The notes below the pieces were generated by a model, which saw only the letters and a list, made by a program, of their open reading frames with translations, was not told the DNA's origin and made no database searches. The position numbers were made by a program, and so were the translations under genes. A stretch of DNA of 64,000 nt from Chloroflexota bacterium (GTDB lineage Bacteria > Chloroflexota > Anaerolineae > Anaerolineales > VGOW01), in contig JACRBQ010000035.1 in NCBI GenBank assembly GCA_016213135.1, positions 149,722 to 213,721 of the forward strand. The letters run 5' to 3'. This document shows, piece after piece, positions 1-64,000 of this stretch. Numbering within the stretch: position 1 is the stretch's first letter; the number at the start of each line of letters is the position of its first letter.

Positions 1-3000
1 ACGGGCGACGGAATCTTGCGAGCAGGTATACAGCATGTTCTCGGCGTGGGCGACGCCCGGCAGGGTCTTGGCATATTCGGCGACACCCGGCACGTCGAGG
101 AAGCCGGCGATGTTCGATCCGCAGTGGCACACGAACACGCCGATGCGGGCCTCCTCTTCGCTCACATCGCGCTCCGGCGGATAGCTTCGCTCACGCGCCA
201 ACAGGCCGCGCGCCGGCGCCAACAGCGCCGCCGATTGCGCCGCCGCGCCGGAGGCCTCCACCACCGTCTCGGGAATATCCTTCGGCTCGCGGAACGGGCC
301 GACGGCGTAAATGCCCGGTCGCGAGGTCTGCAACGGATCGAATTGCACCGTTGCGCAGAAGCCGTAGGGATCGAGTTCGACGCCGAGGTCGCGCCCCAAC
401 TGCCGCACGGCGGGCGACATTTCCATGCCGACGGAAAGCACGACCAAATCAAACTCCTCTTCAATTACAGCCGGGGAGCGTGGGAGTGTGGGCACTTCGA
501 CTTCGCTCAGTGTGCAAGTGTGGGAGAGGTCGCTTGGGGCATAGCGGAGAATCAGACCGTGGCTCCGCGGATTTTCTTTCAGCGCCGAAATGCGGCAACG
601 GTGATACTGGACGCCGTACTTCTCGCGGGCGCGGCGATAGTATTCCTCGTAGCCTTTGCTGAAGGCGCGCATGTCCATCATAAAGACGTGCACTTCGGTG
701 TCCGGCTCGTGCTCCTTGGCCATGATGGCTTCTTTGGCCGCGTACATGCAGCACACCGCCGAGCAGTAGTCGTGCGTTTGATCGCGCGAACCGATGCACT
801 GCAGGAACGCAATCTTCCTGGGCCGCACACCGTCCGACGGGCGTTTGACGTGCCCGGCCGTGGGGCCGGAGGCCGACAGCAGCCGCTCGAATTGCAAGGC
901 TGTCACCACGTTCGGGAAACGCCCAAAGCCGAACTCTTGCGAGAGTTTCGCGTCGTACGCCTGATACCCCGGCGCGAGAATCACCGCGCCGACGTTGACT
1001 TCCTCGACGCGCTCGACTTCGTCGTGGTTGATGGCTTTGACGCCGCACACGTACACGCAGCTCATGCACTCCGAGCACAGGCCGCAGGCCAAACAGCGCG
1101 AGGCCTCGGCTTTGGCTTGCGCTTCGGTGTAGCCGCGCTCCACTTCGGCAAACGTGCCGCGCCGTTGTTGCGCCGGGATCATCGGCATAGGCACGCGCGG
1201 CGAGACGCGAATTTCGTTCCGCGTCAATTTTTCTTCCACTTCGGGACGCGTCATTTTTACGACCGGTAGGTCGGGCGCGAATTTGGGTTCGAGCGGCTCG
1301 CCGGAGATGTAACGGTGAATGGTGGCCGCAACTTTGTGGCCGGCGGCCACGGCTTCGATGACAAACGCCGTGCCGGTGGTGGCATCGCCCGCCGCAAACA
1401 CGCCGGGGCGCGTGGCGGCGAAGGTGTTGGGGTTGATGGCAATGGTGGATTGGCGGGTAATGCCCACCCCGGCGTCATCCGGGATAAATGCCAGACCGGC
1501 GCGCTGGCCGATGGAAAAGATCACCGTGTCACAGGGGATGACGTGTTCCGAATCCGGCTCGGTTTCGAGCGTCAACTTGCCTTCCGAGTCGAAATCCATG
1601 AACCTGACGTTGACAGATTCGACTCCCGTCACCCGCCTCTCATCGCCCTCCAGAATTCGCTTGAACGAGCGAGCCGGATACATGGTGACGCCCTCGGCTT
1701 CGGCCTCTTCGATTTCCCACGGGTGCGCGGGCATCTTCTCGCGCGATTCGAGACAGGCCATCGCTACCGAGGCCGCGCCCAAACGCACGGCGGTGCGGGC
1801 GCAGTCAATCGCCACATTGCCGCCTCCAAGAACCAACACTCGTTTTCCATAAACCGAGTGTTCAACTTCAAACTTCACGCGAAGCGTCCCAACTTCAAAC
1901 TTCAAATCGTCACCGTCTGCAATTTGAGATTTGAGATTTGAAGTTTGAAGTTCTGCGAGACGAACGTCTCGCAGAAACTGCGTGTTCACCAGCACGTCCG
2001 GCAAGTCTGCGCCGGGGATGGGGAGTTTCTTTCCTTCGTGCGCGCCGACGGCAATCAGCACCGAGTCGAAACCGTGGGCAAAGAGATCGTCGAGGTTGTT
2101 GACGGTCGTGTTGAGGCGCAGGTCAACCCCCAGATCAACGATGTCCTGCACTTCACGGTCTACAATCGCCGCGGGCAGACGGTATTCGGGGACGCCGACG
2201 CGCAACATGCCGCCCGCCACCGGCAGAGACTCGAACACGGTGACACCGTAACCGAGCGTGACCAAATCCTTGGCGGCGGTGAGGCCGCACGGCCCCGCCC
2301 CTATGACGGCGACTCTCTGCGTGCGAGTCTGAGGGACACGTTGAATCGGTTCGCGATCTTTCGAGTAGGCCCAATCGGCGACGAAGCGTTTGAGGGCGTG
2401 AATGTTGAGCGGCTCGTCAACAAGGTTCCGGTTGCAGGCCAGTTCACAACGGTGATTGCAGATGCGGCCGCAGATGCCGGGGAAGGGATTGTCTTCTCTG
2501 ATGACGCGGAGCGCGTCGGCGTAGCGGCCTTCGCGGACGAGGGCGATGTAGCCTTGGGCGCGTTGACCGGCGGGGCAGGCGTCACGGCAGGGGGCGATGC
2601 CCTTCTTTTCAATCGCATATGCGGCCGGGATGGCCTGGGGGTAGAGGCGGTAAGCGGCGCGGCGCGGCGCCAGTCCTTCGTTGAACTCGTCGGGCAGTAC
2701 GATGGGGCAGACTTTTTCGCAATCGCCGCACCCCACACACTTGAGCGGATCAATGTAGCGCGGCTTGCGGCGGACTCTGGCAGTGAAGTTTCCGGCGTCG
2801 CCGTCCACGCCGAGCACTTCGGTGTCCGTCAGGATTTCAATGTTGAGGTGGCGGCCCGTCTCGACCAGTTTGGGCGAGATGGTGCACATCGCGCAGTCGT
2901 TGGTGGGGAAGGTTTTGTCCAACTGCGCCATGTGGCCGCCAATGGCGGATTTGGTTTCGACCAGATAAACCTTGAAGCCCTGCTCGGCCAGATCGAGGCT

Positions 3001-3123
3001 GGCCTGCATTCCGGCAATGCCGCCGCCGACGACCATCACCGCGCCGACCGGCACGTGGCCGTTGCCCGAAGGAATGATATCAGAGAGAGGTACGAAAGCA
3101 GATTGGCCGGACACGCGCATCAT
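1..3123 (-). CDS. Giant HdrA-like flavoprotein fused to a GltD/NfnB-like NAD(P)H domain (HdrL-type); 3' end runs off the window
   Basis: My own minus-strand translation from ATGATG at 3123 (alt GTG 3114) stays open to base 1. It is missing from the ORF track only because no stop lies in the window. The + ORFs 16..1269 and 1945..3168 are antisense shadows. Motifs: GGGIAGMQASLDLAEQG, TFPTNDCAMC, CRDACPAG..CGRICNHRCELAC, VAVIGAGPCGLTAA, FLQCIGSRDQTHDYCSAVCCMY, then a second HdrA N-terminus IGVFVCHCGSNIAG. Confidence 0.85.
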   Translation of the reverse strand, partial: MMRVSGQSAFVPLSDIIPSGNGHVPVGAVMVVGGGIAGMQASLDLAEQGFKVYLVETKSAIGGHMAQLDKTFPTNDCAMCTISPKLVETGRHLNIEILTDTEVLGVDGDAGNFTARVRRKPRYIDPLKCVGCGDCEKVCPIVLPDEFNEGLAPRRAAYRLYPQAIPAAYAIEKKGIAPCRDACPAGQRAQGYIALVREGRYADALRVIREDNPFPGICGRICNHRCELACNRNLVDEPLNIHALKRFVADWAYSKDREPIQRVPQTRTQRVAVIGAGPCGLTAAKDLVTLGYGVTVFESLPVAGGMLRVGVPEYRLPAAIVDREVQDIVDLGVDLRLNTTVNNLDDLFAHGFDSVLIAVGAHEGKKLPIPGADLPDVLVNTQFLRDVRLAELQTSNLKSQIADGDDLKFEVGTLRVKFEVEHSVYGKRVLVLGGGNVAIDCARTAVRLGAASVAMACLESREKMPAHPWEIEEAEAEGVTMYPARSFKRILEGDERRVTGVESVNVRFMDFDSEGKLTLETEPDSEHVIPCDTVIFSIGQRAGLAFIPDDAGVGITRQSTIAINPNTFAATRPGVFAAGDATTGTAFVIEAVAAGHKVAATIHRYISGEPLEPKFAPDLPVVKMTRPEVEEKLTRNEIRVSPRVPMPMIPAQQRRGTFAEVERGYTEAQAKAEASRCLACGLCSECMSCVYVCGVKAINHDEVERVEEVNVGAVILAPGYQAYDAKLSQEFGFGRFPNVVTALQFERLLSASGPTAGHVKRPSDGVRPRKIAFLQCIGSRDQTHDYCSAVCCMYAAKEAIMAKEHEPDTEVHVFMMDMRAFSKGYEEYYRRAREKYGVQYHRCRISALKENPRSHGLILRYAPSDLSHTCTLSEVEVPTLPRSPAVIEEEFDLVVLSVGMEMSPAVRQLGRDLGVELDPYGFCATVQFDPLQTSRPGIYAVGPFREPKDIPETVVEASGAAAQSAALLAPARGLLARERSYPPERDVSEEEARIGVFVCHCGSNIAGFLDVPGVAEYAKTLPGVAHAENMLYTCSQDSVAR
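1861..1952. repeat. Heptamer tandem-repeat element forming an 18-bp perfect hairpin, in-frame inside the hdrL-type CDS
   Basis: aacttcaaacttcaaatc (1891-1908) is the exact reverse complement of gatttgaagtttgaagtt (1935-1952). Both arms are built from 7-nt units. The encoded peptide is ELQTSNLKSQIADGDDLKFEVGTLRVKFEVEH. Confidence 0.9.
1953..1974. repeat. GAGACG-type palindromic (REP-like) element inside CDS
   Basis: ctgcgagacg aa cgtctcgcag is a perfect 10-bp inverted repeat. It directly abuts the heptamer element. Confidence 0.85.
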
Positions 3124-3184
3124 CCTCTATTATGCAAAATAAGCCGGATATTCTTCGACACGAATTAGCATACGCCCGCCGCCC

Positions 3185-3210
3185 CGTGACATAGAGTGCC
3201 AAATGTCACG
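3185..3210 (-). promoter_or_regulatory. Candidate operator upstream of the hdrL-type gene
   Basis: Perfect 8-bp inverted repeat cgtgacat-N10-atgtcacg, about 65-90 nt upstream of the start. It contains the box GTGCCAAATGTCAC, which recurs at 56833-56846 upstream of hdrC. Confidence 0.4.
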
Positions 3211-3279
3211 CGCTTGCCCGATAAGTTTCATCGGAAATGGAAAGATGGAATTGGACGAAAGGAGGCGAATTAGACCAAA

Positions 3280-3708
3280 TCAAGACTTGGATTGATGCAG
3301 CGGGCTTGGCCCCAATTTTTGCACTCGCTCCGTCATTTCCCGCGCTACCCGTGCAAACGTGGCCCCCTGGCCGCCGGAGACGAAGAACATGTCCAGCCGC
3401 TCGCCCTCAATGCCAATGCTCTCCAACAGCCCGCGCGCCCGCGCCACGCGCGCTTTGCCCCGCTCGTTCCCGCGCACGTGGTGGCAATTGCCCAACGAGC
3501 AGGCCACAACGTACACGCCATCCGCGCCTTGCTCGAACGCTTCCATGATGTAACGCACATCGGTCTTGCCGGTGCATGGCAAGCGCACGAGTTTGACGTT
3601 GGCCGGGTACGGCACATGCAACGCCCCGGCCGTGTCGGCGGCCATGTAGGCGCAGTAGATGCAAGTGAAGGCGGTGATGTCAGGCTCAAAGTGACCGTTG
3701 GTATTCAT
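3280..3708 (-). CDS. MvhD-like electron-transfer protein (methyl-viologen-reducing hydrogenase delta subunit family)
   Basis: Last 142 codons of ORF-track entry 3280..5529, starting MNTNGHFEPD (ATG 3708). Cys pattern CIYCAY..LPCTGK..ACSLGNCHH parallels the copy at 52466..52936. The rest of the 749-aa ORF is out-of-frame overlap with the upstream hdrA. Confidence 0.85.
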   Translation of the reverse strand: MNTNGHFEPDITAFTCIYCAYMAADTAGALHVPYPANVKLVRLPCTGKTDVRYIMEAFEQGADGVYVVACSLGNCHHVRGNERGKARVARARGLLESIGIEGERLDMFFVSGGQGATFARVAREMTERVQKLGPSPLHQSKS

Positions 3709-3752
3709 GTGCGAAAGGGACTCCGGGAAACTGCCGGAATTCAAAGAACGCC

Positions 3753-6700
3753 TCACACTGCGAGTTCCCTGAGTTCCTTTGTTTCCTGTAGTTTCCACCC
3801 TCCGACCCCGCTCATAATCTGCTCGTCTCGATACCCCAATAATTGAATCGCCTTCGCCGGGCACTCGGCGGTGCAAGTGCCGCAACCCTGGCAACGCGCC
3901 GGATCGATCCACGCCGCGCCGCGCACGCCGCCCACACCCGTCAGGTTGGCGCGAATCTGTGGGATGCCGAAGGGACACGTGCGGGCGCAAGTGAGACAGC
4001 CGGTGCATTTGGCCGCCTCCACCACCGCCACACTGCCGCCGATGAACATAGTCTGTTTTGACAGCACGGTCATCGCCCGTCCTGCCGTCGCCAACGCCTG
4101 AGCGATGCACTCCTCGATGAACTTGGGGTAGTGCGCCATGCCGGCCAGGAAGATGCCTTCTTCCATGAAATCCATCGGGCGCATCTTCAAATGCGCTTCG
4201 AGGAAGAAACCTTCGGTTGAAAGCGGCAAGCGCAGTGTTCGCGCCAGAGCGGCGGAATCTTCGCCCGGCGCGATGGACATGCTCAGGGCCACGAGGTCCG
4301 GCGCGAGTTCCAGCGTTTCGCCGAAGACGTGCTCGTGAACGCGGACGGTGATAGCTGATGGCCGCTTCGCGTGGCTGATAGCGGATAACGGCGCGCTGTT
4401 CGAAGTTGGGAGTTGGGAGTTTGAAGTTTGGAGTTTGGAGTTTTCGATTTCCACCTTCGGCGGATCGTTTTCCGTGTAGCGCACAAACAGCACGCCGCGC
4501 CGCCGCGCTTCCGAATAAAACTTCTCGCGAAAACCGTACGTGATGATGTCTTTGTAACATATCGTCACCGCGCATTTGGGATTCAGCATCTTGATGCGGA
4601 TGGCGTTCTTCAACGTGTTGGTGCAGCACGTCCGCGAGCAGTAATCCGGCGCGCCTTCGGGCCGCACGCACTGGATCATGACAATGTGCTTCATGGCCGC
4701 GATGCGCTCCGGCTGATGGGCAATCAGTTCTTCCAAGGCCGATTGGCGGATCACCTTCGGATGGAGTCCAAGCCCGTAACGCCCGTCGCTCGACTCGCGC
4801 CCGCCCGTTGCCAGGATTGTGACGCCATGCTGAATCTCGATCTGGCCGGCCGGCGTTTGAATCAGGGACTCGAACGCGCCCACACTCCCGCTGTGCCGCG
4901 CCACTTCGCTCCGCATGTGCACGGTGACGCGCTCGTGGGCAATCACCCGATTCACCAGATCGCGCAACAGCCGTTGTGGATTCGCGCCCTCGGCTACGTA
5001 ATAAACATGGTGCAGGTTGCCGCCGAGCGCGTCGGATTTTTCGACGAGATGCACATCGAAGCCGCCATCGGCAATCGTCAAGGCTGCGGTCATGCCCGAC
5101 ACGCCGCCGCCGATCACCAGCGCGCTCCGGCTCGGCGTGCGTCTTTCCTTGGCGACCGCTTGAGCCGGGCTGACTCGCGCCACACCGACTCGCACCAATT
5201 CCTTCGCCTTGCGAGTCGCGCCATCGGGATCGTCGGCATGCACCCAGGCGCACTGCTCGCGCAGATTCACCATCTCGGCCAGGTACGGATTCAACCCGGC
5301 CTCGCGCGCCACGCGCTGGAACAGCGACTCGTGGGTGCGGTGACTGCAGGCGGCCACGACGAGGCGGTTGAGGCGCAGATCGCCGATCGCCCGGCGGATG
5401 TGATCCAGCCCGTCGGGGAAACAGGCAAAGGGCAGGTACTCGGCGTGGACGACGCCGGGCAGTCCGGCGGCAAAGCCGGCCGTCTCCGGGGCTTGCACCA
5501 CATCCGAAATACTTCCACCGCACCCGCACACAAACACCCCCAGCCGCACCGGTTCGCCGGACACGTCACGCTCCGGGCCGAAGCTATCCCGCCCGACGAA
5601 GGGGTGTTCGCGGGACGACGGCAGGGAGCCGAGTTGATCGCGCATCAGCCGCATGGCTTCCGCGGCCGCGCCCGAGGCATCCACGATGGTTTCGCCGATC
5701 TCCTTCGGCGAGGCAAACGCCCCGCACACAAACACGCCGGGGCGCGAAGTTTCCAGCGGCGTGAACTTGTCCGTTTGACAAAAACCGTTTTCGTTGAGTT
5801 CGATGCCCAGCACGCGCGACAATTGCCCGGCCAGTTCCGGCGGGCGGACACCGACGGCCAGCACCACCATGTCGTAACGCTCTTCGACGAGCGGCCCCTG
5901 CCCGGAGGCCGCTTCGCCGTGTATACGCCCGCCCGGGTAGCGCAGAATCAAATCGCGCGTCGCCGGGTCTTCGCGTATTTCCGAAATGCGGCAGCGCACG
6001 TATTGCACGCCGTGCCGATCACGCGCATTCAGATAGTAGGTTTGATACTCCTTGTTGAAAGCCCGCTCGTCCATGGTGAAGATGCGTGTCTCCACCCCCG
6101 GCAGGCGCTGCTTGGCAAGCATGGCCTCTTTGGTGGCGTACATGCAACAGATGGACGAGCAATAGGGGTATTTTTGATCGCGCGAGCCGACGCACTGCAG
6201 CCAGGCTATTCGCATGGGCGGTTTGCCGTCGGACGGCCGGGAGATGGCTCCTTCGCTCGGGCCGGAGCGCGAGACCAGTCGCTCGTACTGCATCGAGGTG
6301 ATTACGTTGGCGTACCGCCCGAAGCCAAACTCCTGCATCTCGGTCGGGTTGAAAGGTTTGTACCCGACGGCAAGTATCACCGCGCCGACGCCCAGCTCCT
6401 CTTCAACCATCGCCGCCGACAAATCGATGGCCTCCGTCGGGCACACCTCGACACATTTGCGGCACTCGTCGCACGTGTCCGCTTTGTCGAGCAGATAATA
6501 CGAATCCGGCACGGCGCGCGGCGCAGACTTGCTGATGGCCTTGCGCATGGTCAAGCCCATTTGAAATCCCGATGGGCGCTCGACGGGGCAAATCCTGGCG
6601 CACAGCCCGCAGTTGATGCACTTCGCCGGATCGACGAACTGTGGTCGCCGCCGCAGCCGCGCGGTAAAATTACCGGCCTGCCCCTCGCAGGCGATCACGT

Positions 6701-6995
6701 CCGTCGAGGTCAGCACTTTGATGTTCGGATGCAGATTGTGGTCGAGCAGCGCCGGGGTGATGGAGGGCCTGGTGCAACCGTATCCGTGATCTGACGTGCC
6801 TCGGCACAACACGCAGTCGTGGGTGGGAAACATGAAACCCAGTTGAGCCACGCGCCCGCCGAGGGCCGGGGTGCTTTCGACCAGATAGGCTTGCAACCCG
6901 GCCTCGGCCACGTCGATGGCGGCGCGCATCCCGCCGACGCCGCCGCCGATGATCAGGACGGCATTCGACTCGGTTTTCCTGACTGCTACCGCCAT
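3753..6995 (-). CDS. Tandem HdrA-like FAD/FeS flavoprotein (1080 aa)
   Basis: N-terminal IIGGGVGGMRAAIDVAEAG..FPTHDCVLC and LQCVGSRDQKYPYCSSICCMYATKEA. A second HdrA-like half has VFVCGCGGSISD, VIGGGVSGMTAALTIADGG and IQCVRPEGAPDYCSRTCC. C-terminal 2x[4Fe-4S] motif CTGCLTCARTCP..CQGCGTCTAECP. Confidence 0.9.
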   Translation of the reverse strand: MAVAVRKTESNAVLIIGGGVGGMRAAIDVAEAGLQAYLVESTPALGGRVAQLGFMFPTHDCVLCRGTSDHGYGCTRPSITPALLDHNLHPNIKVLTSTDVIACEGQAGNFTARLRRRPQFVDPAKCINCGLCARICPVERPSGFQMGLTMRKAISKSAPRAVPDSYYLLDKADTCDECRKCVEVCPTEAIDLSAAMVEEELGVGAVILAVGYKPFNPTEMQEFGFGRYANVITSMQYERLVSRSGPSEGAISRPSDGKPPMRIAWLQCVGSRDQKYPYCSSICCMYATKEAMLAKQRLPGVETRIFTMDERAFNKEYQTYYLNARDRHGVQYVRCRISEIREDPATRDLILRYPGGRIHGEAASGQGPLVEERYDMVVLAVGVRPPELAGQLSRVLGIELNENGFCQTDKFTPLETSRPGVFVCGAFASPKEIGETIVDASGAAAEAMRLMRDQLGSLPSSREHPFVGRDSFGPERDVSGEPVRLGVFVCGCGGSISDVVQAPETAGFAAGLPGVVHAEYLPFACFPDGLDHIRRAIGDLRLNRLVVAACSHRTHESLFQRVAREAGLNPYLAEMVNLREQCAWVHADDPDGATRKAKELVRVGVARVSPAQAVAKERRTPSRSALVIGGGVSGMTAALTIADGGFDVHLVEKSDALGGNLHHVYYVAEGANPQRLLRDLVNRVIAHERVTVHMRSEVARHSGSVGAFESLIQTPAGQIEIQHGVTILATGGRESSDGRYGLGLHPKVIRQSALEELIAHQPERIAAMKHIVMIQCVRPEGAPDYCSRTCCTNTLKNAIRIKMLNPKCAVTICYKDIITYGFREKFYSEARRRGVLFVRYTENDPPKVEIENSKLQTSNSQLPTSNSAPLSAISHAKRPSAITVRVHEHVFGETLELAPDLVALSMSIAPGEDSAALARTLRLPLSTEGFFLEAHLKMRPMDFMEEGIFLAGMAHYPKFIEECIAQALATAGRAMTVLSKQTMFIGGSVAVVEAAKCTGCLTCARTCPFGIPQIRANLTGVGGVRGAAWIDPARCQGCGTCTAECPAKAIQLLGYRDEQIMSGVGGWKLQETKELRELAV
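4402..4445. repeat. Heptamer tandem repeat in-frame inside tandem hdrA
   Basis: gaagttgggagttgggagtttgaagtttggagtttggagtttt has 7-nt periodicity. It encodes ENSKLQTSNSQLPTSNS within the 1080-aa protein. Confidence 0.9.
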
Positions 6996-7927
6996 TCCCC
7001 GGCCCTACTCGGTTCGCCCTCCGGCACCGGCTGCCCGAGGAGGTATTCGTATGCCGCCAGCGCAGCTTTGGCCCCTTCGCCAATGGCGATGAGCACCTGC
7101 TCGCCGAAAGCGTCGGTCACGTCGCCGGCGGCAAACAGCCCGGGCGCGGTGGTGCAGTTGCGCGAGTCGATTTTGATGCGGCCCTGCGAATCGCAGTCGA
7201 CAAGGTGCGACACCAGCTTGGAATTGGGCACGAGGCCGAGTTCCACGAAAAACGCGTCGGACTGGATCGCGCGCATGTCCGCGCCCTTCTTGACCACCAG
7301 CGTGCGGGCAAATTCGTCGCCCAGCACTTTTTCCACGTGATAGCCTTCCATCAGCGTGACATTGGAGGCGGCGATGAGCCGCTTGCCCAGCGGGCTATCC
7401 AGTTCGCCGTGGGTGGGGGCCACCAGCGTCACCTCGCGGGCAATGTGGGCCAATTCCAGCGCGGCGCGCAGCGCCAACAGCGAGTCGCCGATGACGGTGA
7501 CCGCCCGCTCGATGAACAGCGGCGCATAACTTACGGCGCTGTAGCACAGGCCGCGCATCATATATTCCTTTTCGCCGGGCACGTTGAGTTGCTGGCCCAG
7601 CGCGCCGGTGGTGAGCAGCAGCGCCCGGGCGGCGTAGTCCGGCCCGCTGCGCGTGTGCACGCGGTAGCCATCGTGCGTGCGCTCCACGGTTTCAACCTTG
7701 TCCATCACCCGGGCAAAGTCGAGATACTCGATCTCGTTGACGAAGTTGTTAACCACCTCTTCGCCGTTGATCACCAGGTGATGCTCGATGTCCGGCAGTT
7801 GCAGGCGGTAGTTCGTTTTGCCGCCCAGGTCTTTGGTGATCAGCAGCACGTTCAGCCGCTTGCGCAGCGCGTAAATGGTGGCGGTCAGCCCGGCCGGCCC
7901 GCCGCCGATGATGATCAGGTCGTACAT
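6986..7927 (-). CDS. Thioredoxin-reductase-fold FAD oxidoreductase lacking the redox-active CxxC
   Basis: Start MYDLIIIGGGPAGLTATIYA (ATG 7927, GGAGG RBS). C-terminal GLFAAGDVTD flavin motif. The position of the TrxR YCAVC motif reads YSAVS. 10-bp overlap with the hdrA start at 6995. Confidence 0.8.
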   Translation of the reverse strand: MYDLIIIGGGPAGLTATIYALRKRLNVLLITKDLGGKTNYRLQLPDIEHHLVINGEEVVNNFVNEIEYLDFARVMDKVETVERTHDGYRVHTRSGPDYAARALLLTTGALGQQLNVPGEKEYMMRGLCYSAVSYAPLFIERAVTVIGDSLLALRAALELAHIAREVTLVAPTHGELDSPLGKRLIAASNVTLMEGYHVEKVLGDEFARTLVVKKGADMRAIQSDAFFVELGLVPNSKLVSHLVDCDSQGRIKIDSRNCTTAPGLFAAGDVTDAFGEQVLIAIGEGAKAALAAYEYLLGQPVPEGEPSRAGEWR

Positions 7928-7948
7928 GGTTGCCTCCTGTGAGAAACG

Positions 7949-8006
7949 CCAAACTCCAAACTTCAAACTCCCAATTTGAAACTTGAAGCTGGGAGTTTGT
8001 AGTTTT
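7949..8006. repeat. Intergenic heptamer-repeat hairpin
   Basis: ccaaactccaaacttcaaactcccaatttgaaacttgaagctgggagtttgtagtttt. caaactccca pairs with tgggagtttg. Lies between the malic-enzyme stop and the trxR-like start. Confidence 0.85.
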
Positions 8007-8011
8007 CGGTC

Positions 8012-9373
8012 TCACTCCGCCTTCTCAATAAACCCCTCTTCCATCATGCTCCGGGTGAGGTTGCGCGACCGGCGGATGATGGCGGCGGCCCGTTGATACT
8101 CCTCGTCGTGTGTGGTCGGGATGCGGGCGATGCCCTGTTCCACCGCTTTGGCGGCCACGGCGGCGGCCTCGCGTGGGAACACATCCCATTCGTCCATCGT
8201 GGGCAAAATGTACTCCGGGTTCAAGCCGTGCTCGGCGGCCATATCGGCCAGGGCGTGCGCGGCGGCAATGCACATCTCGTCGGTGATGGTCTTGGCGCGC
8301 ACATCCAGCGCCCCACGGAAAATGCCGGGGAAGCCGAGTGAATTGTTCACCTGGTTGGGGAAGTCGCTGCGGCCCGTGGCGACTACGGCCGCCCCGGCCG
8401 CTTTGGCGTCCCACGGCCAAATCTCCGGCACCGGGTTGGCGCAGGCGAACACGATGGCGTCGTCCGCCATGGATGCGATCCATTCTTTTTTCAGCACATC
8501 CGGCCCCGGGGTGGAAAGGGCAATCACCACGTCCGCGCCGTGGAGGGCCTCGGCGATGCCGCCCTCGCGCCCTTCGGCATTGGTGCTCTGGCACAGCCGC
8601 CACTTGTCCACGTATTCGGCTTTGCGAAGCTCGAGGTCTTTGCGATTCTTGTGCAGGATGCCCTTGCTGTCCACCATGAGGCACAGTTCGGGCGATGCGC
8701 CACAGGTGAAGATGAGCCGCGTGCAGGCCACGTTGGCCGCGCCGCTGCCTACGAACACGATGCGGATGTCCGACATCTTCTTGCCCACGATCTTCACGGC
8801 GTTGATCAGCCCGGCCAGCGTGACCATGGCCGTGCCCTGCTGGTCGTCGTGCCAGATCGGAATCTCGGCCTTCTGCCGCAACGTGTCGAGGATGCGGAAG
8901 CATTTGGGTTGAGAGAAGTCTTCGAGGTTGACGCCGCCGAACCCCGGTTGAATGGTGAGCACCGTTTCGATGATCTTGTCCGGGTCTTTGGTGTCGAGCA
9001 TGATCGGCCAGGCGTCCACGCCGCCGAGATATTTGTAGAGCAGCGCCTTGCCCTCCATCACCGGCAGGCCGGCCTTGGGGCCGATGTCGCCCAGGCCCAG
9101 CACCCGCGTGCCATCGGACACCACGGCCACCGTGTTCCACTTGTTGGTCATCTCGTACACCAACTCCGGGTTGGCCTGAATGGCTTTGCACGGCGCGGCC
9201 ACGCCCGGCGTGTACCAGATGGCAAAATCGCTGAAGTCGCGCACCCGGCACTTGAGGGCGGTCTCCACTTTGCCCCGGTAAAACGGGTGCAGGCGCATGG
9301 CATCGGCTGACGGCTTTTTGGCTTTCGCCAGCAGTTCGTCAATCGTCAGGGTTGGAGCATCCTTAAGCATCAT
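8012..9373 (-). CDS. NAD(P)-dependent malic enzyme (short, about 450-aa type)
   Basis: [60 protein letters not shown]. Confidence 0.9.
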
Positions 9374-9413
9374 GTTTTCTCCCCTTGAGTGTGGCCCGGC
9401 GGCCGCGCGGCCG

Positions 9414-10349
9414 CTAGAGCCTGAGATATGAATCGGTGTAAATCACTTTGTTCAGCAACACCTGCACCGTCTTCCACAAACCCAGTTGCGCCGGGTCTTT
9501 CATGTCCACGTCGCCCGACTCCAACTCGGCCCCGGCGGCCACCGCGTCGTGCAATTTCAGATACAGCGCCCCCAACGGCGTGGAGCCGTCACGCTGCTGC
9601 ACAATACGGATGGCGTTCATCAAATCTTCGTCAAACGCATCGATGATGGCCGCATCGAGTCCCACGGCCATGAGCATCACCATGTAGGTGCGGTTGAGCA
9701 GGGGGCGCATGGCTGCCGGAACCGCGTTGGACACGTTGGACAGGCCCACGTTCACCTGCGGCGGCGGGTCGGCCACCATCTTCAGCATCCGCACGGCTTC
9801 GATGCACTGCGGCACAAATTCCTGGCAACCGGACACGGTGAGCACGAGCGGGTCGATCAGCAAATCCTCCATGGGCAGGCCCAACTCCTGCGCCCGGGGG
9901 ATTAGCTTCTCCATGGCAATACCCACGCGGGCGTCGGCGCTGACGGGGATGCCTTCTTTGGCCATGGTGAGGGCGATGAGCTTCGCGCCGTATTGCACCG
10001 CCAGCGGCGGCACGGTAGCCAGCCGTTCTTCTTCGGCAGAGGTAGAGTTGATGATGGCATTGACCCGGCCATCGCGCTTGACTTTCTTGAGGCCGGCCTC
10101 GATAGCCGCCAGGTTGGTGGTGTCGAACGACAGCATCATGCCGCCCACCCCTTCTTGCACGCAATCCACCAGCCACTCCATCACCGCCGGCCCCGATTTT
10201 TTCTGCGGCCCGATGTTGAGGTCCAACGCGTGAGCGCCGGCCGCCTTTTGCCGGCGCGCCAGTTCAACGAAGTATGCGCCGTCGCGGGCGGCGAGGGCTT
10301 CTTTGACTTTGGGTGAAATGATATGGATGGCTTCACCGATGAGCAGCAT
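9414..10349 (-). CDS. acsE: Methyltetrahydrofolate:corrinoid/iron-sulfur protein methyltransferase
   Basis: Pterin-binding (DHPS-like) barrel protein: MLLIGEAIHIISPKVKEAL.., LDLNIGP, SFDTTN, INSTSAEE. Sits in an acs context. Confidence 0.85.
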   Translation of the reverse strand: MLLIGEAIHIISPKVKEALAARDGAYFVELARRQKAAGAHALDLNIGPQKKSGPAVMEWLVDCVQEGVGGMMLSFDTTNLAAIEAGLKKVKRDGRVNAIINSTSAEEERLATVPPLAVQYGAKLIALTMAKEGIPVSADARVGIAMEKLIPRAQELGLPMEDLLIDPLVLTVSGCQEFVPQCIEAVRMLKMVADPPPQVNVGLSNVSNAVPAAMRPLLNRTYMVMLMAVGLDAAIIDAFDEDLMNAIRIVQQRDGSTPLGALYLKLHDAVAAGAELESGDVDMKDPAQLGLWKTVQVLLNKVIYTDSYLRL

Positions 10350-10606
10350 GAGTCTCTCCTTGATTGATTGAATTTGCGCAACCGCCCGCGCACAACGGCG
10401 GCTGCTCTTAGGCTATCACCGGCGCGGCGCGCCGGGCTATTGCCAAACTTCCCAATTACGGGATATGAAAGTCACAAGGGTTAAGCAACACACCCCGCGC
10501 CACAAAGCCGGGGGTGTGTTGTACTGGTAGTCGGTCGAAATAATCGGAAACAAAAACCTGCGCGTATTGACCGGGTTGGCGTTGCCACCCGTCTGGGTAG
10601 GGGCAA

Positions 10607-12715
10607 TTACGCCACGACTTTGGCTCGCACATCCAATGCCACTGTGCCTTCGCCTTCGGGCAACACGCGCAACGGGTTAATCTCGATTTCAGCCAACTCC
10701 GGGAAATCGGCGGCCAACTGCCCCAGCCGCAGCATCACGTCAATCACCGCGTCACGGTCGGCGGGCTGCAGGTTACGGTAGCCGCGCAACTTGCGCCCGG
10801 CCCAGGTGCTTTCCAGCAGATAATCGGCCTCTTCGCGCGAGAGCGGCGCCAGGGCAAAGGCCACGTCGCGCACCGCCTCCACTTCGATGCCGCCCGAGCC
10901 GACCATGATCATTGCGCCAAATTGCGGGTCCTGCACCGCGCCCACGATCACATCTTGCCCGGCGGGGATCATGCGTTGCACGTGCGCGCCCCACACGTCG
11001 GCTTCAGGCCGGGCGGCGCGGGCGTTGCGCAGCACAGTCATGAATCCGTCGGACACGGCGCTCTCATCGCCAAGATTCAACAGCACACCGCCGACATCCG
11101 ATTTGTGCGAGATGTCGGGCGAGGCCACTTTGAGAGCCACGGGGAAACCCAACTCGCGAGCCAGGGCGGCGGCTCCCTCTGCCGTGCGGGCCAACTCCAC
11201 GCGCGGCGTGCGCACGCCATACGCAGACAACACGCGCTCCACCTGTGCCTGAGTCATAAACGGCCGGCTGCCGCCATCCGCGGCGCTGAACAATTGCCGG
11301 ACTGCGGCGCGGTCGACGTCCGGCAAGGGCGAGGGTTGCCAGTGCGCGCGGGCCAGCACTTCCCCGCGCTGCGCCAGCATAGCCAATGCCGAAGCCGCCC
11401 GCTCGGGGAAGCGGTAGTCGGGAATGTGCGCGGCGCGGAACAACTGCGCGGCGCGCTGGATGAGGTTCTCGCCCATAAGGGCCACCACTACTGGCTTGGC
11501 CGAGTCGCGGATCACGGGCACCAGCGGCTCGGCCACCTCATCGGCGGAGAACATGGGCGGCGGCAGCAGAATCACCATCACGCCATCCACGGCCGCGTCG
11601 GCCAACAGCAGGCGCAGGCTCTGGGCGTATTGCCCGGGCGAGGCCGAGGCCAGCATGTCCACCGGGTTGCGCACACTGGCCGAGGGCGGCAACAGCGCGC
11701 GCAGCGCGGCTTGGGTGTCGGCGGTCAATTCGGTAAGATGCAGCCCGTGGCTCTCGATGGCATCGGCGGCAATGGCCCCCGGCCCTCCGGCGTTGGTCAA
11801 CACCGCCATGGCGCGCCCGGCGGGCGGGGGGCACCACGCCAGGGCGCGCGCCCAATCGAACATTTCCTCATTGGTGTCGGCTCGGATCACGCCGGCGCGG
11901 CGGAAGGCGGCGTTGTAGGCGGCTTCTTCACCGGCCAGCGCCCCGGTGTGCGAGGCCACGGCCCGCCGCCCGGCGGCGAAGCGCCCCACCTTGAGTGCGA
12001 TGACCGGCTTGTGCTGCGTCACCTTCTTTGCTTCGTCCACGAACCGGCGGCCTGTGGTGATGCCTTCGATATACAGCGTAAGCACTTTGGTGTTCGGGTC
12101 GGCGGCCACCGGCGCCAACATGTCGGTCTCGTTCACATCGGCCTGGTTGCCGAGGCTGACGAGTTGCGACAGCCCGAAGCCTTGCCCCGTGGCCCAATCG
12201 ATGACGGCGGCGCACACCGCCCCGGAGTGAGAAAGGAATGCCACGTCGCCGGGGCTGGGGGTGGGCGGCGGCAAAAAGGTGGTGTCGAGGGGCAGGTGGG
12301 TATCGAGCAGGCCGATGCAGTTAGGGCCGAGCAACCGTATGCCGAACCGGGCGGCAACTTGCAGACAAGCGTTTTCGAGCGCCAGCCCCTCCGGGCCTAC
12401 TTCGCGAAAGCCGCCGGAGGCAATGATGGCGGCGCGAACGCCGCGTGCGCCGCACTCGCGCAGAGTATCGGGCACGGCCGGGGCGGGAATGATGAGCACG
12501 GCCAGATCAACGGGGTCCGGCACGGAAGCGATTGACGTATACACCGGGCGGTCGAGCAGCGTGCCGCCGCGCGGGTTCACAAAGTGGATGCCGCCAACGT
12601 ATCCGCAGTGGACGAGGTTGCGCGCCACGCCGTAGCCCAACTTGGTGGGGTCGTGCGATGCGCCCACCACGACCACGCCGCGGGGGTGAAAGAAGGAATC
12701 GAGGGAGTTGCTCAT
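10607..12715 (-). CDS. ADP-forming acetyl-CoA synthetase (fused alpha-beta; CoA-binding, succinyl-CoA-synthetase-like and ATP-grasp domains)
   Basis: 702 aa. FFHPRGVVVVGAS..KLGY, AAIIASGGFRE, LGPNCIGL, SHSGA, C-terminal ATP-grasp region. Its ATG overlaps the upstream stop (ATGA at 12712-12715). Confidence 0.85.
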   Translation of the reverse strand: MSNSLDSFFHPRGVVVVGASHDPTKLGYGVARNLVHCGYVGGIHFVNPRGGTLLDRPVYTSIASVPDPVDLAVLIIPAPAVPDTLRECGARGVRAAIIASGGFREVGPEGLALENACLQVAARFGIRLLGPNCIGLLDTHLPLDTTFLPPPTPSPGDVAFLSHSGAVCAAVIDWATGQGFGLSQLVSLGNQADVNETDMLAPVAADPNTKVLTLYIEGITTGRRFVDEAKKVTQHKPVIALKVGRFAAGRRAVASHTGALAGEEAAYNAAFRRAGVIRADTNEEMFDWARALAWCPPPAGRAMAVLTNAGGPGAIAADAIESHGLHLTELTADTQAALRALLPPSASVRNPVDMLASASPGQYAQSLRLLLADAAVDGVMVILLPPPMFSADEVAEPLVPVIRDSAKPVVVALMGENLIQRAAQLFRAAHIPDYRFPERAASALAMLAQRGEVLARAHWQPSPLPDVDRAAVRQLFSAADGGSRPFMTQAQVERVLSAYGVRTPRVELARTAEGAAALARELGFPVALKVASPDISHKSDVGGVLLNLGDESAVSDGFMTVLRNARAARPEADVWGAHVQRMIPAGQDVIVGAVQDPQFGAMIMVGSGGIEVEAVRDVAFALAPLSREEADYLLESTWAGRKLRGYRNLQPADRDAVIDVMLRLGQLAADFPELAEIEINPLRVLPEGEGTVALDVRAKVVA

Positions 12716-13170
12716 ACGGGTTTGACGACCTGCCCAAGGCGTTTGAGTAGTGCGGCGATGATCAAGATAATGCTCCAGTAGAATGCAAATTCAAAGAACC
12801 CGAAGATAAGCGCCGAGGCAACGCTGACCTGCCGCAGCAAGGGGCACGCCTCGAACAATCGACGCCCGCAGATGGCCCGCAGGTGGCCGGGGAAAGAGTC
12901 GAGGCCGCCCAACAGGCAGAAGGTCACAGCGGCATTGCCCGGCAAGCGCAGGGCCAGCCACCACATTCCGAGCGCAATGGCGGCCTCGAGCAGGGCCATC
13001 AACAGCGGCATCATCCAGCGCGCCCGGTCGGCGAAGGCGTATTTGTAGCAGGTCTCCCATACGAATGAGTCTTGCATCACCCAAGTCCACAAGGCCAGCC
13101 AGAATGCCGCGGAGGCGATCACGAGCGGCCAGCCGTTCCGCTTCCGCCGACGTGGAATTGACAATCGCAT
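12712..13170 (-). CDS. Small hydrophobic membrane protein of unknown function
   Basis: 152 aa with several predicted TM stretches. Translationally coupled (ATGA) to the acetyl-CoA synthetase. The first ~13 codons are overprinted on acsE-derived sequence. The C-terminus FGFFEFAFYWSIILIIAALL has a paralogous fragment at 26143..26358. Confidence 0.55.
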   Translation of the reverse strand: MRLSIPRRRKRNGWPLVIASAAFWLALWTWVMQDSFVWETCYKYAFADRARWMMPLLMALLEAAIALGMWWLALRLPGNAAVTFCLLGGLDSFPGHLRAICGRRLFEACPLLRQVSVASALIFGFFEFAFYWSIILIIAALLKRLGQVVKPV

Positions 13171-13458
13171 TGGCCCGCCCGTTCTTGGCGATCTTTTTCA
13201 AGCCGACTTCAATCGCGGCAAGATTGGTGGTGTCGAACGACAGTGTCATGCCGCCAACCGCCTCTTGCACGCAATCCACCAGCCAGTCCGTCACTTCTGG
13301 CCCGGCTTTTTTCTGCGGGCCGATGTTGAGATCGAGCGCCTCGGCCCCGGCCTCCTTTTGCTTGCGCGCCAACTCCACAAAAAAAGCGCCGTCACGGGCG
13401 GCGAGCGCTTCCTTCACTTGGGCGAGATGATGTGGATCGATTCTCCGATGAGTAGCAT
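13131..13458 (-). pseudogene. Truncated, frameshifted duplicate of the acsE 5' end
   Basis: About 80% nt identity by eye to 10020..10349. ATG 13458 with AGGAGG RBS gives MLLIGESIHIISPK then TGA. A 1-nt deletion (cccaa-gtgaag vs cccaaagtcaaag) shifts the frame. The shifted frame continues KEALAARDGAFFVELARKQKEAG..NSTSAEAERLA, and homology ends there. Confidence 0.85.
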
Positions 13459-13674
13459 GGGGCCTCCTATTGGGGTTTCAATCACCCTATCACGCGCCTC
13501 ACCGCCTAGCCATTGCCAAACGTCCCGGATTCAAACTACAAAAAGTCACGCGGCGCGAGAATTTCCTTTGCTAATATCCATCCGATTTGTCTGGGTTGTT
13601 TGTTTTGTTTCTCAATGTGCCCAGGCAACCAAAAAGCCCCCCTGCGTTGACCGCGCCGTGAGCCACAATGGTGA

Positions 13675-15792
13675 TCATTTGATCAAGATCAACAGTTTGA
13701 TCACGTACAGTTGATACAAACCGCCGTCCTGACTACCAAAGTACACGTTGTAATCGCCGCCCACCACCACGCCGGAGCGCACGTCGCCGTTGGTGCTGCC
13801 GGAGGGCGGGCTGGTGGGGCCGGCACCGCTGTAAGCATTGGTGTCGTAATGGCCCAAGTCGCGTCCGGTGCGCGCGTCCAGCGCCCACACCGAGCCGTAA
13901 TCATTGTTGCCGGTGACGTTGCAGTTGCTGGCGGCGGCGCAGTTTGCGCCGACGATGATGATGCCGTCCACCAGCGCCGGAGACGATTTGACGCCACCCG
14001 GAATCAGCCGCACGCCGCCGGCGTTGTAGGCGCTGGGGTTGGTCGAAAACTCCGGGTTGGCTTGATCCGGCCCCGCGCCGTCGCCGTCAACGTTGTCCCA
14101 GATTGAATTGCCGTACACCGCGTCCAGCGCCCACACGCCGCCGGCCTTGTTCGCGCTTTCGTCGCCGTTGCCGCCGAAGATCACGCCGCAGTAAAACACC
14201 GGATCGGAACGGTGATTGAGTTGGCCGGTGTACTTGTGCCACACTTCCACGCCGGTGAGGGCATCGTAGGCATACAGATAGCCGTCCGTCGGCGCGCCGT
14301 ACACGCGGAGCGTGTCCGGAATGTTGTCGTAATTAGTGTCCACGTAGGCCACTGTGGGCGACTGGCGGTTATTATCGCCGCTGTTCGCCCAGTCCATATC
14401 AGTGGACGACAGCCACTTCTTCGAGCCGTCGCTGGAGTTGATGGCGTAGATGAACGGCGGATATTTGCCGGCCGGACTCCCGCCCCAGCCACTGTTCAGC
14501 AAATCCTTGCCGTGATCGGCGAGGTACACCACGCCGTTATACACAGCCACCGTGCCGTAAATGGGCGTGTATCCCCAGTGCGAGCTGACGTTGCTGGCGC
14601 CGATGCCCGCGCCGTCGAGAAATGTAGTTGTGACCCAGTTGGCCGGCACGTTGGTGTTCACGCTGGCGGCCGGTATCGGCGTGGAGCGCCAGAGGATGCT
14701 TCCGTTGAGGGCGTCAATCTTGTAGACATTGCCGCGCGAGGTGGCCGTGTAAATGTAATAGTTGCTCCCTTCCTGCGCCAACGCCGGGGAGGAGCGGTAC
14801 GCGCCGTCGCTGTTGTATTCGTCGTTGGTGTTGGCCGTCTGCCACAACACGTTGCCGTTGCGGGCGTCGAGCGCGTACGTCTTGCCGTTGTGGCCGTTGA
14901 CGAGCACGACGGGGTAATCGCTGTTCAGCCCGGGAATGATCGTGGTCAGCGGCGACGAGCGCACGTCGGTCACTTTATCCAGCGGTTGAAACCACAGCAG
15001 GCCGCCGATGTTCGCCCCGCCCGGAAGCGAGCGCTTGGTGTTGGCATAGGCGCCGCCTACGGCATCGTTGTAGCCTCCCGCCGTGCCGTACAAATTGGTG
15101 GCCGTGCCGCTGGAACCGTCCCAGGCATACACCCCCGAATAAGAGTCCGCGCCGCCTTTGGTCGGGCCGTTGGAGCCGACATAGGCCACGTAGTGGCCGC
15201 TAAAAATGCGCGAGTCGGCGTAGATGCCCGGCGTGGAGCGGTGATTCTGCGTGTCGCTTAATTCCCAGCGGTATCCCCACTGATAGCGGACGGACTCGAT
15301 GCCCGAATCCAGCGACAGGCACGTCTGGGAGCCGGTGCGAGTCGGGCCGCCGCGAAACATGGGATAGGTTTGATCGCCCGACCACGACGACCCCAGCGCC
15401 GTGGCTTTGGCCGATACGTCCACCGAGCCAATGTCGATGATGTTGAGGAATGTGGTTGGCACCGGGCGCTTGATTTCGACGGTGATGGAATCGTTGGGGA
15501 CGCGCACCTGGCCGACGACAACGGAGATGGTGTGGTTGGAGGGCAGGATGTTGTACAACGAAAGGTATTGCAGCGATTTATTGTAGGCGGCGGTGGCGCT
15601 GGGCAGTTCGGCGCCGCCGGCCAGGGCGGCGGCATCGGCGCGCGCGGCCAGGTCGGCGCGATTCCAGAAGACAATGGCCGAGTCGGTGGCTAATCCGATC
15701 ATCGCCGTCAGGCCGACGAAAATCAACGCCAGAATCACGATCATCTGTCCGCTTTCGGCGGACAAGGGGTGAGGCCGTGGTTGCTTGCTCAT
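13675..15792 (-). CDS. TadG-like N-terminal anchor fused to a PQQ/BamB-type beta-propeller
   Basis: N-terminus SGQMIVILALIFVGLTAMIGLATDSAIVFWNRADLAARADAAALAGG is TadG/Tad-like. It is followed by repeated blades with GNVLWQT, GSILWRS, GSKKWLS, GVEVWHK, GNSIWDN. Confidence 0.7.
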   Translation of the reverse strand: MSKQPRPHPLSAESGQMIVILALIFVGLTAMIGLATDSAIVFWNRADLAARADAAALAGGAELPSATAAYNKSLQYLSLYNILPSNHTISVVVGQVRVPNDSITVEIKRPVPTTFLNIIDIGSVDVSAKATALGSSWSGDQTYPMFRGGPTRTGSQTCLSLDSGIESVRYQWGYRWELSDTQNHRSTPGIYADSRIFSGHYVAYVGSNGPTKGGADSYSGVYAWDGSSGTATNLYGTAGGYNDAVGGAYANTKRSLPGGANIGGLLWFQPLDKVTDVRSSPLTTIIPGLNSDYPVVLVNGHNGKTYALDARNGNVLWQTANTNDEYNSDGAYRSSPALAQEGSNYYIYTATSRGNVYKIDALNGSILWRSTPIPAASVNTNVPANWVTTTFLDGAGIGASNVSSHWGYTPIYGTVAVYNGVVYLADHGKDLLNSGWGGSPAGKYPPFIYAINSSDGSKKWLSSTDMDWANSGDNNRQSPTVAYVDTNYDNIPDTLRVYGAPTDGYLYAYDALTGVEVWHKYTGQLNHRSDPVFYCGVIFGGNGDESANKAGGVWALDAVYGNSIWDNVDGDGAGPDQANPEFSTNPSAYNAGGVRLIPGGVKSSPALVDGIIIVGANCAAASNCNVTGNNDYGSVWALDARTGRDLGHYDTNAYSGAGPTSPPSGSTNGDVRSGVVVGGDYNVYFGSQDGGLYQLYVIKLLILIK

Positions 15793-15795
15793 TCT

Positions 15796-16452
15796 CTAAT
15801 TCCCTATGACGCGCATGATGGTGTACGAATACATTGGCACGCTGGCGTTCCAGATAAACAGCGGGTAACGGTAGAAAAATTCGACGATGACAAATTCATC
15901 CGTGCCGTTGGTTTGCGCGCCCTGGCTGAACCTCGACAGCACACTGCCCGACGTGAAGCGGCTGGCCTGGGTGTTGTCGAGGCCGGAAGCGTAGGCCGAG
16001 GTGTATGAGGTGATGGCTGATACGCCGCCGGTAGTGCTGGTCTGCACGCGGGTGACGATGATGGTGGCGTTCGTCGAGGTCATCGAGAGCGGGTACGCCA
16101 CAGTCTGCGTGGTGGAGGCGATCTGCGCCGGCGTGTAGGAGTAATCGTGCGAACCGTAGCGGGCGCCTTCGCGCGCGGCGTTGATCACGATGAGGTAGGT
16201 GTTGATCACCAGGCCAATCTGCACCAGCCCCACCAGAAAAGCCAACAGCATCGGAAAGAACAGCGCCGTCTCCAGCAAACTCTGGCCGCGCTCGCCCCAC
16301 GTATCAATCTCACTCTGAGCGGAACGACTAAAGTCGTCACTACGTTTTCGCGCCGTAGTAGCGACTTGAGTCGCGTTTTTCGGGGAACGACTAAAGTCGT
16401 CACTACGTTTTCGTGATCTACTATTAGTCGGAAATAGATCGGAAGCAGCCAT
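15796..16452 (-). CDS. TadE-like pseudopilin with repeat-derived leader peptide
   Basis: GERGQSLLETALFFPMLLAFLVGLVQIGLV matches the TadE/Flp-type processing motif (G/xxxxE plus a hydrophobic helix). The only in-frame start is ATG 16452, so a 44-aa leader carries RKRSDDFSRS twice. Confidence 0.7.
   Translation of the reverse strand: MAASDLFPTNSRSRKRSDDFSRSPKNATQVATTARKRSDDFSRSAQSEIDTWGERGQSLLETALFFPMLLAFLVGLVQIGLVINTYLIVINAAREGARYGSHDYSYTPAQIASTTQTVAYPLSMTSTNATIIVTRVQTSTTGGVSAITSYTSAYASGLDNTQASRFTSGSVLSRFSQGAQTNGTDEFVIVEFFYRYPLFIWNASVPMYSYTIMRVIGN
16321..16420. repeat. Three copies (direct, inverted, direct) of a CGACTAAAGTCG-type element
   Basis: ggaacgactaaagtcgtcactacgttttcg occurs at 16321 and 16384, with an inverted, diverged copy between them. 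A fourth copy lies at 60255..60303 with the same ttcgtgatcta tail. Confidence 0.9.
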
Positions 16453-17584
16453 TGTCGAATGTCATCTCCACTGAGTGATAGACGCCGCGCAGGGCATTGC
16501 CGTTTTCGAACACCAGCTCCATCGTCACCGTCTGGCCGGGGTCAACCGTCCGGCCCGGGCCGAGCCAGGCGGATTCCTTCGGAATGAGAGTCGGCGACTT
16601 GAAATCTTCCCCATTCCAGATCAGCGCGCCCCCCAAACGGATCAAGTCGAGTTCGCGCTCTCCCCATTCCGCTCGGAGATTTACCAGAGTGATCGGCGCG
16701 GCTTCCTGGTTGCTGACATTCAGCGACATTATCTCGGCGGCGAAATCAAAGCCGGTCAAGACAATCGCGCATCCCGGTGTGAACGTCGGGCCCAGCGCCG
16801 CTATGGTTGCGGTGGGCGGAAGCGTGGCCGTCGGGCTGGGGCCGGGCGTAACGGTGTTGGTCGGGGGTCGGGTGGCGGTGTGGGCGGGCGTGTGCGTGAG
16901 CGTCGGCGTCGGCGTCGGCGTGTCGGTGATGTTGTCGGCGCGAATCAGTTGACAGCCGTTTTCAAAAGTCAGTGTGAGGGCATAGCCGGAGGCCGAGGCC
17001 GGGTTGGCAAATTTGAAATTGAGCGCCTTGTTTGCTTTGGCGGCCAGGCCCCGGTTGCCGCCGTCTATCCAGTTTGACTCATCCGGCAGAAGAGTGGCCG
17101 GAGACGGATCATCGGGCGCGGCAATTTTGGAAGCGCCGAAGGCGGCTTCGAGCAAGCGGCCGTTTTCGGCGGGCCATTCCAGCAAAAGTGTTTTGACGAA
17201 CAGCGTGTCTGCGCCTTCGTTGAACACGGCCACCGATACGGTGTCGCCGCCGGTGGTGAACAGCCCGGCGCGCAGGCTGCCGCAGGCGCGCGGTTCGACG
17301 CTGCTCGTTGGCGCGGCGGCAACAACGCTGGCCGTGATCGCCGGCAGGGGCGTGGAGGTATCGAGCGGCGGCAGTGTGGGAAAGGCCACGTTGACCTGCG
17401 GCGGGAGCGCGGCGGTGGCCCCGCCGACCGGCTCGACGGGCGCGGGCGTCGCTCCGCCGCGCGCGGAAAGGAAGACGGCGACTCCGATGCCAACGACGAC
17501 GACGATGAGAACGAGGCCGAGGATCAGCAGTCCGTTGATCAACCGGTCGCCGCCGGAGTGGGAGGTTGAAGTCTGTCGAGTCAT
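16424..17584 (-). CDS. N-terminally membrane-anchored protein with two copies of an unrecognised Cys-bracketed domain
   Basis: TM helix LINGLLILGLVLIVVVVGIGVAVFL. Domain copies at aa 101-211 and 272-386 are separated by a Pro/Thr linker. Each copy begins with Cys and ends TF[ED]NGC. Confidence 0.75.
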   Translation of the reverse strand: MTRQTSTSHSGGDRLINGLLILGLVLIVVVVGIGVAVFLSARGGATPAPVEPVGGATAALPPQVNVAFPTLPPLDTSTPLPAITASVVAAAPTSSVEPRACGSLRAGLFTTGGDTVSVAVFNEGADTLFVKTLLLEWPAENGRLLEAAFGASKIAAPDDPSPATLLPDESNWIDGGNRGLAAKANKALNFKFANPASASGYALTLTFENGCQLIRADNITDTPTPTPTLTHTPAHTATRPPTNTVTPGPSPTATLPPTATIAALGPTFTPGCAIVLTGFDFAAEIMSLNVSNQEAAPITLVNLRAEWGERELDLIRLGGALIWNGEDFKSPTLIPKESAWLGPGRTVDPGQTVTMELVFENGNALRGVYHSVEMTFDNGCFRSISD

Positions 17585-17659
17585 TGGGCTGAAGAGAGGA
17601 GACTGTATTTCGGGTTATGGTTTACGCGCAAAAAACAATTACCGAATCCTCTCCTGAAT

Positions 17660-19462
17660 CTATTGGGTCTTTGTCAACGAGCATCCATTGTCGAACGTCA
17701 CGGTAACGGTGTAGCCGGTGCTGGCGGCGTTGTTGTTGAATTGGAATTCGAGTGTTTTAGTCTGTCCGGCGCTCAGCGCCACGCTGGAAAGCCAGCCGCC
17801 AGAGATGTTCGCCGGGGAAGTGTTGTCTCCTGTATCCCAGATGGTCGAGCCGCCGAACTTGATCTTTTTCAATTTGCCGTTTGTTCCGTCGGGCCACGAG
17901 ATGTCAATGCTGGTGATGGAGGCCGTGCTGCCGCCGCCGTTGGTGAAGTCGAGCAAAGCGGATTTGCCGGAGATGGAAATATTGGTGGCGGTGATGGCGC
18001 AGCCGGACGCCGTGCCGGTGAAATCCTGCGTCGGGCTGGAGCCGGAGATGGAGACGGTGGCAGAGGCCGGGCTGAAGGTGTAGCCGCCCAGACTGGCCAT
18101 CAGCGTGTACGATCCACTGCTCAACCCGGCCTTGCTGTAATAGCCGCTGCCGTTGGTGGTGGCGCTCCAGGACGAAGTGCCGCTGGCGTTGATCGTCACG
18201 CCCGAAATGGCCGCGCCGCCGCCGGTGCGCGTGTAGCCGGAGATGGAATAGGAGCAGGCGAAGTTGTTGCCGGTGGAACTCGCTCCGGCGATGCTGACGG
18301 AAATCGTGGACGGGGTGAACGTGCAGCCGGAGCCGCTCGGCGTTACCGTGTACGTTCCATTGCTCAAGCCGGAGAACGCGTAATTGCCGCTGCCGTCCGT
18401 GGTGGTGGCGCCGCTGCCCGCGCCGCCGAGCGTCATCGTTACGGCGGACGCGCCGGTCACCGTGCCGGAAATGCTGTATGTCGTCACCGGGCAGTTGGCG
18501 GAGAAGTTGTTGCCGGTGGAGTCCGCGTTGTTGAGGGTAACGCCGAGCGAGAGCGGGGCGAACGTGCAACCAGTTTTCGCGGGTGTGACGGTGTAACTGC
18601 CGTTCGCCAGACCGGTGAACGTGTAGTTGCCGCTGCCGTCGCTGGTGGTTGTGCTGCTGCTTGCGCCGGAGAGCGTCACCGTCGCGCCGGTGACGCCGAC
18701 CGCGCCGGATATGGAAAAGCCGGAGCAGGTTGGGGTGAAGTTATTGCCGCTGGAGCTTGACGTGGTGATGGTGACGACGAGCGAAGCAGGCGAAAACGTG
18801 CATCCGGTTTTGCCGGGGGCGATGGTGTACGTGCCGCTGTTCAAGCCGGTCAAGGTGTAATTGCCCACGGCATCCGTGGTGGCCGATCCGGTTCCGCCGC
18901 TGGTGATAGTGACCGTCGCCGCTGACAGGCCGGGGATGTTGCCGGAGATGCCGTACACGCCGCCGCCGCCGCCGAGCGCTTCGGCCACCGGCGTCACTTT
19001 GTCAATGCGCTCGGTGATCATGATCGCCCGCGCTTGCAAAGCCAGCACACCGGGCAGCAGGGTGACGCCGTTGAAACCGACGGGGATTAACGGCGCGTAG
19101 TTGTAGGAGACGGTGACGGTGATAATGGAGTTGGCGCTGCCGCCGTTGGTCGGGTTCACCGACACGTCGAGGTAGTTTGCGGAAGTGCCGGGCTCGACGG
19201 CGGCCGTGTCGGTGGATGGAGCCACAATCAGCCCGGCAGCGGCGGCGCGCGTTTTCGTCACAATCGAATCGGGCCGGTCGGCGGCCACGCCGGTGATGCT
19301 CTGCCCGGTAATGGCGTAGCGCCCGCCCTCGCGCGCCGCGTGTTCGATGGTGACATACGCCTGTACGAGACGCGCCATCTCAATCAGCCCGAACAGCATG
19401 AGCAGTACGATGGGCAGCATGAGAGCGAATTCGACCAGACCCTGCCCTTTTCGCGCGCGCAT
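17660..19462 (-). CDS. TadE-like N-terminus, five CarboxypepD_reg-like repeats and the same Cys-bracketed C-terminal domain
   Basis: Start MRARKGQGLVEFALMLPIVLLMLFG (ATG 19462, GGAGGA RBS). Five repeats of the type GNYT[LF]TGL.[NS]G[ST]YT[IV].P.K[TS]GCTF.P. C-terminus CAITATN..VTFDNGCSLTKTQ. Confidence 0.75.
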   Translation of the reverse strand: MRARKGQGLVEFALMLPIVLLMLFGLIEMARLVQAYVTIEHAAREGGRYAITGQSITGVAADRPDSIVTKTRAAAAGLIVAPSTDTAAVEPGTSANYLDVSVNPTNGGSANSIITVTVSYNYAPLIPVGFNGVTLLPGVLALQARAIMITERIDKVTPVAEALGGGGGVYGISGNIPGLSAATVTITSGGTGSATTDAVGNYTLTGLNSGTYTIAPGKTGCTFSPASLVVTITTSSSSGNNFTPTCSGFSISGAVGVTGATVTLSGASSSTTTSDGSGNYTFTGLANGSYTVTPAKTGCTFAPLSLGVTLNNADSTGNNFSANCPVTTYSISGTVTGASAVTMTLGGAGSGATTTDGSGNYAFSGLSNGTYTVTPSGSGCTFTPSTISVSIAGASSTGNNFACSYSISGYTRTGGGAAISGVTINASGTSSWSATTNGSGYYSKAGLSSGSYTLMASLGGYTFSPASATVSISGSSPTQDFTGTASGCAITATNISISGKSALLDFTNGGGSTASITSIDISWPDGTNGKLKKIKFGGSTIWDTGDNTSPANISGGWLSSVALSAGQTKTLEFQFNNNAASTGYTVTVTFDNGCSLTKTQ

Positions 19463-19807
19463 TGTTTTTCTATCCTCCATCGTGTGCAAAGCAAACCCGT
19501 CAAACACGCAGACCGATTCGGCGTGCTTTTATGAATAGAGAGACTAAAGGGGATAAAAATACAGGAGATGACTATTGGGGGGAAAACAAAGAGGCGGCCA
19601 CATGGGCCGTCCCTTATTGTTACCACATTTCTTAGTAAGGCGATGCCGACGTGATAGTCCGCCGCGCCCTTCAACTTCGCGGCGCAAGCACCCTGAGCGC
19701 AGTGCGGCGTAGTTCCGCACGAAGTCGAAGGGGTGCGCCGCTGCGCGCAGGATGCCTTGCCGTAAACCAATTAGGAAACCGTTCTAAGGCTGGCAGTTAC
19801 TGCAATT

Positions 19808-21106
19808 CTACTTCGGCGCGCCGAGTGCGGAAGTCAGGTTGATGCGCCCCGGCGCGTTTTCCTCGCCGCCTTCCTTCTTATTCCCGCCCTCGCCCACTTT
19901 CACTTTGGATATTTTCTTGACAATCGTCTCACTCACTTTGGCCGCATTCCACTCTGGATGTTGAGCGATGAGCAGCGCGGCTTCGCCGGAGACAAACGCT
20001 GCCGACATCGAAGTGCCAGCGCCGCTGGCGTAACCGTCATTGGCGAATGTACTAAAAATATCCACGCCGGGCGCAAAGACATCGGTGTCTTTGGTCCTTC
20101 CGCCGGAAAATGCTGCGACGACATCTTCCGAGTCGGTTGCGCCCACGCCCAGCACTGACCGCGCGCTCGGCCCGCCGAAAGCCGCCGGATAATTGGCGCC
20201 TTCGCCGTCTCCGGCAGCGGCCACCACCACCACGCCGCGTCCAATCGCGTAATTGAGCGCATCGGACAGAGACGGCGTAAGCCGCGGCGCGCTCATGCTC
20301 AAGTTGATCACCCGCGCGCCGTGATCCACGGCATATCGGATCCCGGCGGCCACTTCCCAATACGTGCCGATGCCGTCCGAGTTCAGCACGCGCACCGGCA
20401 AGATCATCGCCCCCGGCGCAAGGGTGTGAACGATCCCGGCTATGTGCGTGCCGTGCCCCGTACCTTCGTCAATCAACCCGTTGCCGTCGTTGTCCAACCC
20501 GTCGCCGCGATCATACGGATCGTCGTCCATGCCGACGAAATCGTAGCCCGGCAGAAGCGCGCCGGCCAGCGCGGGATGATCCAGATCAATGCCGCTATCA
20601 ATGATGGCGACGATCACGCCCTGCCCGGTGGACACCGACTGCGCCGACGACAAACCGATTTTCTTCCACGCCCATTGATCCTTTGACGCGCCGCCCGAGG
20701 CCGAATCGCCATGCCCGCCAAAGTAACGCTGTCCGCCGGCCGGGAACGATCCGTGGCCGCCAAAATAGCGTTGGCTTCCGCCCGGAGCCGCGTCGGCGTA
20801 ATAGTTCGGTTCGGCGTAGAAGAGATCGGGGTCGGCGTTGAGCGCGGGCAGAAGCGCATCGGCGGCCTGCCCTGCCGGAAGCTGCCAGAGAGTTAGATTC
20901 GTTTCGGTGACGACGCCCGTCACCGTTGCACCATAGCGGGCGGCGAGGAGCGCGCTATCCACGCCCGGCTTCGGCTTGACCACCACTTGATCGGATGGCA
21001 CGTCGGGCAGTTTGGAGTCCGCGCGGACGATTCCGGCAGACCCGACGGCAACGGCCAGCGCCAACCCGACGGCGACGATCATTTTGAGAGAGTGTATTGC
21101 GCGCAT
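19808..21106 (-). CDS. Secreted subtilisin-family (S8) serine protease
   Basis: Signal peptide MRAIHSLKMIVAVGLALAVAVGSAGIVRA. Catalytic triad contexts IIDSGIDLDHP, GHGTHIAGIV, GTSMSAAFVSG. Internal duplication QRYFGGHG x2. Confidence 0.9.
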   Translation of the reverse strand: MRAIHSLKMIVAVGLALAVAVGSAGIVRADSKLPDVPSDQVVVKPKPGVDSALLAARYGATVTGVVTETNLTLWQLPAGQAADALLPALNADPDLFYAEPNYYADAAPGGSQRYFGGHGSFPAGGQRYFGGHGDSASGGASKDQWAWKKIGLSSAQSVSTGQGVIVAIIDSGIDLDHPALAGALLPGYDFVGMDDDPYDRGDGLDNDGNGLIDEGTGHGTHIAGIVHTLAPGAMILPVRVLNSDGIGTYWEVAAGIRYAVDHGARVINLSMSAPRLTPSLSDALNYAIGRGVVVVAAAGDGEGANYPAAFGGPSARSVLGVGATDSEDVVAAFSGGRTKDTDVFAPGVDIFSTFANDGYASGAGTSMSAAFVSGEAALLIAQHPEWNAAKVSETIVKKISKVKVGEGGNKKEGGEENAPGRINLTSALGAPK

Positions 21107-21187
21107 GTGAACTGTCCTTTCGTTGGGGCGAAGCATTCGCCAACAAGCGCCCGGTTTTATCGGAGCTGAGAGGCGAATGCCTCGCCC

Positions 21188-24040
21188 CTACTGTTCGCTC
21201 CCCACCAGCGCTAACGGCGCCCAAATGTAGGGGTGATCATTCTCTTTTATCAACGTCATCTGCGCCTGCCGCAGCGCTTGTGCTTTGGGCCGTCCGGCCA
21301 ACAACGCTTTGTAAAATTCGGCCATCAACTTCGTGATCGATTCGTCGTCTACCATCCACAGGCTCACCAGGAGCGAGGGCGTCCCGGCATACAAAAACCC
21401 GCGCACCAGGCCGATCAAATCGTCGCCGCCGGCCACGCGGCCCAGCCCGCTCTCGCAGGCGCTCAGCGTGACGAGCGAAGCGCGCAGTTCGAGGTCATAC
21501 ACATCCTGCGCGGCTAACCAAGCATCCGCCAACCGCACGGCAGAAAGCAATGGGGCTTCCGGGCGAAACAGCCCGTGCGCCGCGAAATGCAGGAGGCCAG
21601 AATCCGGCGCAAGTTCGCGCACCCTGGCCGCCGTTGCCTCTTCGCCGATCAATGTCCTAGCATCGGGGAACAAGCGGGCGAGCGTTTGCGCTTCCTGCGT
21701 CACGCGCGCGGCGCGCTCGTCGGGCACGCCCACAAACAACGGCTGGCTGTAGGGTAGACCCTCGCCCCGTCCGGCCTTCTCGCGGCAGAACTTCAACACC
21801 GAGGCGCTGGGCGCATACGAAACCGAGTGCGTCTCGACGAGGTAGCACCCATCCGCATACAGCGCGTGAAAAGGCAAGTGGTGCAATAGTCCGTGCGGGA
21901 TAACGATCAGCGACTCCGCATCGGCGATCTCCGACCACAGCGGCGCGATCAGCGCTGTGCGAAGCTGCCCCAGCACGTCAACCGTTCCGGCGCGGAGCGC
22001 CTCGCGATGCCGGTTGAAGTAGTCCGGCCCATATTGAAACTTGGAAAGCTGAAACGCCAGCCCGTCCAACAGCGGCGAAAGCGACGCCGCCGAGACGAGA
22101 TTCAAATGAACGCGCAGGCGACCAGGGCGGACGACAAACGCCATCACCTGTCCGCGCGCAATGAAGTATTCGATCAGAGCGGCGCCCGGCGGCAGGTCGG
22201 CCTGCGCTTCCTCCGCCGAAACTGCGGTGACGCGCTGCAACGATAAATGCTCGGCGTGTTTGGCCTGAAGGTCGCGCCACAGACTCACCGCTTGCCGCTC
22301 ACGCTCAAGGATCTTGCGGTGCACCTCGGGCCCGGCGGGCGGCGGCCCGGCCTCGCCGGGTTTATCGCCGCCCATAATGCGCGAGTACAGCCAGTTCAAC
22401 TCGTCGCGCACCGATTGCAGTTCTTCGGCGCGGCGCGCGTCAACGGCGTCGGCCAGGCGCAGGCGCGGGCGCACGGCGGCGGCTAGCAGATCAACCAGCG
22501 CGCGCGACTTGGCCCGCTCGGCCCATCCGAACGACTTGGCGCTGTCACCCGGCGCAGTGAGCAGGGCCAGCGCTTCGTACGGCGCAAGCTTATCGGCGAC
22601 AAACGCCGTGCGGTGTTCGTCGGCGGCGAGCGAGGCGACAATGGTTTCCAATTCTTCAACGGCGCGGCGGTAGTAGGGCAACGCCGATTCCGGCTCGTTC
22701 AATCCCTCGTAGACGCGGCCGTATCCGGCCCAGATTCTCTGCCACAGCCACGGCGCAGATAAGTCTTTCAAGGCGATGCGCGCCACTTGCAGCGCGCCCA
22801 GCGCATCTACCCACAGCCGCTCATCGGCCAGCAGAGTCGCGCGGAAGATTTCGGCGTACGCGTGTTTTGTTTGTAGTCCCAGCCGCCGGTACGCTTCCGA
22901 CGCGCCGGAGATGTTCGTCCGCGCCTTGGCTCTGGCTCCGGCGCGGCCCAGCACTTCGGCCCGCGCCAGATCGACGTGCGCGGCCCACACCTCGTTGCCC
23001 TCGGCGGCGAACAATTCGCGCGCCTGCGCCAGCAGCGCCAGCGCGCTACCCGACCCAAGCCGCGCCAGGGCCACTGCTTTGTTCGCCTGCGATCTTGCCA
23101 ATTCAAAATTCATGCCGAGAGCGGCGAAAATTTCCCCGGCTTGTCCGGCGAGGCGCAGCGCTTCCTGCGGCAGATTCAGTTCAAGGTAAATATCGCTTTC
23201 GTGGAGGTCAATGTACGCCGCTTCCATCGGAATATCAATGGCGGCAAACGCCGCGCGCGCGCGCTCAAACACGCGCAGCGCATCGCCGTAGCCCCCGCGC
23301 GCATAATGGAGAAAGGCCACGTCGTGATCGACCATCGCCACGGCCGCCCGCAGTTCCGCCGAGTCGAACACCGGGCGCGCCTGAACGTATAATTCTTCCG
23401 CGCCGCGAAAATCGTCGAGCACCGTCAACACGTTGGCCTCATTCACCTGTGTCATGGCGACGGTTAACGCTTCACCCGATGCCTCGCAGGCCGCGCGCGC
23501 GCGGCGGAAGTACCGGAGCGCCTCCGCATGGCGTTCCTGCCGGGCGCACAAATTACCTAGATTCATTTCCAGCTTGGCTTGCGAGAAAGTATCGCCCTCG
23601 ACGGCAAAGACCTGAACGGCCGACTCGGCGAGCGTCTGGGCTTCGTCGTACCGGCCCAGATACATGAGCGCATCCACGCGTCCAATGCTCGTGCGGGCCG
23701 CTTCAAGGGGCCGTTGCGCCGCGTGAAAGAGATCGGCGGCGCGCGTGTAGTGTTGAACAGCAGATTCGTTTTCGCCTAACGAGGCGTGGGCGTTAGCCTG
23801 CCCCCAGACCCCCAGCGCGCGCGCCGCCGGGTCCGTTACCGTCTCGGCGGCCTCTTCGGCCATGCAGGCGATGGCCAGCGCCTGCCGCGCATCGTCGCGC
23901 TCGACTTCGTCTACGCGATTCTTCAGGGCGCGGACGATCTCATACCGGATGCTCTCAGGTTGTCCGGCCAACAAGCGACGGCGCGCATCGGCGTCGGGCG
24001 CGGCCAGCAGCCTCTCCATCAGCGGCTCGCTATCCGGCAT
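21188..24040 (-). CDS. TPR-repeat CHAT-domain (caspase-fold) protease
   Basis: 950 aa. The N-terminal about 500 aa are TPR-like helical repeats. The C-terminal CHAT domain has intact His/Cys contexts LLHFAAHG and LVTLSACESG. Confidence 0.85.
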   Translation of the reverse strand: MPDSEPLMERLLAAPDADARRRLLAGQPESIRYEIVRALKNRVDEVERDDARQALAIACMAEEAAETVTDPAARALGVWGQANAHASLGENESAVQHYTRAADLFHAAQRPLEAARTSIGRVDALMYLGRYDEAQTLAESAVQVFAVEGDTFSQAKLEMNLGNLCARQERHAEALRYFRRARAACEASGEALTVAMTQVNEANVLTVLDDFRGAEELYVQARPVFDSAELRAAVAMVDHDVAFLHYARGGYGDALRVFERARAAFAAIDIPMEAAYIDLHESDIYLELNLPQEALRLAGQAGEIFAALGMNFELARSQANKAVALARLGSGSALALLAQARELFAAEGNEVWAAHVDLARAEVLGRAGARAKARTNISGASEAYRRLGLQTKHAYAEIFRATLLADERLWVDALGALQVARIALKDLSAPWLWQRIWAGYGRVYEGLNEPESALPYYRRAVEELETIVASLAADEHRTAFVADKLAPYEALALLTAPGDSAKSFGWAERAKSRALVDLLAAAVRPRLRLADAVDARRAEELQSVRDELNWLYSRIMGGDKPGEAGPPPAGPEVHRKILERERQAVSLWRDLQAKHAEHLSLQRVTAVSAEEAQADLPPGAALIEYFIARGQVMAFVVRPGRLRVHLNLVSAASLSPLLDGLAFQLSKFQYGPDYFNRHREALRAGTVDVLGQLRTALIAPLWSEIADAESLIVIPHGLLHHLPFHALYADGCYLVETHSVSYAPSASVLKFCREKAGRGEGLPYSQPLFVGVPDERAARVTQEAQTLARLFPDARTLIGEEATAARVRELAPDSGLLHFAAHGLFRPEAPLLSAVRLADAWLAAQDVYDLELRASLVTLSACESGLGRVAGGDDLIGLVRGFLYAGTPSLLVSLWMVDDESITKLMAEFYKALLAGRPKAQALRQAQMTLIKENDHPYIWAPLALVGSEQ

Positions 24041-24620
24041 CGTGTATCTCTAATCCCTCGATGGCAACTTCGCGCGAATCGGATTCGATAACCAGATCGT
24101 AGTTGCCGAGAGGAACGGGGCGAAAAGCGAATCGTCCGAACGAATCCGCGCCCACGTCGTCGATCACTTCCCCGGCGCGGTGCAAACGGACAATGGAGGG
24201 CTGCTCACCGCCGAGTATCTGCCCGACCAGAGTCGCTCCGCCTTCGGCGAAATGGATCTGCAAGTCAATATCCAGCCCTTCTGCCGTGAACAGCAACTGT
24301 CGGGCGCGCGCCGCCGGGCCGCGTACCGCGGCCAGCGGCGATTGGCGGTAGTTATCAAACACCAGCATGGCCGCGATGCGGACGCGAGGCGGCGCGGCCG
24401 GCCGCGCGCGAAACGCAGCCACTGCACGCCGCAGAGTTTCTTCGGGCGGAGCGACGGTGTCGTCATTCGCCAATGCGCCCAACGCCGCGCGAATCCGGGA
24501 GAGTTCGACGCTGCACTGCGAACACGGCCCGGCGAGGTGTTCGTCAATCGCGGCGCGGGCTTCGCGCGGAAGCGAGTCTTCGACGTAATCGAGCAGGCTG
24601 GCAAAAGATGGATGGGTCAT
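24030..24620 (-). CDS. Soluble zf-HC2-type anti-sigma factor with Ig/CarboxypepD_reg-like C-terminal domain
   Basis: Start MTHPSFASLLDYVEDSL (ATG 24620). Motif HLAGPCSQC. No hydrophobic TM segment. C-terminus GRFAFRPVPLGNYDLVIES. Overlaps the CHAT start by 11 bp. Confidence 0.7.
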   Translation of the reverse strand: MTHPSFASLLDYVEDSLPREARAAIDEHLAGPCSQCSVELSRIRAALGALANDDTVAPPEETLRRAVAAFRARPAAPPRVRIAAMLVFDNYRQSPLAAVRGPAARARQLLFTAEGLDIDLQIHFAEGGATLVGQILGGEQPSIVRLHRAGEVIDDVGADSFGRFAFRPVPLGNYDLVIESDSREVAIEGLEIHDAG

Positions 24621-24700
24621 GTGTGTTCCATTCTGTTCCCTGCGAATTCTCCCTGATGTATAGAGACGCAAACAGGAGGGAAAATACCTACCAAGCGGGC

Positions 24701-25276
24701 TTACTCAAATCCTGTGCTTTTGAGTATGCCAAGCAGTTTTTCCAGACAGCGGGCGCGCGTAGGGCCGATACTGCCCAACGGCAGGTCGAGAATATCGGCG
24801 ATCTCCTCGTAAGAAGGCTGGGGGTGCGCATAAAACAACAGCGTAATCAACTGGCGGCAGCGCGAGTCGAGCCGCTGTACAGCCATGCGAATAAGTGTCA
24901 ATTGCTCGAGTCGGGAGAAAATGTCTTCGAGAGAGGAGTCGTCATCGGGTAGATTTTCGATCAGCGCGAAATCAGGCCCGTCGGCCATGCGCCGCCGCTG
25001 GCGAGCCTGCCGCCAACACTCGCGGCGCGTCGTGATCACCAGCCAGGCGACGAGGCGCGTGCGGTCGCGCAGACGCGCCAGATTTTCCAACAACAGCATC
25101 CAAACTGCTTGAAAGATGTCGTCGGCGGCGCTCTCCGGCAGGCCGTAGCGGAGAGGAATGGAGTAAATGAGGCGTTGATACCGAAGGATGAGGGCTTCCC
25201 ACGCGCGCGCATCCCCGGCCAGACAGGCGTCAATTATTTCGGAATCGGCGAGTGTCAGAAAATCGGGCGGGGGCAT
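24701..25276 (-). CDS. ECF-type RNA polymerase sigma-70 factor
   Basis: Region 2 (YQRLIYSIPLRYGL..ADDIFQAVW) and region 4 (SYEEIADILDLPLGSIGPTRARCLEKL). Alternative GTG start at 25318. TATACT lies 10 nt upstream of ATG 25276. Confidence 0.85.
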   Translation of the reverse strand: MPPPDFLTLADSEIIDACLAGDARAWEALILRYQRLIYSIPLRYGLPESAADDIFQAVWMLLLENLARLRDRTRLVAWLVITTRRECWRQARQRRRMADGPDFALIENLPDDDSSLEDIFSRLEQLTLIRMAVQRLDSRCRQLITLLFYAHPQPSYEEIADILDLPLGSIGPTRARCLEKLLGILKSTGFE

Positions 25277-25324
25277 AGACGAACTAGTATACCGCGATTG
25301 CCCCGGCCACACACTCACCGTGCA

Positions 25325-25573
25325 CTAGTGATCATCGCCGCCCGGTTCGCCGTCATCACCGCCACTTCCCCCACTGCCACCACCGGAGCCGGGTGTGTGA
25401 GTCGGTTCAGGCGTGCGGCTCGGCTCATCCGCTTTCGTTGGCTCGCGCGGTTTTCCGGCTCTTTGGTTTTGGGACGGCTCCGGCGTCTTGCTCGGCTTTT
25501 TGGTCTCGGGCGGCGCGGGAGTCTTGCTCGGCTCTTTCAGTTCGGTTGGTATGCCGGGAATTTCCTTTGCCAT
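25325..25573 (-). CDS. Hypothetical low-complexity Pro/Thr/Lys-rich small protein
   Basis: ORF only (MAKEIPGIPTELKEPSKTPAPPETKKPSKTPEP..GSGGGSGGSGGDDGEPGGDDH). It overlaps another candidate ORF, 25425..25757, in a different frame, so its coding status is unresolved. Confidence 0.3.
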   Translation of the reverse strand: MAKEIPGIPTELKEPSKTPAPPETKKPSKTPEPSQNQRAGKPREPTKADEPSRTPEPTHTPGSGGGSGGSGGDDGEPGGDDH

Positions 25574-26323
25574 GCCGGTGATGTAGTGATAGGCGGGGAT
25601 CCAAATACGCCACGTCCAAGTCGTTCACCGCATAACTTTCCCACTGCCCGTCCCCGTGCCGCAATTCAACCGACAGGCTCGACTTCGAAGCCACCACTTC
25701 ATAATCACTCTGCTGCAAGCGCGGGTTGTCGGCGACGGCGTCGGCCAGACTCGGCACGGGGTTGGCGCGGCCCGTTTTGGCGCGGAGATCAAAACCGCCG
25801 GTGAGGGCGTCGGTGTCCTCAAAATACAGTTTGTTTCACTTCGTGAACCACCCCAAAAAAGGAGACTGCAGCACGATTACCGAGCAGAAAGCGGTTCCAA
25901 AAGGAGTTTTTGGCTTGTTTTGCCCGAATCCAAGTCATTCCCAATTAGACGCTCCTATTTCCTAGTATTGGCAGGGCCGACACTCTCCACAGAATATGTC
26001 GTGCCTTTATGGGCGCAACCCAAAACACCTGTAGAACAAGGGCAAACCGCGTGCTTTTACGCTAAACGCATAGTGATCGGAACGGATTTTCTACCACAAA
26101 CTAACTCGGTAGTGTTGCTACAGTCTCCAAAAAAGCCCATGTTTATTTCTGTCCGTGAGGCAAAATCACGCCAGAGTCGGGAGGGCCGTTTTTTGCGATT
26201 CTCGCGACTCTCCGGGCCACTACGGCGAGGGTCAATATCACGCACCAATAAAAGATAAACTCAAACACGCCAAAGGTGGGGGCAGATACTACGCTTGAGG
26301 TGGCGCGGAACTCTGGCATAGCC

Positions 26324-27472
26324 TTAACCCTCCAACAGGGTCTTTTGACCCATGACAACCTCCTCCAACTTCCTCAAGTTCGTGTCTGTCGGGATTCCTT
26401 TCTCGTCCCAATGCAAGTTGCAGCCGACGTAGTCGAGCAACAGGCCCTGCGCGGGAACGCCCGCCGACTCCATTTCCCAGCCGCCGCCCCAGTTGGTGAG
26501 CGCACACGCCACGCCGACCACGCCTACATCCGCGCGACCCGTTCCCGCTGCAAACACACGCAATTCGTCGGGGATGCTGTAAACCTCGAAGCCGCGCTTC
26601 TCGCCCAGCCTGGTGATCTGGTGAACACGGCACGTTGGCGTGCAATGCCCGCACCGCGCCCCGAGCGGCGTGGCGACGGCCTGGCACTTCTCCTCCGGCT
26701 GGGCGCGCAAGCATGGCGGCACAATCACAATGCGGCGTCGCGTCGCCAGGAACCGCGCGCGGTAGGCCCGGCTGAGTAGCTCTGTGCCCAACATGCCAAG
26801 GTGATATTCCAACCGCGAGCGCGAGACGAACGCGGCATCATACCGCGCCCGATAGTTGGGGGCGCAGTCGGCCAGGAAACACTCGACGCCCGTGGTGAAC
26901 GAGTTAAGCGCCTCCGCGCCGGCCGCGGCGAAGTCGGCGGCCAACGCATTGCTGACGGCCACCACCTCGGCCCCTTTCGCGGGTTCCGAATTCAGCCAAC
27001 GCTGCCACTGTTCCAACCGCCCGGCTTTGGCCGTCTCGCCGTTCGCCCGCAGCCAGGCAATCAAGCGCCGCACGTCTTCACGGTCGGCCGGTGGCCCGCC
27101 GAACCGCACGCTCAGACCATTCAGCCACCCGCGCCATTGTTTCAGCGTTGCTTCCGCTGCCGGCCAACGAACCTGCCAGTCCACCAACCAGCGCTGAACG
27201 CGCAGCCACCAACCGGGCAGGCGCGCGGCCTCGCCACCGTGCTGGCGCAGCAGCACCCCCAACGCCAGCATTTCAAACGCGTACTCCGCGTCGGATCGAT
27301 CCGGCTCGCCGCGCTTCTGCCGATCGGCCCGGATGCGGGCGATAATCTGGCAGACGTCGCCATCGGACAACACTCCCGCCAGCCAATGGTCGGCAAAGGC
27401 GGCCACCGTGCGGTAGTAATCGTCCGAGTCGCGCCCGTTGAGGCGCAGGTTGTAAGTGATGATGCGAGTCAA
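26324..27472 (-). CDS. Cys-rich DUF116-like protein with helical Trp/Arg-rich N-terminal extension
   Basis: The C-terminal about 170 aa (IVIVPPCLRAQPEEKC..ARCGHCTPTCRV..VVGVACALTNW..DYVGCNLHW) match my recollection of the DUF116 Cys pattern. No HMM search was run. Confidence 0.5.
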   Translation of the reverse strand: MTRIITYNLRLNGRDSDDYYRTVAAFADHWLAGVLSDGDVCQIIARIRADRQKRGEPDRSDAEYAFEMLALGVLLRQHGGEAARLPGWWLRVQRWLVDWQVRWPAAEATLKQWRGWLNGLSVRFGGPPADREDVRRLIAWLRANGETAKAGRLEQWQRWLNSEPAKGAEVVAVSNALAADFAAAGAEALNSFTTGVECFLADCAPNYRARYDAAFVSRSRLEYHLGMLGTELLSRAYRARFLATRRRIVIVPPCLRAQPEEKCQAVATPLGARCGHCTPTCRVHQITRLGEKRGFEVYSIPDELRVFAAGTGRADVGVVGVACALTNWGGGWEMESAGVPAQGLLLDYVGCNLHWDEKGIPTDTNLRKLEEVVMGQKTLLEG

Positions 27473-27506
27473 GCTTCCTCACATATGCCGGGTGCTCCGT
27501 CACCCG

Positions 27507-28481
27507 TCACTCAACTCCCACGGCCCTCAACACCCTCAGCGCTCTCAGCGTCACCCATTTGCTCGGCTTGCCTTTGGCTTCGATGTCGATCACCATTCGT
27601 CCATTCAGGCTGTGGCGCAATCGCCAGCGGCCGTCCGCGCCGCGTTGGGACAGCACGAAGTCGACCGCGTTCTGCAGGCGGGCATCGCGGCCGTACCCGG
27701 CCTCGGCTAGCGCCATCAGCGTTTCCAGCACGTCCGAGGTGTACGACAACGGAAAGCCGAGCTTGAACCAATCGCTGCTCACCCGGCTCGTGGTGGGGTA
27801 GTCGGCTTTGGACAGATCGCGGCTCAACAGCAAATCGGCGGCCATGCGCCGGGCTTTGTCGGTTTGCCCGGAACGCAAGTGACCCGGCAGGTTGGCGAGC
27901 GCCCGCAGGGCCTTCACCGCGCCCCACGCGCACGGCAGGCCGTCGTTGGCGGCGCACCGGAATCCCGGCCCCGGCACACCGCTGGCATACCACTCGTCGA
28001 ACTCATCGCCGGTAATCGAAGCGGCCAGCCAGCCCACAGCCCGCGTCACGCGCTCATCCTCGCCAAAGCCGAGCGCCGCCATCGACCACAGCAGGTTGCC
28101 GTTGAGGCAGTGGATGGCCGCCCGTGGCTCGGCGTCTACCTGCGCCGAGAGGCCGCCGTGTGCGGCCTGGGCGTGGGCCAGCAAATAATCGCAGCCCCGG
28201 CGCACTTGCCGGTTGTGGCCGTCTGCGCCCAGTTCGGCCAGAAACAGAATCTGCCACACGGTGGACTGGTACTTCGGCGAGTAGCCCGACCCCGGCTTCA
28301 CCCAATAGCCCTCCGGCTGCTGCGCGCCCAGAATTGTTTTGACGGGCCGGCTGCGCATGATGGCTCGCCGCGCCGCCGCCACCTCTCCATCGTTCTCATC
28401 GCGATCCAACAAATGCTTCAGCGCAAAGTAGCGCACTGATGGGTCTTCTTTTTCCAACAGCCAGTCCAACGTCGTGCTCAT
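27507..28481 (-). CDS. Alpha/alpha-toroid (prenyltransferase / terpene-cyclase repeat) protein
   Basis: Start MSTTLDWLL (ATG 28481, AGGAGGG RBS). QW-type motifs QQPEGYW and QRGADGRW. Helical repeat character. Confidence 0.55.
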   Translation of the reverse strand: MSTTLDWLLEKEDPSVRYFALKHLLDRDENDGEVAAARRAIMRSRPVKTILGAQQPEGYWVKPGSGYSPKYQSTVWQILFLAELGADGHNRQVRRGCDYLLAHAQAAHGGLSAQVDAEPRAAIHCLNGNLLWSMAALGFGEDERVTRAVGWLAASITGDEFDEWYASGVPGPGFRCAANDGLPCAWGAVKALRALANLPGHLRSGQTDKARRMAADLLLSRDLSKADYPTTSRVSSDWFKLGFPLSYTSDVLETLMALAEAGYGRDARLQNAVDFVLSQRGADGRWRLRHSLNGRMVIDIEAKGKPSKWVTLRALRVLRAVGVE

Positions 28482-28491
28482 GGCAACCCTC

Positions 28492-28986
28492 CTATCGCGC
28501 GGCCTCCTCTTCGCAGGGCCGGATGGCAACGACCGCGATCTTTCCCGCGAATTGTTCCAGTTGCTTACGGTCGGGCTTCGCCGGTAACCCCTCGCCGCGA
28601 AGCATTGCGCCCATCATTCGGGGGCGCCGCTTGAGTCGCATTTCCAGAAAGTCGGCAATGCGACTCGGGTCGGCAATCGGTTCGGCCTGACCGTGGAAGC
28701 GGCGGGCTTTCACTCGAATCTCGACGCGCGGGTTGGCGAGAATGTTGCGGAACCAATCGGCCTGCTGCCCGCGCGCCGAGGCGACATAGATGACGCCGTC
28801 CTGCTCTTCGTACTGGAGCGGCGTCACGCGCGTCACGCCGGTCTTGCGGCCTGTGGTTGTCAGAAGCAAAATCAACCCGCCGACGACAGGCCCCAGCCCG
28901 AGCGCGTACCACAGCCGAGGCAGTTTCAGCACGCGCCAAACAGCGACGGGCAGGCTGCGGAAATCAATCGCTCTCCGGCGCATCAT
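28492..28986 (-). CDS. Deazaflavin-dependent nitroreductase (DDN / F420H2-quinone-reductase) family protein, copy 1
   Basis: LLLLTTTGRKTGVTRVTPLQYEEQDGVIYVASARG..ADWFRNILANPRVEIRV. Confidence 0.75.
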   Translation of the reverse strand: MMRRRAIDFRSLPVAVWRVLKLPRLWYALGLGPVVGGLILLLTTTGRKTGVTRVTPLQYEEQDGVIYVASARGQQADWFRNILANPRVEIRVKARRFHGQAEPIADPSRIADFLEMRLKRRPRMMGAMLRGEGLPAKPDRKQLEQFAGKIAVVAIRPCEEEAAR

Positions 28987-28996
28987 CCCTCGTCTC

Positions 28997-30166
28997 TCAT
29001 CCGGACGGCTTCGGCCTTACGAACCCCGCCGCCACCAGCATCATCACGCCGATGAGGCCCAGCACCCCGGCCTCGCCGCCGATCCACAGCGCGAGCGACC
29101 GCGCAATATACCGCCCGATGCCCAGCCCCAAGTCGATCATTCCAGCGGAGGCCACGGATGCCCTCAGCTTATCCATCGCGAAGGTGGCGATGGCCCAATT
29201 CATCACCGGCAACGCGGCCACGGCTATGCTTGCGCCGATGAGGCCGACAATCAATAGCGGCACGCCCCACCACAGCAACAGGCCGCGCCGCGAGCGCGCG
29301 CCGAATAGCCCCACTAGCAGCAGCAGGGCCAACGGCGCCAGCGGGCTGAGGCGCAGGACCCAGCGGACGAGGAAGAGCGCGCGCCGCTGATCCGGCCCGA
29401 AGCCGCCGCCCTGATCCGAAGGCGCAGTCGGCGCATTGTCGCTGTCTCCCCCGCCGAGCACCGCCTGATCGGGGATTTCGGCCGTTACTTCAGCCAGCGT
29501 CTGCCGGATCAACGGCTTGACCGCCGTGAGCGAGTCCTCCGGCGGCGAACAGGCAAGCAACTGACTCAGGTCGGCGTCGGGGGTGGAGAGGGCCATGCTC
29601 GTCAGTTGCTCGGCAGTGCAGGGCGGCTGGGCGCGGCTCAATTGCAGCACCGCCTCCGCTCCGGCATCGCTGTCGAGCCGTTCTCGAATCTCTTTGGTCG
29701 AAATCGTGATCTTCAGCGCCGCCGACTCGGAGTTCAGATAGGCAAAGAGCTGATCGATGGCGCTCTCGGCCTGTGCTTGCACCCAGCCGGGAGGAAGGAT
29801 CGTGTCCAGGATGGCTTCCCAATCTTTTTGGTCGAGCGACTTCATAAACGGCGGCGGGCCGCTGTCTTCAGAAGGCGCATCGCCCGTATCTGGCGCTCCC
29901 TCGGCCAGGCAACGTGGATCGGTCGGGGTTTCGCGGCACGGGTTGTAGCTGCCGGCCCGCATCATCTCCTCGGCCACCAGCGCCGAGAATCGATCGTAGA
30001 TGTTTTGCTCGGTCAGCGCGGCTTTATAAAGGGCCGGGTTGAACAGTTGCCGCTCGGCGTTGAAAAGCAATAGCGACAAGACGGCCGTGATGACGAACAA
30101 CACGGCCAGCACGAAGGCGATGAACGCGGCGAGGGCGGCGATGATGGCAGTGAGTATTTTTCGCAT
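28997..30166 (-). CDS. Hypothetical multi-pass membrane protein with large extracytoplasmic loop
   Basis: N-terminal TM segment ILTAIIAALAAFIAFVLAVLFVITAVLSLLLF. C-terminal cluster of TM helices. I recognise no family. Confidence 0.6.
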   Translation of the reverse strand: MRKILTAIIAALAAFIAFVLAVLFVITAVLSLLLFNAERQLFNPALYKAALTEQNIYDRFSALVAEEMMRAGSYNPCRETPTDPRCLAEGAPDTGDAPSEDSGPPPFMKSLDQKDWEAILDTILPPGWVQAQAESAIDQLFAYLNSESAALKITISTKEIRERLDSDAGAEAVLQLSRAQPPCTAEQLTSMALSTPDADLSQLLACSPPEDSLTAVKPLIRQTLAEVTAEIPDQAVLGGGDSDNAPTAPSDQGGGFGPDQRRALFLVRWVLRLSPLAPLALLLLVGLFGARSRRGLLLWWGVPLLIVGLIGASIAVAALPVMNWAIATFAMDKLRASVASAGMIDLGLGIGRYIARSLALWIGGEAGVLGLIGVMMLVAAGFVRPKPSG

Positions 30167-30223
30167 GAAACACCTCTCTGCGCGACTATTGGCGCTCGCC
30201 GCTCATCATAACGCAAACTCCGG

Positions 30224-30988
30224 TCAGCCTCCGGAGAGCAAGAACCGGAAGAAGCTGCCCGCATCTCGCAGCCGCGGCCAGAACGCCGGCACCCGCGCCC
30301 GGTACTCGGCGTATCCGGCGCCGAACCGTTCGATCAGCTCCGGCTCTTCGACAAGGCGCAGCCAAATGGTGAGTCCGACGGGCATGAACAGGCCAAACAA
30401 CAGACTGAACCATGTGCCCCGCCACAACCCGAACGCCATCCCCATCCGTATCGCGCCCGAATACGCCGGATGACGCAGAATGCCATAGATGGACGAGTTC
30501 ACCATCCGCCCCTCGGCAGAAAAGTAAACGTAGAGCATGGCGAGGTTGTCCGTGCCAAAGGTGCGGTAAGCTCGCACATACAGCGCTGCCCCGGTGACGA
30601 TGAAATACAACCCGGCCACGGCGGCCGCCGGAGTGAACCAGCCGGTGAGCAGCCGTTGGCCCGGCTGATACAGGTTGTGGAATATGGCGGCGAACATGAA
30701 AGGCAGGCCGGGGAGCATGAAGTGAAGAAAGGCATTCCGATACGCCCGGTCGCCGTGCTTCTCCCGGTATTCCTTTCTGCGCCAGAAGAACTGCGCCGAG
30801 ATCACGAAGCCGAGCAGCACGCCCGCGATTTGCCCAAGCGGCGACCAGCGCGGCCACAGGGAGTCCACCGCGACCATCCCCGCTGTCGCTAATGCGAAAA
30901 GAGTGAGGGCGATCAGCAGCGCCGCCAGGCGTCGCCAGCGACGGCGCAGTTCCGGGATGTGGGAAAGAATGGGGGAAGCACCGCTCAT
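30224..30988 (-). CDS. Isoprenylcysteine carboxyl methyltransferase (ICMT)/phospholipid methyltransferase family membrane protein
   Basis: Real start MSGASPILSHIPEL (ATG 30988, ATGA overlap with the RACo stop). The first 151 codons of ORF-track entry 30224..31441 are out-of-frame overlap. Motif GILRHPAYSGAI..EEPELIERFGAGYAEY. Confidence 0.75.
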   Translation of the reverse strand: MSGASPILSHIPELRRRWRRLAALLIALTLFALATAGMVAVDSLWPRWSPLGQIAGVLLGFVISAQFFWRRKEYREKHGDRAYRNAFLHFMLPGLPFMFAAIFHNLYQPGQRLLTGWFTPAAAVAGLYFIVTGAALYVRAYRTFGTDNLAMLYVYFSAEGRMVNSSIYGILRHPAYSGAIRMGMAFGLWRGTWFSLLFGLFMPVGLTIWLRLVEEPELIERFGAGYAEYRARVPAFWPRLRDAGSFFRFLLSGG

Positions 30989-32955
30989 GAATTCCTCCCG
31001 TTGCCCTCCAACGCCGCCACCGTTGGAAACCTGCTCAGGTCGGTGTGCGGCAAGAACAGCGCCGAGGTGAACGCGTCGTAAAAAGTGTTGTCCGCTGAAA
31101 GCTCGATGTACGTCATCTTGCCGGCGATGGCCGTCACCCTGGCCCGCGCCTCGCGCGAGAGCAGCGCCATGTACGCGCCCATCACCGAGGTGTTGCCCAA
31201 AAAGTGAAAACGATCCCACGGCATATCGGGCAGCAGCCCCAATTGCACCGCCTTTTCCACATTGATGTACTTGCCGAACGAGCCGCCGATGAGCAGTCGT
31301 TCCACATCGCCGAGGTTCACGCCCACGCTCTGGGCCAGCACGCTGAAGCCGGCGTAAATGGCGGCCTTGGCGCGCATGAGGTTGTCGATGTCCACTTTGG
31401 TGACCACAATGTCGCGGCCATGGGCGGTTTCGGCGGCCCAAGCCACCACGTATTCGGGGCCGTGCGCGCCCTCGCGCAGGCGCGGCGTGCCCAGGTCCAT
31501 CTTGAATTTGCCGCCCTTATCCACCACGCCGGTAATGAACAACTCGGCAGTGAGCGCAATGAGTCCCGAGCCGCATACGCCACGGGGCGCCGTGCCGCCA
31601 ATCACGCGATACGTCGGCTCGTGGCTGTGGCTGTTGATCCACACTTCCTCAATGGCGCCCCGCGTGGCACGCATGCCGCACACCACCCCCGCGCCCTCGA
31701 ACGCCGGGCCTGCAGAACAGGCGCACGTCACCAGCCAGTCGCGGTTGCCCAGCGCCATCTCGCCGTTGGTGCCTACGTCGATGAACATCGTCAGCGCATC
31801 GGATTCGGCCATGCCGGAGGCCAGCACCCCCGCCGTGATGTCTGCGCCCACATAGGAGGCCACACCCGGCAAACAGTCCACCGCCGCGCGGGGGTGAATG
31901 TTCAACCCCACCTCGGCGGCCAGCAAGGGCAGGGGGCGGTTGACGGCGGGGATGTACGGCGCGAGGCGAATACTGGCCGGGGGGAGGCCGAGGAACAAAT
32001 GCGTCATGGTGGTGTTGCCCGTCACCGTGGCTTTGTAAATCTGCAACGGGTCCACGTGTGCGCGCTGAGTCAGGCGGCTCAGCAACTCATTCACTGTGCC
32101 GCGCACCTGCTGGGTCAACTCGCCCAGGCCGTTGTTCTTGCCCGCGAAAATAATGCGCGAGATCACGTCCTCGCCGCGCGCGATCTGGCCGTTGTATTCG
32201 GCGGCGGTGTCCAGCGCCTCGCCCGTTTGCAGGTCCACCAAAAACACGCTCACCGTGGTGGTGCCGATGTCAATCGCAATGCCGTAGAGACGGCCCGGTG
32301 GGCCGTCTCCAGGGGGTTCCGGCAGGAGACGTTCCAGCGGAACGTCTCTACGGCCCGGCCCAAGATCGATCAGCCTCGGCGGCCCGTCGGGTTGCCGCCA
32401 GTTGTCCGTTTCTACGACGGCGCTGACGCGCCAGTTTCCCCGCCGTAACCGGTCTCCCAGTTCGCGCAGCAACGGCAGGGGCACATCGGGATTGCGGATG
32501 CCCTGCAGTGCCAGCGCCCGTTCCACCCGGCCCAGATCATCGGTGGCATCGTCCAGTGTGGGCGCTTCGAGGTCGAGGGCAAACGCGCGCACGGTCTGAT
32601 CCCGCACCGGATCGTAGGGGAACGGCACGGCCACTTTGCTCACGCTTCTGTCGGTGACCAACCGCCGCTCGACCTGCTCCTGCTCCGGCACAAAGATCGC
32701 TGCGTCTCCCTCCACCACGGATTGGCAGGCCAGCGCGTATCCGGCTTCGAGGTCTGCCGCGCTCAGGCGAATGGTGGATCGCCGCCGGATTGTGCCGGAC
32801 TCGACCACCACCGCGCATCGCCCGCAGCGGCCCTGTCCGCCGCACGGCTGGCCTACTTCCAACCCGGCCTCGCGCAGCGCGTCGACGATCAGCGCGCCGG
32901 TGGGCACGGTGGCGGTTTTGTTCGAGGGGTGAAAGAGGAGGGTGTGAGAGGCCAT
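30985..32955 (-). CDS. Reductive activator of corrinoid iron-sulfur protein (RACo/AcsV type; 2Fe-2S ferredoxin plus ASKHA ATPase)
   Basis: N-terminus CGGQGRCGRCAV (plant-type 2Fe-2S). ASKHA phosphate motifs GIAIDIGTTTV and FIDVGTNGE. 656 aa. Confidence 0.85.
   Translation of the reverse strand: MASHTLLFHPSNKTATVPTGALIVDALREAGLEVGQPCGGQGRCGRCAVVVESGTIRRRSTIRLSAADLEAGYALACQSVVEGDAAIFVPEQEQVERRLVTDRSVSKVAVPFPYDPVRDQTVRAFALDLEAPTLDDATDDLGRVERALALQGIRNPDVPLPLLRELGDRLRRGNWRVSAVVETDNWRQPDGPPRLIDLGPGRRDVPLERLLPEPPGDGPPGRLYGIAIDIGTTTVSVFLVDLQTGEALDTAAEYNGQIARGEDVISRIIFAGKNNGLGELTQQVRGTVNELLSRLTQRAHVDPLQIYKATVTGNTTMTHLFLGLPPASIRLAPYIPAVNRPLPLLAAEVGLNIHPRAAVDCLPGVASYVGADITAGVLASGMAESDALTMFIDVGTNGEMALGNRDWLVTCACSAGPAFEGAGVVCGMRATRGAIEEVWINSHSHEPTYRVIGGTAPRGVCGSGLIALTAELFITGVVDKGGKFKMDLGTPRLREGAHGPEYVVAWAAETAHGRDIVVTKVDIDNLMRAKAAIYAGFSVLAQSVGVNLGDVERLLIGGSFGKYINVEKAVQLGLLPDMPWDRFHFLGNTSVMGAYMALLSREARARVTAIAGKMTYIELSADNTFYDAFTSALFLPHTDLSRFPTVAALEGNGRNS
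32281..32355. repeat. Compound nested GAGACG palindromic element in-frame inside the RACo gene
   Basis: gccgtagagacggcc cggtgggccgtctcc..ggagacgttcc agc ggaacgtctctacggc. Two inner hairpins plus an outer inverted repeat. It encodes RRDVPLERLLPEPPGDGPPGRLYG just upstream of the first ASKHA motif. Confidence 0.9.
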
Positions 32956-32974
32956 GAAGGGGGGTGAGGTGAAT

Positions 32975-33553
32975 CTATCGCTTTCGTTTCCGCATTGCCA
33001 GCGGGAGCAATACCATCGCCGCCAGCGGCCACACCCAGGCCAGATCGCCGGGGCCGCCGGGGCCGGTGCGAGCCGCCATCCGTTTGAGGTGCAGCAAACG
33101 GTAGTGGGCCGCCGTTTTCGTCAGCGCCTCATCCGAGATGTGGAAGGGATCGATGCCCGCCGCGCGGGCGGCGAAGCCGCTGGCGATCAAGACATGCCGC
33201 AGGAGAGGCAGCCGTTGTTCGGAGTCCGACACGTCTTCCACCGTGGCCGCCCACCAACCGTCGGGCAGCCACACCTCTGCCTCCGGCTTCGCCATGAGGT
33301 TGCGATACCAATCGGAAATGCCCCCGAAGCCGGCGGTGCAATAAATCTCGCCGTCCACCACGGCATAGTTCACCGGCGCGAAGCGCCGGCGGCCCGTCTT
33401 GCGCCCGGTGTGGGCAATCACCATGATGCGCCCGCTTACGGTCGGCGCAAAGTTGATGAACGGCCCCAGCCCCAGCCGCCACATGAACACCATGAACGGG
33501 TTGAGGTAGCGCTTGAAGCCTTGCCGCAGTGTTTCTTCATTACTCGGATTCAT
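32975..33553 (-). CDS. DDN-family (split beta-barrel) protein, copy 2, with C-terminal TM tail
   Basis: Start MNPSNEETLRQG (ATG 33553, GGGAGG RBS). IMVIAHTGRKTGRRRFAPVNYAVVDGEIYCTAGFG..SDWYRNLMAKPEAEVW. Tail WVWPLAAMVLLPLAMRKRKR. Confidence 0.7.
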   Translation of the reverse strand: MNPSNEETLRQGFKRYLNPFMVFMWRLGLGPFINFAPTVSGRIMVIAHTGRKTGRRRFAPVNYAVVDGEIYCTAGFGGISDWYRNLMAKPEAEVWLPDGWWAATVEDVSDSEQRLPLLRHVLIASGFAARAAGIDPFHISDEALTKTAAHYRLLHLKRMAARTGPGGPGDLAWVWPLAAMVLLPLAMRKRKR

Positions 33554-33795
33554 ATCAGACCTCCCTATCGGCAGGCCGCCGGATCGACGCGATAAACCAT
33601 GTTCTCCTGCGCGGCCGTTGCCCACAGGAACTTGCCATCCCACGCCAGTCCCCACCACCCGTACCACGTGGCCGGTGGAGTGGCCGACGAAAGCTCGACG
33701 GTTGGGTTCAGCCGCGCCGAGCACAGCGAGGCGTCGGCTGGAAGCGCGTGTTGGGCGGCTGTTACATTCAGACATAAAACTACACCCGTTGGCGC

Positions 33796-34998
33796 TCACA
33801 GAATCTTTTCTACGGCTTGAACCGCTGCAGTAACACCATCCGCTTCAGTTCTAATCTTACATCCCAGTTCGCTTGCCTTCTCCTGTATCCGTCCATCATT
33901 CTTAACTCGCATAATAGCTTCACTCAAATTTTCGACATTCAATTTTCCACGCGAGATAAACCCAGGGCTGACGCCCAATTCATTTACGCGCTGCCCCCAG
34001 TAGAATTGGTCAATAACATGCGGCACGACAATGCCAGGTATGCCTGCGAGAAGAGTCGCGGCAGTCGTGCCAAAACCGCCATGATGAGTGACCATGCTCA
34101 CCTGGTCAAAAAGCCAACTGTGCGGCATTGCGCCAGCACGATACACTGTCCTGGGAATCTCCAGACCACGCAGGGCTTCATCCCATCCCTGAATAATGGC
34201 GCGTACATTCGTTCGCTCCAGTGCCCCAAGTATGATCTGCGCTCCCTCCCGGGCTCGTTTGCCAGACATACCCATTACCCCCAGGCTCACCGCTATTGGT
34301 TTATCGCCGCCATCAAGAAAATCCAACAAATCGCGGGGTGGCTCCCACTCCTTTTGCGGACGAGCGAACCAATAGCCTGTTTGGTAAACATGGCGAGGCC
34401 AGCGTGGGTCAGGCGAAGCCACATGCTGACTGACGGGTAAAAGGATCATGCGAGTCGACATCATGCTCGCGATATCTTTGACAGGCGGTGCGCCCACCCG
34501 TTTTCGAAAACGATTCGTTGGCGCAATAAAAAGTTTCCCCATGACCGACCAGATGACCCGTCCTAAAAAGGATGGCGTGGCATTCGTTACAGGAATACGA
34601 GCAGGTTGCAGGGTAACACTAATCCAGGGGATATTCAGTTTTTCCGCTTCTGCTATGCCACAGCCTGTATCGGAAGTGATGACTAAATCCGCCCCTTGAC
34701 ATACCTTTAGCACGTCAGGGTAAGCTTCTTCTACCAACCGCCCCCCAAATTGCATGACTCGAATCATGCCAATCCACATATTGTTGAAGGATTGGGCCAT
34801 GAGCTGCGCTCCCACGGCTCCCATATCGACAGCCGGACCAATTGGAATGCTCGTTACACCATGCGAAGCCGCCAGAGAACACAGGGTAGGATTCGTGGCT
34901 AGGATAACCTCATGTCCCGCTTCCTGTAATCCTTGACAAAGATTGATGTAGGGTTGCACGTCTCCGCGTGAACCAATAGTAGCAACTACGATTCTCAT
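33796..34998 (-). CDS. Family-1 (MGT/UGT-like) glycosyltransferase in a low-GC patch
   Basis: Start MRIVVATIGSRGDVQPYINLCQGLQEAGHEV (ATG 34998). C-terminal nucleotide-sugar motif HHGGFGTTAATLLAGIPGIVVPHVIDQFYWG. GC is visibly lower (about 50%) than the flanks. Confidence 0.85.
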   Translation of the reverse strand: MRIVVATIGSRGDVQPYINLCQGLQEAGHEVILATNPTLCSLAASHGVTSIPIGPAVDMGAVGAQLMAQSFNNMWIGMIRVMQFGGRLVEEAYPDVLKVCQGADLVITSDTGCGIAEAEKLNIPWISVTLQPARIPVTNATPSFLGRVIWSVMGKLFIAPTNRFRKRVGAPPVKDIASMMSTRMILLPVSQHVASPDPRWPRHVYQTGYWFARPQKEWEPPRDLLDFLDGGDKPIAVSLGVMGMSGKRAREGAQIILGALERTNVRAIIQGWDEALRGLEIPRTVYRAGAMPHSWLFDQVSMVTHHGGFGTTAATLLAGIPGIVVPHVIDQFYWGQRVNELGVSPGFISRGKLNVENLSEAIMRVKNDGRIQEKASELGCKIRTEADGVTAAVQAVEKIL

Positions 34999-35077
34999 TT
35001 GGCCTCGCGTGGAATACGACTCAATTTTACTCTGCCGCCCAACATGCAAATAGGTTTCAGTGTGCCGTTCAGTTTGC

Positions 35078-35368
35078 TTATGTTTGATAACGATCGCCGC
35101 GTTCCTTCGCCAACTCTTTGAGGATGACCCGCTCCACCGACGCGGACTCAGCGGGGTTGATGGTGCGCGGCGGCGGCAGAGGATCGTGAATGTGCTTGAA
35201 CAGAATCGCCATCGGCGTTTCGGCCGCAAACGGCGGGCGGCCTGTCGCCATTTCGTACAGCATCACCCCGCCCGGCTGGTAGGCCTTGTACACGGCCGCC
35301 ATGCCGCCCTCGCCGAGCGGAGCGACGATTCGATATTGACCAAGCTGCTTGCCGGTGAGGTCTTCCAT
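35078..35368 (-). pseudogene. Ser/Thr protein kinase remnant with catalytic core deleted
   Basis: The N-lobe start YRIVAPLGEGGMAAVYKAYQPG is joined directly to the C-lobe GVMLYEMATGRPPF..KDP-like ERGDRYQT. No HRD or DFG segments remain. 96 codons. Confidence 0.6.
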
Positions 35369-35448
35369 TTCTTTTGCCGATGACGGGCGACAGGTGACTG
35401 ATGGTGTATTTCAGCCCTCTGCTGTTTGCCCCCGCTGCCTGCCACCGG

Positions 35449-36807
35449 CTAGCCGACCTTTTCTCCCCACATCACTTTCAGGTAGCCGGGGATGTCCACC
35501 GCTTCTTTAGGCCCGACCATGATCTCCCAACCGGGCAGGGACTCTTCCAATTCGCCCGACAGCACGGCCACTTGCCCCGGCAGAATGATTCGCCGGTGAT
35601 TGACCTTGCTTTCGGCGTCGGTCGAGCGCACCGCCTTGGCGATGCGCTCGGCGTCGAACTTGCCCGCCGCCCATGCGGTGAGCACGCTCATGCCCTCGGC
35701 GTCGGCCACCAGCAGCCACGCCGGCCACCCCGAACCTTCCACTTCGTTGTTGACGGCGAAATAGGTGATCGAGAAGTTGGTCGTCACCATCAGCGGCGCA
35801 TGGCCGTCGGGCGCGTTGATCTCGTACAGCCCCGGCTGCACCTGAATGGGCTTCTGGGGATCGGTGTACAGGTTTTGCCGCAGCACCAGCAATGGATAGA
35901 GCGTGGCCGGGTCGAACGACTCGAGCACGATGAACCCGGCGTACTTGGCAATGTGCTCGGCAGCCAACACCGTCTCGTCAACTTCGCCGTTGGCCGTCCG
36001 CCTCGGAAACGTGACCACCGGGTAGCCGAGGGCCCGGAAGTTTTTCTTGATCGCCAACCGGCGAATTTGGGTGAGCGACGTGAGCGAATCGGCGTAACCC
36101 TGCACCGATGGATCGAGCACCAGATCTTCGACTCCGGCCTTCTTGATCTCTTCGACCAGCGCCGCCAGCTTCTCCAGCGTGTCGGCCCTTACGGCCAGCG
36201 GCGCATTGGCGGCTTTTGCTATTTCGACCATCTTCTGCCAGTTGGATTCGTCGGCGGCGCACAGCAACGGGCGAGCGCCGGACGCGGCCTCTACCCCTTG
36301 CGCCATCACGGCGGGATCCGGGGCTACGAGGATGAGCGGTTTTTGGCTGGCCGCGCGGGTGGCGGCCACTGCCGCGGCAAACGTCACCCCGTCGCCGGAG
36401 GCGGCCTCCACCGCAAACCCATCCACACCCAGTTTGATGCCCACGTAATCCACGATATAGCCATCGGCCACGGCCACGGCAGCTTTGATGGCCTCTGCGC
36501 CGTCGGCATCGCGCATGTGGATGAACAAGCCGGGCCGGTGATAAAACGTCTTCTCATGGCGGAACATCACCGTCTCATTGCCCGCTTCGAGCCTGGCCCC
36601 GTCACCGCCCACGGTCACCAACCGGATCGGCGGCGCGGAGGCGGCCTCCAGTTGCAGTTTAGCCGCTTCGGTGACGTAAGGGCAGGCGGCCAGATCGGCC
36701 TGTTTGGCGGCCAGCTTCATGGCGAAGGCCAGGCAAGTGGGATAGCCGCACTCTTTGCAGTTGGTTTGAGGAAGCAGTTTGTAAATTTGCAGTCCGGATA
36801 GAGCCAT
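35449..36807 (-). CDS. acsC: Corrinoid iron-sulfur protein large subunit (CODH/ACS gamma)
   Basis: Start MALSGLQIYKLLPQTNCKECGYPTCLAFAMKLA (ATG 36807). The 28 upstream codons of the ORF-track entry are repeat-derived. Confidence 0.9.
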   Translation of the reverse strand: MALSGLQIYKLLPQTNCKECGYPTCLAFAMKLAAKQADLAACPYVTEAAKLQLEAASAPPIRLVTVGGDGARLEAGNETVMFRHEKTFYHRPGLFIHMRDADGAEAIKAAVAVADGYIVDYVGIKLGVDGFAVEAASGDGVTFAAAVAATRAASQKPLILVAPDPAVMAQGVEAASGARPLLCAADESNWQKMVEIAKAANAPLAVRADTLEKLAALVEEIKKAGVEDLVLDPSVQGYADSLTSLTQIRRLAIKKNFRALGYPVVTFPRRTANGEVDETVLAAEHIAKYAGFIVLESFDPATLYPLLVLRQNLYTDPQKPIQVQPGLYEINAPDGHAPLMVTTNFSITYFAVNNEVEGSGWPAWLLVADAEGMSVLTAWAAGKFDAERIAKAVRSTDAESKVNHRRIILPGQVAVLSGELEESLPGWEIMVGPKEAVDIPGYLKVMWGEKVG

Positions 36808-36817
36808 GGGGTACCTC

Positions 36818-36872
36818 GAATGTTGAATGATGAATGATGAATGATGAGTGATGAATGCGGAATGCGGATTGT
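36818..36872. repeat. Intergenic heptamer tandem array between acsD and acsC
   Basis: gaatgttgaatgatgaatgatgaatgatgagtgatgaatgcggaatgcggattgtgg. Shares gaatgcggaatgcgga with the array at 63913. Confidence 0.9.
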
Positions 36873-36913
36873 GGAAAACAGAATTCAGCAATCACACTCG
36901 TACAAGCACAGAG

Positions 36914-37888
36914 TCACTCCGTATGACGCATCAGCCCGTCCACCATTCTCTGCGCTCGCTTCAGCGATTCCGGGTGACGCAGGACCACGACGCCCGCGCC
37001 GGCGTGAATGAGCGACGAGGCCGTGAGCGTTTCCCAGTTGACGGCGCGCCGCTTCCAGTCGCCCCAGCTTTCGGGGACGCCCTCGCCCACTTTCGATTCC
37101 TTGGCCTTCCACGTTTCCTCGCCGGGGGTCACCAGCATGGGTTGCTGGGTCATGCTGTCGCCTTGCAACGCGGCCAGCCGCAGGCGCTCCATCACCGAGT
37201 AGCCGTATTCGATGCCGTAGGCCAGCGACCCGGTAGTGGGGTCCATGATGATGCGCTCCATGGGCATGCCCATGTCATGAATGAGGATCACGAGCTGCTT
37301 GGCCAGGTTCACATCCATGGGCGTTTTGGAACTGACCAGATGATCGTTGGCCATGGCCGCCGCCACAATGGTGCGATAGTTTTTGTCTTCGCAAACGCCG
37401 ATGAGCAACCGCTCGCCTTTGGCCTCCTCGGCCACCGGCACGATCAACTCGTTGTCTTTCTCGGCCTGGCCCGGCCCAAACACGGCCAACGGCAGGCCGG
37501 TGGCCTGCAGCACTTGGCGCACCACGGCGCGGGCGTTGTCCGGCGCATTGGGCTTGCCGTTGGCTTGCGTGAGCGAGAGCGTCAACACCAGCAGGTCGGC
37601 CCCGGCGGCCTCGGCGGCGCGCGCCCAATCCGCCGGGTCTTGCATGGCTTCACCCCAGGTTTCGTAGAGCAGGGGCGACCAATCGTCGGGCTTGCGATCT
37701 TTGATCTCAATCGCCAGCGCCGGACGATTGGGGATGGCGCCGTCGAAATGCAGGAAGGGCAGCGTGGCGTCGCCGCCCACGGTGATCGTTTTGGCGCGGG
37801 TGCCGCCTTCGGCCCGCGTGGCCCCCAGCGTCACCACCCGCACACTGCCCGCCCATTTTTCTTTTGGAATTTCAACTGTGATCGGCAT
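36914..37888 (-). CDS. acsD: Corrinoid iron-sulfur protein small subunit (CODH/ACS delta)
   Basis: Start MPITVEIPKEKWAGSVRVVTLGAT (ATG 37888, GGAGGA RBS). TIM-barrel family member adjacent to acsC. Confidence 0.85.
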   Translation of the reverse strand: MPITVEIPKEKWAGSVRVVTLGATRAEGGTRAKTITVGGDATLPFLHFDGAIPNRPALAIEIKDRKPDDWSPLLYETWGEAMQDPADWARAAEAAGADLLVLTLSLTQANGKPNAPDNARAVVRQVLQATGLPLAVFGPGQAEKDNELIVPVAEEAKGERLLIGVCEDKNYRTIVAAAMANDHLVSSKTPMDVNLAKQLVILIHDMGMPMERIIMDPTTGSLAYGIEYGYSVMERLRLAALQGDSMTQQPMLVTPGEETWKAKESKVGEGVPESWGDWKRRAVNWETLTASSLIHAGAGVVVLRHPESLKRAQRMVDGLMRHTE

Positions 37889-38006
37889 AATTTCCTCCGT
37901 GAAAATGCGCCAAGCATCCTCGAAAAGACTACCGCCCCAAGCGGGGCGGTCATAGTGAGATTGCGCGGTTTTGTCGTGTGATGTCCATCCTCCCAAAAAA
38001 CGCGAA

Positions 38007-38450
38007 TCAGCCCAAGCGGACTCTGACCATCACCCGACTGCGGGCGGCTCGCGCCACTTCGTCGCCATTGGGGCAACCGTCGGTATTGAGCCGCACTTGA
38101 AAACACTTTGCGTATTGTGGCGCGCGCGCCAGATAATCAATCAGACTCGCGGCCACCTCGGCGTCCGATTCGATCACTTCCCCCCGGCCCGGCGCGTCCT
38201 TTCCTTTGAGGCGAACCGTCACCGCCGCGCCGTCCTCTGAAGGGGAGGTTCGACGGCGCAAGTTGCGCCACCACGTCCGCTCGCGCAGGCTCACGATTGC
38301 CAGCGAATTGCCCAGCGGCAGGTAATTGACCGGCGTGGTAATCGGCTTGCCACTTTTGCGTCCCGTGACGGTAATCAGCATGACGCCGTTGTCTATCATG
38401 CCGTGCAGCGGCGAGCGCAACATGAATTTGACGAAAGAGTTTCCGTTCAT
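38007..38450 (-). CDS. DDN-family (split beta-barrel) protein, copy 3
   Basis: Start MNGNSFVKFMLRSPLHG (ATG 38450, ATGA overlap with the CBS gene stop). MLITVTGRKSGKPITTPVNYLPLGNSLAIVS..TWWRNL. Confidence 0.7.
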   Translation of the reverse strand: MNGNSFVKFMLRSPLHGMIDNGVMLITVTGRKSGKPITTPVNYLPLGNSLAIVSLRERTWWRNLRRRTSPSEDGAAVTVRLKGKDAPGRGEVIESDAEVAASLIDYLARAPQYAKCFQVRLNTDGCPNGDEVARAARSRVMVRVRLG

Positions 38451-38839
38451 GATTGCCTGCCAGTGTGGCGCTCTATCGCCTTCAGCGAAATCACCGCCGA
38501 CGGCCTCGGCTCGCCCGGCCAATCGTGCATGAGAAAGAGATATTCCACGCCGCGATCGCGCATCAGTTGCGCGGCGGCCTCGGCGGGAATGTCGGGGGGA
38601 ACGGTGGGGATGTCTTCGTCCATGATCGCCCCCACGGTGCTGAGGGGCGCCGCTGTTTGCAGCGCGCCCCGGGTCGTCCACCCGCACGCCATCCCGTCCT
38701 CGTCCAGCGCCACACAGACCTCGCAGGTCTCCGAGACCTGCGAGGTCTTTCCGCCCAGACGGGCCGCCACCGTGCTGCAGCTTTCCGTATCGCGGCACAC
38801 CGGCACGCCGATGGTCATCACATCGCGGACGAGTAACAT
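38447..38839 (-). CDS. CBS-domain pair protein
   Basis: LVRDVMTIGVPVCRDT..  and VGAIMDEDIPTVPPDIPAEAAAQLMRDRGVEYLFLMH form two CBS motifs. The first is interrupted by a palindrome-encoded KTSQVSETCEV. Confidence 0.75.
   Translation of the reverse strand: MLLVRDVMTIGVPVCRDTESCSTVAARLGGKTSQVSETCEVCVALDEDGMACGWTTRGALQTAAPLSTVGAIMDEDIPTVPPDIPAEAAAQLMRDRGVEYLFLMHDWPGEPRPSAVISLKAIERHTGRQS
38716..38748. repeat. Perfect 15-bp-stem palindrome in-frame inside the CBS gene
   Basis: gacctcgcaggtctc c gagacctgcgaggtc. Confidence 0.9.
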
Positions 38840-38849
38840 ATCGCTGCCT

Positions 38850-39461
38850 TCATGCGAACGGTTGTCGAATGACCGTCTTCAACTTCTCCGGCGCGGCCCG
38901 CCGCGGATCGCTCAGATAGATTTCGTGATGCTTCCCGCGCAGCGTGTGCCCGCCCTCCTCGATAAAAACGTGCAGCCGTTTGATCGTCGGGCCTTCGGTG
39001 GCATACGGGCCGATGTGCATGATCTGAGCGCACGGCCCTTCGTGAAACACTTCAAAGCGCACCTTCGGCAGGGCCGCCGGATTCTTCTTCCTGGCTACCT
39101 GCGCGCGCGCCTCGTCAACCATCGCCTGAGTCACGAATTCCGGCTGCATCATCATCGCCGTCCACTTCCACAGGTCTTTGACATCCACGCTGAAGCGGCT
39201 CATGTCGTCCGTCCACCACAGGCCTTCCAAGGCCATCACCGGATAATCGATGGCCGGCTTGCCCAGCTTCACCGCAAACTTGAGCGTGTACGACATGGCG
39301 TACAGCGTCTCCAGCGCCGCCCCGAAGTCCGGGCTGGTGTTCGGGTTGCCTTGCCCGTCGATCATCAGGAAGTTCAGCGGCGGCACATCCACGACCCCCA
39401 CCGCTTTCGCGGAAGGGGCGTAGAGGTGCTTGTACTGTTTGCGAAGGTCGACTTTTTTCAT
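38850..39461 (-). CDS. GyrI-like small-molecule-binding domain protein
   Basis: 203 aa. PPLNFLMIDGQGNPN.., LEGLWW.., FHEGPCAQIMHIGPY..EGPTI..L..FIEE are typical of the GyrI-like/SOUL fold family. Confidence 0.65.
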   Translation of the reverse strand: MKKVDLRKQYKHLYAPSAKAVGVVDVPPLNFLMIDGQGNPNTSPDFGAALETLYAMSYTLKFAVKLGKPAIDYPVMALEGLWWTDDMSRFSVDVKDLWKWTAMMMQPEFVTQAMVDEARAQVARKKNPAALPKVRFEVFHEGPCAQIMHIGPYATEGPTIKRLHVFIEEGGHTLRGKHHEIYLSDPRRAAPEKLKTVIRQPFA

Positions 39462-39470
39462 GAGGAGACC

Positions 39471-41750
39471 TCACAACAAGGGCGGCATCTCCAGGGCCGG
39501 ATGGTTCTTCTCGGTGACGTAGGCCACCAGCCCTTCCACGTCCGTAGCAATGCGCTCGTCGCAAATCTTGTCAATCAAATCCGGATCGCCCTCGCGCTCG
39601 GCCACTTTCTTCAACTGCTCGGCCATTTGCTCCTTGAGGATGGACGACATCCACACCACGCGCTTGAAGCCGCCGTCCGCCGAGACGAACTTGGGGCTGA
39701 TGATGTAAAACTTGCCGTGGCCCATGATGCCCGGAGTCTGCAAACCGCCGCCGGCCATGCCCGCCAGCGTCGAGAACGTCATGCCCGCCGGGGTCATGCT
39801 GGTGTCCTCGCGGCTGACGATCATCACGCCATTGGCTTCGGGGATGACCATGGCGATGCACTCGAAGCAACCGCAAGCCGTCATCGGGTTCTCCATGATC
39901 GAGTAAACGGCGACCTCGTGAACCTGCTGGTGCGACGCGCCTTCGGTGAACTCGTTCGTCCCGGCCCAGTAGCCCTTGGTCGGGTCGAGCGTCTGGCTTT
40001 TCTTGATCGGCTGGTTGGGGCCGGTGGGGTTGATCTGGAACGAGGCTTTGCAGTCCAGCCAGTTGTACGCGCCGCACAGGCCGAGGCGTTCCGGCGTAAC
40101 GATGCACAGATGGTTCGGCGCAAACGACTGGCACAGCGTGCACGAGTAAAACTCCTCCACGCTTTCGTCGGTCATGTTGCCCAGCCGCACGTTGCGCTCG
40201 TCGTAAGCCGTCCGCGCCGCGCCCAGCCACTTCTCCACGTCCGCCGGTTCGGTGTAAATCGTCACCTGCACCTTGTCCACAATCGCGCCGAAGTCGGCGT
40301 GGAAGCGCGCGTGCAAAATTTCGCCGAAGTGCCGCAGGCCAAAGCCCTTGTCGGCGGCAGCCTTGCTGATGCGAATCCAGGCAATGTCGCGCTGGCCGAT
40401 GTGCTGAATGCCCGACGCCCCGTTGACGAAGTGATGGATCTGCCGCTCCAGCACCGGCTCGAAATCCTTCTGCATCTTGCGCCCGGCCACGTCCACCACA
40501 ATGCCCATGTCCAGCGCCGCGCCCACCGGCTGGTCGGCGAAGTCGGGGCCAACCACCGTGATCTTGCCGTCCTGCACCTCGTCGAAGTTGGCCATGCGCA
40601 GGTACTCGAAACAGCGCGAATACTTGCCGCCGAATTCGACGCGCATATCCTGCTTGCGAACCACCTCGCCCTCGAACGCCGAGCCATAGGGCACGGGCAC
40701 CGGCACCTCGGTCAGCTTGATCTTGACCCCGCGCACCTCGATGCACTTCTGCACCAGTTGCTCCGCCCGCTCCAGATCATCCTTGCCGCCGATCTCGTTG
40801 AAGGGCATCGAAACGACGTGCTCGTAGGTCGTCACGCCGGTCGGCAAAATTTCGGGGATGACGGTGTCGGCGATGACGGGGAAGCCGAAGTTGATGGCCC
40901 CGGCGGCGGTGGCATATTTCACGTCGTCCACCTCGCCCAGCGCCAGCACAAAGGCAAACACGCGGTTCTTGTTGTACATCAAGATGTCCCGCGCCTGGCC
41001 GCCCTTCATGCCGCCAAAGGTGAGGGCCGAGCGGGTGGCGAAGCCCAGCGCGTAAATGGCGCTGTAGGTGTCGAGGCCAAAGGGCACGGTGTAGGTGTCG
41101 TACCCCAGTTCCACGCCCTCTTCCATCAGTTGATGAATGATGCTGCGCCCGTTGACGTTGCCGCTGAGGAAGGTGAGAATGTTGCGGCGCTGCAACTCGC
41201 GCACGATCTTCACCGCCACTTCGTTGGATTTGGCGCAGCCCACAATGGCGGCAAAGCCCGGCATGCGGCCATCCACCAATTGGATGCCCCACGACCGCAG
41301 TTGAATATCGTCAATGGGGCCGTTGAGGTGGCCGTTCCCATCTTTCGAGAACTCCGGATTGGTGAACGAGGTGCCGCCCGCGAGGTGAAAGCCGGGCAGA
41401 GTTTGCGGCTCCGTGCCGTAGATGAAGCGCACCGCCTCGATGCCTTCTTCCGCGAACAGAGTCGCCATGCCCGCGTCCAGCGTTTGCCCCAAATACGGAG
41501 TCCAGCGGCGGTCGGGCGGGGCGGGGTGTAGCAGCCCTTTGGCCCGGGCCAGCACCGGCTGAAGGTCGCCAAGTTTTTCCACGGGCTGGCCCGTCATGCC
41601 GAAGTTGAACGGCAAATAGTAGGCCGTGTTCGGGAAGGCAATGGGCGTCTCCGCCCCTTTTTCGATCAGCGCCTTGCCGAGCAGTTGCTCGAATTCGTTG
41701 ACGACGGCGTGCGCGCCGTTGATGGCGCTGGTAGCGATATAGCGGGACAT
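39471..41750 (-). CDS. acsB: Acetyl-CoA synthase catalytic subunit (CODH/ACS alpha)
   Basis: 759 aa. SCTLCQSFAPNHLCIVTPERLGLCGAYNWLDCKA and the A-cluster CGCFECIAMV context. Confidence 0.92.
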   Translation of the reverse strand: MSRYIATSAINGAHAVVNEFEQLLGKALIEKGAETPIAFPNTAYYLPFNFGMTGQPVEKLGDLQPVLARAKGLLHPAPPDRRWTPYLGQTLDAGMATLFAEEGIEAVRFIYGTEPQTLPGFHLAGGTSFTNPEFSKDGNGHLNGPIDDIQLRSWGIQLVDGRMPGFAAIVGCAKSNEVAVKIVRELQRRNILTFLSGNVNGRSIIHQLMEEGVELGYDTYTVPFGLDTYSAIYALGFATRSALTFGGMKGGQARDILMYNKNRVFAFVLALGEVDDVKYATAAGAINFGFPVIADTVIPEILPTGVTTYEHVVSMPFNEIGGKDDLERAEQLVQKCIEVRGVKIKLTEVPVPVPYGSAFEGEVVRKQDMRVEFGGKYSRCFEYLRMANFDEVQDGKITVVGPDFADQPVGAALDMGIVVDVAGRKMQKDFEPVLERQIHHFVNGASGIQHIGQRDIAWIRISKAAADKGFGLRHFGEILHARFHADFGAIVDKVQVTIYTEPADVEKWLGAARTAYDERNVRLGNMTDESVEEFYSCTLCQSFAPNHLCIVTPERLGLCGAYNWLDCKASFQINPTGPNQPIKKSQTLDPTKGYWAGTNEFTEGASHQQVHEVAVYSIMENPMTACGCFECIAMVIPEANGVMIVSREDTSMTPAGMTFSTLAGMAGGGLQTPGIMGHGKFYIISPKFVSADGGFKRVVWMSSILKEQMAEQLKKVAEREGDPDLIDKICDERIATDVEGLVAYVTEKNHPALEMPPLL

Positions 41751-41793
41751 TGGTTTACTCCTATGAGAAGAGGCGTGGTATCCGAGAACTCCG

Positions 41794-42603
41794 TTACTTC
41801 AGGAAAATGCTGACTACAAAAGGCGCCAGAGCCAGCAGCGCCATGAGCGGGTGGCCCTGGCGCGTCTGATTGCGGCTATCCCAATTGAATAAGTAGATGG
41901 CGAGGCCAAAAGCCAGCGCCCCACCCGCCAACAACACGCCGAGGGAGACGAACGGATTCAGCGTGGTGGGCTGATCGTAAGCTAGCCCCAGGAAGGCCTG
42001 CATGGCGTGGGAGGTGGGCAGCAGCGCCGAGAAGGGCAGGATGGCCTTGGGCAACAGGCTGAGGGGCAACATCAGCCCGCCGATGAGCATGGACGGCAGG
42101 AAGATCAGTTGCGACCACAGGACGGTAGCCTGAGAGTTGGCAGAGATCACCCCGATGAGCGCGCCGATCGCGCCGCAGGCAAACGCGGTTACCAGGGCTA
42201 CGAGCGCAAAGCTTCCCCAGTGGACGGGCGCTATACCTTTGAAGAGTGCCGGCCCGGTGAGGACGATGAGAGTGGAAGTAATCAACACGTGAAAGATCGT
42301 CGTCATGACGGGAATGGCCAGGATAGAAAGGGCCGGGACGCCGTTGATCTTGAAGCTGCGGTAGATGCCCGCTTCGCGCGACTCCACCAACGGGCTGGGC
42401 AGCCCCAGGATCGTGCTGGCCATGATCGCGAAGACGACCATCGCCGGGACCATGGTCTCGGTGAAGCCGGGATTGATCTGAGTCATCACCAGCCCCATCA
42501 TGGCGTAAAAGCCTAACGGGAAGAGGTAGTTGATAAAAAACAGGTTCGGATTCCGCAGGCCGGTCTTGAATTCGAAGGCGAAATGCTGCGCAAAGGCCGT
42601 CAT
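41794..42603 (-). CDS. ABC-2 type transporter permease
   Basis: 269 aa, six hydrophobic segments. 4-bp overlap with the upstream ATPase gene. Confidence 0.75.
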   Translation of the reverse strand: MTAFAQHFAFEFKTGLRNPNLFFINYLFPLGFYAMMGLVMTQINPGFTETMVPAMVVFAIMASTILGLPSPLVESREAGIYRSFKINGVPALSILAIPVMTTIFHVLITSTLIVLTGPALFKGIAPVHWGSFALVALVTAFACGAIGALIGVISANSQATVLWSQLIFLPSMLIGGLMLPLSLLPKAILPFSALLPTSHAMQAFLGLAYDQPTTLNPFVSLGVLLAGGALAFGLAIYLFNWDSRNQTRQGHPLMALLALAPFVVSIFLK

Positions 42604-43559
42604 TGCGCCACTCCCGGATCGGTGATCTCAAGGAAGCGTTCCTCGAGCGAGGGGCGCTCAACGCGCAGGTCGATCAGCTTGTCGTTCTGGGCGGCGATGT
42701 AGCCCAGCAGCGCCGTGACGGTCGGCCCCGGATCGGTGCTGTAGTAAACGGCATACTCCTCTTTGACGAGATGTTGTTGCGCGCCGGGGAAGGCCGCGCT
42801 GTTGTGGTGCAGCACAGACAGGTCGGTGCGGACGGAGATTTTGGTGAGGCCCGATCCGGCTGCGGTAAGTTCGCGCGGGGTGCCCGTGGCGACCACGGCG
42901 CCGCGCAGCAAAATGGCGACCCGGTCGGCCATCTTCTCGGCTTCGGCCATATCATGCGTGGCTAGGAGGATGGTGGCGCCCCCGGCCTTCAACTCATGCA
43001 TGAGGCTGTGAAGCTCCACGCGCGAACCGACATCCAGCCCGGCGGTCGGCTCGTCGAGAATCACGACCGGAGGATTGTGGGCCACCGCCAACGCCAGGCC
43101 CAGCCGGCGCTGCTGCCCGGTCGAGAGTTCGCGGAATTGGCTGTGCTGCTTCTCCTTCAGTCCCAAACGTTCCAGCAAATCGTAGCGCGGCGCGACATCG
43201 TGGTAGGCGCAGAAAAACCGCATCGCTTCATCCACGCGCATAGTCGCCGGCAGGCCCGAGGTTTGCAGTTGCACGCCGATGAGGTTGCGCAGCTTGCGCG
43301 GCTCGCGGTCGGGCGCGACGTTGAGGACGTTCAGCGCGCCGCCGTCGAACCGGCGCAGCCCTTCAAGGCACTCCAGGGTGCTGGTTTTGCCCGCGCCGTT
43401 AGGCCCCAGCAAGCCGAAGATTTCACCTCGCTGCACCTCGAAGCTGATGTTGTCTACGGCCACGAAGTTGCCGTAGACTTTGCGAAAGCCTCTGACGGAT
43501 AGCACTGTCGCAAAGTCGCGGGTGAGGGTTTCCGTTCGTATCACGCAAGCGTCAGCCAT
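42600..43559 (-). CDS. ABC transporter ATP-binding protein
   Basis: Walker A GPNGAGKTS, signature LSTGQQRRL, Walker B VVILDEPT. Confidence 0.9.
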   Translation of the reverse strand: MADACVIRTETLTRDFATVLSVRGFRKVYGNFVAVDNISFEVQRGEIFGLLGPNGAGKTSTLECLEGLRRFDGGALNVLNVAPDREPRKLRNLIGVQLQTSGLPATMRVDEAMRFFCAYHDVAPRYDLLERLGLKEKQHSQFRELSTGQQRRLGLALAVAHNPPVVILDEPTAGLDVGSRVELHSLMHELKAGGATILLATHDMAEAEKMADRVAILLRGAVVATGTPRELTAAGSGLTKISVRTDLSVLHHNSAAFPGAQQHLVKEEYAVYYSTDPGPTVTALLGYIAAQNDKLIDLRVERPSLEERFLEITDPGVAQ

Positions 43560-43574
43560 TTTTCCGTGAAAGCG

Positions 43575-44543
43575 CTACTTGGCACCGAGAGGTTCGACGC
43601 TGCCCAGCCCGGTTACGTTCTTGCTCACCGCAGGCCGGCCATAGTATTGAACCGAACCGAGGCCGCTGATTTGCGCGTCCAATTGCTTTGTGGCCCACAC
43701 CGTGGCGCTGCCCGCGCCGCTGATGGTCACATCGGCGGTCTCGCTCTGGAAGTCGGCCCCACGGTAGCTCCCCACGCCGCTGAGTGTGAGCTCAAGACGC
43801 GCAGCCTTGCCGGAGGCATCTACGCTGCCCGCCCCGCTGAGGCGGTAACTCACATCGTCCGCCGCCAGACCTTCAAGCTTCAGGCTGCCTGCGCCGCTCA
43901 ACTTCACCTTCAGTTGGGCCGCTTTCAAATCTGTCGCCACGATATTCCCCGCGCCCGAGAAATCCAGTTCCGCGAGACTCTTGACCGTGAGCGTGAAGCG
44001 GATGGGTTGGGTGGGCCGGACGCGCGCCCAGCCGTTCGTTTCGGCGTAATCAATGCGCAGGGTGTTGCCTTGCACTTCCGTGCGAATCTCCGGCAGCACG
44101 TTGTCTTCGGCTTCGATGGTCAGGGACTCGGTGTCGCCCTGTGTAATGGTCAGGTCGCCAAACGAGGCGAACGATACTGCGTTGAAGTTGCTCACGGGCC
44201 GAGTTTGTGTGATCACGTATCCGGAGCCGGGAACGCCGCCCGTCACGAACGGTATGGATATGGAACCGGGCCACCCGGCCCCGGCCAGCCCCAGGCGCGG
44301 CGCGATGAGCACAGCCACCACCGCCAGGGCCACTGTGGTGAAGGCGATCAGGTTTCCCGCGATGGGCCAACGATGGCGGAGGAGCAAATCCAAACCCAGG
44401 GCGATGAGGAGCACCGGCCAGTACTGGAGCAGCACCCAAAAGTTCGAGGCCGGGATCACGCGGGCATTGGCCAGCAGCCAGAGTGTGCCGGCGGCCACGA
44501 GCGCCAACGGCCAGAAGATGGAGCGAGTATGTGTCGGTGTCAC
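43575..44543 (-). CDS. Membrane-anchored DUF2807/GIN (head-domain adhesin-like beta-helix) protein
   Basis: Probable GTG start at 44543 (GAAAGGGG RBS). N-terminal TM helices, then GDLTITQGDTESLTIEAEDNVLPEIRTEVQGNTLRIDY and repeated SGAG[SN] beta-helix rungs. Confidence 0.65.
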   Translation of the reverse strand: MTPTHTRSIFWPLALVAAGTLWLLANARVIPASNFWVLLQYWPVLLIALGLDLLLRHRWPIAGNLIAFTTVALAVVAVLIAPRLGLAGAGWPGSISIPFVTGGVPGSGYVITQTRPVSNFNAVSFASFGDLTITQGDTESLTIEAEDNVLPEIRTEVQGNTLRIDYAETNGWARVRPTQPIRFTLTVKSLAELDFSGAGNIVATDLKAAQLKVKLSGAGSLKLEGLAADDVSYRLSGAGSVDASGKAARLELTLSGVGSYRGADFQSETADVTISGAGSATVWATKQLDAQISGLGSVQYYGRPAVSKNVTGLGSVEPLGAK

Positions 44544-44559
44544 GACTGGGCCCCTTTCG

Positions 44560-45153
44560 TTACCCCGGCGCTTGCGGCGGCGGTGCGGCGTTGTCGTTGC
44601 CGGTGGTGCTCGGCGGCGCGACCGGTTGAACCGGCCCCGGGCCAAAGCGCCTGACCAGCAAATACAGCCCGACGACGATCAACAGCACCGGGAACAAGAA
44701 TTGCGAGACGACGGAATTGCCGGAGCGAAAAATTAGCCCCTCGAAGAATGCGCCGAAGATGACGAACAGCACGAAGCCAACCTTCATCAGACTCCAGCCG
44801 GAGTGGCGCTGTTGCCTGTCGCCCGCCCATGCGCCCATGATCACGATGCCCAGGCCCACGGCCATGAGGATGATCGTCCAGCCATAGGCCCACGTGGCCC
44901 ACTGGCCGGTCCAGTTTTGGAAGAACAACATCAGTCCGACCGTGGAGATGATGCTGCCGGGAACGGCCAGGCCCGCGGTGGATTTGCCACCGGCCGCCAT
45001 GCCGATGAAGAATAGCCCGCCGACGCCGATGACGAGGAACGGCCAAAGCAGATGCCAGGCCATGAAGTTGAAGAACTCGGCGAACAGAAAGAACACGCCC
45101 AATCCGATCAGGATTGCGCCGACTACCAATCCGCTCGTGTTACGTTGTGTCAT
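44560..45153 (-). CDS. LiaF/DUF5668-like small multi-pass membrane protein
   Basis: MTQRNTSGLVVGAILIGLGVFFLFAEF.. with five or six TM segments and a Pro-rich tail. Confidence 0.55.
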   Translation of the reverse strand: MTQRNTSGLVVGAILIGLGVFFLFAEFFNFMAWHLLWPFLVIGVGGLFFIGMAAGGKSTAGLAVPGSIISTVGLMLFFQNWTGQWATWAYGWTIILMAVGLGIVIMGAWAGDRQQRHSGWSLMKVGFVLFVIFGAFFEGLIFRSGNSVVSQFLFPVLLIVVGLYLLVRRFGPGPVQPVAPPSTTGNDNAAPPPQAPG

Positions 45154-45258
45154 CGGGGTTTTCCTTTCTGCAAGCTTTTCATTGCACCCCAGGCGGGGCC
45201 GGCCGGGTCAGGGCGGCAAGAAGAAACAGCAACCCAAACAACAGAAACGGCCCACCCC

Positions 45259-47274
45259 TCAATCCCCGCCATACAGCGCCTCGGCCGTCACTGCGGGCCG
45301 GGCGAACAATTCCCTGATCCGCGCATCGCCACTGCTCCCGAACTTCGCAGCATCGTAGACGGGCAGGCCAAGCGAGGCGCGTTTGGCGTCGATATGCGCC
45401 AAGGTCTTTGCCAGCATTTCTTCATCGGAGGTCACAAACTCCATCTTGCCGCCGAGGGCTTTCTCCCATGTCTCGGTCATAATGCGCACCACTTCGTCGC
45501 TCGCGCCCACGGGCGAGTCGATGCCGAAGATGACCGAGGCGCCGGAGGCCGCCGCATACACCCCAATGGCCAGCGCCTTCTCGCTCATCCACTCCGGCGC
45601 CAGGCCCACGGCGGGGACGTCGGAGATGTCGTCGCCCAGGCCGCCTTCCGCCGCCATTTGCGTGAGCACGGTGAGGATGCGTGTGTTATCCACGCACGAC
45701 CCCATGTGCAGCACAGGCGGCATGCCGGTGGCCTCGCACACCTCGCGCAGGCCCGGCCCGGCAAACTCCAGCGCCGCCTCGCCCACCGAGTAACCGTACT
45801 TGGCCGCCGCGAGCGCGCCGCAGCCCGTTTGCACCACCAGCACGTCGTTCTTCAACAGTTCGCGCACCAGGAATTCGTGCGATTTGTCCTGCGTGGCGCG
45901 CGGGTTGTTGCAGCCCACGTCGGCGGCCACGCCCCGGATGCGCCCGGACATGATGGCATCGTTGAGCGGGCGGAACGAGGGGCGGTAGGTGCCGCCGAGC
46001 ATGTAGTTGATGTACTCCTGCGAGAAGCCGGGGATGATGTCGTTGGTGATGTCGGGGATGGTGATGGCGCCGCGGTTGGGGTAGTTGTCGATGGCGACCT
46101 TGACGATCTCGCGCGCCTGATCGAGCGCCCTGTGCTCGTCGAACTCCATGTGCAGCCCGCCGGCGATCTTCACCTTGGGTGAGGTGGTGATGAACTTGGT
46201 GTGAAACTTGTCGGCCAGGTTGGGCAGGGCTTGCATGATGCACTGCACGTCCACCACCATGGCTTCCACCGCGCCCGTGAGCAGGGCCAATTCCTGATGG
46301 AGGAAATTGCCCGCCGAGGGCACGCCCTGCCGCAGCAGAATCTCGTTCGAGGTACAGCAGATGCCTGCGAGGTTGATGCCCTTCGCGCCTTTGCTCTCGG
46401 CATATTGGATCATCTCCGGTTCGCCGGCCGCGCGGACGATCATCTCGGACAGGGTAGGCTCGTGGCCGTGGAGGACGATGTTGACCTCGTCGTCCTTGAG
46501 CACGCCCAGGTTGACCTGGCCCACACGCGGCGACGGCGTGCCGAAGAGGATATCCGAAAGGTCGGTGGCGATCATCGAGCCGCCCCAGCCATCAGACAAC
46601 GCGCAGCGAATGGCGCCTTTGAGGATATGCTCCGCCTCCTGATCGTCGCCCATGTGGGTGCGATGCAGCACGTCCACCACTTCGCGGTCAATGCCGCGCG
46701 GCACCACGCCGTATTTCTTCCACAGTTCCTGCCGTTTCTTTGGCGCAGTCTTGATGTAGATCAGTTCGCCGGTCTGCTGGCCGAACTGGGCGATGGCTTT
46801 GTTGGCAACATCCCTGGCGATGTCGTTGACGGCGCGCTTGTCGGTGGGGATGCCAAACTTGCGGGCGACGGCCATCAACTTGGTCACGTCGCGAACTTCG
46901 TAGCCCTGCGCCTGCCCCTCGGCGGCGGCCAGCAGCGTAAAAGCCACGTCGCGCCCGTGGTCCGAGTGAGCGGCCGAACCGGCGGCCACGGCGCGGGCCA
47001 GGTTACGGGCGGCAATGGTTTCCACCGTGGCGCCGCACACGCCTACCTGCCCATCTTTGGTAAGGCGGCACGGGCCCATAAAGCAATTCTTGCAGCAAAT
47101 GCCTGCGGACGAGCCGATGCCGATGGGGCAGGCGGCCATCACCTCGGCGCGTGTGAAGGCCGTGCTCAGGCTCAGCTCATCGGCGCGGATGAGCATTTGC
47201 TGGGCGGCAGGATCAATGCTGCGTTGTGCGTTGGTGCGGGTTCTAGCCATCGTTCGCTCCTTGTTGGGATTCAA
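45259..47274 (-). CDS. cooS: Anaerobic carbon-monoxide dehydrogenase catalytic subunit
   Basis: GICCKNCFMGPCRL, HGHEP, CCTSNE, GSCVDN contexts. Alternative start MARTRT at 47250. Confidence 0.92.
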   Translation of the reverse strand: MNPNKERTMARTRTNAQRSIDPAAQQMLIRADELSLSTAFTRAEVMAACPIGIGSSAGICCKNCFMGPCRLTKDGQVGVCGATVETIAARNLARAVAAGSAAHSDHGRDVAFTLLAAAEGQAQGYEVRDVTKLMAVARKFGIPTDKRAVNDIARDVANKAIAQFGQQTGELIYIKTAPKKRQELWKKYGVVPRGIDREVVDVLHRTHMGDDQEAEHILKGAIRCALSDGWGGSMIATDLSDILFGTPSPRVGQVNLGVLKDDEVNIVLHGHEPTLSEMIVRAAGEPEMIQYAESKGAKGINLAGICCTSNEILLRQGVPSAGNFLHQELALLTGAVEAMVVDVQCIMQALPNLADKFHTKFITTSPKVKIAGGLHMEFDEHRALDQAREIVKVAIDNYPNRGAITIPDITNDIIPGFSQEYINYMLGGTYRPSFRPLNDAIMSGRIRGVAADVGCNNPRATQDKSHEFLVRELLKNDVLVVQTGCGALAAAKYGYSVGEAALEFAGPGLREVCEATGMPPVLHMGSCVDNTRILTVLTQMAAEGGLGDDISDVPAVGLAPEWMSEKALAIGVYAAASGASVIFGIDSPVGASDEVVRIMTETWEKALGGKMEFVTSDEEMLAKTLAHIDAKRASLGLPVYDAAKFGSSGDARIRELFARPAVTAEALYGGD

Positions 47275-48076
47275 CGCGCCCCATCGGTTGGAAGTAGGGC
47301 GGCGGTTCCAAATAGTCTTTGATTTCCGCTTTTACTGCATCGCGCACTAAGTTTCCTGAGACGTGCATCAGGGTGTCGCCGTAATCGGCATCTTGATTCA
47401 TGCCGGCGAGGCAGGGGAAGTGATGATGCAACATGCCAGCCTCGAATTCGGCCTCGGCCACAGGGCAACCCACCAGCCCCTGGGCCACATGTTTCCCACA
47501 ACCACAGGCCGAGTCTCGGGCCACCTCCACGTTGCTCACGCGCCGGTCGCCGTCCACGGAGATTTTGAACTGCGGTTGGCCGAAGTGGCGCGCGAACTGC
47601 CGGATGGCCGGGTGGGTGTAGGCCACGGTGAGCGGCGGTTGGTTGAAGGTAGTTTCGGTGAGGCTGCAAAACGGTTTGGGAAACACGCCGGCGATTCCCA
47701 TATCGGTGAGCCAGGCTTGCAGTTGGGAGGCCAGCCCCGGCGGCAGGCTTTCGTTGCGGTCGACGGGGGCGATCACGGCAGCCGCCCCGGCGAGCCGGGC
47801 CACGTCGGGGATGAGTTGTGCCACGGCAGGTGTTTCGCCCAGGGCCAGGATGAGGGTGGCGGCGGGAAGGGTGGGGGGCAGGAAGTCTGCCGGATCGTCA
47901 ATCACCAGCGGCAGGGCGCGCGGAGCAGCCCATCGTTTCACGGTCCACGAAGGCGGATGAAATCGACCGATATGCTCGGCTATACGTTCGCCCCATTGAC
48001 CTTGCGTCACGGCAAGGACGCGCAATGCCAGGTCGTCGGTGAAGAAGGCTGCGGCTGCCATGCTGCTCCCGAACAT
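47243..48076 (-). CDS. DUF166-like Cys/His-rich protein translationally coupled to cooS
   Basis: 277 aa. DSACGCGKHV and HHHFPCLAG motifs. The family assignment is from memory. Overlaps the cooS start by 8-32 bp. Confidence 0.5.
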   Translation of the reverse strand: MFGSSMAAAAFFTDDLALRVLAVTQGQWGERIAEHIGRFHPPSWTVKRWAAPRALPLVIDDPADFLPPTLPAATLILALGETPAVAQLIPDVARLAGAAAVIAPVDRNESLPPGLASQLQAWLTDMGIAGVFPKPFCSLTETTFNQPPLTVAYTHPAIRQFARHFGQPQFKISVDGDRRVSNVEVARDSACGCGKHVAQGLVGCPVAEAEFEAGMLHHHFPCLAGMNQDADYGDTLMHVSGNLVRDAVKAEIKDYLEPPPYFQPMGRVESQQGANDG

Positions 48077-48386
48077 GCGGAACTAATAAGATTTGCGTAA
48101 GCATAGCCGGAGGAAAATGATTGAGTTAGTGGAGTAAGTCACGTGTTTGGGAGGTCACCCGTCACGGGGGCTTGTGATGCGGTGAGGGTGATGAGTCGTG
48201 GCCTCTACCTCGAGGGAGCGCATCCGGTGAGGCCCGTCGGCTCGCGTGCTGCCGGCTTGCGCGATGCGGCGCGTTTGAATGCAATGACGGCAGCGGGCGA
48301 GTCAACGCGGCGCGATGTTTGTTACGCCAGCATCGCGCCGGGTTGACGAATGATTCGATCAATGGCGCACGGAATACGGATTCGCT

Positions 48387-48854
48387 CTACGCTCGCACGG
48401 CGGCGAGTTGAATGCGAGTGAAGTGCAGCCGCTCGAGGGCAGCTTTGGCTAATTGCCGCATCAGCGCGTATCCGAGGGCGCAGTCCACTTCGCACAGCGC
48501 GCGCAGGGCGGGGCCGTTGACTTTGAGAATTCTGCCGGGCTTGGCCGTGCGCGCCGCGGCGCTGAAAATGTGCGGCTCGATGAGCGCCGAGATGCCAAAC
48601 GGTTCGCCGGGGTTGATTTCGCCGACCAGGATTTCGCCCGGAGCAGGATGCCCGCTAGTAACACGCGGCGTGAAGTAGAGATCGACGCTGCCATCGAGCA
48701 GCAGGTACAGGTCGCTGGCTGGGTCGCCTTCTTCGAAGATCACCGCGCCGCCCTCACAGGCGGCTTCTTCGGCGATCATGGCCAGGGCCTTTCGTTGGGC
48801 GTCCGTGAGGAAACTGAAGAACGGATAGCGCCGCAGTATTTCAGGTGAGATCAT
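48387..48854 (-). CDS. Stand-alone cyclic-nucleotide-binding domain protein
   Basis: FEEGDPASDLYLLLDGSVDL..GEPFGISALIEP..ARTAKPGRIL. Confidence 0.75.
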   Translation of the reverse strand: MISPEILRRYPFFSFLTDAQRKALAMIAEEAACEGGAVIFEEGDPASDLYLLLDGSVDLYFTPRVTSGHPAPGEILVGEINPGEPFGISALIEPHIFSAAARTAKPGRILKVNGPALRALCEVDCALGYALMRQLAKAALERLHFTRIQLAAVRA

Positions 48855-48887
48855 GGTTCCTCCAATGGGCCGCTAACCGGCGCCCGA

Positions 48888-49340
48888 TCAGTTGACCGCC
48901 GCCAATACCCTCTCGACGACGGCAGGCAGTGCGGCGGACACTGCCGGAGAGCACTGCTCGCAAAAATCCAGAACGTTGGCGGCTTCAACGGCGATGATGC
49001 GGATGTCGTCCGGTATCTTTAAGTGCATCTCCCGCCCCATTTGCAGCGCGGTCGGCAGGCTCACGTCGTGAGACGAGGCCGTGTGTTGAGTCGGCAGATC
49101 GTCCGGGCCGAGCCGCAGAATGGTACCCGGCGGATGCGTGCCGGTGCAAATCGCGTCTATCAGAATCGCCTTGTCGTAGCCGACGAGCCGTTCCATCAGC
49201 CGCAGGCCGCCCCAGTATTCCTCGTCAACTTCGATGGCCGAGCCGGGCGGCAGGCGTTGGCGCACCAGCGCGGCCACGCGCAAGCCGAGGGCGTCGTCGC
49301 CGAGAATGGGATTGCCGAGGCCGAGAATGAGGGTTTTCAT
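48888..49340 (-). CDS. [NiFe]-hydrogenase maturation endopeptidase
   Basis: MKTLILGLGNPILGDDALG.., ILIDAI, SSHDVSLP. Confidence 0.85.
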   Translation of the reverse strand: MKTLILGLGNPILGDDALGLRVAALVRQRLPPGSAIEVDEEYWGGLRLMERLVGYDKAILIDAICTGTHPPGTILRLGPDDLPTQHTASSHDVSLPTALQMGREMHLKIPDDIRIIAVEAANVLDFCEQCSPAVSAALPAVVERVLAAVN

Positions 49341-49380
49341 GGCGTGGTGTTGTATTGAGAGAGTCTGCTCCTCGCGCCTG

Positions 49381-49596
49381 TTATTCTTTGCCTTCGTATT
49401 TGAAAGAGACTTTGATCTTGGCGCGATACGCGACCACTTTCCCGTCTTCGATCTGCATATCCAGTTCGACCACTTCGGCGATGCGAAGCTCGCGCAACGA
49501 TTGTGCTGCGCGATTCACGGCGGCGGCTGCCGCCTTCTCCCACGACTCGGGGCTGGTGCCGACCAACTCGATCACTTTGTAGACACTATCGGGCAT
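49381..49596 (-). CDS. Dodecin-family flavin-binding protein
   Basis: 71 aa. VYKVIELVGTSPESWEKAA..AV..A..SLRELRIAEVVELDMQIEDGKVVAYRAKIKVSF. Confidence 0.8.
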   Translation of the reverse strand: MPDSVYKVIELVGTSPESWEKAAAAAVNRAAQSLRELRIAEVVELDMQIEDGKVVAYRAKIKVSFKYEGKE

Positions 49597-49686
49597 GACT
49601 GCCTCCTTATCTTCAGGTGGCGATGGTGAGCAGACTCTCTCACGACTATTGTAAGAGCAATCTGCTCAAATTGATCCGCCGACTTT

Positions 49687-49713
49687 TAGAGACGTTCCAC
49701 CGGAACGTCTCTA
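49687..49713. repeat. GAGACG-type palindromic element, intergenic
   Basis: tagagacgttcc acc ggaacgtctcta. Same arms as the inner hairpin at 32326-32350. Confidence 0.9.
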
Positions 49714-49751
49714 CAGGAAGCCCTTCCCGGAGGACGCGGGGTTCTTTCTCG

Positions 49752-51218
49752 TCAGCAATACTGCTTCAGTACGTCCACAATCTCACCCCGCGCATTTCGA
49801 ATGATGACCTCCAGCGGCATCTGCCCGGGCAAGCTGTGGGTGGCGCAGCCGAAGCACGGGTCGTAGGCGCGGAAGGCCATCTCCACCCGGTTGAGCGCGC
49901 CCTCGGTGACCACCGCGCCCTTGTGGATGAAGGCCTGGGCGGCTTTCTTGATGGTCATGCTGATGGGCGCGTAGTTGTTGGTCGTGCCGACGATCAGATT
50001 CACTTTCGTCAAAATGCCACGCTCGTCCGTCTGGTAGTGGTGGGTGAGTGTGCCGCGCGGGGCCTCCACGATGCCCACCCCCTCGGTCGGTTTCTCGGTG
50101 GGAATGGTGCGGTAGTTGTCCGAGGTGATCTCCGGGTCGGTGGCCAGCTCCACCCAGCGCTCGGCGGCGTAAAGCAGTTCGATGAGCCGCGCCCAGTGGG
50201 TGGCGAGGCGTTGATGCACCGGCTTGCCGCCCAGGGTGCTGTAAAACTTATCGTATTCCTCCTGCGCCCGCGGCGTGGCCATGCCATCGGCGGCGTTGAG
50301 GCGCGAGAGCGGCGTGGCGGCGTACACGCCGGAGTCCTTGCCGTCCACCAATCCCTTCCAGCCGATCTTCTTGAGATACGTGAACTTGAGATACGACCAC
50401 GGCTCGACGCGCTCGGCAATCCAATCGGTATATTCGCTGGCCGCGTACTTGCCGATGCGCTTGCCCTCCGGGTCCACCACGCTCACCCGCCCGTCGTAGA
50501 AATTCACGCGGTTGTTTTCGTCCACCGTGCCGATGTAGTACGTGTGGTGGGTGTACGCGTCTCCGAGAATCAGGTCCACGTAGGCTTTGTTGCCCAGCAC
50601 AATATCGTTGAAGAGCTTGAGGCTGAATTGCGCGAACTCAATGGCCCAGCGGCCCATCTGCTCGATTTCCGCGCGCTGCTCGGCGGTGATGCCTTTCGTC
50701 AGCCCGCCGGGGATGGAGGTGCACGGGTGCACCTTGCGCCCCCCGATCATCTCCACCACCGTGTGGCCGTATTTGCGGCACTGGATGACCTTGCCGCCGA
50801 TCTCCAATCCCACCTTGTGAATCACGCCGAGGATGTTGCGCTCGGCCACGGGCGCATCGGGGCCCATCACAAAATCCGGGCCGCCCAGCGCGTAGAAGTG
50901 GGTGGTGTGGTCGGTGACGTAGAAGGCGCTGTAGAGCAGTTCGCGCAGTTTCTTCGCCGTGGGCGGCGGGTCAACGTGATACACCGCGTCGGCGGCCTTG
51001 GCCGCGGCCATGTGGTGGGCTTCGGGGCATACGCCGCAAATGCGGTTGGTGAGGATGGGCATCTCTTCCACCGGCCGCCCCACGCAGAACTGCTCGAAGC
51101 CGCGCAGCTCGGGAATCTGGAAATAGGTGTTGGCAACGTCGCCCGCTTCGTCGAGGAATATCTCGATTTTGCCGTGGCCTTCGAGGCGGGTGATGGGGTC
51201 AATCGTAATCCGTTGCAT
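49752..51218 (-). CDS. mvhA: F420-non-reducing (group 3c, Mvh-type) [NiFe]-hydrogenase large subunit
   Basis: RLEGHG, RICGVCPEAHH, C-terminal DPCFGCATH (Cys, not Sec). Confidence 0.9.
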   Translation of the reverse strand: MQRITIDPITRLEGHGKIEIFLDEAGDVANTYFQIPELRGFEQFCVGRPVEEMPILTNRICGVCPEAHHMAAAKAADAVYHVDPPPTAKKLRELLYSAFYVTDHTTHFYALGGPDFVMGPDAPVAERNILGVIHKVGLEIGGKVIQCRKYGHTVVEMIGGRKVHPCTSIPGGLTKGITAEQRAEIEQMGRWAIEFAQFSLKLFNDIVLGNKAYVDLILGDAYTHHTYYIGTVDENNRVNFYDGRVSVVDPEGKRIGKYAASEYTDWIAERVEPWSYLKFTYLKKIGWKGLVDGKDSGVYAATPLSRLNAADGMATPRAQEEYDKFYSTLGGKPVHQRLATHWARLIELLYAAERWVELATDPEITSDNYRTIPTEKPTEGVGIVEAPRGTLTHHYQTDERGILTKVNLIVGTTNNYAPISMTIKKAAQAFIHKGAVVTEGALNRVEMAFRAYDPCFGCATHSLPGQMPLEVIIRNARGEIVDVLKQYC

Positions 51219-51223
51219 GGGAC

Positions 51224-51469
51224 TTAGCCTCCCGGTTTGCTTGTGCTGTGAATCTCTTCGACGAAGTGCGCCCGCGCTTCCATCTCCATCAATTTGGTCG
51301 AAGCATACAACGAGGCCTCCTTCATCAGACGAGTCACTTCGTCTTCCGGCAACTCGTGCAGCTTCTCATAGCTGTAACCCTGGCTGCGCAGATACTCGGC
51401 GATGAACGCCATTTCGAGCTGAGCATGAGGGTCTTCCATTCGGGGGGTGTCCGGCATTTCAGGGTTCAT
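51224..51469 (-). CDS. Conserved-looking small acidic ORF wedged between mvhG and mvhA
   Basis: 81 aa from MNPEMPDTPRMEDPHAQLEMAFIAEYLRSQGYSYEKLHELPEDEVTRLMKEASLYAS.. Overlaps the mvhG end by 11 bp and stops 5 bp before mvhA. I recognise no family. Confidence 0.45.
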   Translation of the reverse strand: MNPEMPDTPRMEDPHAQLEMAFIAEYLRSQGYSYEKLHELPEDEVTRLMKEASLYASTKLMEMEARAHFVEEIHSTSKPGG

Positions 51470-52469
51470 GTGCCACCTTGCTCTTTCGCGGCAGCCTGCC
51501 GGCCCGCAGCAACGACCCGCCCATGTTGAACCGGTAGAATGCGCCCGCCGGATCGGGGATGCCATCCAGAATGCGCTCGATCTCGGCCGGGTTTGTGCTG
51601 TCGATTACCGAGGCCACGGCCGTCATCAACCGCGCGCCGTAATCCAACACGCCTTCTGCCGGGCCGTAACAGCCCACGCACAGCGCGCCGGCCATCGGGC
51701 ACAGCGCGCCGCACCCGCTGCGCGTGGCCGGGCCGTTGCACAGCAGGCCCTGCTCCAACAGGCACAGCGCCGGGTCGGGCTGCACATCCTGAATGCGCAC
51801 GAACTGCGTAATCTTTTTCTCATTGCGCGCCCGCTTGCACTCGTCGCACACCGTGGAGTCGCCCGCGCCGATGACCGCGCCGGGCGGCGGCAGGGCGGCC
51901 TTCCCGCCGAGCACTTGCAGAACCAGATCGATCACCGCCGCGATCTGTGGCGACTCCGGCGGGCAGCCCGGCATGTAGTAATCCACCGGCACAACCTGGT
52001 TGAGAGTCTTGACGGCAGGATAGAACTCCGGGATGTGCAGTTGCCCTTCGGGGGCGGCCCATTGTGGTTGCGGGCGCACCCCTTGCGGGTTGTCGGTGGA
52101 GGGGCCGTCGTAAGCGGCGTCGAAGAGGGCCTGCGAAGTGCCGAGGTTGGCGAGCGAGGGCAAACCGCCCTGGCAGGCGCACGATCCGAAGGCGACCAGA
52201 ATCTGCGACTTGCGCCGCAGCAAACGGGCGATGGCCTCGTTCTCGCTGTTGCGTATGGCGCCGTTGAACAGGGTAAGCAATATGGAGCCATCGGGCATGG
52301 CTTCCACGTCTTTGTATTTCGCGTCCATGGCCACCGGCCAGAATACAATTTCAAAATTCGCATCCACGTCGAGAATCTTTTCGTGAATGTTGAGGACGGC
52401 GATCTCGCACCCGCCGCAGGCCGCGGCCCAATACATGGCGAACTTGGGTTTTGAACCGTTCTCGCTCAT
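51459..52469 (-). CDS. mvhG: Mvh-type [NiFe]-hydrogenase small subunit
   Basis: FAMYWAAACGGCEIAVL, GSCACQGG, GCPP, distal FeS Cys clusters. Confidence 0.9.
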   Translation of the reverse strand: MSENGSKPKFAMYWAAACGGCEIAVLNIHEKILDVDANFEIVFWPVAMDAKYKDVEAMPDGSILLTLFNGAIRNSENEAIARLLRRKSQILVAFGSCACQGGLPSLANLGTSQALFDAAYDGPSTDNPQGVRPQPQWAAPEGQLHIPEFYPAVKTLNQVVPVDYYMPGCPPESPQIAAVIDLVLQVLGGKAALPPPGAVIGAGDSTVCDECKRARNEKKITQFVRIQDVQPDPALCLLEQGLLCNGPATRSGCGALCPMAGALCVGCYGPAEGVLDYGARLMTAVASVIDSTNPAEIERILDGIPDPAGAFYRFNMGGSLLRAGRLPRKSKVAHEP

Positions 52470-52936
52470 GCCGGCACCTCCTCTTTCAAGGATGAAGGAT
52501 GGGGGCTGAAGGCTGGAACTTCAACCTTCCCCCAATTCAACGGCCCCAAGGCCCGCACTTCCTCAACCATGGCCGTGATCTCCTGCGCCAGCCTCGCGCC
52601 CTCGGCGGCGCTGGCCCATACCAGCTTCACCCGCTGCGGCTCGATGCCCATCTGAGTCAACATGCGCCGCAACAGCAGGAAGCGCCGCATCGCTTTGTAG
52701 TTCTGCTCGAGGTAATGGCACTCGCCGGGGTGGCAGCCCGTAATCATCACGCCGTCGGCCCCCGAGGCCAGGGCTTGTAGCACGAAGGTCGGGTCCAGCC
52801 GCCCCGAGCACATCAGCCGGATGAGCCGGATGTTGGGCGGATACTTGATCCGCGCAGTGCCGGCCAGATCGGCGGCGCGGTAACTGCACCAGTTGCAGGT
52901 GAAGCCGATGATGACAGGCTCGAATTGCTCAGTCAT
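52466..52936 (-). CDS. mvhD: Methyl-viologen-reducing hydrogenase delta subunit
   Basis: IIGFTCNWCSY..LMCSGRLD..GADGVMITGCHPGECHY. The C-terminal tail AFSPHPSSLKEEVPA is encoded by a heptamer-repeat patch at 52489-52527. Confidence 0.9.
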   Translation of the reverse strand: MTEQFEPVIIGFTCNWCSYRAADLAGTARIKYPPNIRLIRLMCSGRLDPTFVLQALASGADGVMITGCHPGECHYLEQNYKAMRRFLLLRRMLTQMGIEPQRVKLVWASAAEGARLAQEITAMVEEVRALGPLNWGKVEVPAFSPHPSSLKEEVPA

Positions 52937-52955
52937 TGTCTTCCTCCCGTGCGCT

Positions 52956-53004
52956 GAAACGTGAAGCGTGAAGCGTGAGGCTTACGGTTCACGCGTCACG
53001 TTTC
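52956..53004 (-). repeat. 17-bp-stem hairpin of heptamer units between hdrA stop and mvhD start
   Basis: gaaacgtgaagcgtgaa (52956-52972) pairs with ttcacgcgtcacgtttc (52988-53004) with one mismatch. The right arm contains the hdrA stop codon. Confidence 0.85.
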
Positions 53005-55018
53005 ACGCCGCCACAAGCTCCTCCACCCTGCCTCCATTCAGATTCAACATCAACAACCCCTGAATCTGCGCCAGTATCTGCTCGTTGCTGAACACCGTGC
53101 CGCTGATTGCGCCCGCCGGGCAGGCGGCCACGCAGGTGCCGCAGCCCTGGCACAGCGCCGGGTTGATCTCGGACACCATGCGGTCGTCGTGGAACAGGAT
53201 GGCGTTGAACGGGCACAGGTTGTTGCAGATGCGGCAGCCCGAGCATCGGTGTTCGTTGATGGAAGCCCGCACCGGCTCCAGCGAGATTTCCTTTTGCTGG
53301 ATGCGCCCCTGCACCCGCGCCGCGGCGGCGGCCCCCTGAACCACGCTGTTGGGGATGTCCTTCGGCCCCTGCACGCAGCCGGCGATGAAGATACCCTCGG
53401 TCATGGTGGCCACCGGATCCAGCTTGGGGTGCTTCTCGATAAACCAACCGTCGGCGCTGCACGACAGGCCGAAGAGTTGGGCCGTTTGCTTCGCGTCCCG
53501 GCGCGGCTCCAGCCCGGCGGCCAGCAGCACCATGTCCACCGGAATGCGCCGTTGCCTGCCAATCAGCGTATCCTCGGCTTGAATGATCAGTTTGCCTTCC
53601 TCGCCCGGCATGCGGGCGGCGTCGGTCACTTCGGCGGCGCGGCCGCGGATGACGTGCGTGCCCTCGTCCCGCACGCGCTGATCAAACTCGTCGTAGGCTT
53701 TGGCCGCCGTGCGCATGTCAATGTAGAAGTTGTACACTTCCGCGCCGGTGCGCTCTTTGACGATGTGAGCAAACTTGAGGCTCTGCATACAGCAGATGGC
53801 CGAGCAGTAGTTGTTGAAATTCTTGTCGCGGCTGCCCACGCAGTGGATGATGCCCACCGTTTTCGGCGCGGTGAGGCCGTCGCGCAGGACGACGTTGCCA
53901 TTGGTCGGGCCGGCGGCGTTGCACATGCGCTCGAACTCCAAACTGGTGAACACATTCGCCAGCCGCCCGTAGCCATATTGCGGGATGCGCCGCGAGTCGA
54001 ACAGGTCGAAGCCGGTGGCCAGCACGATGTTGCCCACTTGCAGCGTGATCAGCTCGTCCTGCTGGCTGAAGTCAATCGCGCCGGTCGGGCAGAATTTCTC
54101 ACACGCCTTGCAGGTGCCCTTCTGGAAGTACGTGCAGTTCTCGCGGTCAATCACCGGATACTTCGGCACGGCTTGGGCGAAGGGCGTGTAAATCGCTTTG
54201 CGATAGCCCAGCCCGGCCTCGAACACGTTGTCCACCACTTTCTTGGGGCATTTCTCCTCACACACGCCGCACCCGGTGCACAAATCGGTCTTCACGCAAC
54301 GGGCCTTCTGGCGCACCGTCACTGTGAAGTTGCCGACGTACCCCTCCACCTTCTCCACTTCGCTCCAGGTCATCATCGTAATGTTCGGGTGCATGCCTAC
54401 CGACACCATCTTCGGTGTGAGAATGCAGGCGGCGCAGTCCAGCGTGGGGAAGGTTTTGTCGAACTGGGCCATGTGCCCGCCGATGGACGGCTCGCGCTCC
54501 ACCAGATACACGCGGTGGCCGCCGTCGGCGATCTCCAGCGCGGCCTGAATGCCGGCGATGCCGCCGCCCACCACAAGCGTGGCTGGATGGATGGGAACGC
54601 GCAGAGGCTCAAGCGGCTCGTCCCACAGCACGCGCTCCACCCCGCCGGACGTGACCGCCTTTGCTTTTTCGGTGGCGGCCACTTTGTCGGTGTGCACCCA
54701 CGACACTTGCTCGCGAATGGAAACCAACTCGCACAAATACGGGTTCAGCCCGGCGCGGGCGCAGGCATTGCGGAAGGTCTGCTCGTGCAGGTGGGGCGAG
54801 CAGGCGGCCACGACCACGCGCGTCAGCCCCAGCTCTTTGATGTCCTGTTCGATGAGTTCCTGGCCCAGGCTTGAGCACATGAACTTGTAATCGCGGGCGA
54901 TGATCACGCCGCGATGCTTGAGCCGCCCCGCCGCCCATTGGGCCACCTGGACCACATCGACCACACCCGCAATGTTGCTGCCGCAGTGGCAAACATAGAC
55001 GCCAATTCTTTCGGCCAT
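53003..55018 (-). CDS. hdrA: Heterodisulfide reductase subunit A
   Basis: IGVYVCHCGSNIAG, VVGGGIAGIQAALEIADGG, FPTLDCAAC, HCVGSRDKNFNNYCSAICCM, C-terminal CSGCRICNNLCP..CQGCGTCVAACP. Confidence 0.92.
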   Translation of the reverse strand: MAERIGVYVCHCGSNIAGVVDVVQVAQWAAGRLKHRGVIIARDYKFMCSSLGQELIEQDIKELGLTRVVVAACSPHLHEQTFRNACARAGLNPYLCELVSIREQVSWVHTDKVAATEKAKAVTSGGVERVLWDEPLEPLRVPIHPATLVVGGGIAGIQAALEIADGGHRVYLVEREPSIGGHMAQFDKTFPTLDCAACILTPKMVSVGMHPNITMMTWSEVEKVEGYVGNFTVTVRQKARCVKTDLCTGCGVCEEKCPKKVVDNVFEAGLGYRKAIYTPFAQAVPKYPVIDRENCTYFQKGTCKACEKFCPTGAIDFSQQDELITLQVGNIVLATGFDLFDSRRIPQYGYGRLANVFTSLEFERMCNAAGPTNGNVVLRDGLTAPKTVGIIHCVGSRDKNFNNYCSAICCMQSLKFAHIVKERTGAEVYNFYIDMRTAAKAYDEFDQRVRDEGTHVIRGRAAEVTDAARMPGEEGKLIIQAEDTLIGRQRRIPVDMVLLAAGLEPRRDAKQTAQLFGLSCSADGWFIEKHPKLDPVATMTEGIFIAGCVQGPKDIPNSVVQGAAAAARVQGRIQQKEISLEPVRASINEHRCSGCRICNNLCPFNAILFHDDRMVSEINPALCQGCGTCVAACPAGAISGTVFSNEQILAQIQGLLMLNLNGGRVEELVAA

Positions 55019-55085
55019 GTGTCATTCTCCAAACGCTTGCCCGGCCGCCTTCACCCGCATGAGGCGTGAAATGAAAATTCACACC

Positions 55086-56075
55086 TCACGGTTTTGCTCC
55101 CGGCATCGGCAGCGCCTTGTCATCCTTCCGTCGCCGGGCGGGGGCCCCGGCTTTGGGCGGTTCGCCGATCTTTGCCAGCGCGGCGGCCGCGCTCACAATT
55201 TCCTTGCCGAAGCCCAGCGCCTTCTCGTCCAGCCCAAAAGCCAGCCCCATCATTTGTGTGAAGTACAGAATTGGCAAATTGAAGCCGGCGCCGAAGTGCT
55301 GGTTCACCCGCGACTGGTAGGCGTCCAGATTCAACTGGCACATGGGGCACAGGGTGACTATCACGTCGGCTTTGTAGTCGGCGGCGTTTTGCAAAAGGCG
55401 GCGCAGCAGTTCGTAGGCCACTTCCGCCGATATTTGTGTCATGTGCCCGCCGCAACAATGCGCTTTCAACGGGAAGTCCACGACCTCGGCGCCGAGGGCT
55501 TTCATCAGTTGATCGAGTTCGGTGGGATATTCGGCGTTGGAGAGCTCGCCGCCCAGGCGCGGGCGGACGAGGAGGCAGCCATAGTAGGGGGCCACCCGCA
55601 GCCCGGTGAGGGGCTTGGTGACGCGCCGTTTGATCTCCTCGAAGCCCACGTCGTTCACCATCACGTCGAGCAGGTGGCGCACAAATATCGTGCCGGGGTC
55701 GTAGCGCAGCCCGCCGGCGGCCAGGGCCTCGTTGGTGGCCGTGCGCAGGGTTTCGTCATCCTGCAAATAACGGTCGGCTTTGCGGAGGTTGAGGAAGCAG
55801 GCGCTGCACGGGGCCACCAGCTGCGCCCGGCCATCGGCTGCCAGGCGCCCGTTGCCGGGGGCGTGCAGTTGCTTTTGGGCCAGGGCCAGGTTGCGGCCTA
55901 TCAGCGCGTAGGCCGCCAGTTTGTTAATGGCGATGTATTCCGTGGCCCCGCAGCAGTTCCAGTCTTCGAGTTCGTCCAGGCCCAGGCCGAGGTGCGCCGC
56001 CACCGCGCGGGTGGACACGTCGTAGGCCGCGGCGTTGCGTTCCAACGAACAACCGGGATAGTAGCCGTAGTTCAT
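55086..56075 (-). CDS. hdrB: Heterodisulfide reductase subunit B
   Basis: Real start MNYGYYPGCSLE (ATG 56075, ATGA overlap with the hdrC stop). CCG motifs WNCCGA and AHCCGG. The first 170 codons of the ORF-track entry are out-of-frame. Confidence 0.9.
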   Translation of the reverse strand: MNYGYYPGCSLERNAAAYDVSTRAVAAHLGLGLDELEDWNCCGATEYIAINKLAAYALIGRNLALAQKQLHAPGNGRLAADGRAQLVAPCSACFLNLRKADRYLQDDETLRTATNEALAAGGLRYDPGTIFVRHLLDVMVNDVGFEEIKRRVTKPLTGLRVAPYYGCLLVRPRLGGELSNAEYPTELDQLMKALGAEVVDFPLKAHCCGGHMTQISAEVAYELLRRLLQNAADYKADVIVTLCPMCQLNLDAYQSRVNQHFGAGFNLPILYFTQMMGLAFGLDEKALGFGKEIVSAAAALAKIGEPPKAGAPARRRKDDKALPMPGAKP

Positions 56076-56665
56076 AGTAGTTTCGAGCCTCCTGTCGCTT
56101 CGGCCTTGCGGGCCATGGCTTTGGCCGTCTCGAGGATTGCGTGCAATCCCTCCATGTCCTTGATGCGCTTCGGCGTGAGGGCCAGCCGGTCGCGGGCGAA
56201 CATGTCCAGGGCCAGCGTGCCGATGCCGACCTTGCGCAGCGGGGAATGGGCCAGGTGAAAGCGCGTGGCCAGGCCCAGCTCGAAACTGCGCCCGTAGCGC
56301 TCGACGTAGCCGATGAAGGTCTGCGAAAAGTCGGGCGCGGCGTCGTGATCGGTGTAGCCCTCGCGGATGGCCATGCGCTTGAGGGAGTACATCACGTCGG
56401 TGATGTGAATCTCCTGCGGGCAGCGCACCATGCAATAGTAGCAGCTTACGCAGTACCACGGCGTGTTGCTCTGCAGCACCTCGTCGCGCAGGCCGGCGGC
56501 GATCATGGCGAACAACCTGCGCGGGGTGGCGTCCATATCCGCTCCCGAAGGGCACGACCCGCCGCACGTGCCGCATTGCAGGCAAGTGCGCAGCGTGTCA
56601 CCGCCGGGCGTGGCGTCGATCACGTCTTGCAGAAACGTTTGTTGCGGGTGGATGGGAGACGTCAC
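56072..56665 (-). CDS. hdrC: Heterodisulfide reductase subunit C
   Basis: GTG start with GGGAGG RBS. CLQCGTCGGSCP and CVSCYYCMVRCP. Confidence 0.9.
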   Translation of the reverse strand: MTSPIHPQQTFLQDVIDATPGGDTLRTCLQCGTCGGSCPSGADMDATPRRLFAMIAAGLRDEVLQSNTPWYCVSCYYCMVRCPQEIHITDVMYSLKRMAIREGYTDHDAAPDFSQTFIGYVERYGRSFELGLATRFHLAHSPLRKVGIGTLALDMFARDRLALTPKRIKDMEGLHAILETAKAMARKAEATGGSKLL

Positions 56666-56693
56666 GGGTAACCTCCCGGTTGGCGAGAATATA

Positions 56694-56726
56694 AAAGTCT
56701 CCGGACTCGTTGTCGGAGACTTTTTG
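56694..56726 (-). terminator. Terminator-like hairpin with U-tract about 28 nt upstream of the hdrC start
   Basis: aaaagtctccg-N10-cggagactttt. On the minus strand the stem is followed by TTTTATATT. Confidence 0.5.
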
Positions 56727-56829
56727 AGAATTGCGTTGACCTCATAAGCGAAGACATTCGCCGCCTTCTCTTCCCATGAAATAGACCCTCATGGCCTAAC
56801 TGCAATTGTAGAGTTATCAAGCGCGGCGA

Positions 56830-56860
56830 ATAGTGCAAAATGTCACAAATAGGGGGTGAC
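56830..56860 (-). promoter_or_regulatory. Candidate operator upstream of hdrCBA-mvhDGA
   Basis: atagtgcaaaatgtcac shares 13 of 14 nt (GTGC[CA]AAATGTCAC) with 3197-3210. It is followed by GTCAC-N9-GTGAC. Confidence 0.35.
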
Positions 56861-56903
56861 GGATGAAGGATGAAGGATGAAGGATGAAGGATGAAGGATT
56901 TGG
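56861..56903. repeat. (GGATGAA)x5 perfect heptamer tandem array
   Basis: ggatgaa repeated five times, then ggatttgg. Lies in the hdrC upstream region. Confidence 0.95.
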
Positions 56904-56955
56904 ACGTCAAGGTCGCTGCCACAATAGATAGCTTGCTCGCGTCGGGCAGGGGCCA

Positions 56956-57402
56956 TCAACCCCAATCGTCGAGCTTGAAACCACCGGCAAACGGGTTGAC
57001 AAACCGCACGCTCTCCAACGTCGCGCCGACGTTGAAATCTTCGCTGAAAATCACCGGGACTTGATTGAGCCGGGCGGTGGCCCATACTTGCGCGTCGTAA
57101 TACGCCAGTTGGTGGTCGCGCACACCGCGCGCGGCCTCTAGCACAATGGCCGGGGTGAGATCGAAGACCGTTAGAAGCTGAAGAAACCGTTCCACCTCCT
57201 GCATGGCCTGGGCGGGCGGAACCGGCGGGCGCAACTTGCGGGTGACCACGTTGGTAAACTCGGCCAGCGCCTGCACACTGATGCAACCCCGCCCGCCCGA
57301 TTCGAGCCGAACCAACACATCCAACGCCCGGTCCTGTTTGAACTCATCCTGAGCATCAAAGGCATAGACCAGCACATTTGTGTCCAGCAAAATGCGCGTC
57401 AT
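56956..57402 (-). CDS. vapC: PIN-domain toxin
   Basis: MTRILLDTNVLVYAF.. with conserved acidic residues. 4-bp overlap with the upstream antitoxin gene. Confidence 0.85.
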   Translation of the reverse strand: MTRILLDTNVLVYAFDAQDEFKQDRALDVLVRLESGGRGCISVQALAEFTNVVTRKLRPPVPPAQAMQEVERFLQLLTVFDLTPAIVLEAARGVRDHQLAYYDAQVWATARLNQVPVIFSEDFNVGATLESVRFVNPFAGGFKLDDWG

Positions 57403-57710
57403 TGTCCAGCCTCAGGATGTGAGAACTTGTCAAACCGCGCCTCGCGATCCTCATAAGCATCTTCGCGTTTCCAGCGGTAAGGTGCGACGTCGGGTTGTTT
57501 AAATTGCCGCCGCGCTCGCGCCGACTTGAGCAAGGCATCCAACACCTGGCGATTGCCGGGCAGATGGTGTGACACAGGCGCGGCGGCTTCCCGATCCAGC
57601 GCCTGCCGGATAATCTCGGCCTCGCTCACCTGCCGCGCCTTGGCCAGCCGCTTGAGCAGGGCCTCCTGGCGCTTGCCAATATAAATCTGTTTGCGAATCA
57701 TCTTAGCCAT
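57399..57710 (-). CDS. vapB: Ribbon-helix-helix antitoxin
   Basis: RKQIYIGKRQEALLKRLAKARQVSEAEIIRQALD is a typical RHH N-terminus. AAGGAGG RBS. Confidence 0.75.
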   Translation of the reverse strand: MAKMIRKQIYIGKRQEALLKRLAKARQVSEAEIIRQALDREAAAPVSHHLPGNRQVLDALLKSARARRQFKQPDVAPYRWKREDAYEDREARFDKFSHPEAGQ

Positions 57711-57745
57711 GGCGGCCTCCTTGTATACATCATATTATACATCAC
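57711..57745 (-). promoter_or_regulatory. vapBC promoter/operator
   Basis: Direct repeat tatacatca at 57724 and 57736. The minus strand reads TGATGTATAATATGATGTATA with a perfect TATAAT about 25 nt upstream of the ATG. Confidence 0.5.
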
Positions 57746-57918
57746 ATGCCTGACACAGCCGCCAGCACCGACTTTGCGCCCAGGGCATAATGCTCTACCT
57801 TCACAATGGCCTTCCAACCCAGCCGGGCCGGGTTTTGGACGATATAGACTTCGGGGTTGCTACATGAAGCGCACTTCGGTTGCCGCGCTCGGGTCTTCGC
57901 GATGCGGGCGGCGGGAGA

Positions 57919-59343
57919 TCAGGTCGAAGCCTCGGTTGTCCTTTTCCCCTTGATGGCCGACATGACGATCCCCAATGCAGCCACGCCGGCCGCGACCAGT
58001 AAAGCCATGTCAATACCCTGATAGAACGCCTGAGGCGCATTTTGTGCCAGATGTGTGGTAAAGATAGCGCCTGCCAACCCGATTCCAAGCACCATACCCA
58101 CGTTACGGGCGGCAGCCTGGACTCCTGAAGCGATGCCCTGATGAGATTTCGGTGCGGATCCCATCAGCGCACTGGTATTGGGCGAAATGAATATGCCGGT
58201 GCCGGACCCGGCGATTGCCAGCGCCAGCACCACGTACCACAGGGCCGTCTCGGACCCCAGGCCGGACAGCAAGAACAAGCCGCCGGCCAGAATGCTCATG
58301 CCGATCATCCCAGGCCAGCGCGAACCGACTTTGTCCGAAAGCGCTCCACTGACGGGTGCGACAATGGCCATGATTATCGGTAGTGCAGTTAGAAGCAGTC
58401 CGGCCACCGCCGGCTTTAGTCCGCGCCCCTGGAGCAAGTAGAAGGGCATCAGGAACACGATGCTATAGACACAGACATAGTTCAGCAATGCGCTGACGAC
58501 GGAGGTTGAAAACAATGGGATGCGGAACAGGCTCAAGTCGAGCATAGGGGCAGGAGAGTGGCGCTCGATCATAACGAAGTTGACCAACAGGAAAACTGCC
58601 GTGCCAAGCAATCCCAGGATGGGCAGGGACGTCCAGCCCCATTTCGCGCCCTGGTTCAGACCGAGCAGAAGCGTTGCCAACCCGCCCAGGAAAACCACCG
58701 CGCCGAGCAGGTCGAAACGCCGGTCAGTTGTGGCGGGGGCATCCTGTGGGATGAAGAACAAACTCAGGGTCAAAGCCAATGCCCCAACCGGTATATTAAT
58801 GTAAAAGACAGTGCGCCACCCGAAAGCCTGGGCCAGCCATCCGCCCAGTGACGGCCCCACGGTCAACCCGAGATAGGTCATCGTCGAGACCAGGCCAAAA
58901 GCTTGTCCGCGTTGCGCAGCAGGAAAATTGCCGGTCACAAGAGCGAGGGAGTTGGAGGCCAGCATCGCTCCGCCCACGGCTTGCAGGCCGCGGAAGAACA
59001 CCAGGGCAGTAGTTGACCAAGCCGCCCCGCATAAGGTTGAACTGACGACGAAGATGACAAATCCCCAAACGTAGATGGTTTTGTGTCCGCGCAGATCGCC
59101 CAGGCGGCCAAAGGTGAGCAGGAGTCCACTCAACACGAGCAGGTAGACGGCAACGATCCATTCGATGGCGGCGACGTTGCTCCGAAAGGCATCGCGAACG
59201 ATAGGCAGAATGATGTTGACCACACTCGCGTCCAGGGCGGCCATGAAGGAACCGGCTCCGATAGCGATGAGCACCCACCACTTACGGTCGATAGTTTTTA
59301 TCATAGAAAATGAAAAGGACGTTTCCCTGCGCCGCCGCATCAA
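57919..59343 (-). CDS. MFS transporter, 14-TM drug:H+ antiporter (DHA2/EmrB-QacA) type
   Basis: WWVLIAIGAGSFMAALDASVVNIILP, GRLGDLRGHK, multiple TM segments. Alternative start MIKTID at 59304. Confidence 0.85.
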   Translation of the reverse strand: MMRRRRETSFSFSMIKTIDRKWWVLIAIGAGSFMAALDASVVNIILPIVRDAFRSNVAAIEWIVAVYLLVLSGLLLTFGRLGDLRGHKTIYVWGFVIFVVSSTLCGAAWSTTALVFFRGLQAVGGAMLASNSLALVTGNFPAAQRGQAFGLVSTMTYLGLTVGPSLGGWLAQAFGWRTVFYINIPVGALALTLSLFFIPQDAPATTDRRFDLLGAVVFLGGLATLLLGLNQGAKWGWTSLPILGLLGTAVFLLVNFVMIERHSPAPMLDLSLFRIPLFSTSVVSALLNYVCVYSIVFLMPFYLLQGRGLKPAVAGLLLTALPIIMAIVAPVSGALSDKVGSRWPGMIGMSILAGGLFLLSGLGSETALWYVVLALAIAGSGTGIFISPNTSALMGSAPKSHQGIASGVQAAARNVGMVLGIGLAGAIFTTHLAQNAPQAFYQGIDMALLVAAGVAALGIVMSAIKGKRTTEAST

Positions 59344-59423
59344 ACAGTCTCACGTGCCCACGTGCACACCCGCCGAAGTGAACAGCGCACGGGCCAATTC
59401 ACCCCGCTTGCTTCAGTTGGGTC

Positions 59424-59531
59424 TAGTAGTCCGCCAATGTTAGAACGCCGTGTAGTTTAGCGCCTTGTGCGCGTGCGCCGCCCACAAGGGGCTAGGCTAC
59501 GACTATGCGATCCAAATTTGGTGAACTACTA
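59424..59531. mobile_element. 108-bp MITE-like element, copy 1 (decayed)
   Basis: 100 of 108 nt identical to 61841..61948. Termini tagtagtccgccaa / ttggtgaactacta. Its internal long hairpin is partly degraded. Confidence 0.75.
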
Positions 59532-59743
59532 GGCATTTGCCCCGTCCACCGGGCTATTCGCCGCGTGCGCCGTTCGCAGCAGGCGACGAAGTGTGCCAGC
59601 CGCTTGCGGAAAAACTCAATTGTGGTGGCAGCGATTTGCTGTGAACGTTTGGCAATGAAAAAGCCGTCAACCCATCTTTGCAAAGACGGATAGACGGCCT
59701 GAGCCAAAAGAATAGACCCTTGTGTTTCAAATGCGTTGTTCAT
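59492..59743 (-). pseudogene. Tyrosine-recombinase (phage integrase) N-terminal stub truncated by the MITE-like element
   Basis: MNNAFETQGSILLAQAV..VDGFFIAKRSQQIAATTIEFFRKRLAHFV resembles the SAM-like N-domain of integrases. The frame then runs into the repeat at 59531 and stops. Lies 50 nt from the tRNA-Cys 3' end. Confidence 0.4.
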
Positions 59744-59793
59744 GGTCTCTCCCTCTCCAATGAGACGAAAAGACCGCAAAACAAGCTTCGCAG

Positions 59794-59865
59794 AGGCGAC
59801 GGGCGGATTTGAACCGCCGAATGAGGGTTTTGCAGACCCTTGCCTTACCACTTGGCGACGTCGCC
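59794..59865 (-). tRNA. tRNA-Cys (GCA)
   Basis: Hand-folded cloverleaf: acceptor GGCGACG/CGTCGCC, anticodon arm AGGGT-CTGCAAA-ACCCT, T arm GGCGG-TTCAAAT-CCGCC. CCA is not encoded. Confidence 0.9.
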
Positions 59866-59933
59866 GCTTGAAATATGACAAATGGCTGACAGCAATGACC
59901 ACGAGCCATACGCTATCAGCCATCTGCTTCTTG

Positions 59934-60006
59934 AGCGGGCTAAGGGACTCGAACCCTCGACCTTCTCCTTGGCAAGGAGGTGTTCTACCAACTGAACTAA
60001 GCCCGC
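59934..60006 (-). tRNA. tRNA-Gly (GCC)
   Basis: Acceptor GCGGGCT/AGCCCGC, D arm GTTC..GAAC, anticodon loop TTGCCAA, T arm GAGGG-TTCGAGT-CCCTT. Confidence 0.9.
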
Positions 60007-60035
60007 GAATCCCGGCCCTGCGCTGGCCGAGCAAG

Positions 60036-60108
60036 TGCCGAGACTCAGACTTGAACTGAGGACCCATGCATTTTCAGTGCATTGCTCTACCAACTGAGCT
60101 ATCTCGGC
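60036..60108 (-). tRNA. tRNA-Phe (GAA)
   Basis: Acceptor GCCGAGA/TCTCGGC, D arm GCTC..GAGC, anticodon arm ATGCA-CTGAAAA-TGCAT, T arm CTCAG-TTCAAGT-CTGAG. Confidence 0.9.
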
Positions 60109-60254
60109 CAGATTTGGTAGCGGCATTTTAGCCGAAGGGTATGGGCTTGTCAAGCGACGAGCCGTCGTTGATCGAATTAACCCCATGGGGGCCATGGGCC
60201 ATTTTCAATAGATCACGAAAAGGTAGTAGCCGCTTGCGCGTCAGTCGTTTGGCC

Positions 60255-60303
60255 AGCGACTAAAGTCGCCACTACGGCCACTACGGGGCGATTTCGTGAT
60301 CTA
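60255..60303. repeat. Fourth copy of the CGACTAAAGTCG element
   Basis: agcgactaaagtcgccactacg..atttcgtgatcta matches the 16321..16420 copies, including the tail. Confidence 0.8.
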
Positions 60304-60330
60304 TTGATTATGTTACAATCAGCCCACTTC

Positions 60331-60424
60331 GGGGGCGGTTGGCGTCCGGTGGCGTCCGCGGTCTTCAAAACCGTTGTCGGGCCGGTTGGTCCGGGGTGGG
60401 TTCGACTCCCATCCGCCCCCGCCA
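60331..60424 (+). tRNA. selC: tRNA-Sec (TCA)
   Basis: 8-bp acceptor GGGGGCGG/CCGCCCCC. 6-bp D stem GGCGTC/GGCGTC (with G-U pairs) and CGGT loop as in E. coli selC. Anticodon loop CTTCAAA. Long variable arm GGGCCGGTTGGTCCGGGG. T arm GTGGG-TTCGACT-CCCAT. GCCA 3' end. Confidence 0.9.
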
Positions 60425-60604
60425 CGCGGGAAGGAGCCCCCGCCTATAGTATTCCTCTGCGGAAACTATGCCAACCGCGAAGATGTTTTGAACTGCAAAG
60501 GCGCGAAGAGCGCGAAGGAAAAATTTATGAGAAACTTCGCGCCCTTTGCGGGCCTTTGCGCCTTCGCGGTGAGATTTTGGTTGCGGCTGGAAGCCGCGCT
60601 ATGA

Positions 60605-61843
60605 TTGGCAAAGGGAAACTCTATGACTGAAAGCGATGGTTTACTGACCGGCGTTGCGGCGTCCCTGCGATCCGTGGTGGACCAGGTGATGAGTGTGGCC
60701 GACGTGACCCTGGGGCGCAACGAAGGGTACGCGGTTCGCTTCAGGGGCACGCTGCGCATCGATTCGGTCGAAGCCTACGAACGGGTGGACGCCGTTTTCC
60801 GGCAGCACGATTTCACGCCGGTATTTCGCCTCGAAGACGGTCAGCACGTCATCAAAGCCATGCCGGGGGTGATCAATCCCAACCCGTCGAATGTCGCGGT
60901 GAATGTGGTGTTGCTCGGCCTCACCGTGCTCAGCGCGTTCTACACCGGCGCGCTCTATAGCTACGACGGCCCGGCTACCAGCGCCGGCCAGGTGCTGCTG
61001 CAAGGGTTGGTGCGCATTACTAGCGGGTGGCCGTTTGCCGTCGGCTTGCTTTCCATCCTCCTGGCCCACGAGTTCGGCCACTACATCGCCGCCCGGCGGC
61101 ACGGCGCGCCCGTCACGCTCCCGTATTTCATCCCCATGCCATACCCCATCAGCCCGTTCGGCACGCTGGGCGCGGTGATACTGATGAAAGCCCCCATTCG
61201 CAACCGGCGCATCCTGCTGGATATCGGCATCGCCGGCCCGCTCGCCGGGTTCATCGTGGCCGTTCCAGTGTTACTCATCGGCTTGCTGCGCTCGCACGTG
61301 GAACCGCTGCCCCTGGCCTTTGCGGCCGGGCAGGGCATCAGCCTCGAAGGCAACTCCATTTTCTACCTGCTCGCCAAGTTTCTTGTTTTTGGCAAGCTCC
61401 TGCCCGCGCCCGCCGCCTATGGCGCAGGCGGGCCGCTGCTCTACTGGCTGCGCTACTTCTTCACCAGCACCCCTATTCCGCTGGGCGGCAAGGATGTGAT
61501 TCTGGATCAGGTGGCCTGGGCCGGTTGGGCCGGGCTGCTCGTCACCGGCCTCAACCTCATCCCTGCCGGGCAATTGGACGGCGGCCATGCCCTGTACGTG
61601 CTGATGGGCAAACGAGTGGAAAAGCTGCTGCCGTTTATTGTGGGGCTGCTGGTGCTGTTGGGGTTTGTGTGGCCGGGGTGGTGGCTGTGGGCCGCGCTGA
61701 TCTACTTCGTCAACCGGCGGCACGCCGAACTGCTGGATGAGATTACGGTGTTGGACGCCCGTCGCTCCACGCTGGCCTGGGTGACGTTGATCCTGTTCGT
61801 GCTGGTGATCACCCCGGTGCCGCTGATGCTCATCTCGGGTTAG
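60605..61843 (+). CDS. Site-2 protease (M50) family membrane metalloprotease
   Basis: HEFGHYIAARRHG zinc motif, multiple TM helices, NLIPAGQLDGGH. The start is uncertain (alternative MTESDG at 60623). The stop codon TAG is the first triplet of the MITE-like element. Confidence 0.85.
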   Translation: MAKGNSMTESDGLLTGVAASLRSVVDQVMSVADVTLGRNEGYAVRFRGTLRIDSVEAYERVDAVFRQHDFTPVFRLEDGQHVIKAMPGVINPNPSNVAVNVVLLGLTVLSAFYTGALYSYDGPATSAGQVLLQGLVRITSGWPFAVGLLSILLAHEFGHYIAARRHGAPVTLPYFIPMPYPISPFGTLGAVILMKAPIRNRRILLDIGIAGPLAGFIVAVPVLLIGLLRSHVEPLPLAFAAGQGISLEGNSIFYLLAKFLVFGKLLPAPAAYGAGGPLLYWLRYFFTSTPIPLGGKDVILDQVAWAGWAGLLVTGLNLIPAGQLDGGHALYVLMGKRVEKLLPFIVGLLVLLGFVWPGWWLWAALIYFVNRRHAELLDEITVLDARRSTLAWVTLILFVLVITPVPLMLISG

Positions 61844-61948
61844 TAGTCCGCCAATGTTAAAACACTGTGTAGCCTAGCGCCTTGTGCGCGTGCGCCGCCC
61901 ACAAGGGGCTAGGCTACAACTATGCGATCCAAACTTGGCGAACTACTA
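61841..61948. mobile_element. 108-bp MITE-like element, copy 2 (intact hairpins)
   Basis: TIRs tagtagtccgccaa / ttggcgaactacta. Inner stem gtagcctagcgccttgtg / cacaaggggctaggctac. Wedged exactly between convergent genes, it supplies both stop codons. Confidence 0.8.
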
Positions 61949-62317
61949 CGGGGCCAGCGCGTCTTTGAGCGCCAGTTCGAGATTCTCGAAGTTCACCGGC
62001 TTGGGCAGGAACACGTTGGCCCCGGCCGAAATGGCGTTGGCGACCTCGATCGTTTGCGCGTCCGACGACACGATGATCACCGGCAGGTTGGCAATGCGCG
62101 GGTCGCGCCGGATGTAGCGCACCACCTCCAGCCCGCTGATTCCCGGCATGTTCACGTCCAGCAGAATCACGTCCGGCAAATCGCCCGAGAGGCGCTGGAT
62201 GGCTTCGCGCGGGCCCAGGCAGATGAGAGGCTCGATGTCGAGCATCATCAGCATTTTGGACAGCACCTCGGCTGAATTGCGGTTGTCGTCTACCACAAAC
62301 GCTTTTTTGGTTGGCAT
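61946..62317 (-). CDS. Stand-alone CheY-like response-regulator receiver
   Basis: Start MPTKKAFVVDDN (ATG 62317). Phospho-acceptor context VILLDVNMPGISG. SSD..KP motif. Confidence 0.85.
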   Translation of the reverse strand: MPTKKAFVVDDNRNSAEVLSKMLMMLDIEPLICLGPREAIQRLSGDLPDVILLDVNMPGISGLEVVRYIRRDPRIANLPVIIVSSDAQTIEVANAISAGANVFLPKPVNFENLELALKDALAP

Positions 62318-62324
62318 GGAAGAA

Positions 62325-64000
62325 TTATAGCACCCGCGCCACAACCGTTCCCATCCCCCGCACGTCATAGCCCGGCATCTGCGCCACTGCGGCCCGATAG
62401 TCCTCGTCGTGCAGCAACGCCAACAAGGGCTGAAGCAAAGGCGATTCGTAAAATTGCTGCGGTATCGCCAGTTCGTATCGCTCGTCGAACAGCGGCACAA
62501 AATCCAGCCCCAGCGCCGCCGCCGCCGAATGGATGCCCAGGCCGCAATCGGCCACGCCGGAGGCCACCGCCGCCGCCACCGCCAGATGCGTATATTCCTC
62601 GCGGTCGTAGCCGCGAATGGATTCGGGTATCAACCCCAGCTTGCCCAACTCAAAGTCCAACAGCACCCGCGTGCCCGCGCCACGCTGGCGGTTCACAAAC
62701 GTCACGTCCTCGCGCCTCAGATCGGCCAGCGTTTGCACCCGCCTGGGATTGCCTGGCTGCACCAGCAGCCCCTGCTTGCGCCCCACCAGCGCCACCAGCA
62801 CCGTGGGCGTGTCGGGCAAATATCGCCGCACATAGGGTACGTTGTATTCGCCCGTGTCCGGGTCCAGCAAATGCGTCCCGGCCAAATGGGCTTCGCCCCG
62901 GCGCAGGGCAATCAGGCCGCCCAGGCTGCCCACGTTGGCCGAAGCCAGCCGCGTCCCCGGCGATCGTTCGGCGAGGAACTGCCCCAGCAGATCCAAAGAT
63001 AAATCGTGCGACCCAATGGCCACCAGGGTGCGATCGATTTCACCGGGCGCGCGGTAGAGGCGTACCGTCACCGCATCGCCCGCCTGCAGCCCTTCCGAAA
63101 AACGCGGGATGCGCACGATGCCGTCGGCGCGCACCAGCGAAGTGATCACCCCGGCCCCGCGCGACAGCGGCGTGGCGATCACGCGGTCGCCCACTTTGCC
63201 CACGGTCACCCGCATGTATTCGTCGTCGCCCATGGGCGAGGCCACCTTGCGGCTGATCTGGGCGGGCAGGGCGATGGCTTGCAGTGGCGCGCGGCCCAGC
63301 CAGCGCGAAAGAATCGGCTCGACGAAAATTTCACCGGTGAGCGCGGCGGAGACCGGGTAGCCGGGGACGCCGATGACTGGAATTGGGGATTGCGGATTGC
63401 TGACTGCGGATTCGATCATCCCCAGGATCACGGGATGCCCCGGACGAACTGCAACGCCGTGGACGAGGAGTGATCCGAGTGTTTCAACCACTCGCGCGGA
63501 AAAGTCCTCACTGCCTGCCGATGATCCCGCGTTCAGCAGAATTAGATCGTGCGTTTGCGCCGCCTCGCGCACCGCGCCGGCGATGCGCTCGAAGTCGTCG
63601 GGGATGATGGGCCAGCGCGCCGCCGCGCCGCCCCACGTTTGCACTTGCGCCGCCAGCACCAGCGAGTTGTATTCGATGATGTCGCCCGGCTTCACCGGCG
63701 TCCCGGCGGGCACCAGTTCTGTGCCGGTGGGGATGACTGCCACCCGCGGCCTGCGGCGCACCTTCACGCTCGCGTGGCCGCACCCGGCAATGGCCCCCAA
63801 ATCCACCGGCCTCAGCGTGTGGTTGCTGGGCAGCACCAGCTCGGTGGCCACCATGTCTTCGCCCATGGCCCGCACATGGCTCCACGGGGCGACGGAGGAT
63901 CGTATTTCGATTGCGGAATGCGGAATGCGGAATGCGGAGTCTGAATCTGGAATTTGGAATTTGGAGTTTGGAGTTGCTACGAGTTGCACATTCTCAATCG
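62325..64000 (-). CDS. MoeA-like molybdopterin molybdotransferase fused to a periplasmic-binding-protein-like domain; 5' end off the window
   Basis: MoeA core AVIPTGTELV..GDIIEYNS..LLNAGSSAGSEDF..VAVRPGHP..GVPGYPVSA. C-terminal PBP-like domain LVAIGSHDLSLD..FVNRQRGAGTRVL. The frame is open to 64000, and the ORF-track Met at 63989 lies inside a repeat insert. Confidence 0.8.
   Translation of the reverse strand, partial: IENVQLVATPNSKFQIPDSDSAFRIPHSAIEIRSSVAPWSHVRAMGEDMVATELVLPSNHTLRPVDLGAIAGCGHASVKVRRRPRVAVIPTGTELVPAGTPVKPGDIIEYNSLVLAAQVQTWGGAAARWPIIPDDFERIAGAVREAAQTHDLILLNAGSSAGSEDFSARVVETLGSLLVHGVAVRPGHPVILGMIESAVSNPQSPIPVIGVPGYPVSAALTGEIFVEPILSRWLGRAPLQAIALPAQISRKVASPMGDDEYMRVTVGKVGDRVIATPLSRGAGVITSLVRADGIVRIPRFSEGLQAGDAVTVRLYRAPGEIDRTLVAIGSHDLSLDLLGQFLAERSPGTRLASANVGSLGGLIALRRGEAHLAGTHLLDPDTGEYNVPYVRRYLPDTPTVLVALVGRKQGLLVQPGNPRRVQTLADLRREDVTFVNRQRGAGTRVLLDFELGKLGLIPESIRGYDREEYTHLAVAAAVASGVADCGLGIHSAAAALGLDFVPLFDERYELAIPQQFYESPLLQPLLALLHDEDYRAAVAQMPGYDVRGMGTVVARVL
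63913..63977. repeat. Nine-unit heptamer array in-frame inside the moeA-like gene
   Basis: gcggaatgcggaatgcggaatgcggagtctgaatctggaatttggaatttggagtttggagttgc. Encodes TPNSKFQIPDSDSAFRIPHSA. Confidence 0.9.

Follow-up and report, generated by a model that had tools for sequence, protein, structure and literature searches.

Within the window, by which we mean the whole 64-kb stretch of Chloroflexota DNA that was analyzed, eight consecutive genes on the minus strand had been put forward in a preliminary description as one co-directional locus with short gaps or overlaps. An ORF check found all eight open reading frames in place (Table 1), and in HMM searches nearly all of the domain calls made earlier were confirmed. 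The common direction of the genes thus stands, but not their arrangement as one tight operon, because the gap of ~345 nt between the S8 gene and g4 holds a terminator-like hairpin and a promoter-like motif. Module A (19808-25276) consists of an ECF sigma factor, a soluble zinc-type anti-sigma factor, a cytoplasmic TPR-CHAT protease and a secreted S8 subtilase. Module B (13675-19462) encodes TadE-like, membrane-anchored, TadE-like and TadG-like beta-propeller proteins.

Table 1. Genes and candidate regulatory elements of the locus
Feature	Position	Strand	Basis
TATACT, -10-like hexamer of the housekeeping type, 9 nt before the sigma start codon	25286-25291	minus	sequence read
ECF (group 4) sigma factor, 191 aa, ATG 25276	24701-25276	minus	TIGR02937, Sigma70_r2
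P_ECF-1, GTATTTT-N15-CTCTAT, sigma/anti-sigma intergenic, candidate ECF promoter	24660-24687	minus	motif search
Soluble class-I-like zinc anti-sigma factor, 196 aa	24030-24620	minus	NF052375, family profile, AF2
Cytoplasmic TPR-CHAT protease (caspase-like, clan CD), 950 aa	21188-24040	minus	CHAT, several TPR families
Secreted S8 subtilase, signal peptide and fervidolysin-like N-prodomain	19808-21136	minus	Peptidase_S8
Terminator-like GC hairpin (stem 19609-19595) with T-rich tail (CCTCTTTGTT), between S8 gene and P_ECF-2	19585-19609	minus	consensus match only
P_ECF-2, GTATTTT-N15-CTCTAT, upstream of g4 and the Tad-like cassette, candidate ECF promoter	19535-19562	minus	motif search
g4, TadE-type minor pilin, leader MRARKGQG/LVEFAL	17660-19462	minus	TadE, CarboxypepD_reg
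g3, single-pass membrane protein, not pilin-like	16424-17584	minus	AF2
g2, TadE-type minor pilin, lengthened leader	15796-16452	minus	TadE
g1, TadG-like N-terminus (Tad/Tad_C) and large PQQ-type beta-propeller	13675-15792	minus	PQQ_2

The proteins of the two modules

The sigma factor scores 77.6 bits with TIGR02937 (cutoff 42.9) and 39 bits with Sigma70_r2, and its nearest solved structures are SigH, SigE and RpoE. The GTG at 25318 sits upstream of the TATACT element. Of 17 Anaerolineae-type loci that were inspected, 15 have this hexamer 3-15 nt ahead of the start of the sigma gene, in many cases preceded by TTGACA-N17. It is the putative -10 element of the sigma gene promoter, and the spacing suggests that the sigma mRNA is leaderless or nearly so.

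The anti-sigma factor is built from an N-terminal four-helix anti-sigma domain and a C-terminal CarboxypepD_reg-like beta-sandwich, and a search for a transmembrane segment in it gave none. It matches NF052375 at E 5e-9 and stays below threshold with Pfam zf-HC2 (15.1 vs cutoff 22.2). A profile of the family matches the anti-sigma domains of DdvA, RslA, RsiW and ChrR, the domain of DdvA being the best solved match. The HHCC zinc ligands H3, H28, C33 and C36 are kept in 82-83 of 84 homologues, and F88, D89 and R100 are invariant among them. In the AF2 model (pLDDT 82.7) R100 falls into a low-confidence loop (residues 91-105) between the two domains. The start at 24620 is supported, since P_ECF-1 lies inside the longer ORF.

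The start of the CHAT gene overlaps the anti-sigma stop by 11 nt. Its product contains, besides several TPR families, a CHAT domain scoring 222.6 bits with an invariant His822/Cys862 dyad, and neither a signal peptide nor a transmembrane segment was found in it; at least 580 relatives are present in GTDB genomes. The S8 gene starts 51 nt after CHAT and encodes a protein with 148.8 bits for Peptidase_S8 and 32.8 bits for the N-prodomain, in which the triad motifs DSG, HGTH and GTSMS are visible. Every S8 N-terminus examined (~30 loci) carries a signal peptide. The subtilase could be an output of the cassette, generate a signal or act as a maturase. The control of the envelope proteins by proteases that was suggested earlier finds no support here; CHAT is cytoplasmic, and the anti-sigma factor is its likeliest substrate.

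Tad-like N-termini had been assigned to all four envelope proteins. The assignment holds for g4, g2 and g1, but g3 begins with a plain transmembrane helix. With the TadE model g4 and g2 score 53.3 and 45.3 bits (cutoff 22.9), whereas g1 stays below threshold with Tad (PF13400, 18.3 vs cutoff 22.3) and with Tad_C (15.5). The g1 orthologue in locus L013 reaches 24.7 with Tad, above threshold and over the same residues, and in L017 and L018 the proteins at the corresponding position clearly belong to PF13400. The propeller of g1 scores 58.8 bits with PQQ_2, and the protein is a candidate pilus-tip adhesin. The g4 gene has a GGAGGA ribosome-binding site 10 nt before ATG 19462; CarboxypepD_reg matches its product with 96.8 bits across 4 stretches, so that four repeats are detectable instead of the five reported before. 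The leader of g2 is extended by an in-frame duplicated 24-nt core (16321-16344, 16384-16407) which is unique to those two sites. Its start, MAASDL, is common to the L013 orthologue, whose leader is without the insertion.

The g3 protein consists of a transmembrane helix (residues 13-40 of the AF2 model), Pro/Thr-rich linkers and two Cys-bracketed beta-sandwich domains modelled at pLDDT ~80-85. A Pfam search with g3 returned 0 matches, Foldseek returned generic Ig/FnIII-like folds, e.g., RbmA, and among characterised tip complexes g3 has no known counterpart. Full-length orthologues of g3 number 9. Both domains are matched by the C-terminal Cys-bracketed beta-sandwich of g4 (E 5e-16 and 7e-14), and the domain is also fused to TadE in other proteins. 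The new Cys-bracketed domain of the preliminary description is therefore real and repeated, and it is without a Pfam model. The label 'giant' is not justified for these envelope proteins, which measure 218-705 aa.

Conservation of the modules and of the promoter motif

Module A recurs as a four-gene cassette in ~85 independent loci (6 metagenome loci and 80 GTDB genome loci) of Chloroflexota, Acidobacteriota, Verrucomicrobiia and Dormibacterota. Its four genes stand together in either of two fixed orders, the alternative one being sigma-CHAT-anti-sigma with the S8 gene after the anti-sigma gene. CHAT and anti-sigma genes are inherited together in ~85 loci, their ORFs often overlapping or coupled, and the S8 gene lies downstream of CHAT within the cassette in ~80 of 85 loci. 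Loci of the Terriglobia type have their sigma and CHAT genes incorporated into an operon for an Opp/Dpp-type ABC importer; the link to an ABC importer is present in ~49 loci.

Within 10 kb of module A we found a TadE gene in 0 of the 80 genome loci. L013 has preserved the cassette g4-g3-g2-g1 beside a two-component system, while sigma, CHAT and S8 genes are missing there, and looser TadE-x-TadE-TadG cassettes are present in L017 and L018. Away from module A, Tad-like cassettes adjoin two-component systems. Neighborhood conservation is thus seen for each four-gene half, and all eight genes stand together only in L015, a close syntenic relative. These distributions argue against a single eight-gene system, and we hold with moderate confidence that two four-gene modules, each with an evolution of its own, have been joined at the promoter level in this lineage. 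Module A is a widespread cassette, probably a switch, that has apparently not been described so far.

The two modules share a promoter-like motif. GTATTTT-N15-CTCTAT has exactly two matches in 64 kb, against 0.00 expected by chance, one before the anti-sigma gene and one before g4, and the Tad-like genes thus appear to be under dedicated sigma control, as claimed before. Nearly every locus with this gene order has an equivalent motif ahead of its anti-sigma gene, and in 51 loci of the other order a related motif, CCTATATTTTT-N13-14-CCCTTAT, has remained with that gene; the motif tracks module A across phyla. P_ECF-2 is kept in L015, which is 77% identical. In other Anaerolineae (L020, L022, L026, L028, L029, L030 and L033) the same motif stands before GH9/GH5 cellulase genes downstream of module A, and the cellulases in these seven loci bear CBM2, CBM3 or CBM64 domains. 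Within a locus the -10 variant (CTCTAT, GCACTGT or CCCTTAT) is uniform across all sites. Upstream of the stand-alone Tad cassette in L013 the motif GTATTTT-N15-CTCTAT is absent. Many ECF promoters typically have an AAC-type -35 and a CGT-type -10 element, and the motif contains neither. Judging from co-occurrence, the motif is probably recognized by this ECF sigma factor.

A possible mode of action and its alternatives

The explanation which we favor as a whole is that of two modules wired together by promoters, and we regard it as probable. The sigma gene would be read constitutively from its own housekeeping-type, near-leaderless promoter, and the soluble zinc-type anti-sigma factor would, by homology, hold the sigma factor. 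The sigma factor would be required for the expression of the anti-sigma, TPR-CHAT and S8 genes and of a varying cargo of secreted or surface proteins. Because the anti-sigma, CHAT and S8 genes stand behind the presumed sigma-specific promoter, the circuit would include negative feedback, with the secreted subtilase as an obligatory output. Some cytoplasmic cue would be bound by the TPR array, whereupon CHAT would cleave the anti-sigma factor and free the sigma factor. This cleavage is proposed by analogy with Csx29/Csx30/CASP-sigma, CalpL/CalpT/CalpS and the proposed autoproteolysis of DdvA, which are precedents for proteases releasing sigma factors (PMC11506125, PMC10028731, 10.1101/2023.06.23.546230). 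Arg100 in the loop between the two anti-sigma domains is the candidate cleavage site. Import of an oligopeptide or oligosaccharide may provide the cue, as the importer operon of the Terriglobia-type loci would suggest. Since the Anaerolineae CHAT gene itself is behind a sigma-dependent promoter, a basal level of CHAT must be assumed.

Module B is probably a detached Tad pilus 'tip' cluster, made up of two TadE-type minor pilins, a TadG-like beta-propeller protein and a membrane-anchored accessory protein. A prepilin peptidase would process the tip proteins, which would be mounted on an Flp/Tad pilus with its machinery elsewhere in the genome. In the 64-kb window we found no T2SSE Walker motif, and the families T2SSE, T2SSF, Peptidase_A24 and Flp are missing from its ~50 main ORFs. 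The earlier statement that the window contains no Tad machinery is therefore correct for these 64 kb and says nothing on the rest of the genome. A pilA-cpaB-cpaE-cpaF-tadB-tadC cluster is present in genomes of Anaerolineales, and none of the genes named in it is a TadE, TadF or TadG gene (PMC4877987); in Myxococcus detached TadE/F/G-like 'Tip' clusters serve a Tad pilus encoded elsewhere (PMC12075869). A use of the pilin-like N-termini as free-standing display anchors in place of a pilus is therefore not supported, and the absence of machinery from the window is uninformative on it. With the second copy of the presumed sigma-specific promoter before module B, the switch likely sets the time at which the adhesive tip is produced; related Anaerolineae have the same switch and promoter in front of cellulase genes.

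It is quite unlikely that all eight genes form one dedicated system with pilus-independent anchors and with envelope proteins processed by CHAT and S8. Such a system would agree with the common direction of the genes, the motif shared by both halves, the window free of Tad machinery and the synteny kept in L015, but the halves are apart in every non-syntenic genome examined, CHAT is without an export signal, the cargo of the cassette elsewhere is cellulases, and there are documented cases of TadE/F/G clusters that work with a Tad machine encoded far away (PMC12075869). Accidental adjacency, with the Tad-like cassette under another sigma factor or regulator and the motif before g4 not a target of this ECF sigma, we regard as unlikely. 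The two-component systems beside Tad-like cassettes elsewhere would be in line with it, and an AT-rich motif could be a generic UP-like element; the full bipartite pattern is, however, confined to these two sites in 64 kb, marks the cargo genes in the seven other Anaerolineae loci, is absent from L013 and has a -10 variant that co-varies within loci.

All characterized links between CHAT proteases and sigma factors are in defense contexts (PMC11506125, PMC10028731, 10.1101/2023.06.23.546230), and the generic PADLOC 'subtilase' model matches the S8 protein. Nevertheless we consider it very improbable that module A provides phage defense or abortive infection in the manner of Craspase or DdvA, with CHAT and S8 as effectors and a sigma factor switching on defense genes: PADLOC gave 0 matches for the sigma, anti-sigma and CHAT proteins, the score with the Csx29 model is 58.9 where its cutoff is 300, the 64-kb window has no CRISPR array, the S8 protein is secreted and the neighbors of module A are cellulases, an Opp-type importer, an HD-domain protein and metabolic genes rather than defense islands. 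There is a small but real chance that the sigma factor is released without CHAT cleavage, by oxidation of the HHCC zinc site (RsrA-type ZAS) or by partner switching, and that CHAT has another substrate, e.g., the sigma factor, the S8 precursor or cargo precursors. The invariant zinc ligands and the established redox sensing by ZAS proteins would favor this, as would the candidate status of the cleavage site, but the co-inheritance of CHAT with the anti-sigma gene, the invariant Arg in an exposed anti-sigma loop and the three precedents for sigma release by proteases speak for cleavage.

Comparison with known systems

Like DdvA, module A combines an ECF sigma factor, an N-terminal zinc anti-sigma domain and a TPR-CHAT part with a His-Cys dyad, and anti-sigma proteolysis is the proposed release route in both. 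DdvA, however, is a single transmembrane polypeptide whose TPR-CHAT part is periplasmic, and it requires RseP, whereas anti-sigma and CHAT are separate soluble cytoplasmic proteins here and a secreted S8 protease is the obligatory fourth gene. The putative regulon comprises cellulases or pilus-tip genes instead of CBASS/CRISPR, and the distribution is wide (at least 580 genomes) while DdvA is confined to few Myxococcota. In the type III-E Craspase (Csx29, Csx30/Csx31, CASP-sigma/RpoE) an ECF sigma factor is set free when its soluble binding protein is cut by a cytoplasmic TPR-CHAT protease, as would be the case here (PMC10028731, 10.1101/2023.06.23.546230). The CHAT domains are detectably similar (E 3e-6; NF041237 58.9 bits, far below the cutoff of this Csx29 model), but the window is without Cas7-11 or CRISPR, the sigma partner is a canonical zinc anti-sigma domain and not Csx30, and the activator is not a target RNA. 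In CalpL-CalpT-CalpS a ligand-activated cytoplasmic protease (SAVED-Lon) cuts an anti-sigma factor to free an ECF sigma factor, and cleavage here would be similar (10.1101/2023.06.23.546230). CalpL sits in a CRISPR context, its protease is Lon and not a clan CD CHAT, and its sensor is SAVED binding cyclic oligoadenylate instead of a TPR array.

Rap and NprR of the RRNPP type are cytoplasmic TPR peptide sensors. The cytoplasmic TPR array and, in Terriglobia-type loci, the tie to an Opp-type importer and a secreted protease are reminiscent of them; the similarity to RapJ, RapF and NprR is weak (E 1e-5 to 1e-7) and no better than to generic TPR proteins. No propeptide gene was identified, and the output would be a protease domain acting on an anti-sigma factor, not a DNA-binding or phosphatase domain. 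In the SigI/RsgI systems of Clostridium thermocellum, which regulate cellulosome genes, RsgI is a transmembrane anti-sigma factor which senses extracellular polysaccharide via CBM-like domains. There, too, a dedicated alternative sigma/anti-sigma pair drives secreted cellulase genes and anti-sigma proteolysis takes part in signaling, but the sensor-protease and the anti-sigma factor are cytoplasmic here and the sigma family is different.

In the make-up of the cluster, module B most resembles the Tip clusters of the Myxococcus Kil Tad pilus. Both have two TadE/F-type pilins and one large TadG-type protein whose C-terminal module varies, lie away from the pilus machinery genes and encode Cys-rich extracellular domains (PMC12075869). 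Here, in contrast, the C-terminal modules are a PQQ beta-propeller, CarboxypepD_reg repeats and the new Cys-bracketed beta-sandwich, g3 is an extra non-pilin membrane protein, and the cluster, in a Chloroflexota host, is apparently under the ECF/CHAT switch.

Composition and distribution of the sigma factor-protease module

The preliminary description had placed eight consecutive minus-strand genes between 13675 and 25318, and these could be recovered with minor corrections (the window proteins include NCBI MBI5291260-MBI5291267). The longer starts considered for the sigma gene (GTG 25318), the anti-sigma gene (TTG 24671) and g4 (GTG 19507) were dropped for 25276, 24620 and 19462, respectively, which are favoured by a strong ribosome-binding site or by elements resembling promoters. 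The eight genes form two separable, conserved modules of four genes each. Module A codes for an ECF sigma factor, a putative soluble zinc anti-sigma factor, a TPR-CHAT protease and an S8 subtilase; Module B comprises the Tad-like genes g4 to g1. Most of the domains originally proposed were confirmed by Pfam and NCBIfam, whereas zf-HC2 in the anti-sigma factor and Tad/Tad_C in g1 stayed below their thresholds.

The sigma factor (191 aa) scores 77.6 bits with TIGR02937 (cutoff 42.9) and thus belongs to the ECF (group 4) factors; Sigma70_r2 reaches 39 (cutoff 24) and Sigma70_r4 19.8, under its cutoff of 24.1. The adjoining gene encodes the soluble anti-sigma factor of 196 aa with a C-terminal CarboxypepD_reg-like domain, which scores 15.1 with zf-HC2 (cutoff 22.2). 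Class I ZAS proteins are defined by an N-terminal helical anti-sigma domain, an H-x3-C-x2-C motif and a position next to the sigma gene; the zinc motif found here is H28-x4-C33-x2-C36 plus H3. Residues H3, H28, C33, C36, F88, D89 and R100 are invariant across 84 anti-sigma factors. Among solved structures, a profile of the family finds the anti-sigma domains of RslA, RsiW, ChrR and, best of all, DdvA, with E values from 8e-4 to 3e-2. The AlphaFold model (pLDDT 82.7) shows four N-terminal helices and a beta-sandwich, with R100 in a lower-confidence loop (residues 91-105). A fold search with this model returned beta-sandwich matches alone and nothing at E <= 0.001, and the helical domain was instead assigned via the sequence profile.

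The TPR-CHAT protein (950 aa) is recognized by the CHAT (222.6 bits, cutoff 24) and TPR_12 (62.5 bits) models, and has the catalytic His-Cys dyad (H822/C862, invariant in 7 orthologues) of clan CD proteases of the separase, Craspase and DdvA type. Its closest GTDB relatives are from Anaerolineae (51-60% identity), and its TPR region resembles the Rap/NprR sensors no better than generic TPR proteins. CHAT and the anti-sigma factor are encoded by two separate genes overlapping by 11 nt, and neither product has a transmembrane segment. The subtilase scores 148.8 bits with Peptidase_S8 and 32.8 bits with a Fervidolysin_NPro-like domain; the Asp-His-Ser triad can be recognized in DSG, HGTH and GTSMS, and the hydrophobic signal peptide, with VRA↓DS at its end, is that of a secreted enzyme. 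As judged from the sequences, S8 is secreted, CHAT and the anti-sigma factor are cytoplasmic, and the catalytic and zinc-binding residues of the module are conserved.

In a word-indexed search the anti-sigma family seemed rare, with 17 matches; an exhaustive profile search returned hundreds of full-length representatives of ~200 aa at 50% clustering. Among the matches of the word-indexed search, all with readable context are arranged as sigma, anti-sigma, TPR-CHAT and then S8 subtilase. When each GTDB species was represented by one genome and scanned with the CHAT alignment, 580 relatives emerged, and HMMs for the four proteins found the complete quartet almost everywhere in the best 80 of these 580 loci. 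The gene order is sigma, anti-sigma, CHAT, S8 in Chloroflexota and Pyrinomonadaceae and sigma, CHAT, anti-sigma, S8 in Terriglobia, Verrucomicrobiia, Dormibacterota and Limnocylindria.

In ~49 Terriglobia-type loci (within L035-L099; e.g., L041 at 3465-15871 and L037 at 3864-15881) the cassette lies inside a conserved locus of ~10 genes. Directly upstream is an Opp/Dpp-type ABC importer consisting of two oligopeptide-type ATPases (ABC_tran+oligo_HPY), two permeases and an SBP_bac_5 protein. The gene of the latter is the last of the importer; its stop codon abuts the start codon of sigma, and the two genes are coupled in translation. Immediately after S8 comes a gene for an HD_5 protein (HD-GYP-like, ~230 aa). 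Near the cassette of L005 a GGDEF-EAL protein is encoded. These neighbours hint at a connection to peptide import and c-di-GMP. Some genomes (L039, L044, L053) have two cassette copies or a tandem extra sigma/anti-sigma pair beside the cassette; in L044 a sigma gene (6949-7620) and a 219-aa partner precede the canonical set. In the Anaerolineae-type locus L002 the cassette is preceded by a cluster (1182-5892) of thymidylate synthase, HMUDK_hel, thymidylate kinase, Peptidase_M78 and HTH genes reminiscent of a phage-type hypermodified-base module.

A bipartite motif upstream of the anti-sigma gene and of g4

Between the sigma and anti-sigma genes, essentially all loci with the order sigma, anti-sigma, CHAT, S8 carry the motif TGTATTTTT-N14-16-CTCTAT(A/T), with GCACTGT as its -10 half in Pyrinomonadaceae. 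A related motif, CCTATATTTTT-N13-14-CCCTTAT, is located between the CHAT and the anti-sigma gene in the 51 loci with the other order. It is thus the anti-sigma gene, rather than the sigma gene, that the motif accompanies. Within any one locus the -10 variant is identical among all motif copies. Additional copies are found upstream of S8 in Pyrinomonadaceae and, in seven Anaerolineae loci, upstream of the first gene after S8. In these seven loci the gene behind the additional copy is for a cellulase of GH9 or GH5 that carries CBM2, CBM3 or CBM64 domains, and in several of them the S8 protein itself bears CBM_3.

Searching the window for GTATTTT-N12-18-CTCTAT gave exactly two matches (0.00 expected from 100 shuffles), P_ECF-1 upstream of the anti-sigma gene and P_ECF-2 upstream of g4, whose ATG has a GGAGGA ribosome-binding site. 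The motif before g4 is kept in the syntenic close relative L015 and missing from the stand-alone Module B cassette of L013. Across phyla both the anti-sigma operon and the cargo next to it are thus marked by one rare bipartite motif, as they are at the two window positions. Dedicated sigma control of the Tad-like genes, as proposed in the preliminary description, is likely, the same rare motif standing upstream of the anti-sigma gene and of g4.

Autoregulation of the sigma gene by the ECF factor was rejected, since no P_ECF-like motif but a TATACT element was found upstream of it; this element, often with TTGACA-N17, lies 3-15 nt before the sigma start codon in 15/17 Anaerolineae-type loci. 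We also discarded the classical GTAAC...CGT as a cassette-wide motif, as the window lacks it and only some Terriglobia have it upstream of S8. In a Terriglobia subset (L037, L040, L041, L056, L058, L065, L067, L069, L078, L080, L092 and L095) a second conserved element, GTAACC-N7-9-(G/A)ATTAC-N4-5-YGTAA, is located between the anti-sigma gene and S8, ~80-110 nt upstream of the latter, and could be a second promoter, a regulatory RNA or an operator. For the GC-rich insertion that follows the S8 stop codon in the window, the predicted RNA fold is no better than those of shuffled sequences (z = -1.4) and there is no Rfam match; Rfam at gathering thresholds detected no structured RNA between 12500 and 27000.

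Coordinates of modules, promoter-like elements and further features of the window
Feature	Position	Strand	Remarks
Module A	19808-25276	-	sigma, anti-sigma, TPR-CHAT and S8 genes
Module B	13675-19462	-	g4, g3, g2 and g1
TATACT housekeeping-type element	25291-25286	-	9 nt before sigma ATG 25276
P_ECF-1 motif match	24660-24687	-	39 nt before anti-sigma ATG
P_ECF-2 motif match	19535-19562	-	just past terminator-like hairpin downstream of S8; 72 nt before g4 ATG
GC-rich insertion	~19625-19790		~155 nt relative to L015; S8 stop to terminator-like hairpin
Cores of the g2 leader repeat	16321-16344, 16384-16407	-	24 nt each, 63 nt apart
Region between sigma and DUF116 genes	25325-26323		~1 kb; GC slightly lower (0.60)
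Low-complexity ORF	25325-25573	-	82 aa; Pro/Glu/Lys/Gly-rich
36-nt tandem repeat	25456-25537		overlapped by the low-complexity ORF
PIN-domain protein gene and upstream ORF	56956-57710	-	148 aa; overlapping ORF of 103 aa
Wood-Ljungdahl/CODH-ACS neighbourhood	30985-32955, 35449-36891, 45259-47274, 9414-10349, 51459-56585		
Long ORFs with no Pfam match	16-1269, 1945-3168, 36848-37981, 38403-41531, 43566-44654, 49617-51227	+	third-position GC ~0.61-0.67

The Tad-like cassette and its surroundings

Of the Tad minor-pilin N-termini claimed at the outset, those of g4 and g2 are above the TadE cutoff (PF07811; 53.3 and 45.3 bits, cutoff 22.9) and have prepilin-type leaders (KGQG↓LVEFAL and ERGQ↓SLLETAL), whereas g1 falls short with both Tad (PF13400; 18.3 vs 22.3) and Tad_C (PF09977; 15.5 vs 22.1). 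The L013 orthologue of g1, however, scores 24.7 with Tad over residues 15-61, as in g1, which supports a TadG-like identity of g1; the positional equivalents in the more distant cassettes of L017 and L018 reach 43.5 and 39.6 bits. g1 also has a PQQ-type beta-propeller. For g4 we found four CarboxypepD_reg repeats with Pfam and not the five counted before. For g3, which has nine full-length orthologues and no Pfam match, a single-pass membrane protein is predicted whose two beta-sandwich domains are of generic Ig/FnIII-like fold. The new Cys-bracketed domain of the preliminary description held up: the C-terminal domain of g4 is homologous to both g3 domains, and the domain is thus real, repeated and unmodelled. 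It is also fused to TadE in other proteins.

In the g2 leader we noticed two identical cores, CGTAGTGACGACTTTAGTCGTTCC, each forming a small hairpin and absent elsewhere in the window. The repeat lengthens the TadE prepilin leader in frame, so that RKRSDDFSRS is encoded twice; the orthologue in L013 also begins with MAASDL but lacks the insertion.

The eight genes had been taken as one unitary system in which pilin-like proteins are displayed independently of a pilus. Each module is indeed conserved, but their adjacency, with CHAT, S8 and TadE side by side, is repeated only in L015/L016 (77% identity), where synteny extends to the neighbouring Pterin_bind and malic-enzyme genes. A TadE-domain ORF within 10 kb was found in 0 of the best 80 of 580 CHAT-relative loci. 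Conversely, L013 (57% identity) keeps the order g4-g3-g2-g1 beside a divergent two-component system and without sigma, CHAT and S8, and L017 and L018 contain cassettes of TadE(+Cys-domain), a variable gene, TadE and Tad(PF13400). A unitary system is therefore not supported. As stated originally, the 64-kb window has no Flp pilin, CpaF/TadA ATPase, TadB/TadC platform or prepilin peptidase, and thus no complete tad/cpa locus; nor do any such genes lie in the 10 kb around the cassettes of L013, L017 and L018. Pilus-independent display is not supported either; Module B is most economically read as a detached minor-pilin 'tip' cluster serving a Tad pilus whose genes are located elsewhere. In Myxococcus four TadE/F/G-like Tip clusters are interchangeable on one pilus (PMC12075869), and in Anaerolineales a transcribed pilA-cpaB-cpaE-cpaF-tadB-tadC cluster has been described, with no TadE, TadF or TadG genes named there (PMC4877987).

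The genes on either side have metabolic functions (ADP-forming acetyl-CoA synthetase, DUF116, RACo, CODH/ACS, Hdr/Mvh-like). The surrounding 64 kb form a Wood-Ljungdahl/CODH-ACS neighbourhood that encodes RACo, CdhD, a Prismane/CODH protein, a Pterin_bind methyltransferase and MvhD- and HdrA/C-like Fe-S flavoproteins, and we are probably dealing with an anaerobe from the Chloroflexota that is either acetogenic or acetate-oxidising. The region between the sigma and DUF116 genes has no convincing gene, and the PIN-domain gene with its upstream ORF looks like a VapBC-type toxin-antitoxin pair. Six long plus-strand ORFs have a lower third-position GC than confirmed genes (~0.8) and are probably spurious antisense ORFs of a high-GC genome; as ORFs were chosen greedily, real minus-strand genes beneath them may have been missed.

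Possible regulatory function and relation to known systems

Beyond gene content and motif conservation, all mechanistic steps are what we infer. The bipartite motif would be the cognate ECF promoter; the anti-sigma, CHAT, S8 and cargo genes would be sigma-dependent, resulting in negative feedback plus output, and the sigma gene would be constitutive. CHAT may cleave the anti-sigma factor, by analogy with Csx29/Csx30/CASP-sigma, CalpL/CalpT and the proposed self-cleavage of DdvA, and a speculative candidate for the P1 residue is the invariant Arg100 in the flexible loop. The coupling of the sigma gene to an Opp/Dpp-type importer in ~49 loci suggests that the TPR ligand is an imported oligopeptide or oligosaccharide, perhaps made by S8. 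In the boldest reading, Module A might be a previously undescribed cytoplasmic 'caspase switch' for an ECF sigma factor, a proposal that we put forward tentatively and consider rather unlikely in its entirety: TPR-CHAT would sense imported S8-generated products and cut the zinc anti-sigma factor after the invariant Arg, inducing secreted polymer-degrading enzymes or, here, an alternative adhesive Tad pilus tip. The secreted subtilase of the cassette would itself make the extracellular break-down products in a self-priming scout-enzyme loop, and the module would be a phylogenetically broad, non-CRISPR, housekeeping counterpart of Craspase.

If the regulatory model set out at the start of this section holds, CHAT-to-sigma signalling would not be peculiar to CRISPR and defence islands but a common regulatory device of soil and sediment bacteria (at least 580 genomes, several phyla), with a regulon that could be predicted from sequence owing to the defined promoter motif. 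It would offer a testable handle on how Anaerolineae and Acidobacteriota, which have been little studied, time the use of their cellulases, proteases and adhesive pili, traits that are central to biomass turnover and floc/biofilm formation. Swappable Tad pilus tips would be extended from Myxococcota to Chloroflexota, with one tip under a dedicated sigma factor.

Sigma factors released by proteases have precedents in Csx29, CalpL and, as proposed, DdvA (PMC10028731; 10.1101/2023.06.23.546230; PMC11506125). In its presumed mode of action Module A resembles DdvA/DdvS, Craspase and CalpL/T/S, yet is a member of none. In DdvA a single polypeptide unites a zinc anti-sigma domain and a periplasmic TPR-CHAT with a transmembrane helix, whereas here anti-sigma factor and CHAT are separate genes, neither with a transmembrane segment, so that Module A is not of DdvA type. 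Craspase is defined by a Csx29 equivalog with Cas7-11/gRAMP, Csx30/31 and a CRISPR array; the CHAT protein of the window scores 58.9 with the Csx29 model NF041237 (cutoff 300), and the window contains neither cas genes among its ORFs nor a CRISPR-like array. Membership in a defence system was rejected as well, since PADLOC matched one generic subtilase only and nothing of Craspase.

In the literature searched we found no description of a cassette of sigma, soluble ZAS-like anti-sigma, TPR-CHAT and S8 genes; earlier cataloguing as an ECF group is possible, and the ECF re-classification paper (PMC7826278) does not mention CHAT, caspase or subtilase in its main text. Reusable results are the Module A cassette, the promoter motif that goes with it and the concept of cargo genes. 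The Kil Tips are a trio of TadE-, TadF- and TadG-like proteins that form a tip complex and are encoded apart from the machinery, and at the level of the genes both the trio and the detachment are seen here. Module B would be a new variant of such TadE/F/G tip clusters, set apart by its unusual C-terminal modules and one additional membrane protein.
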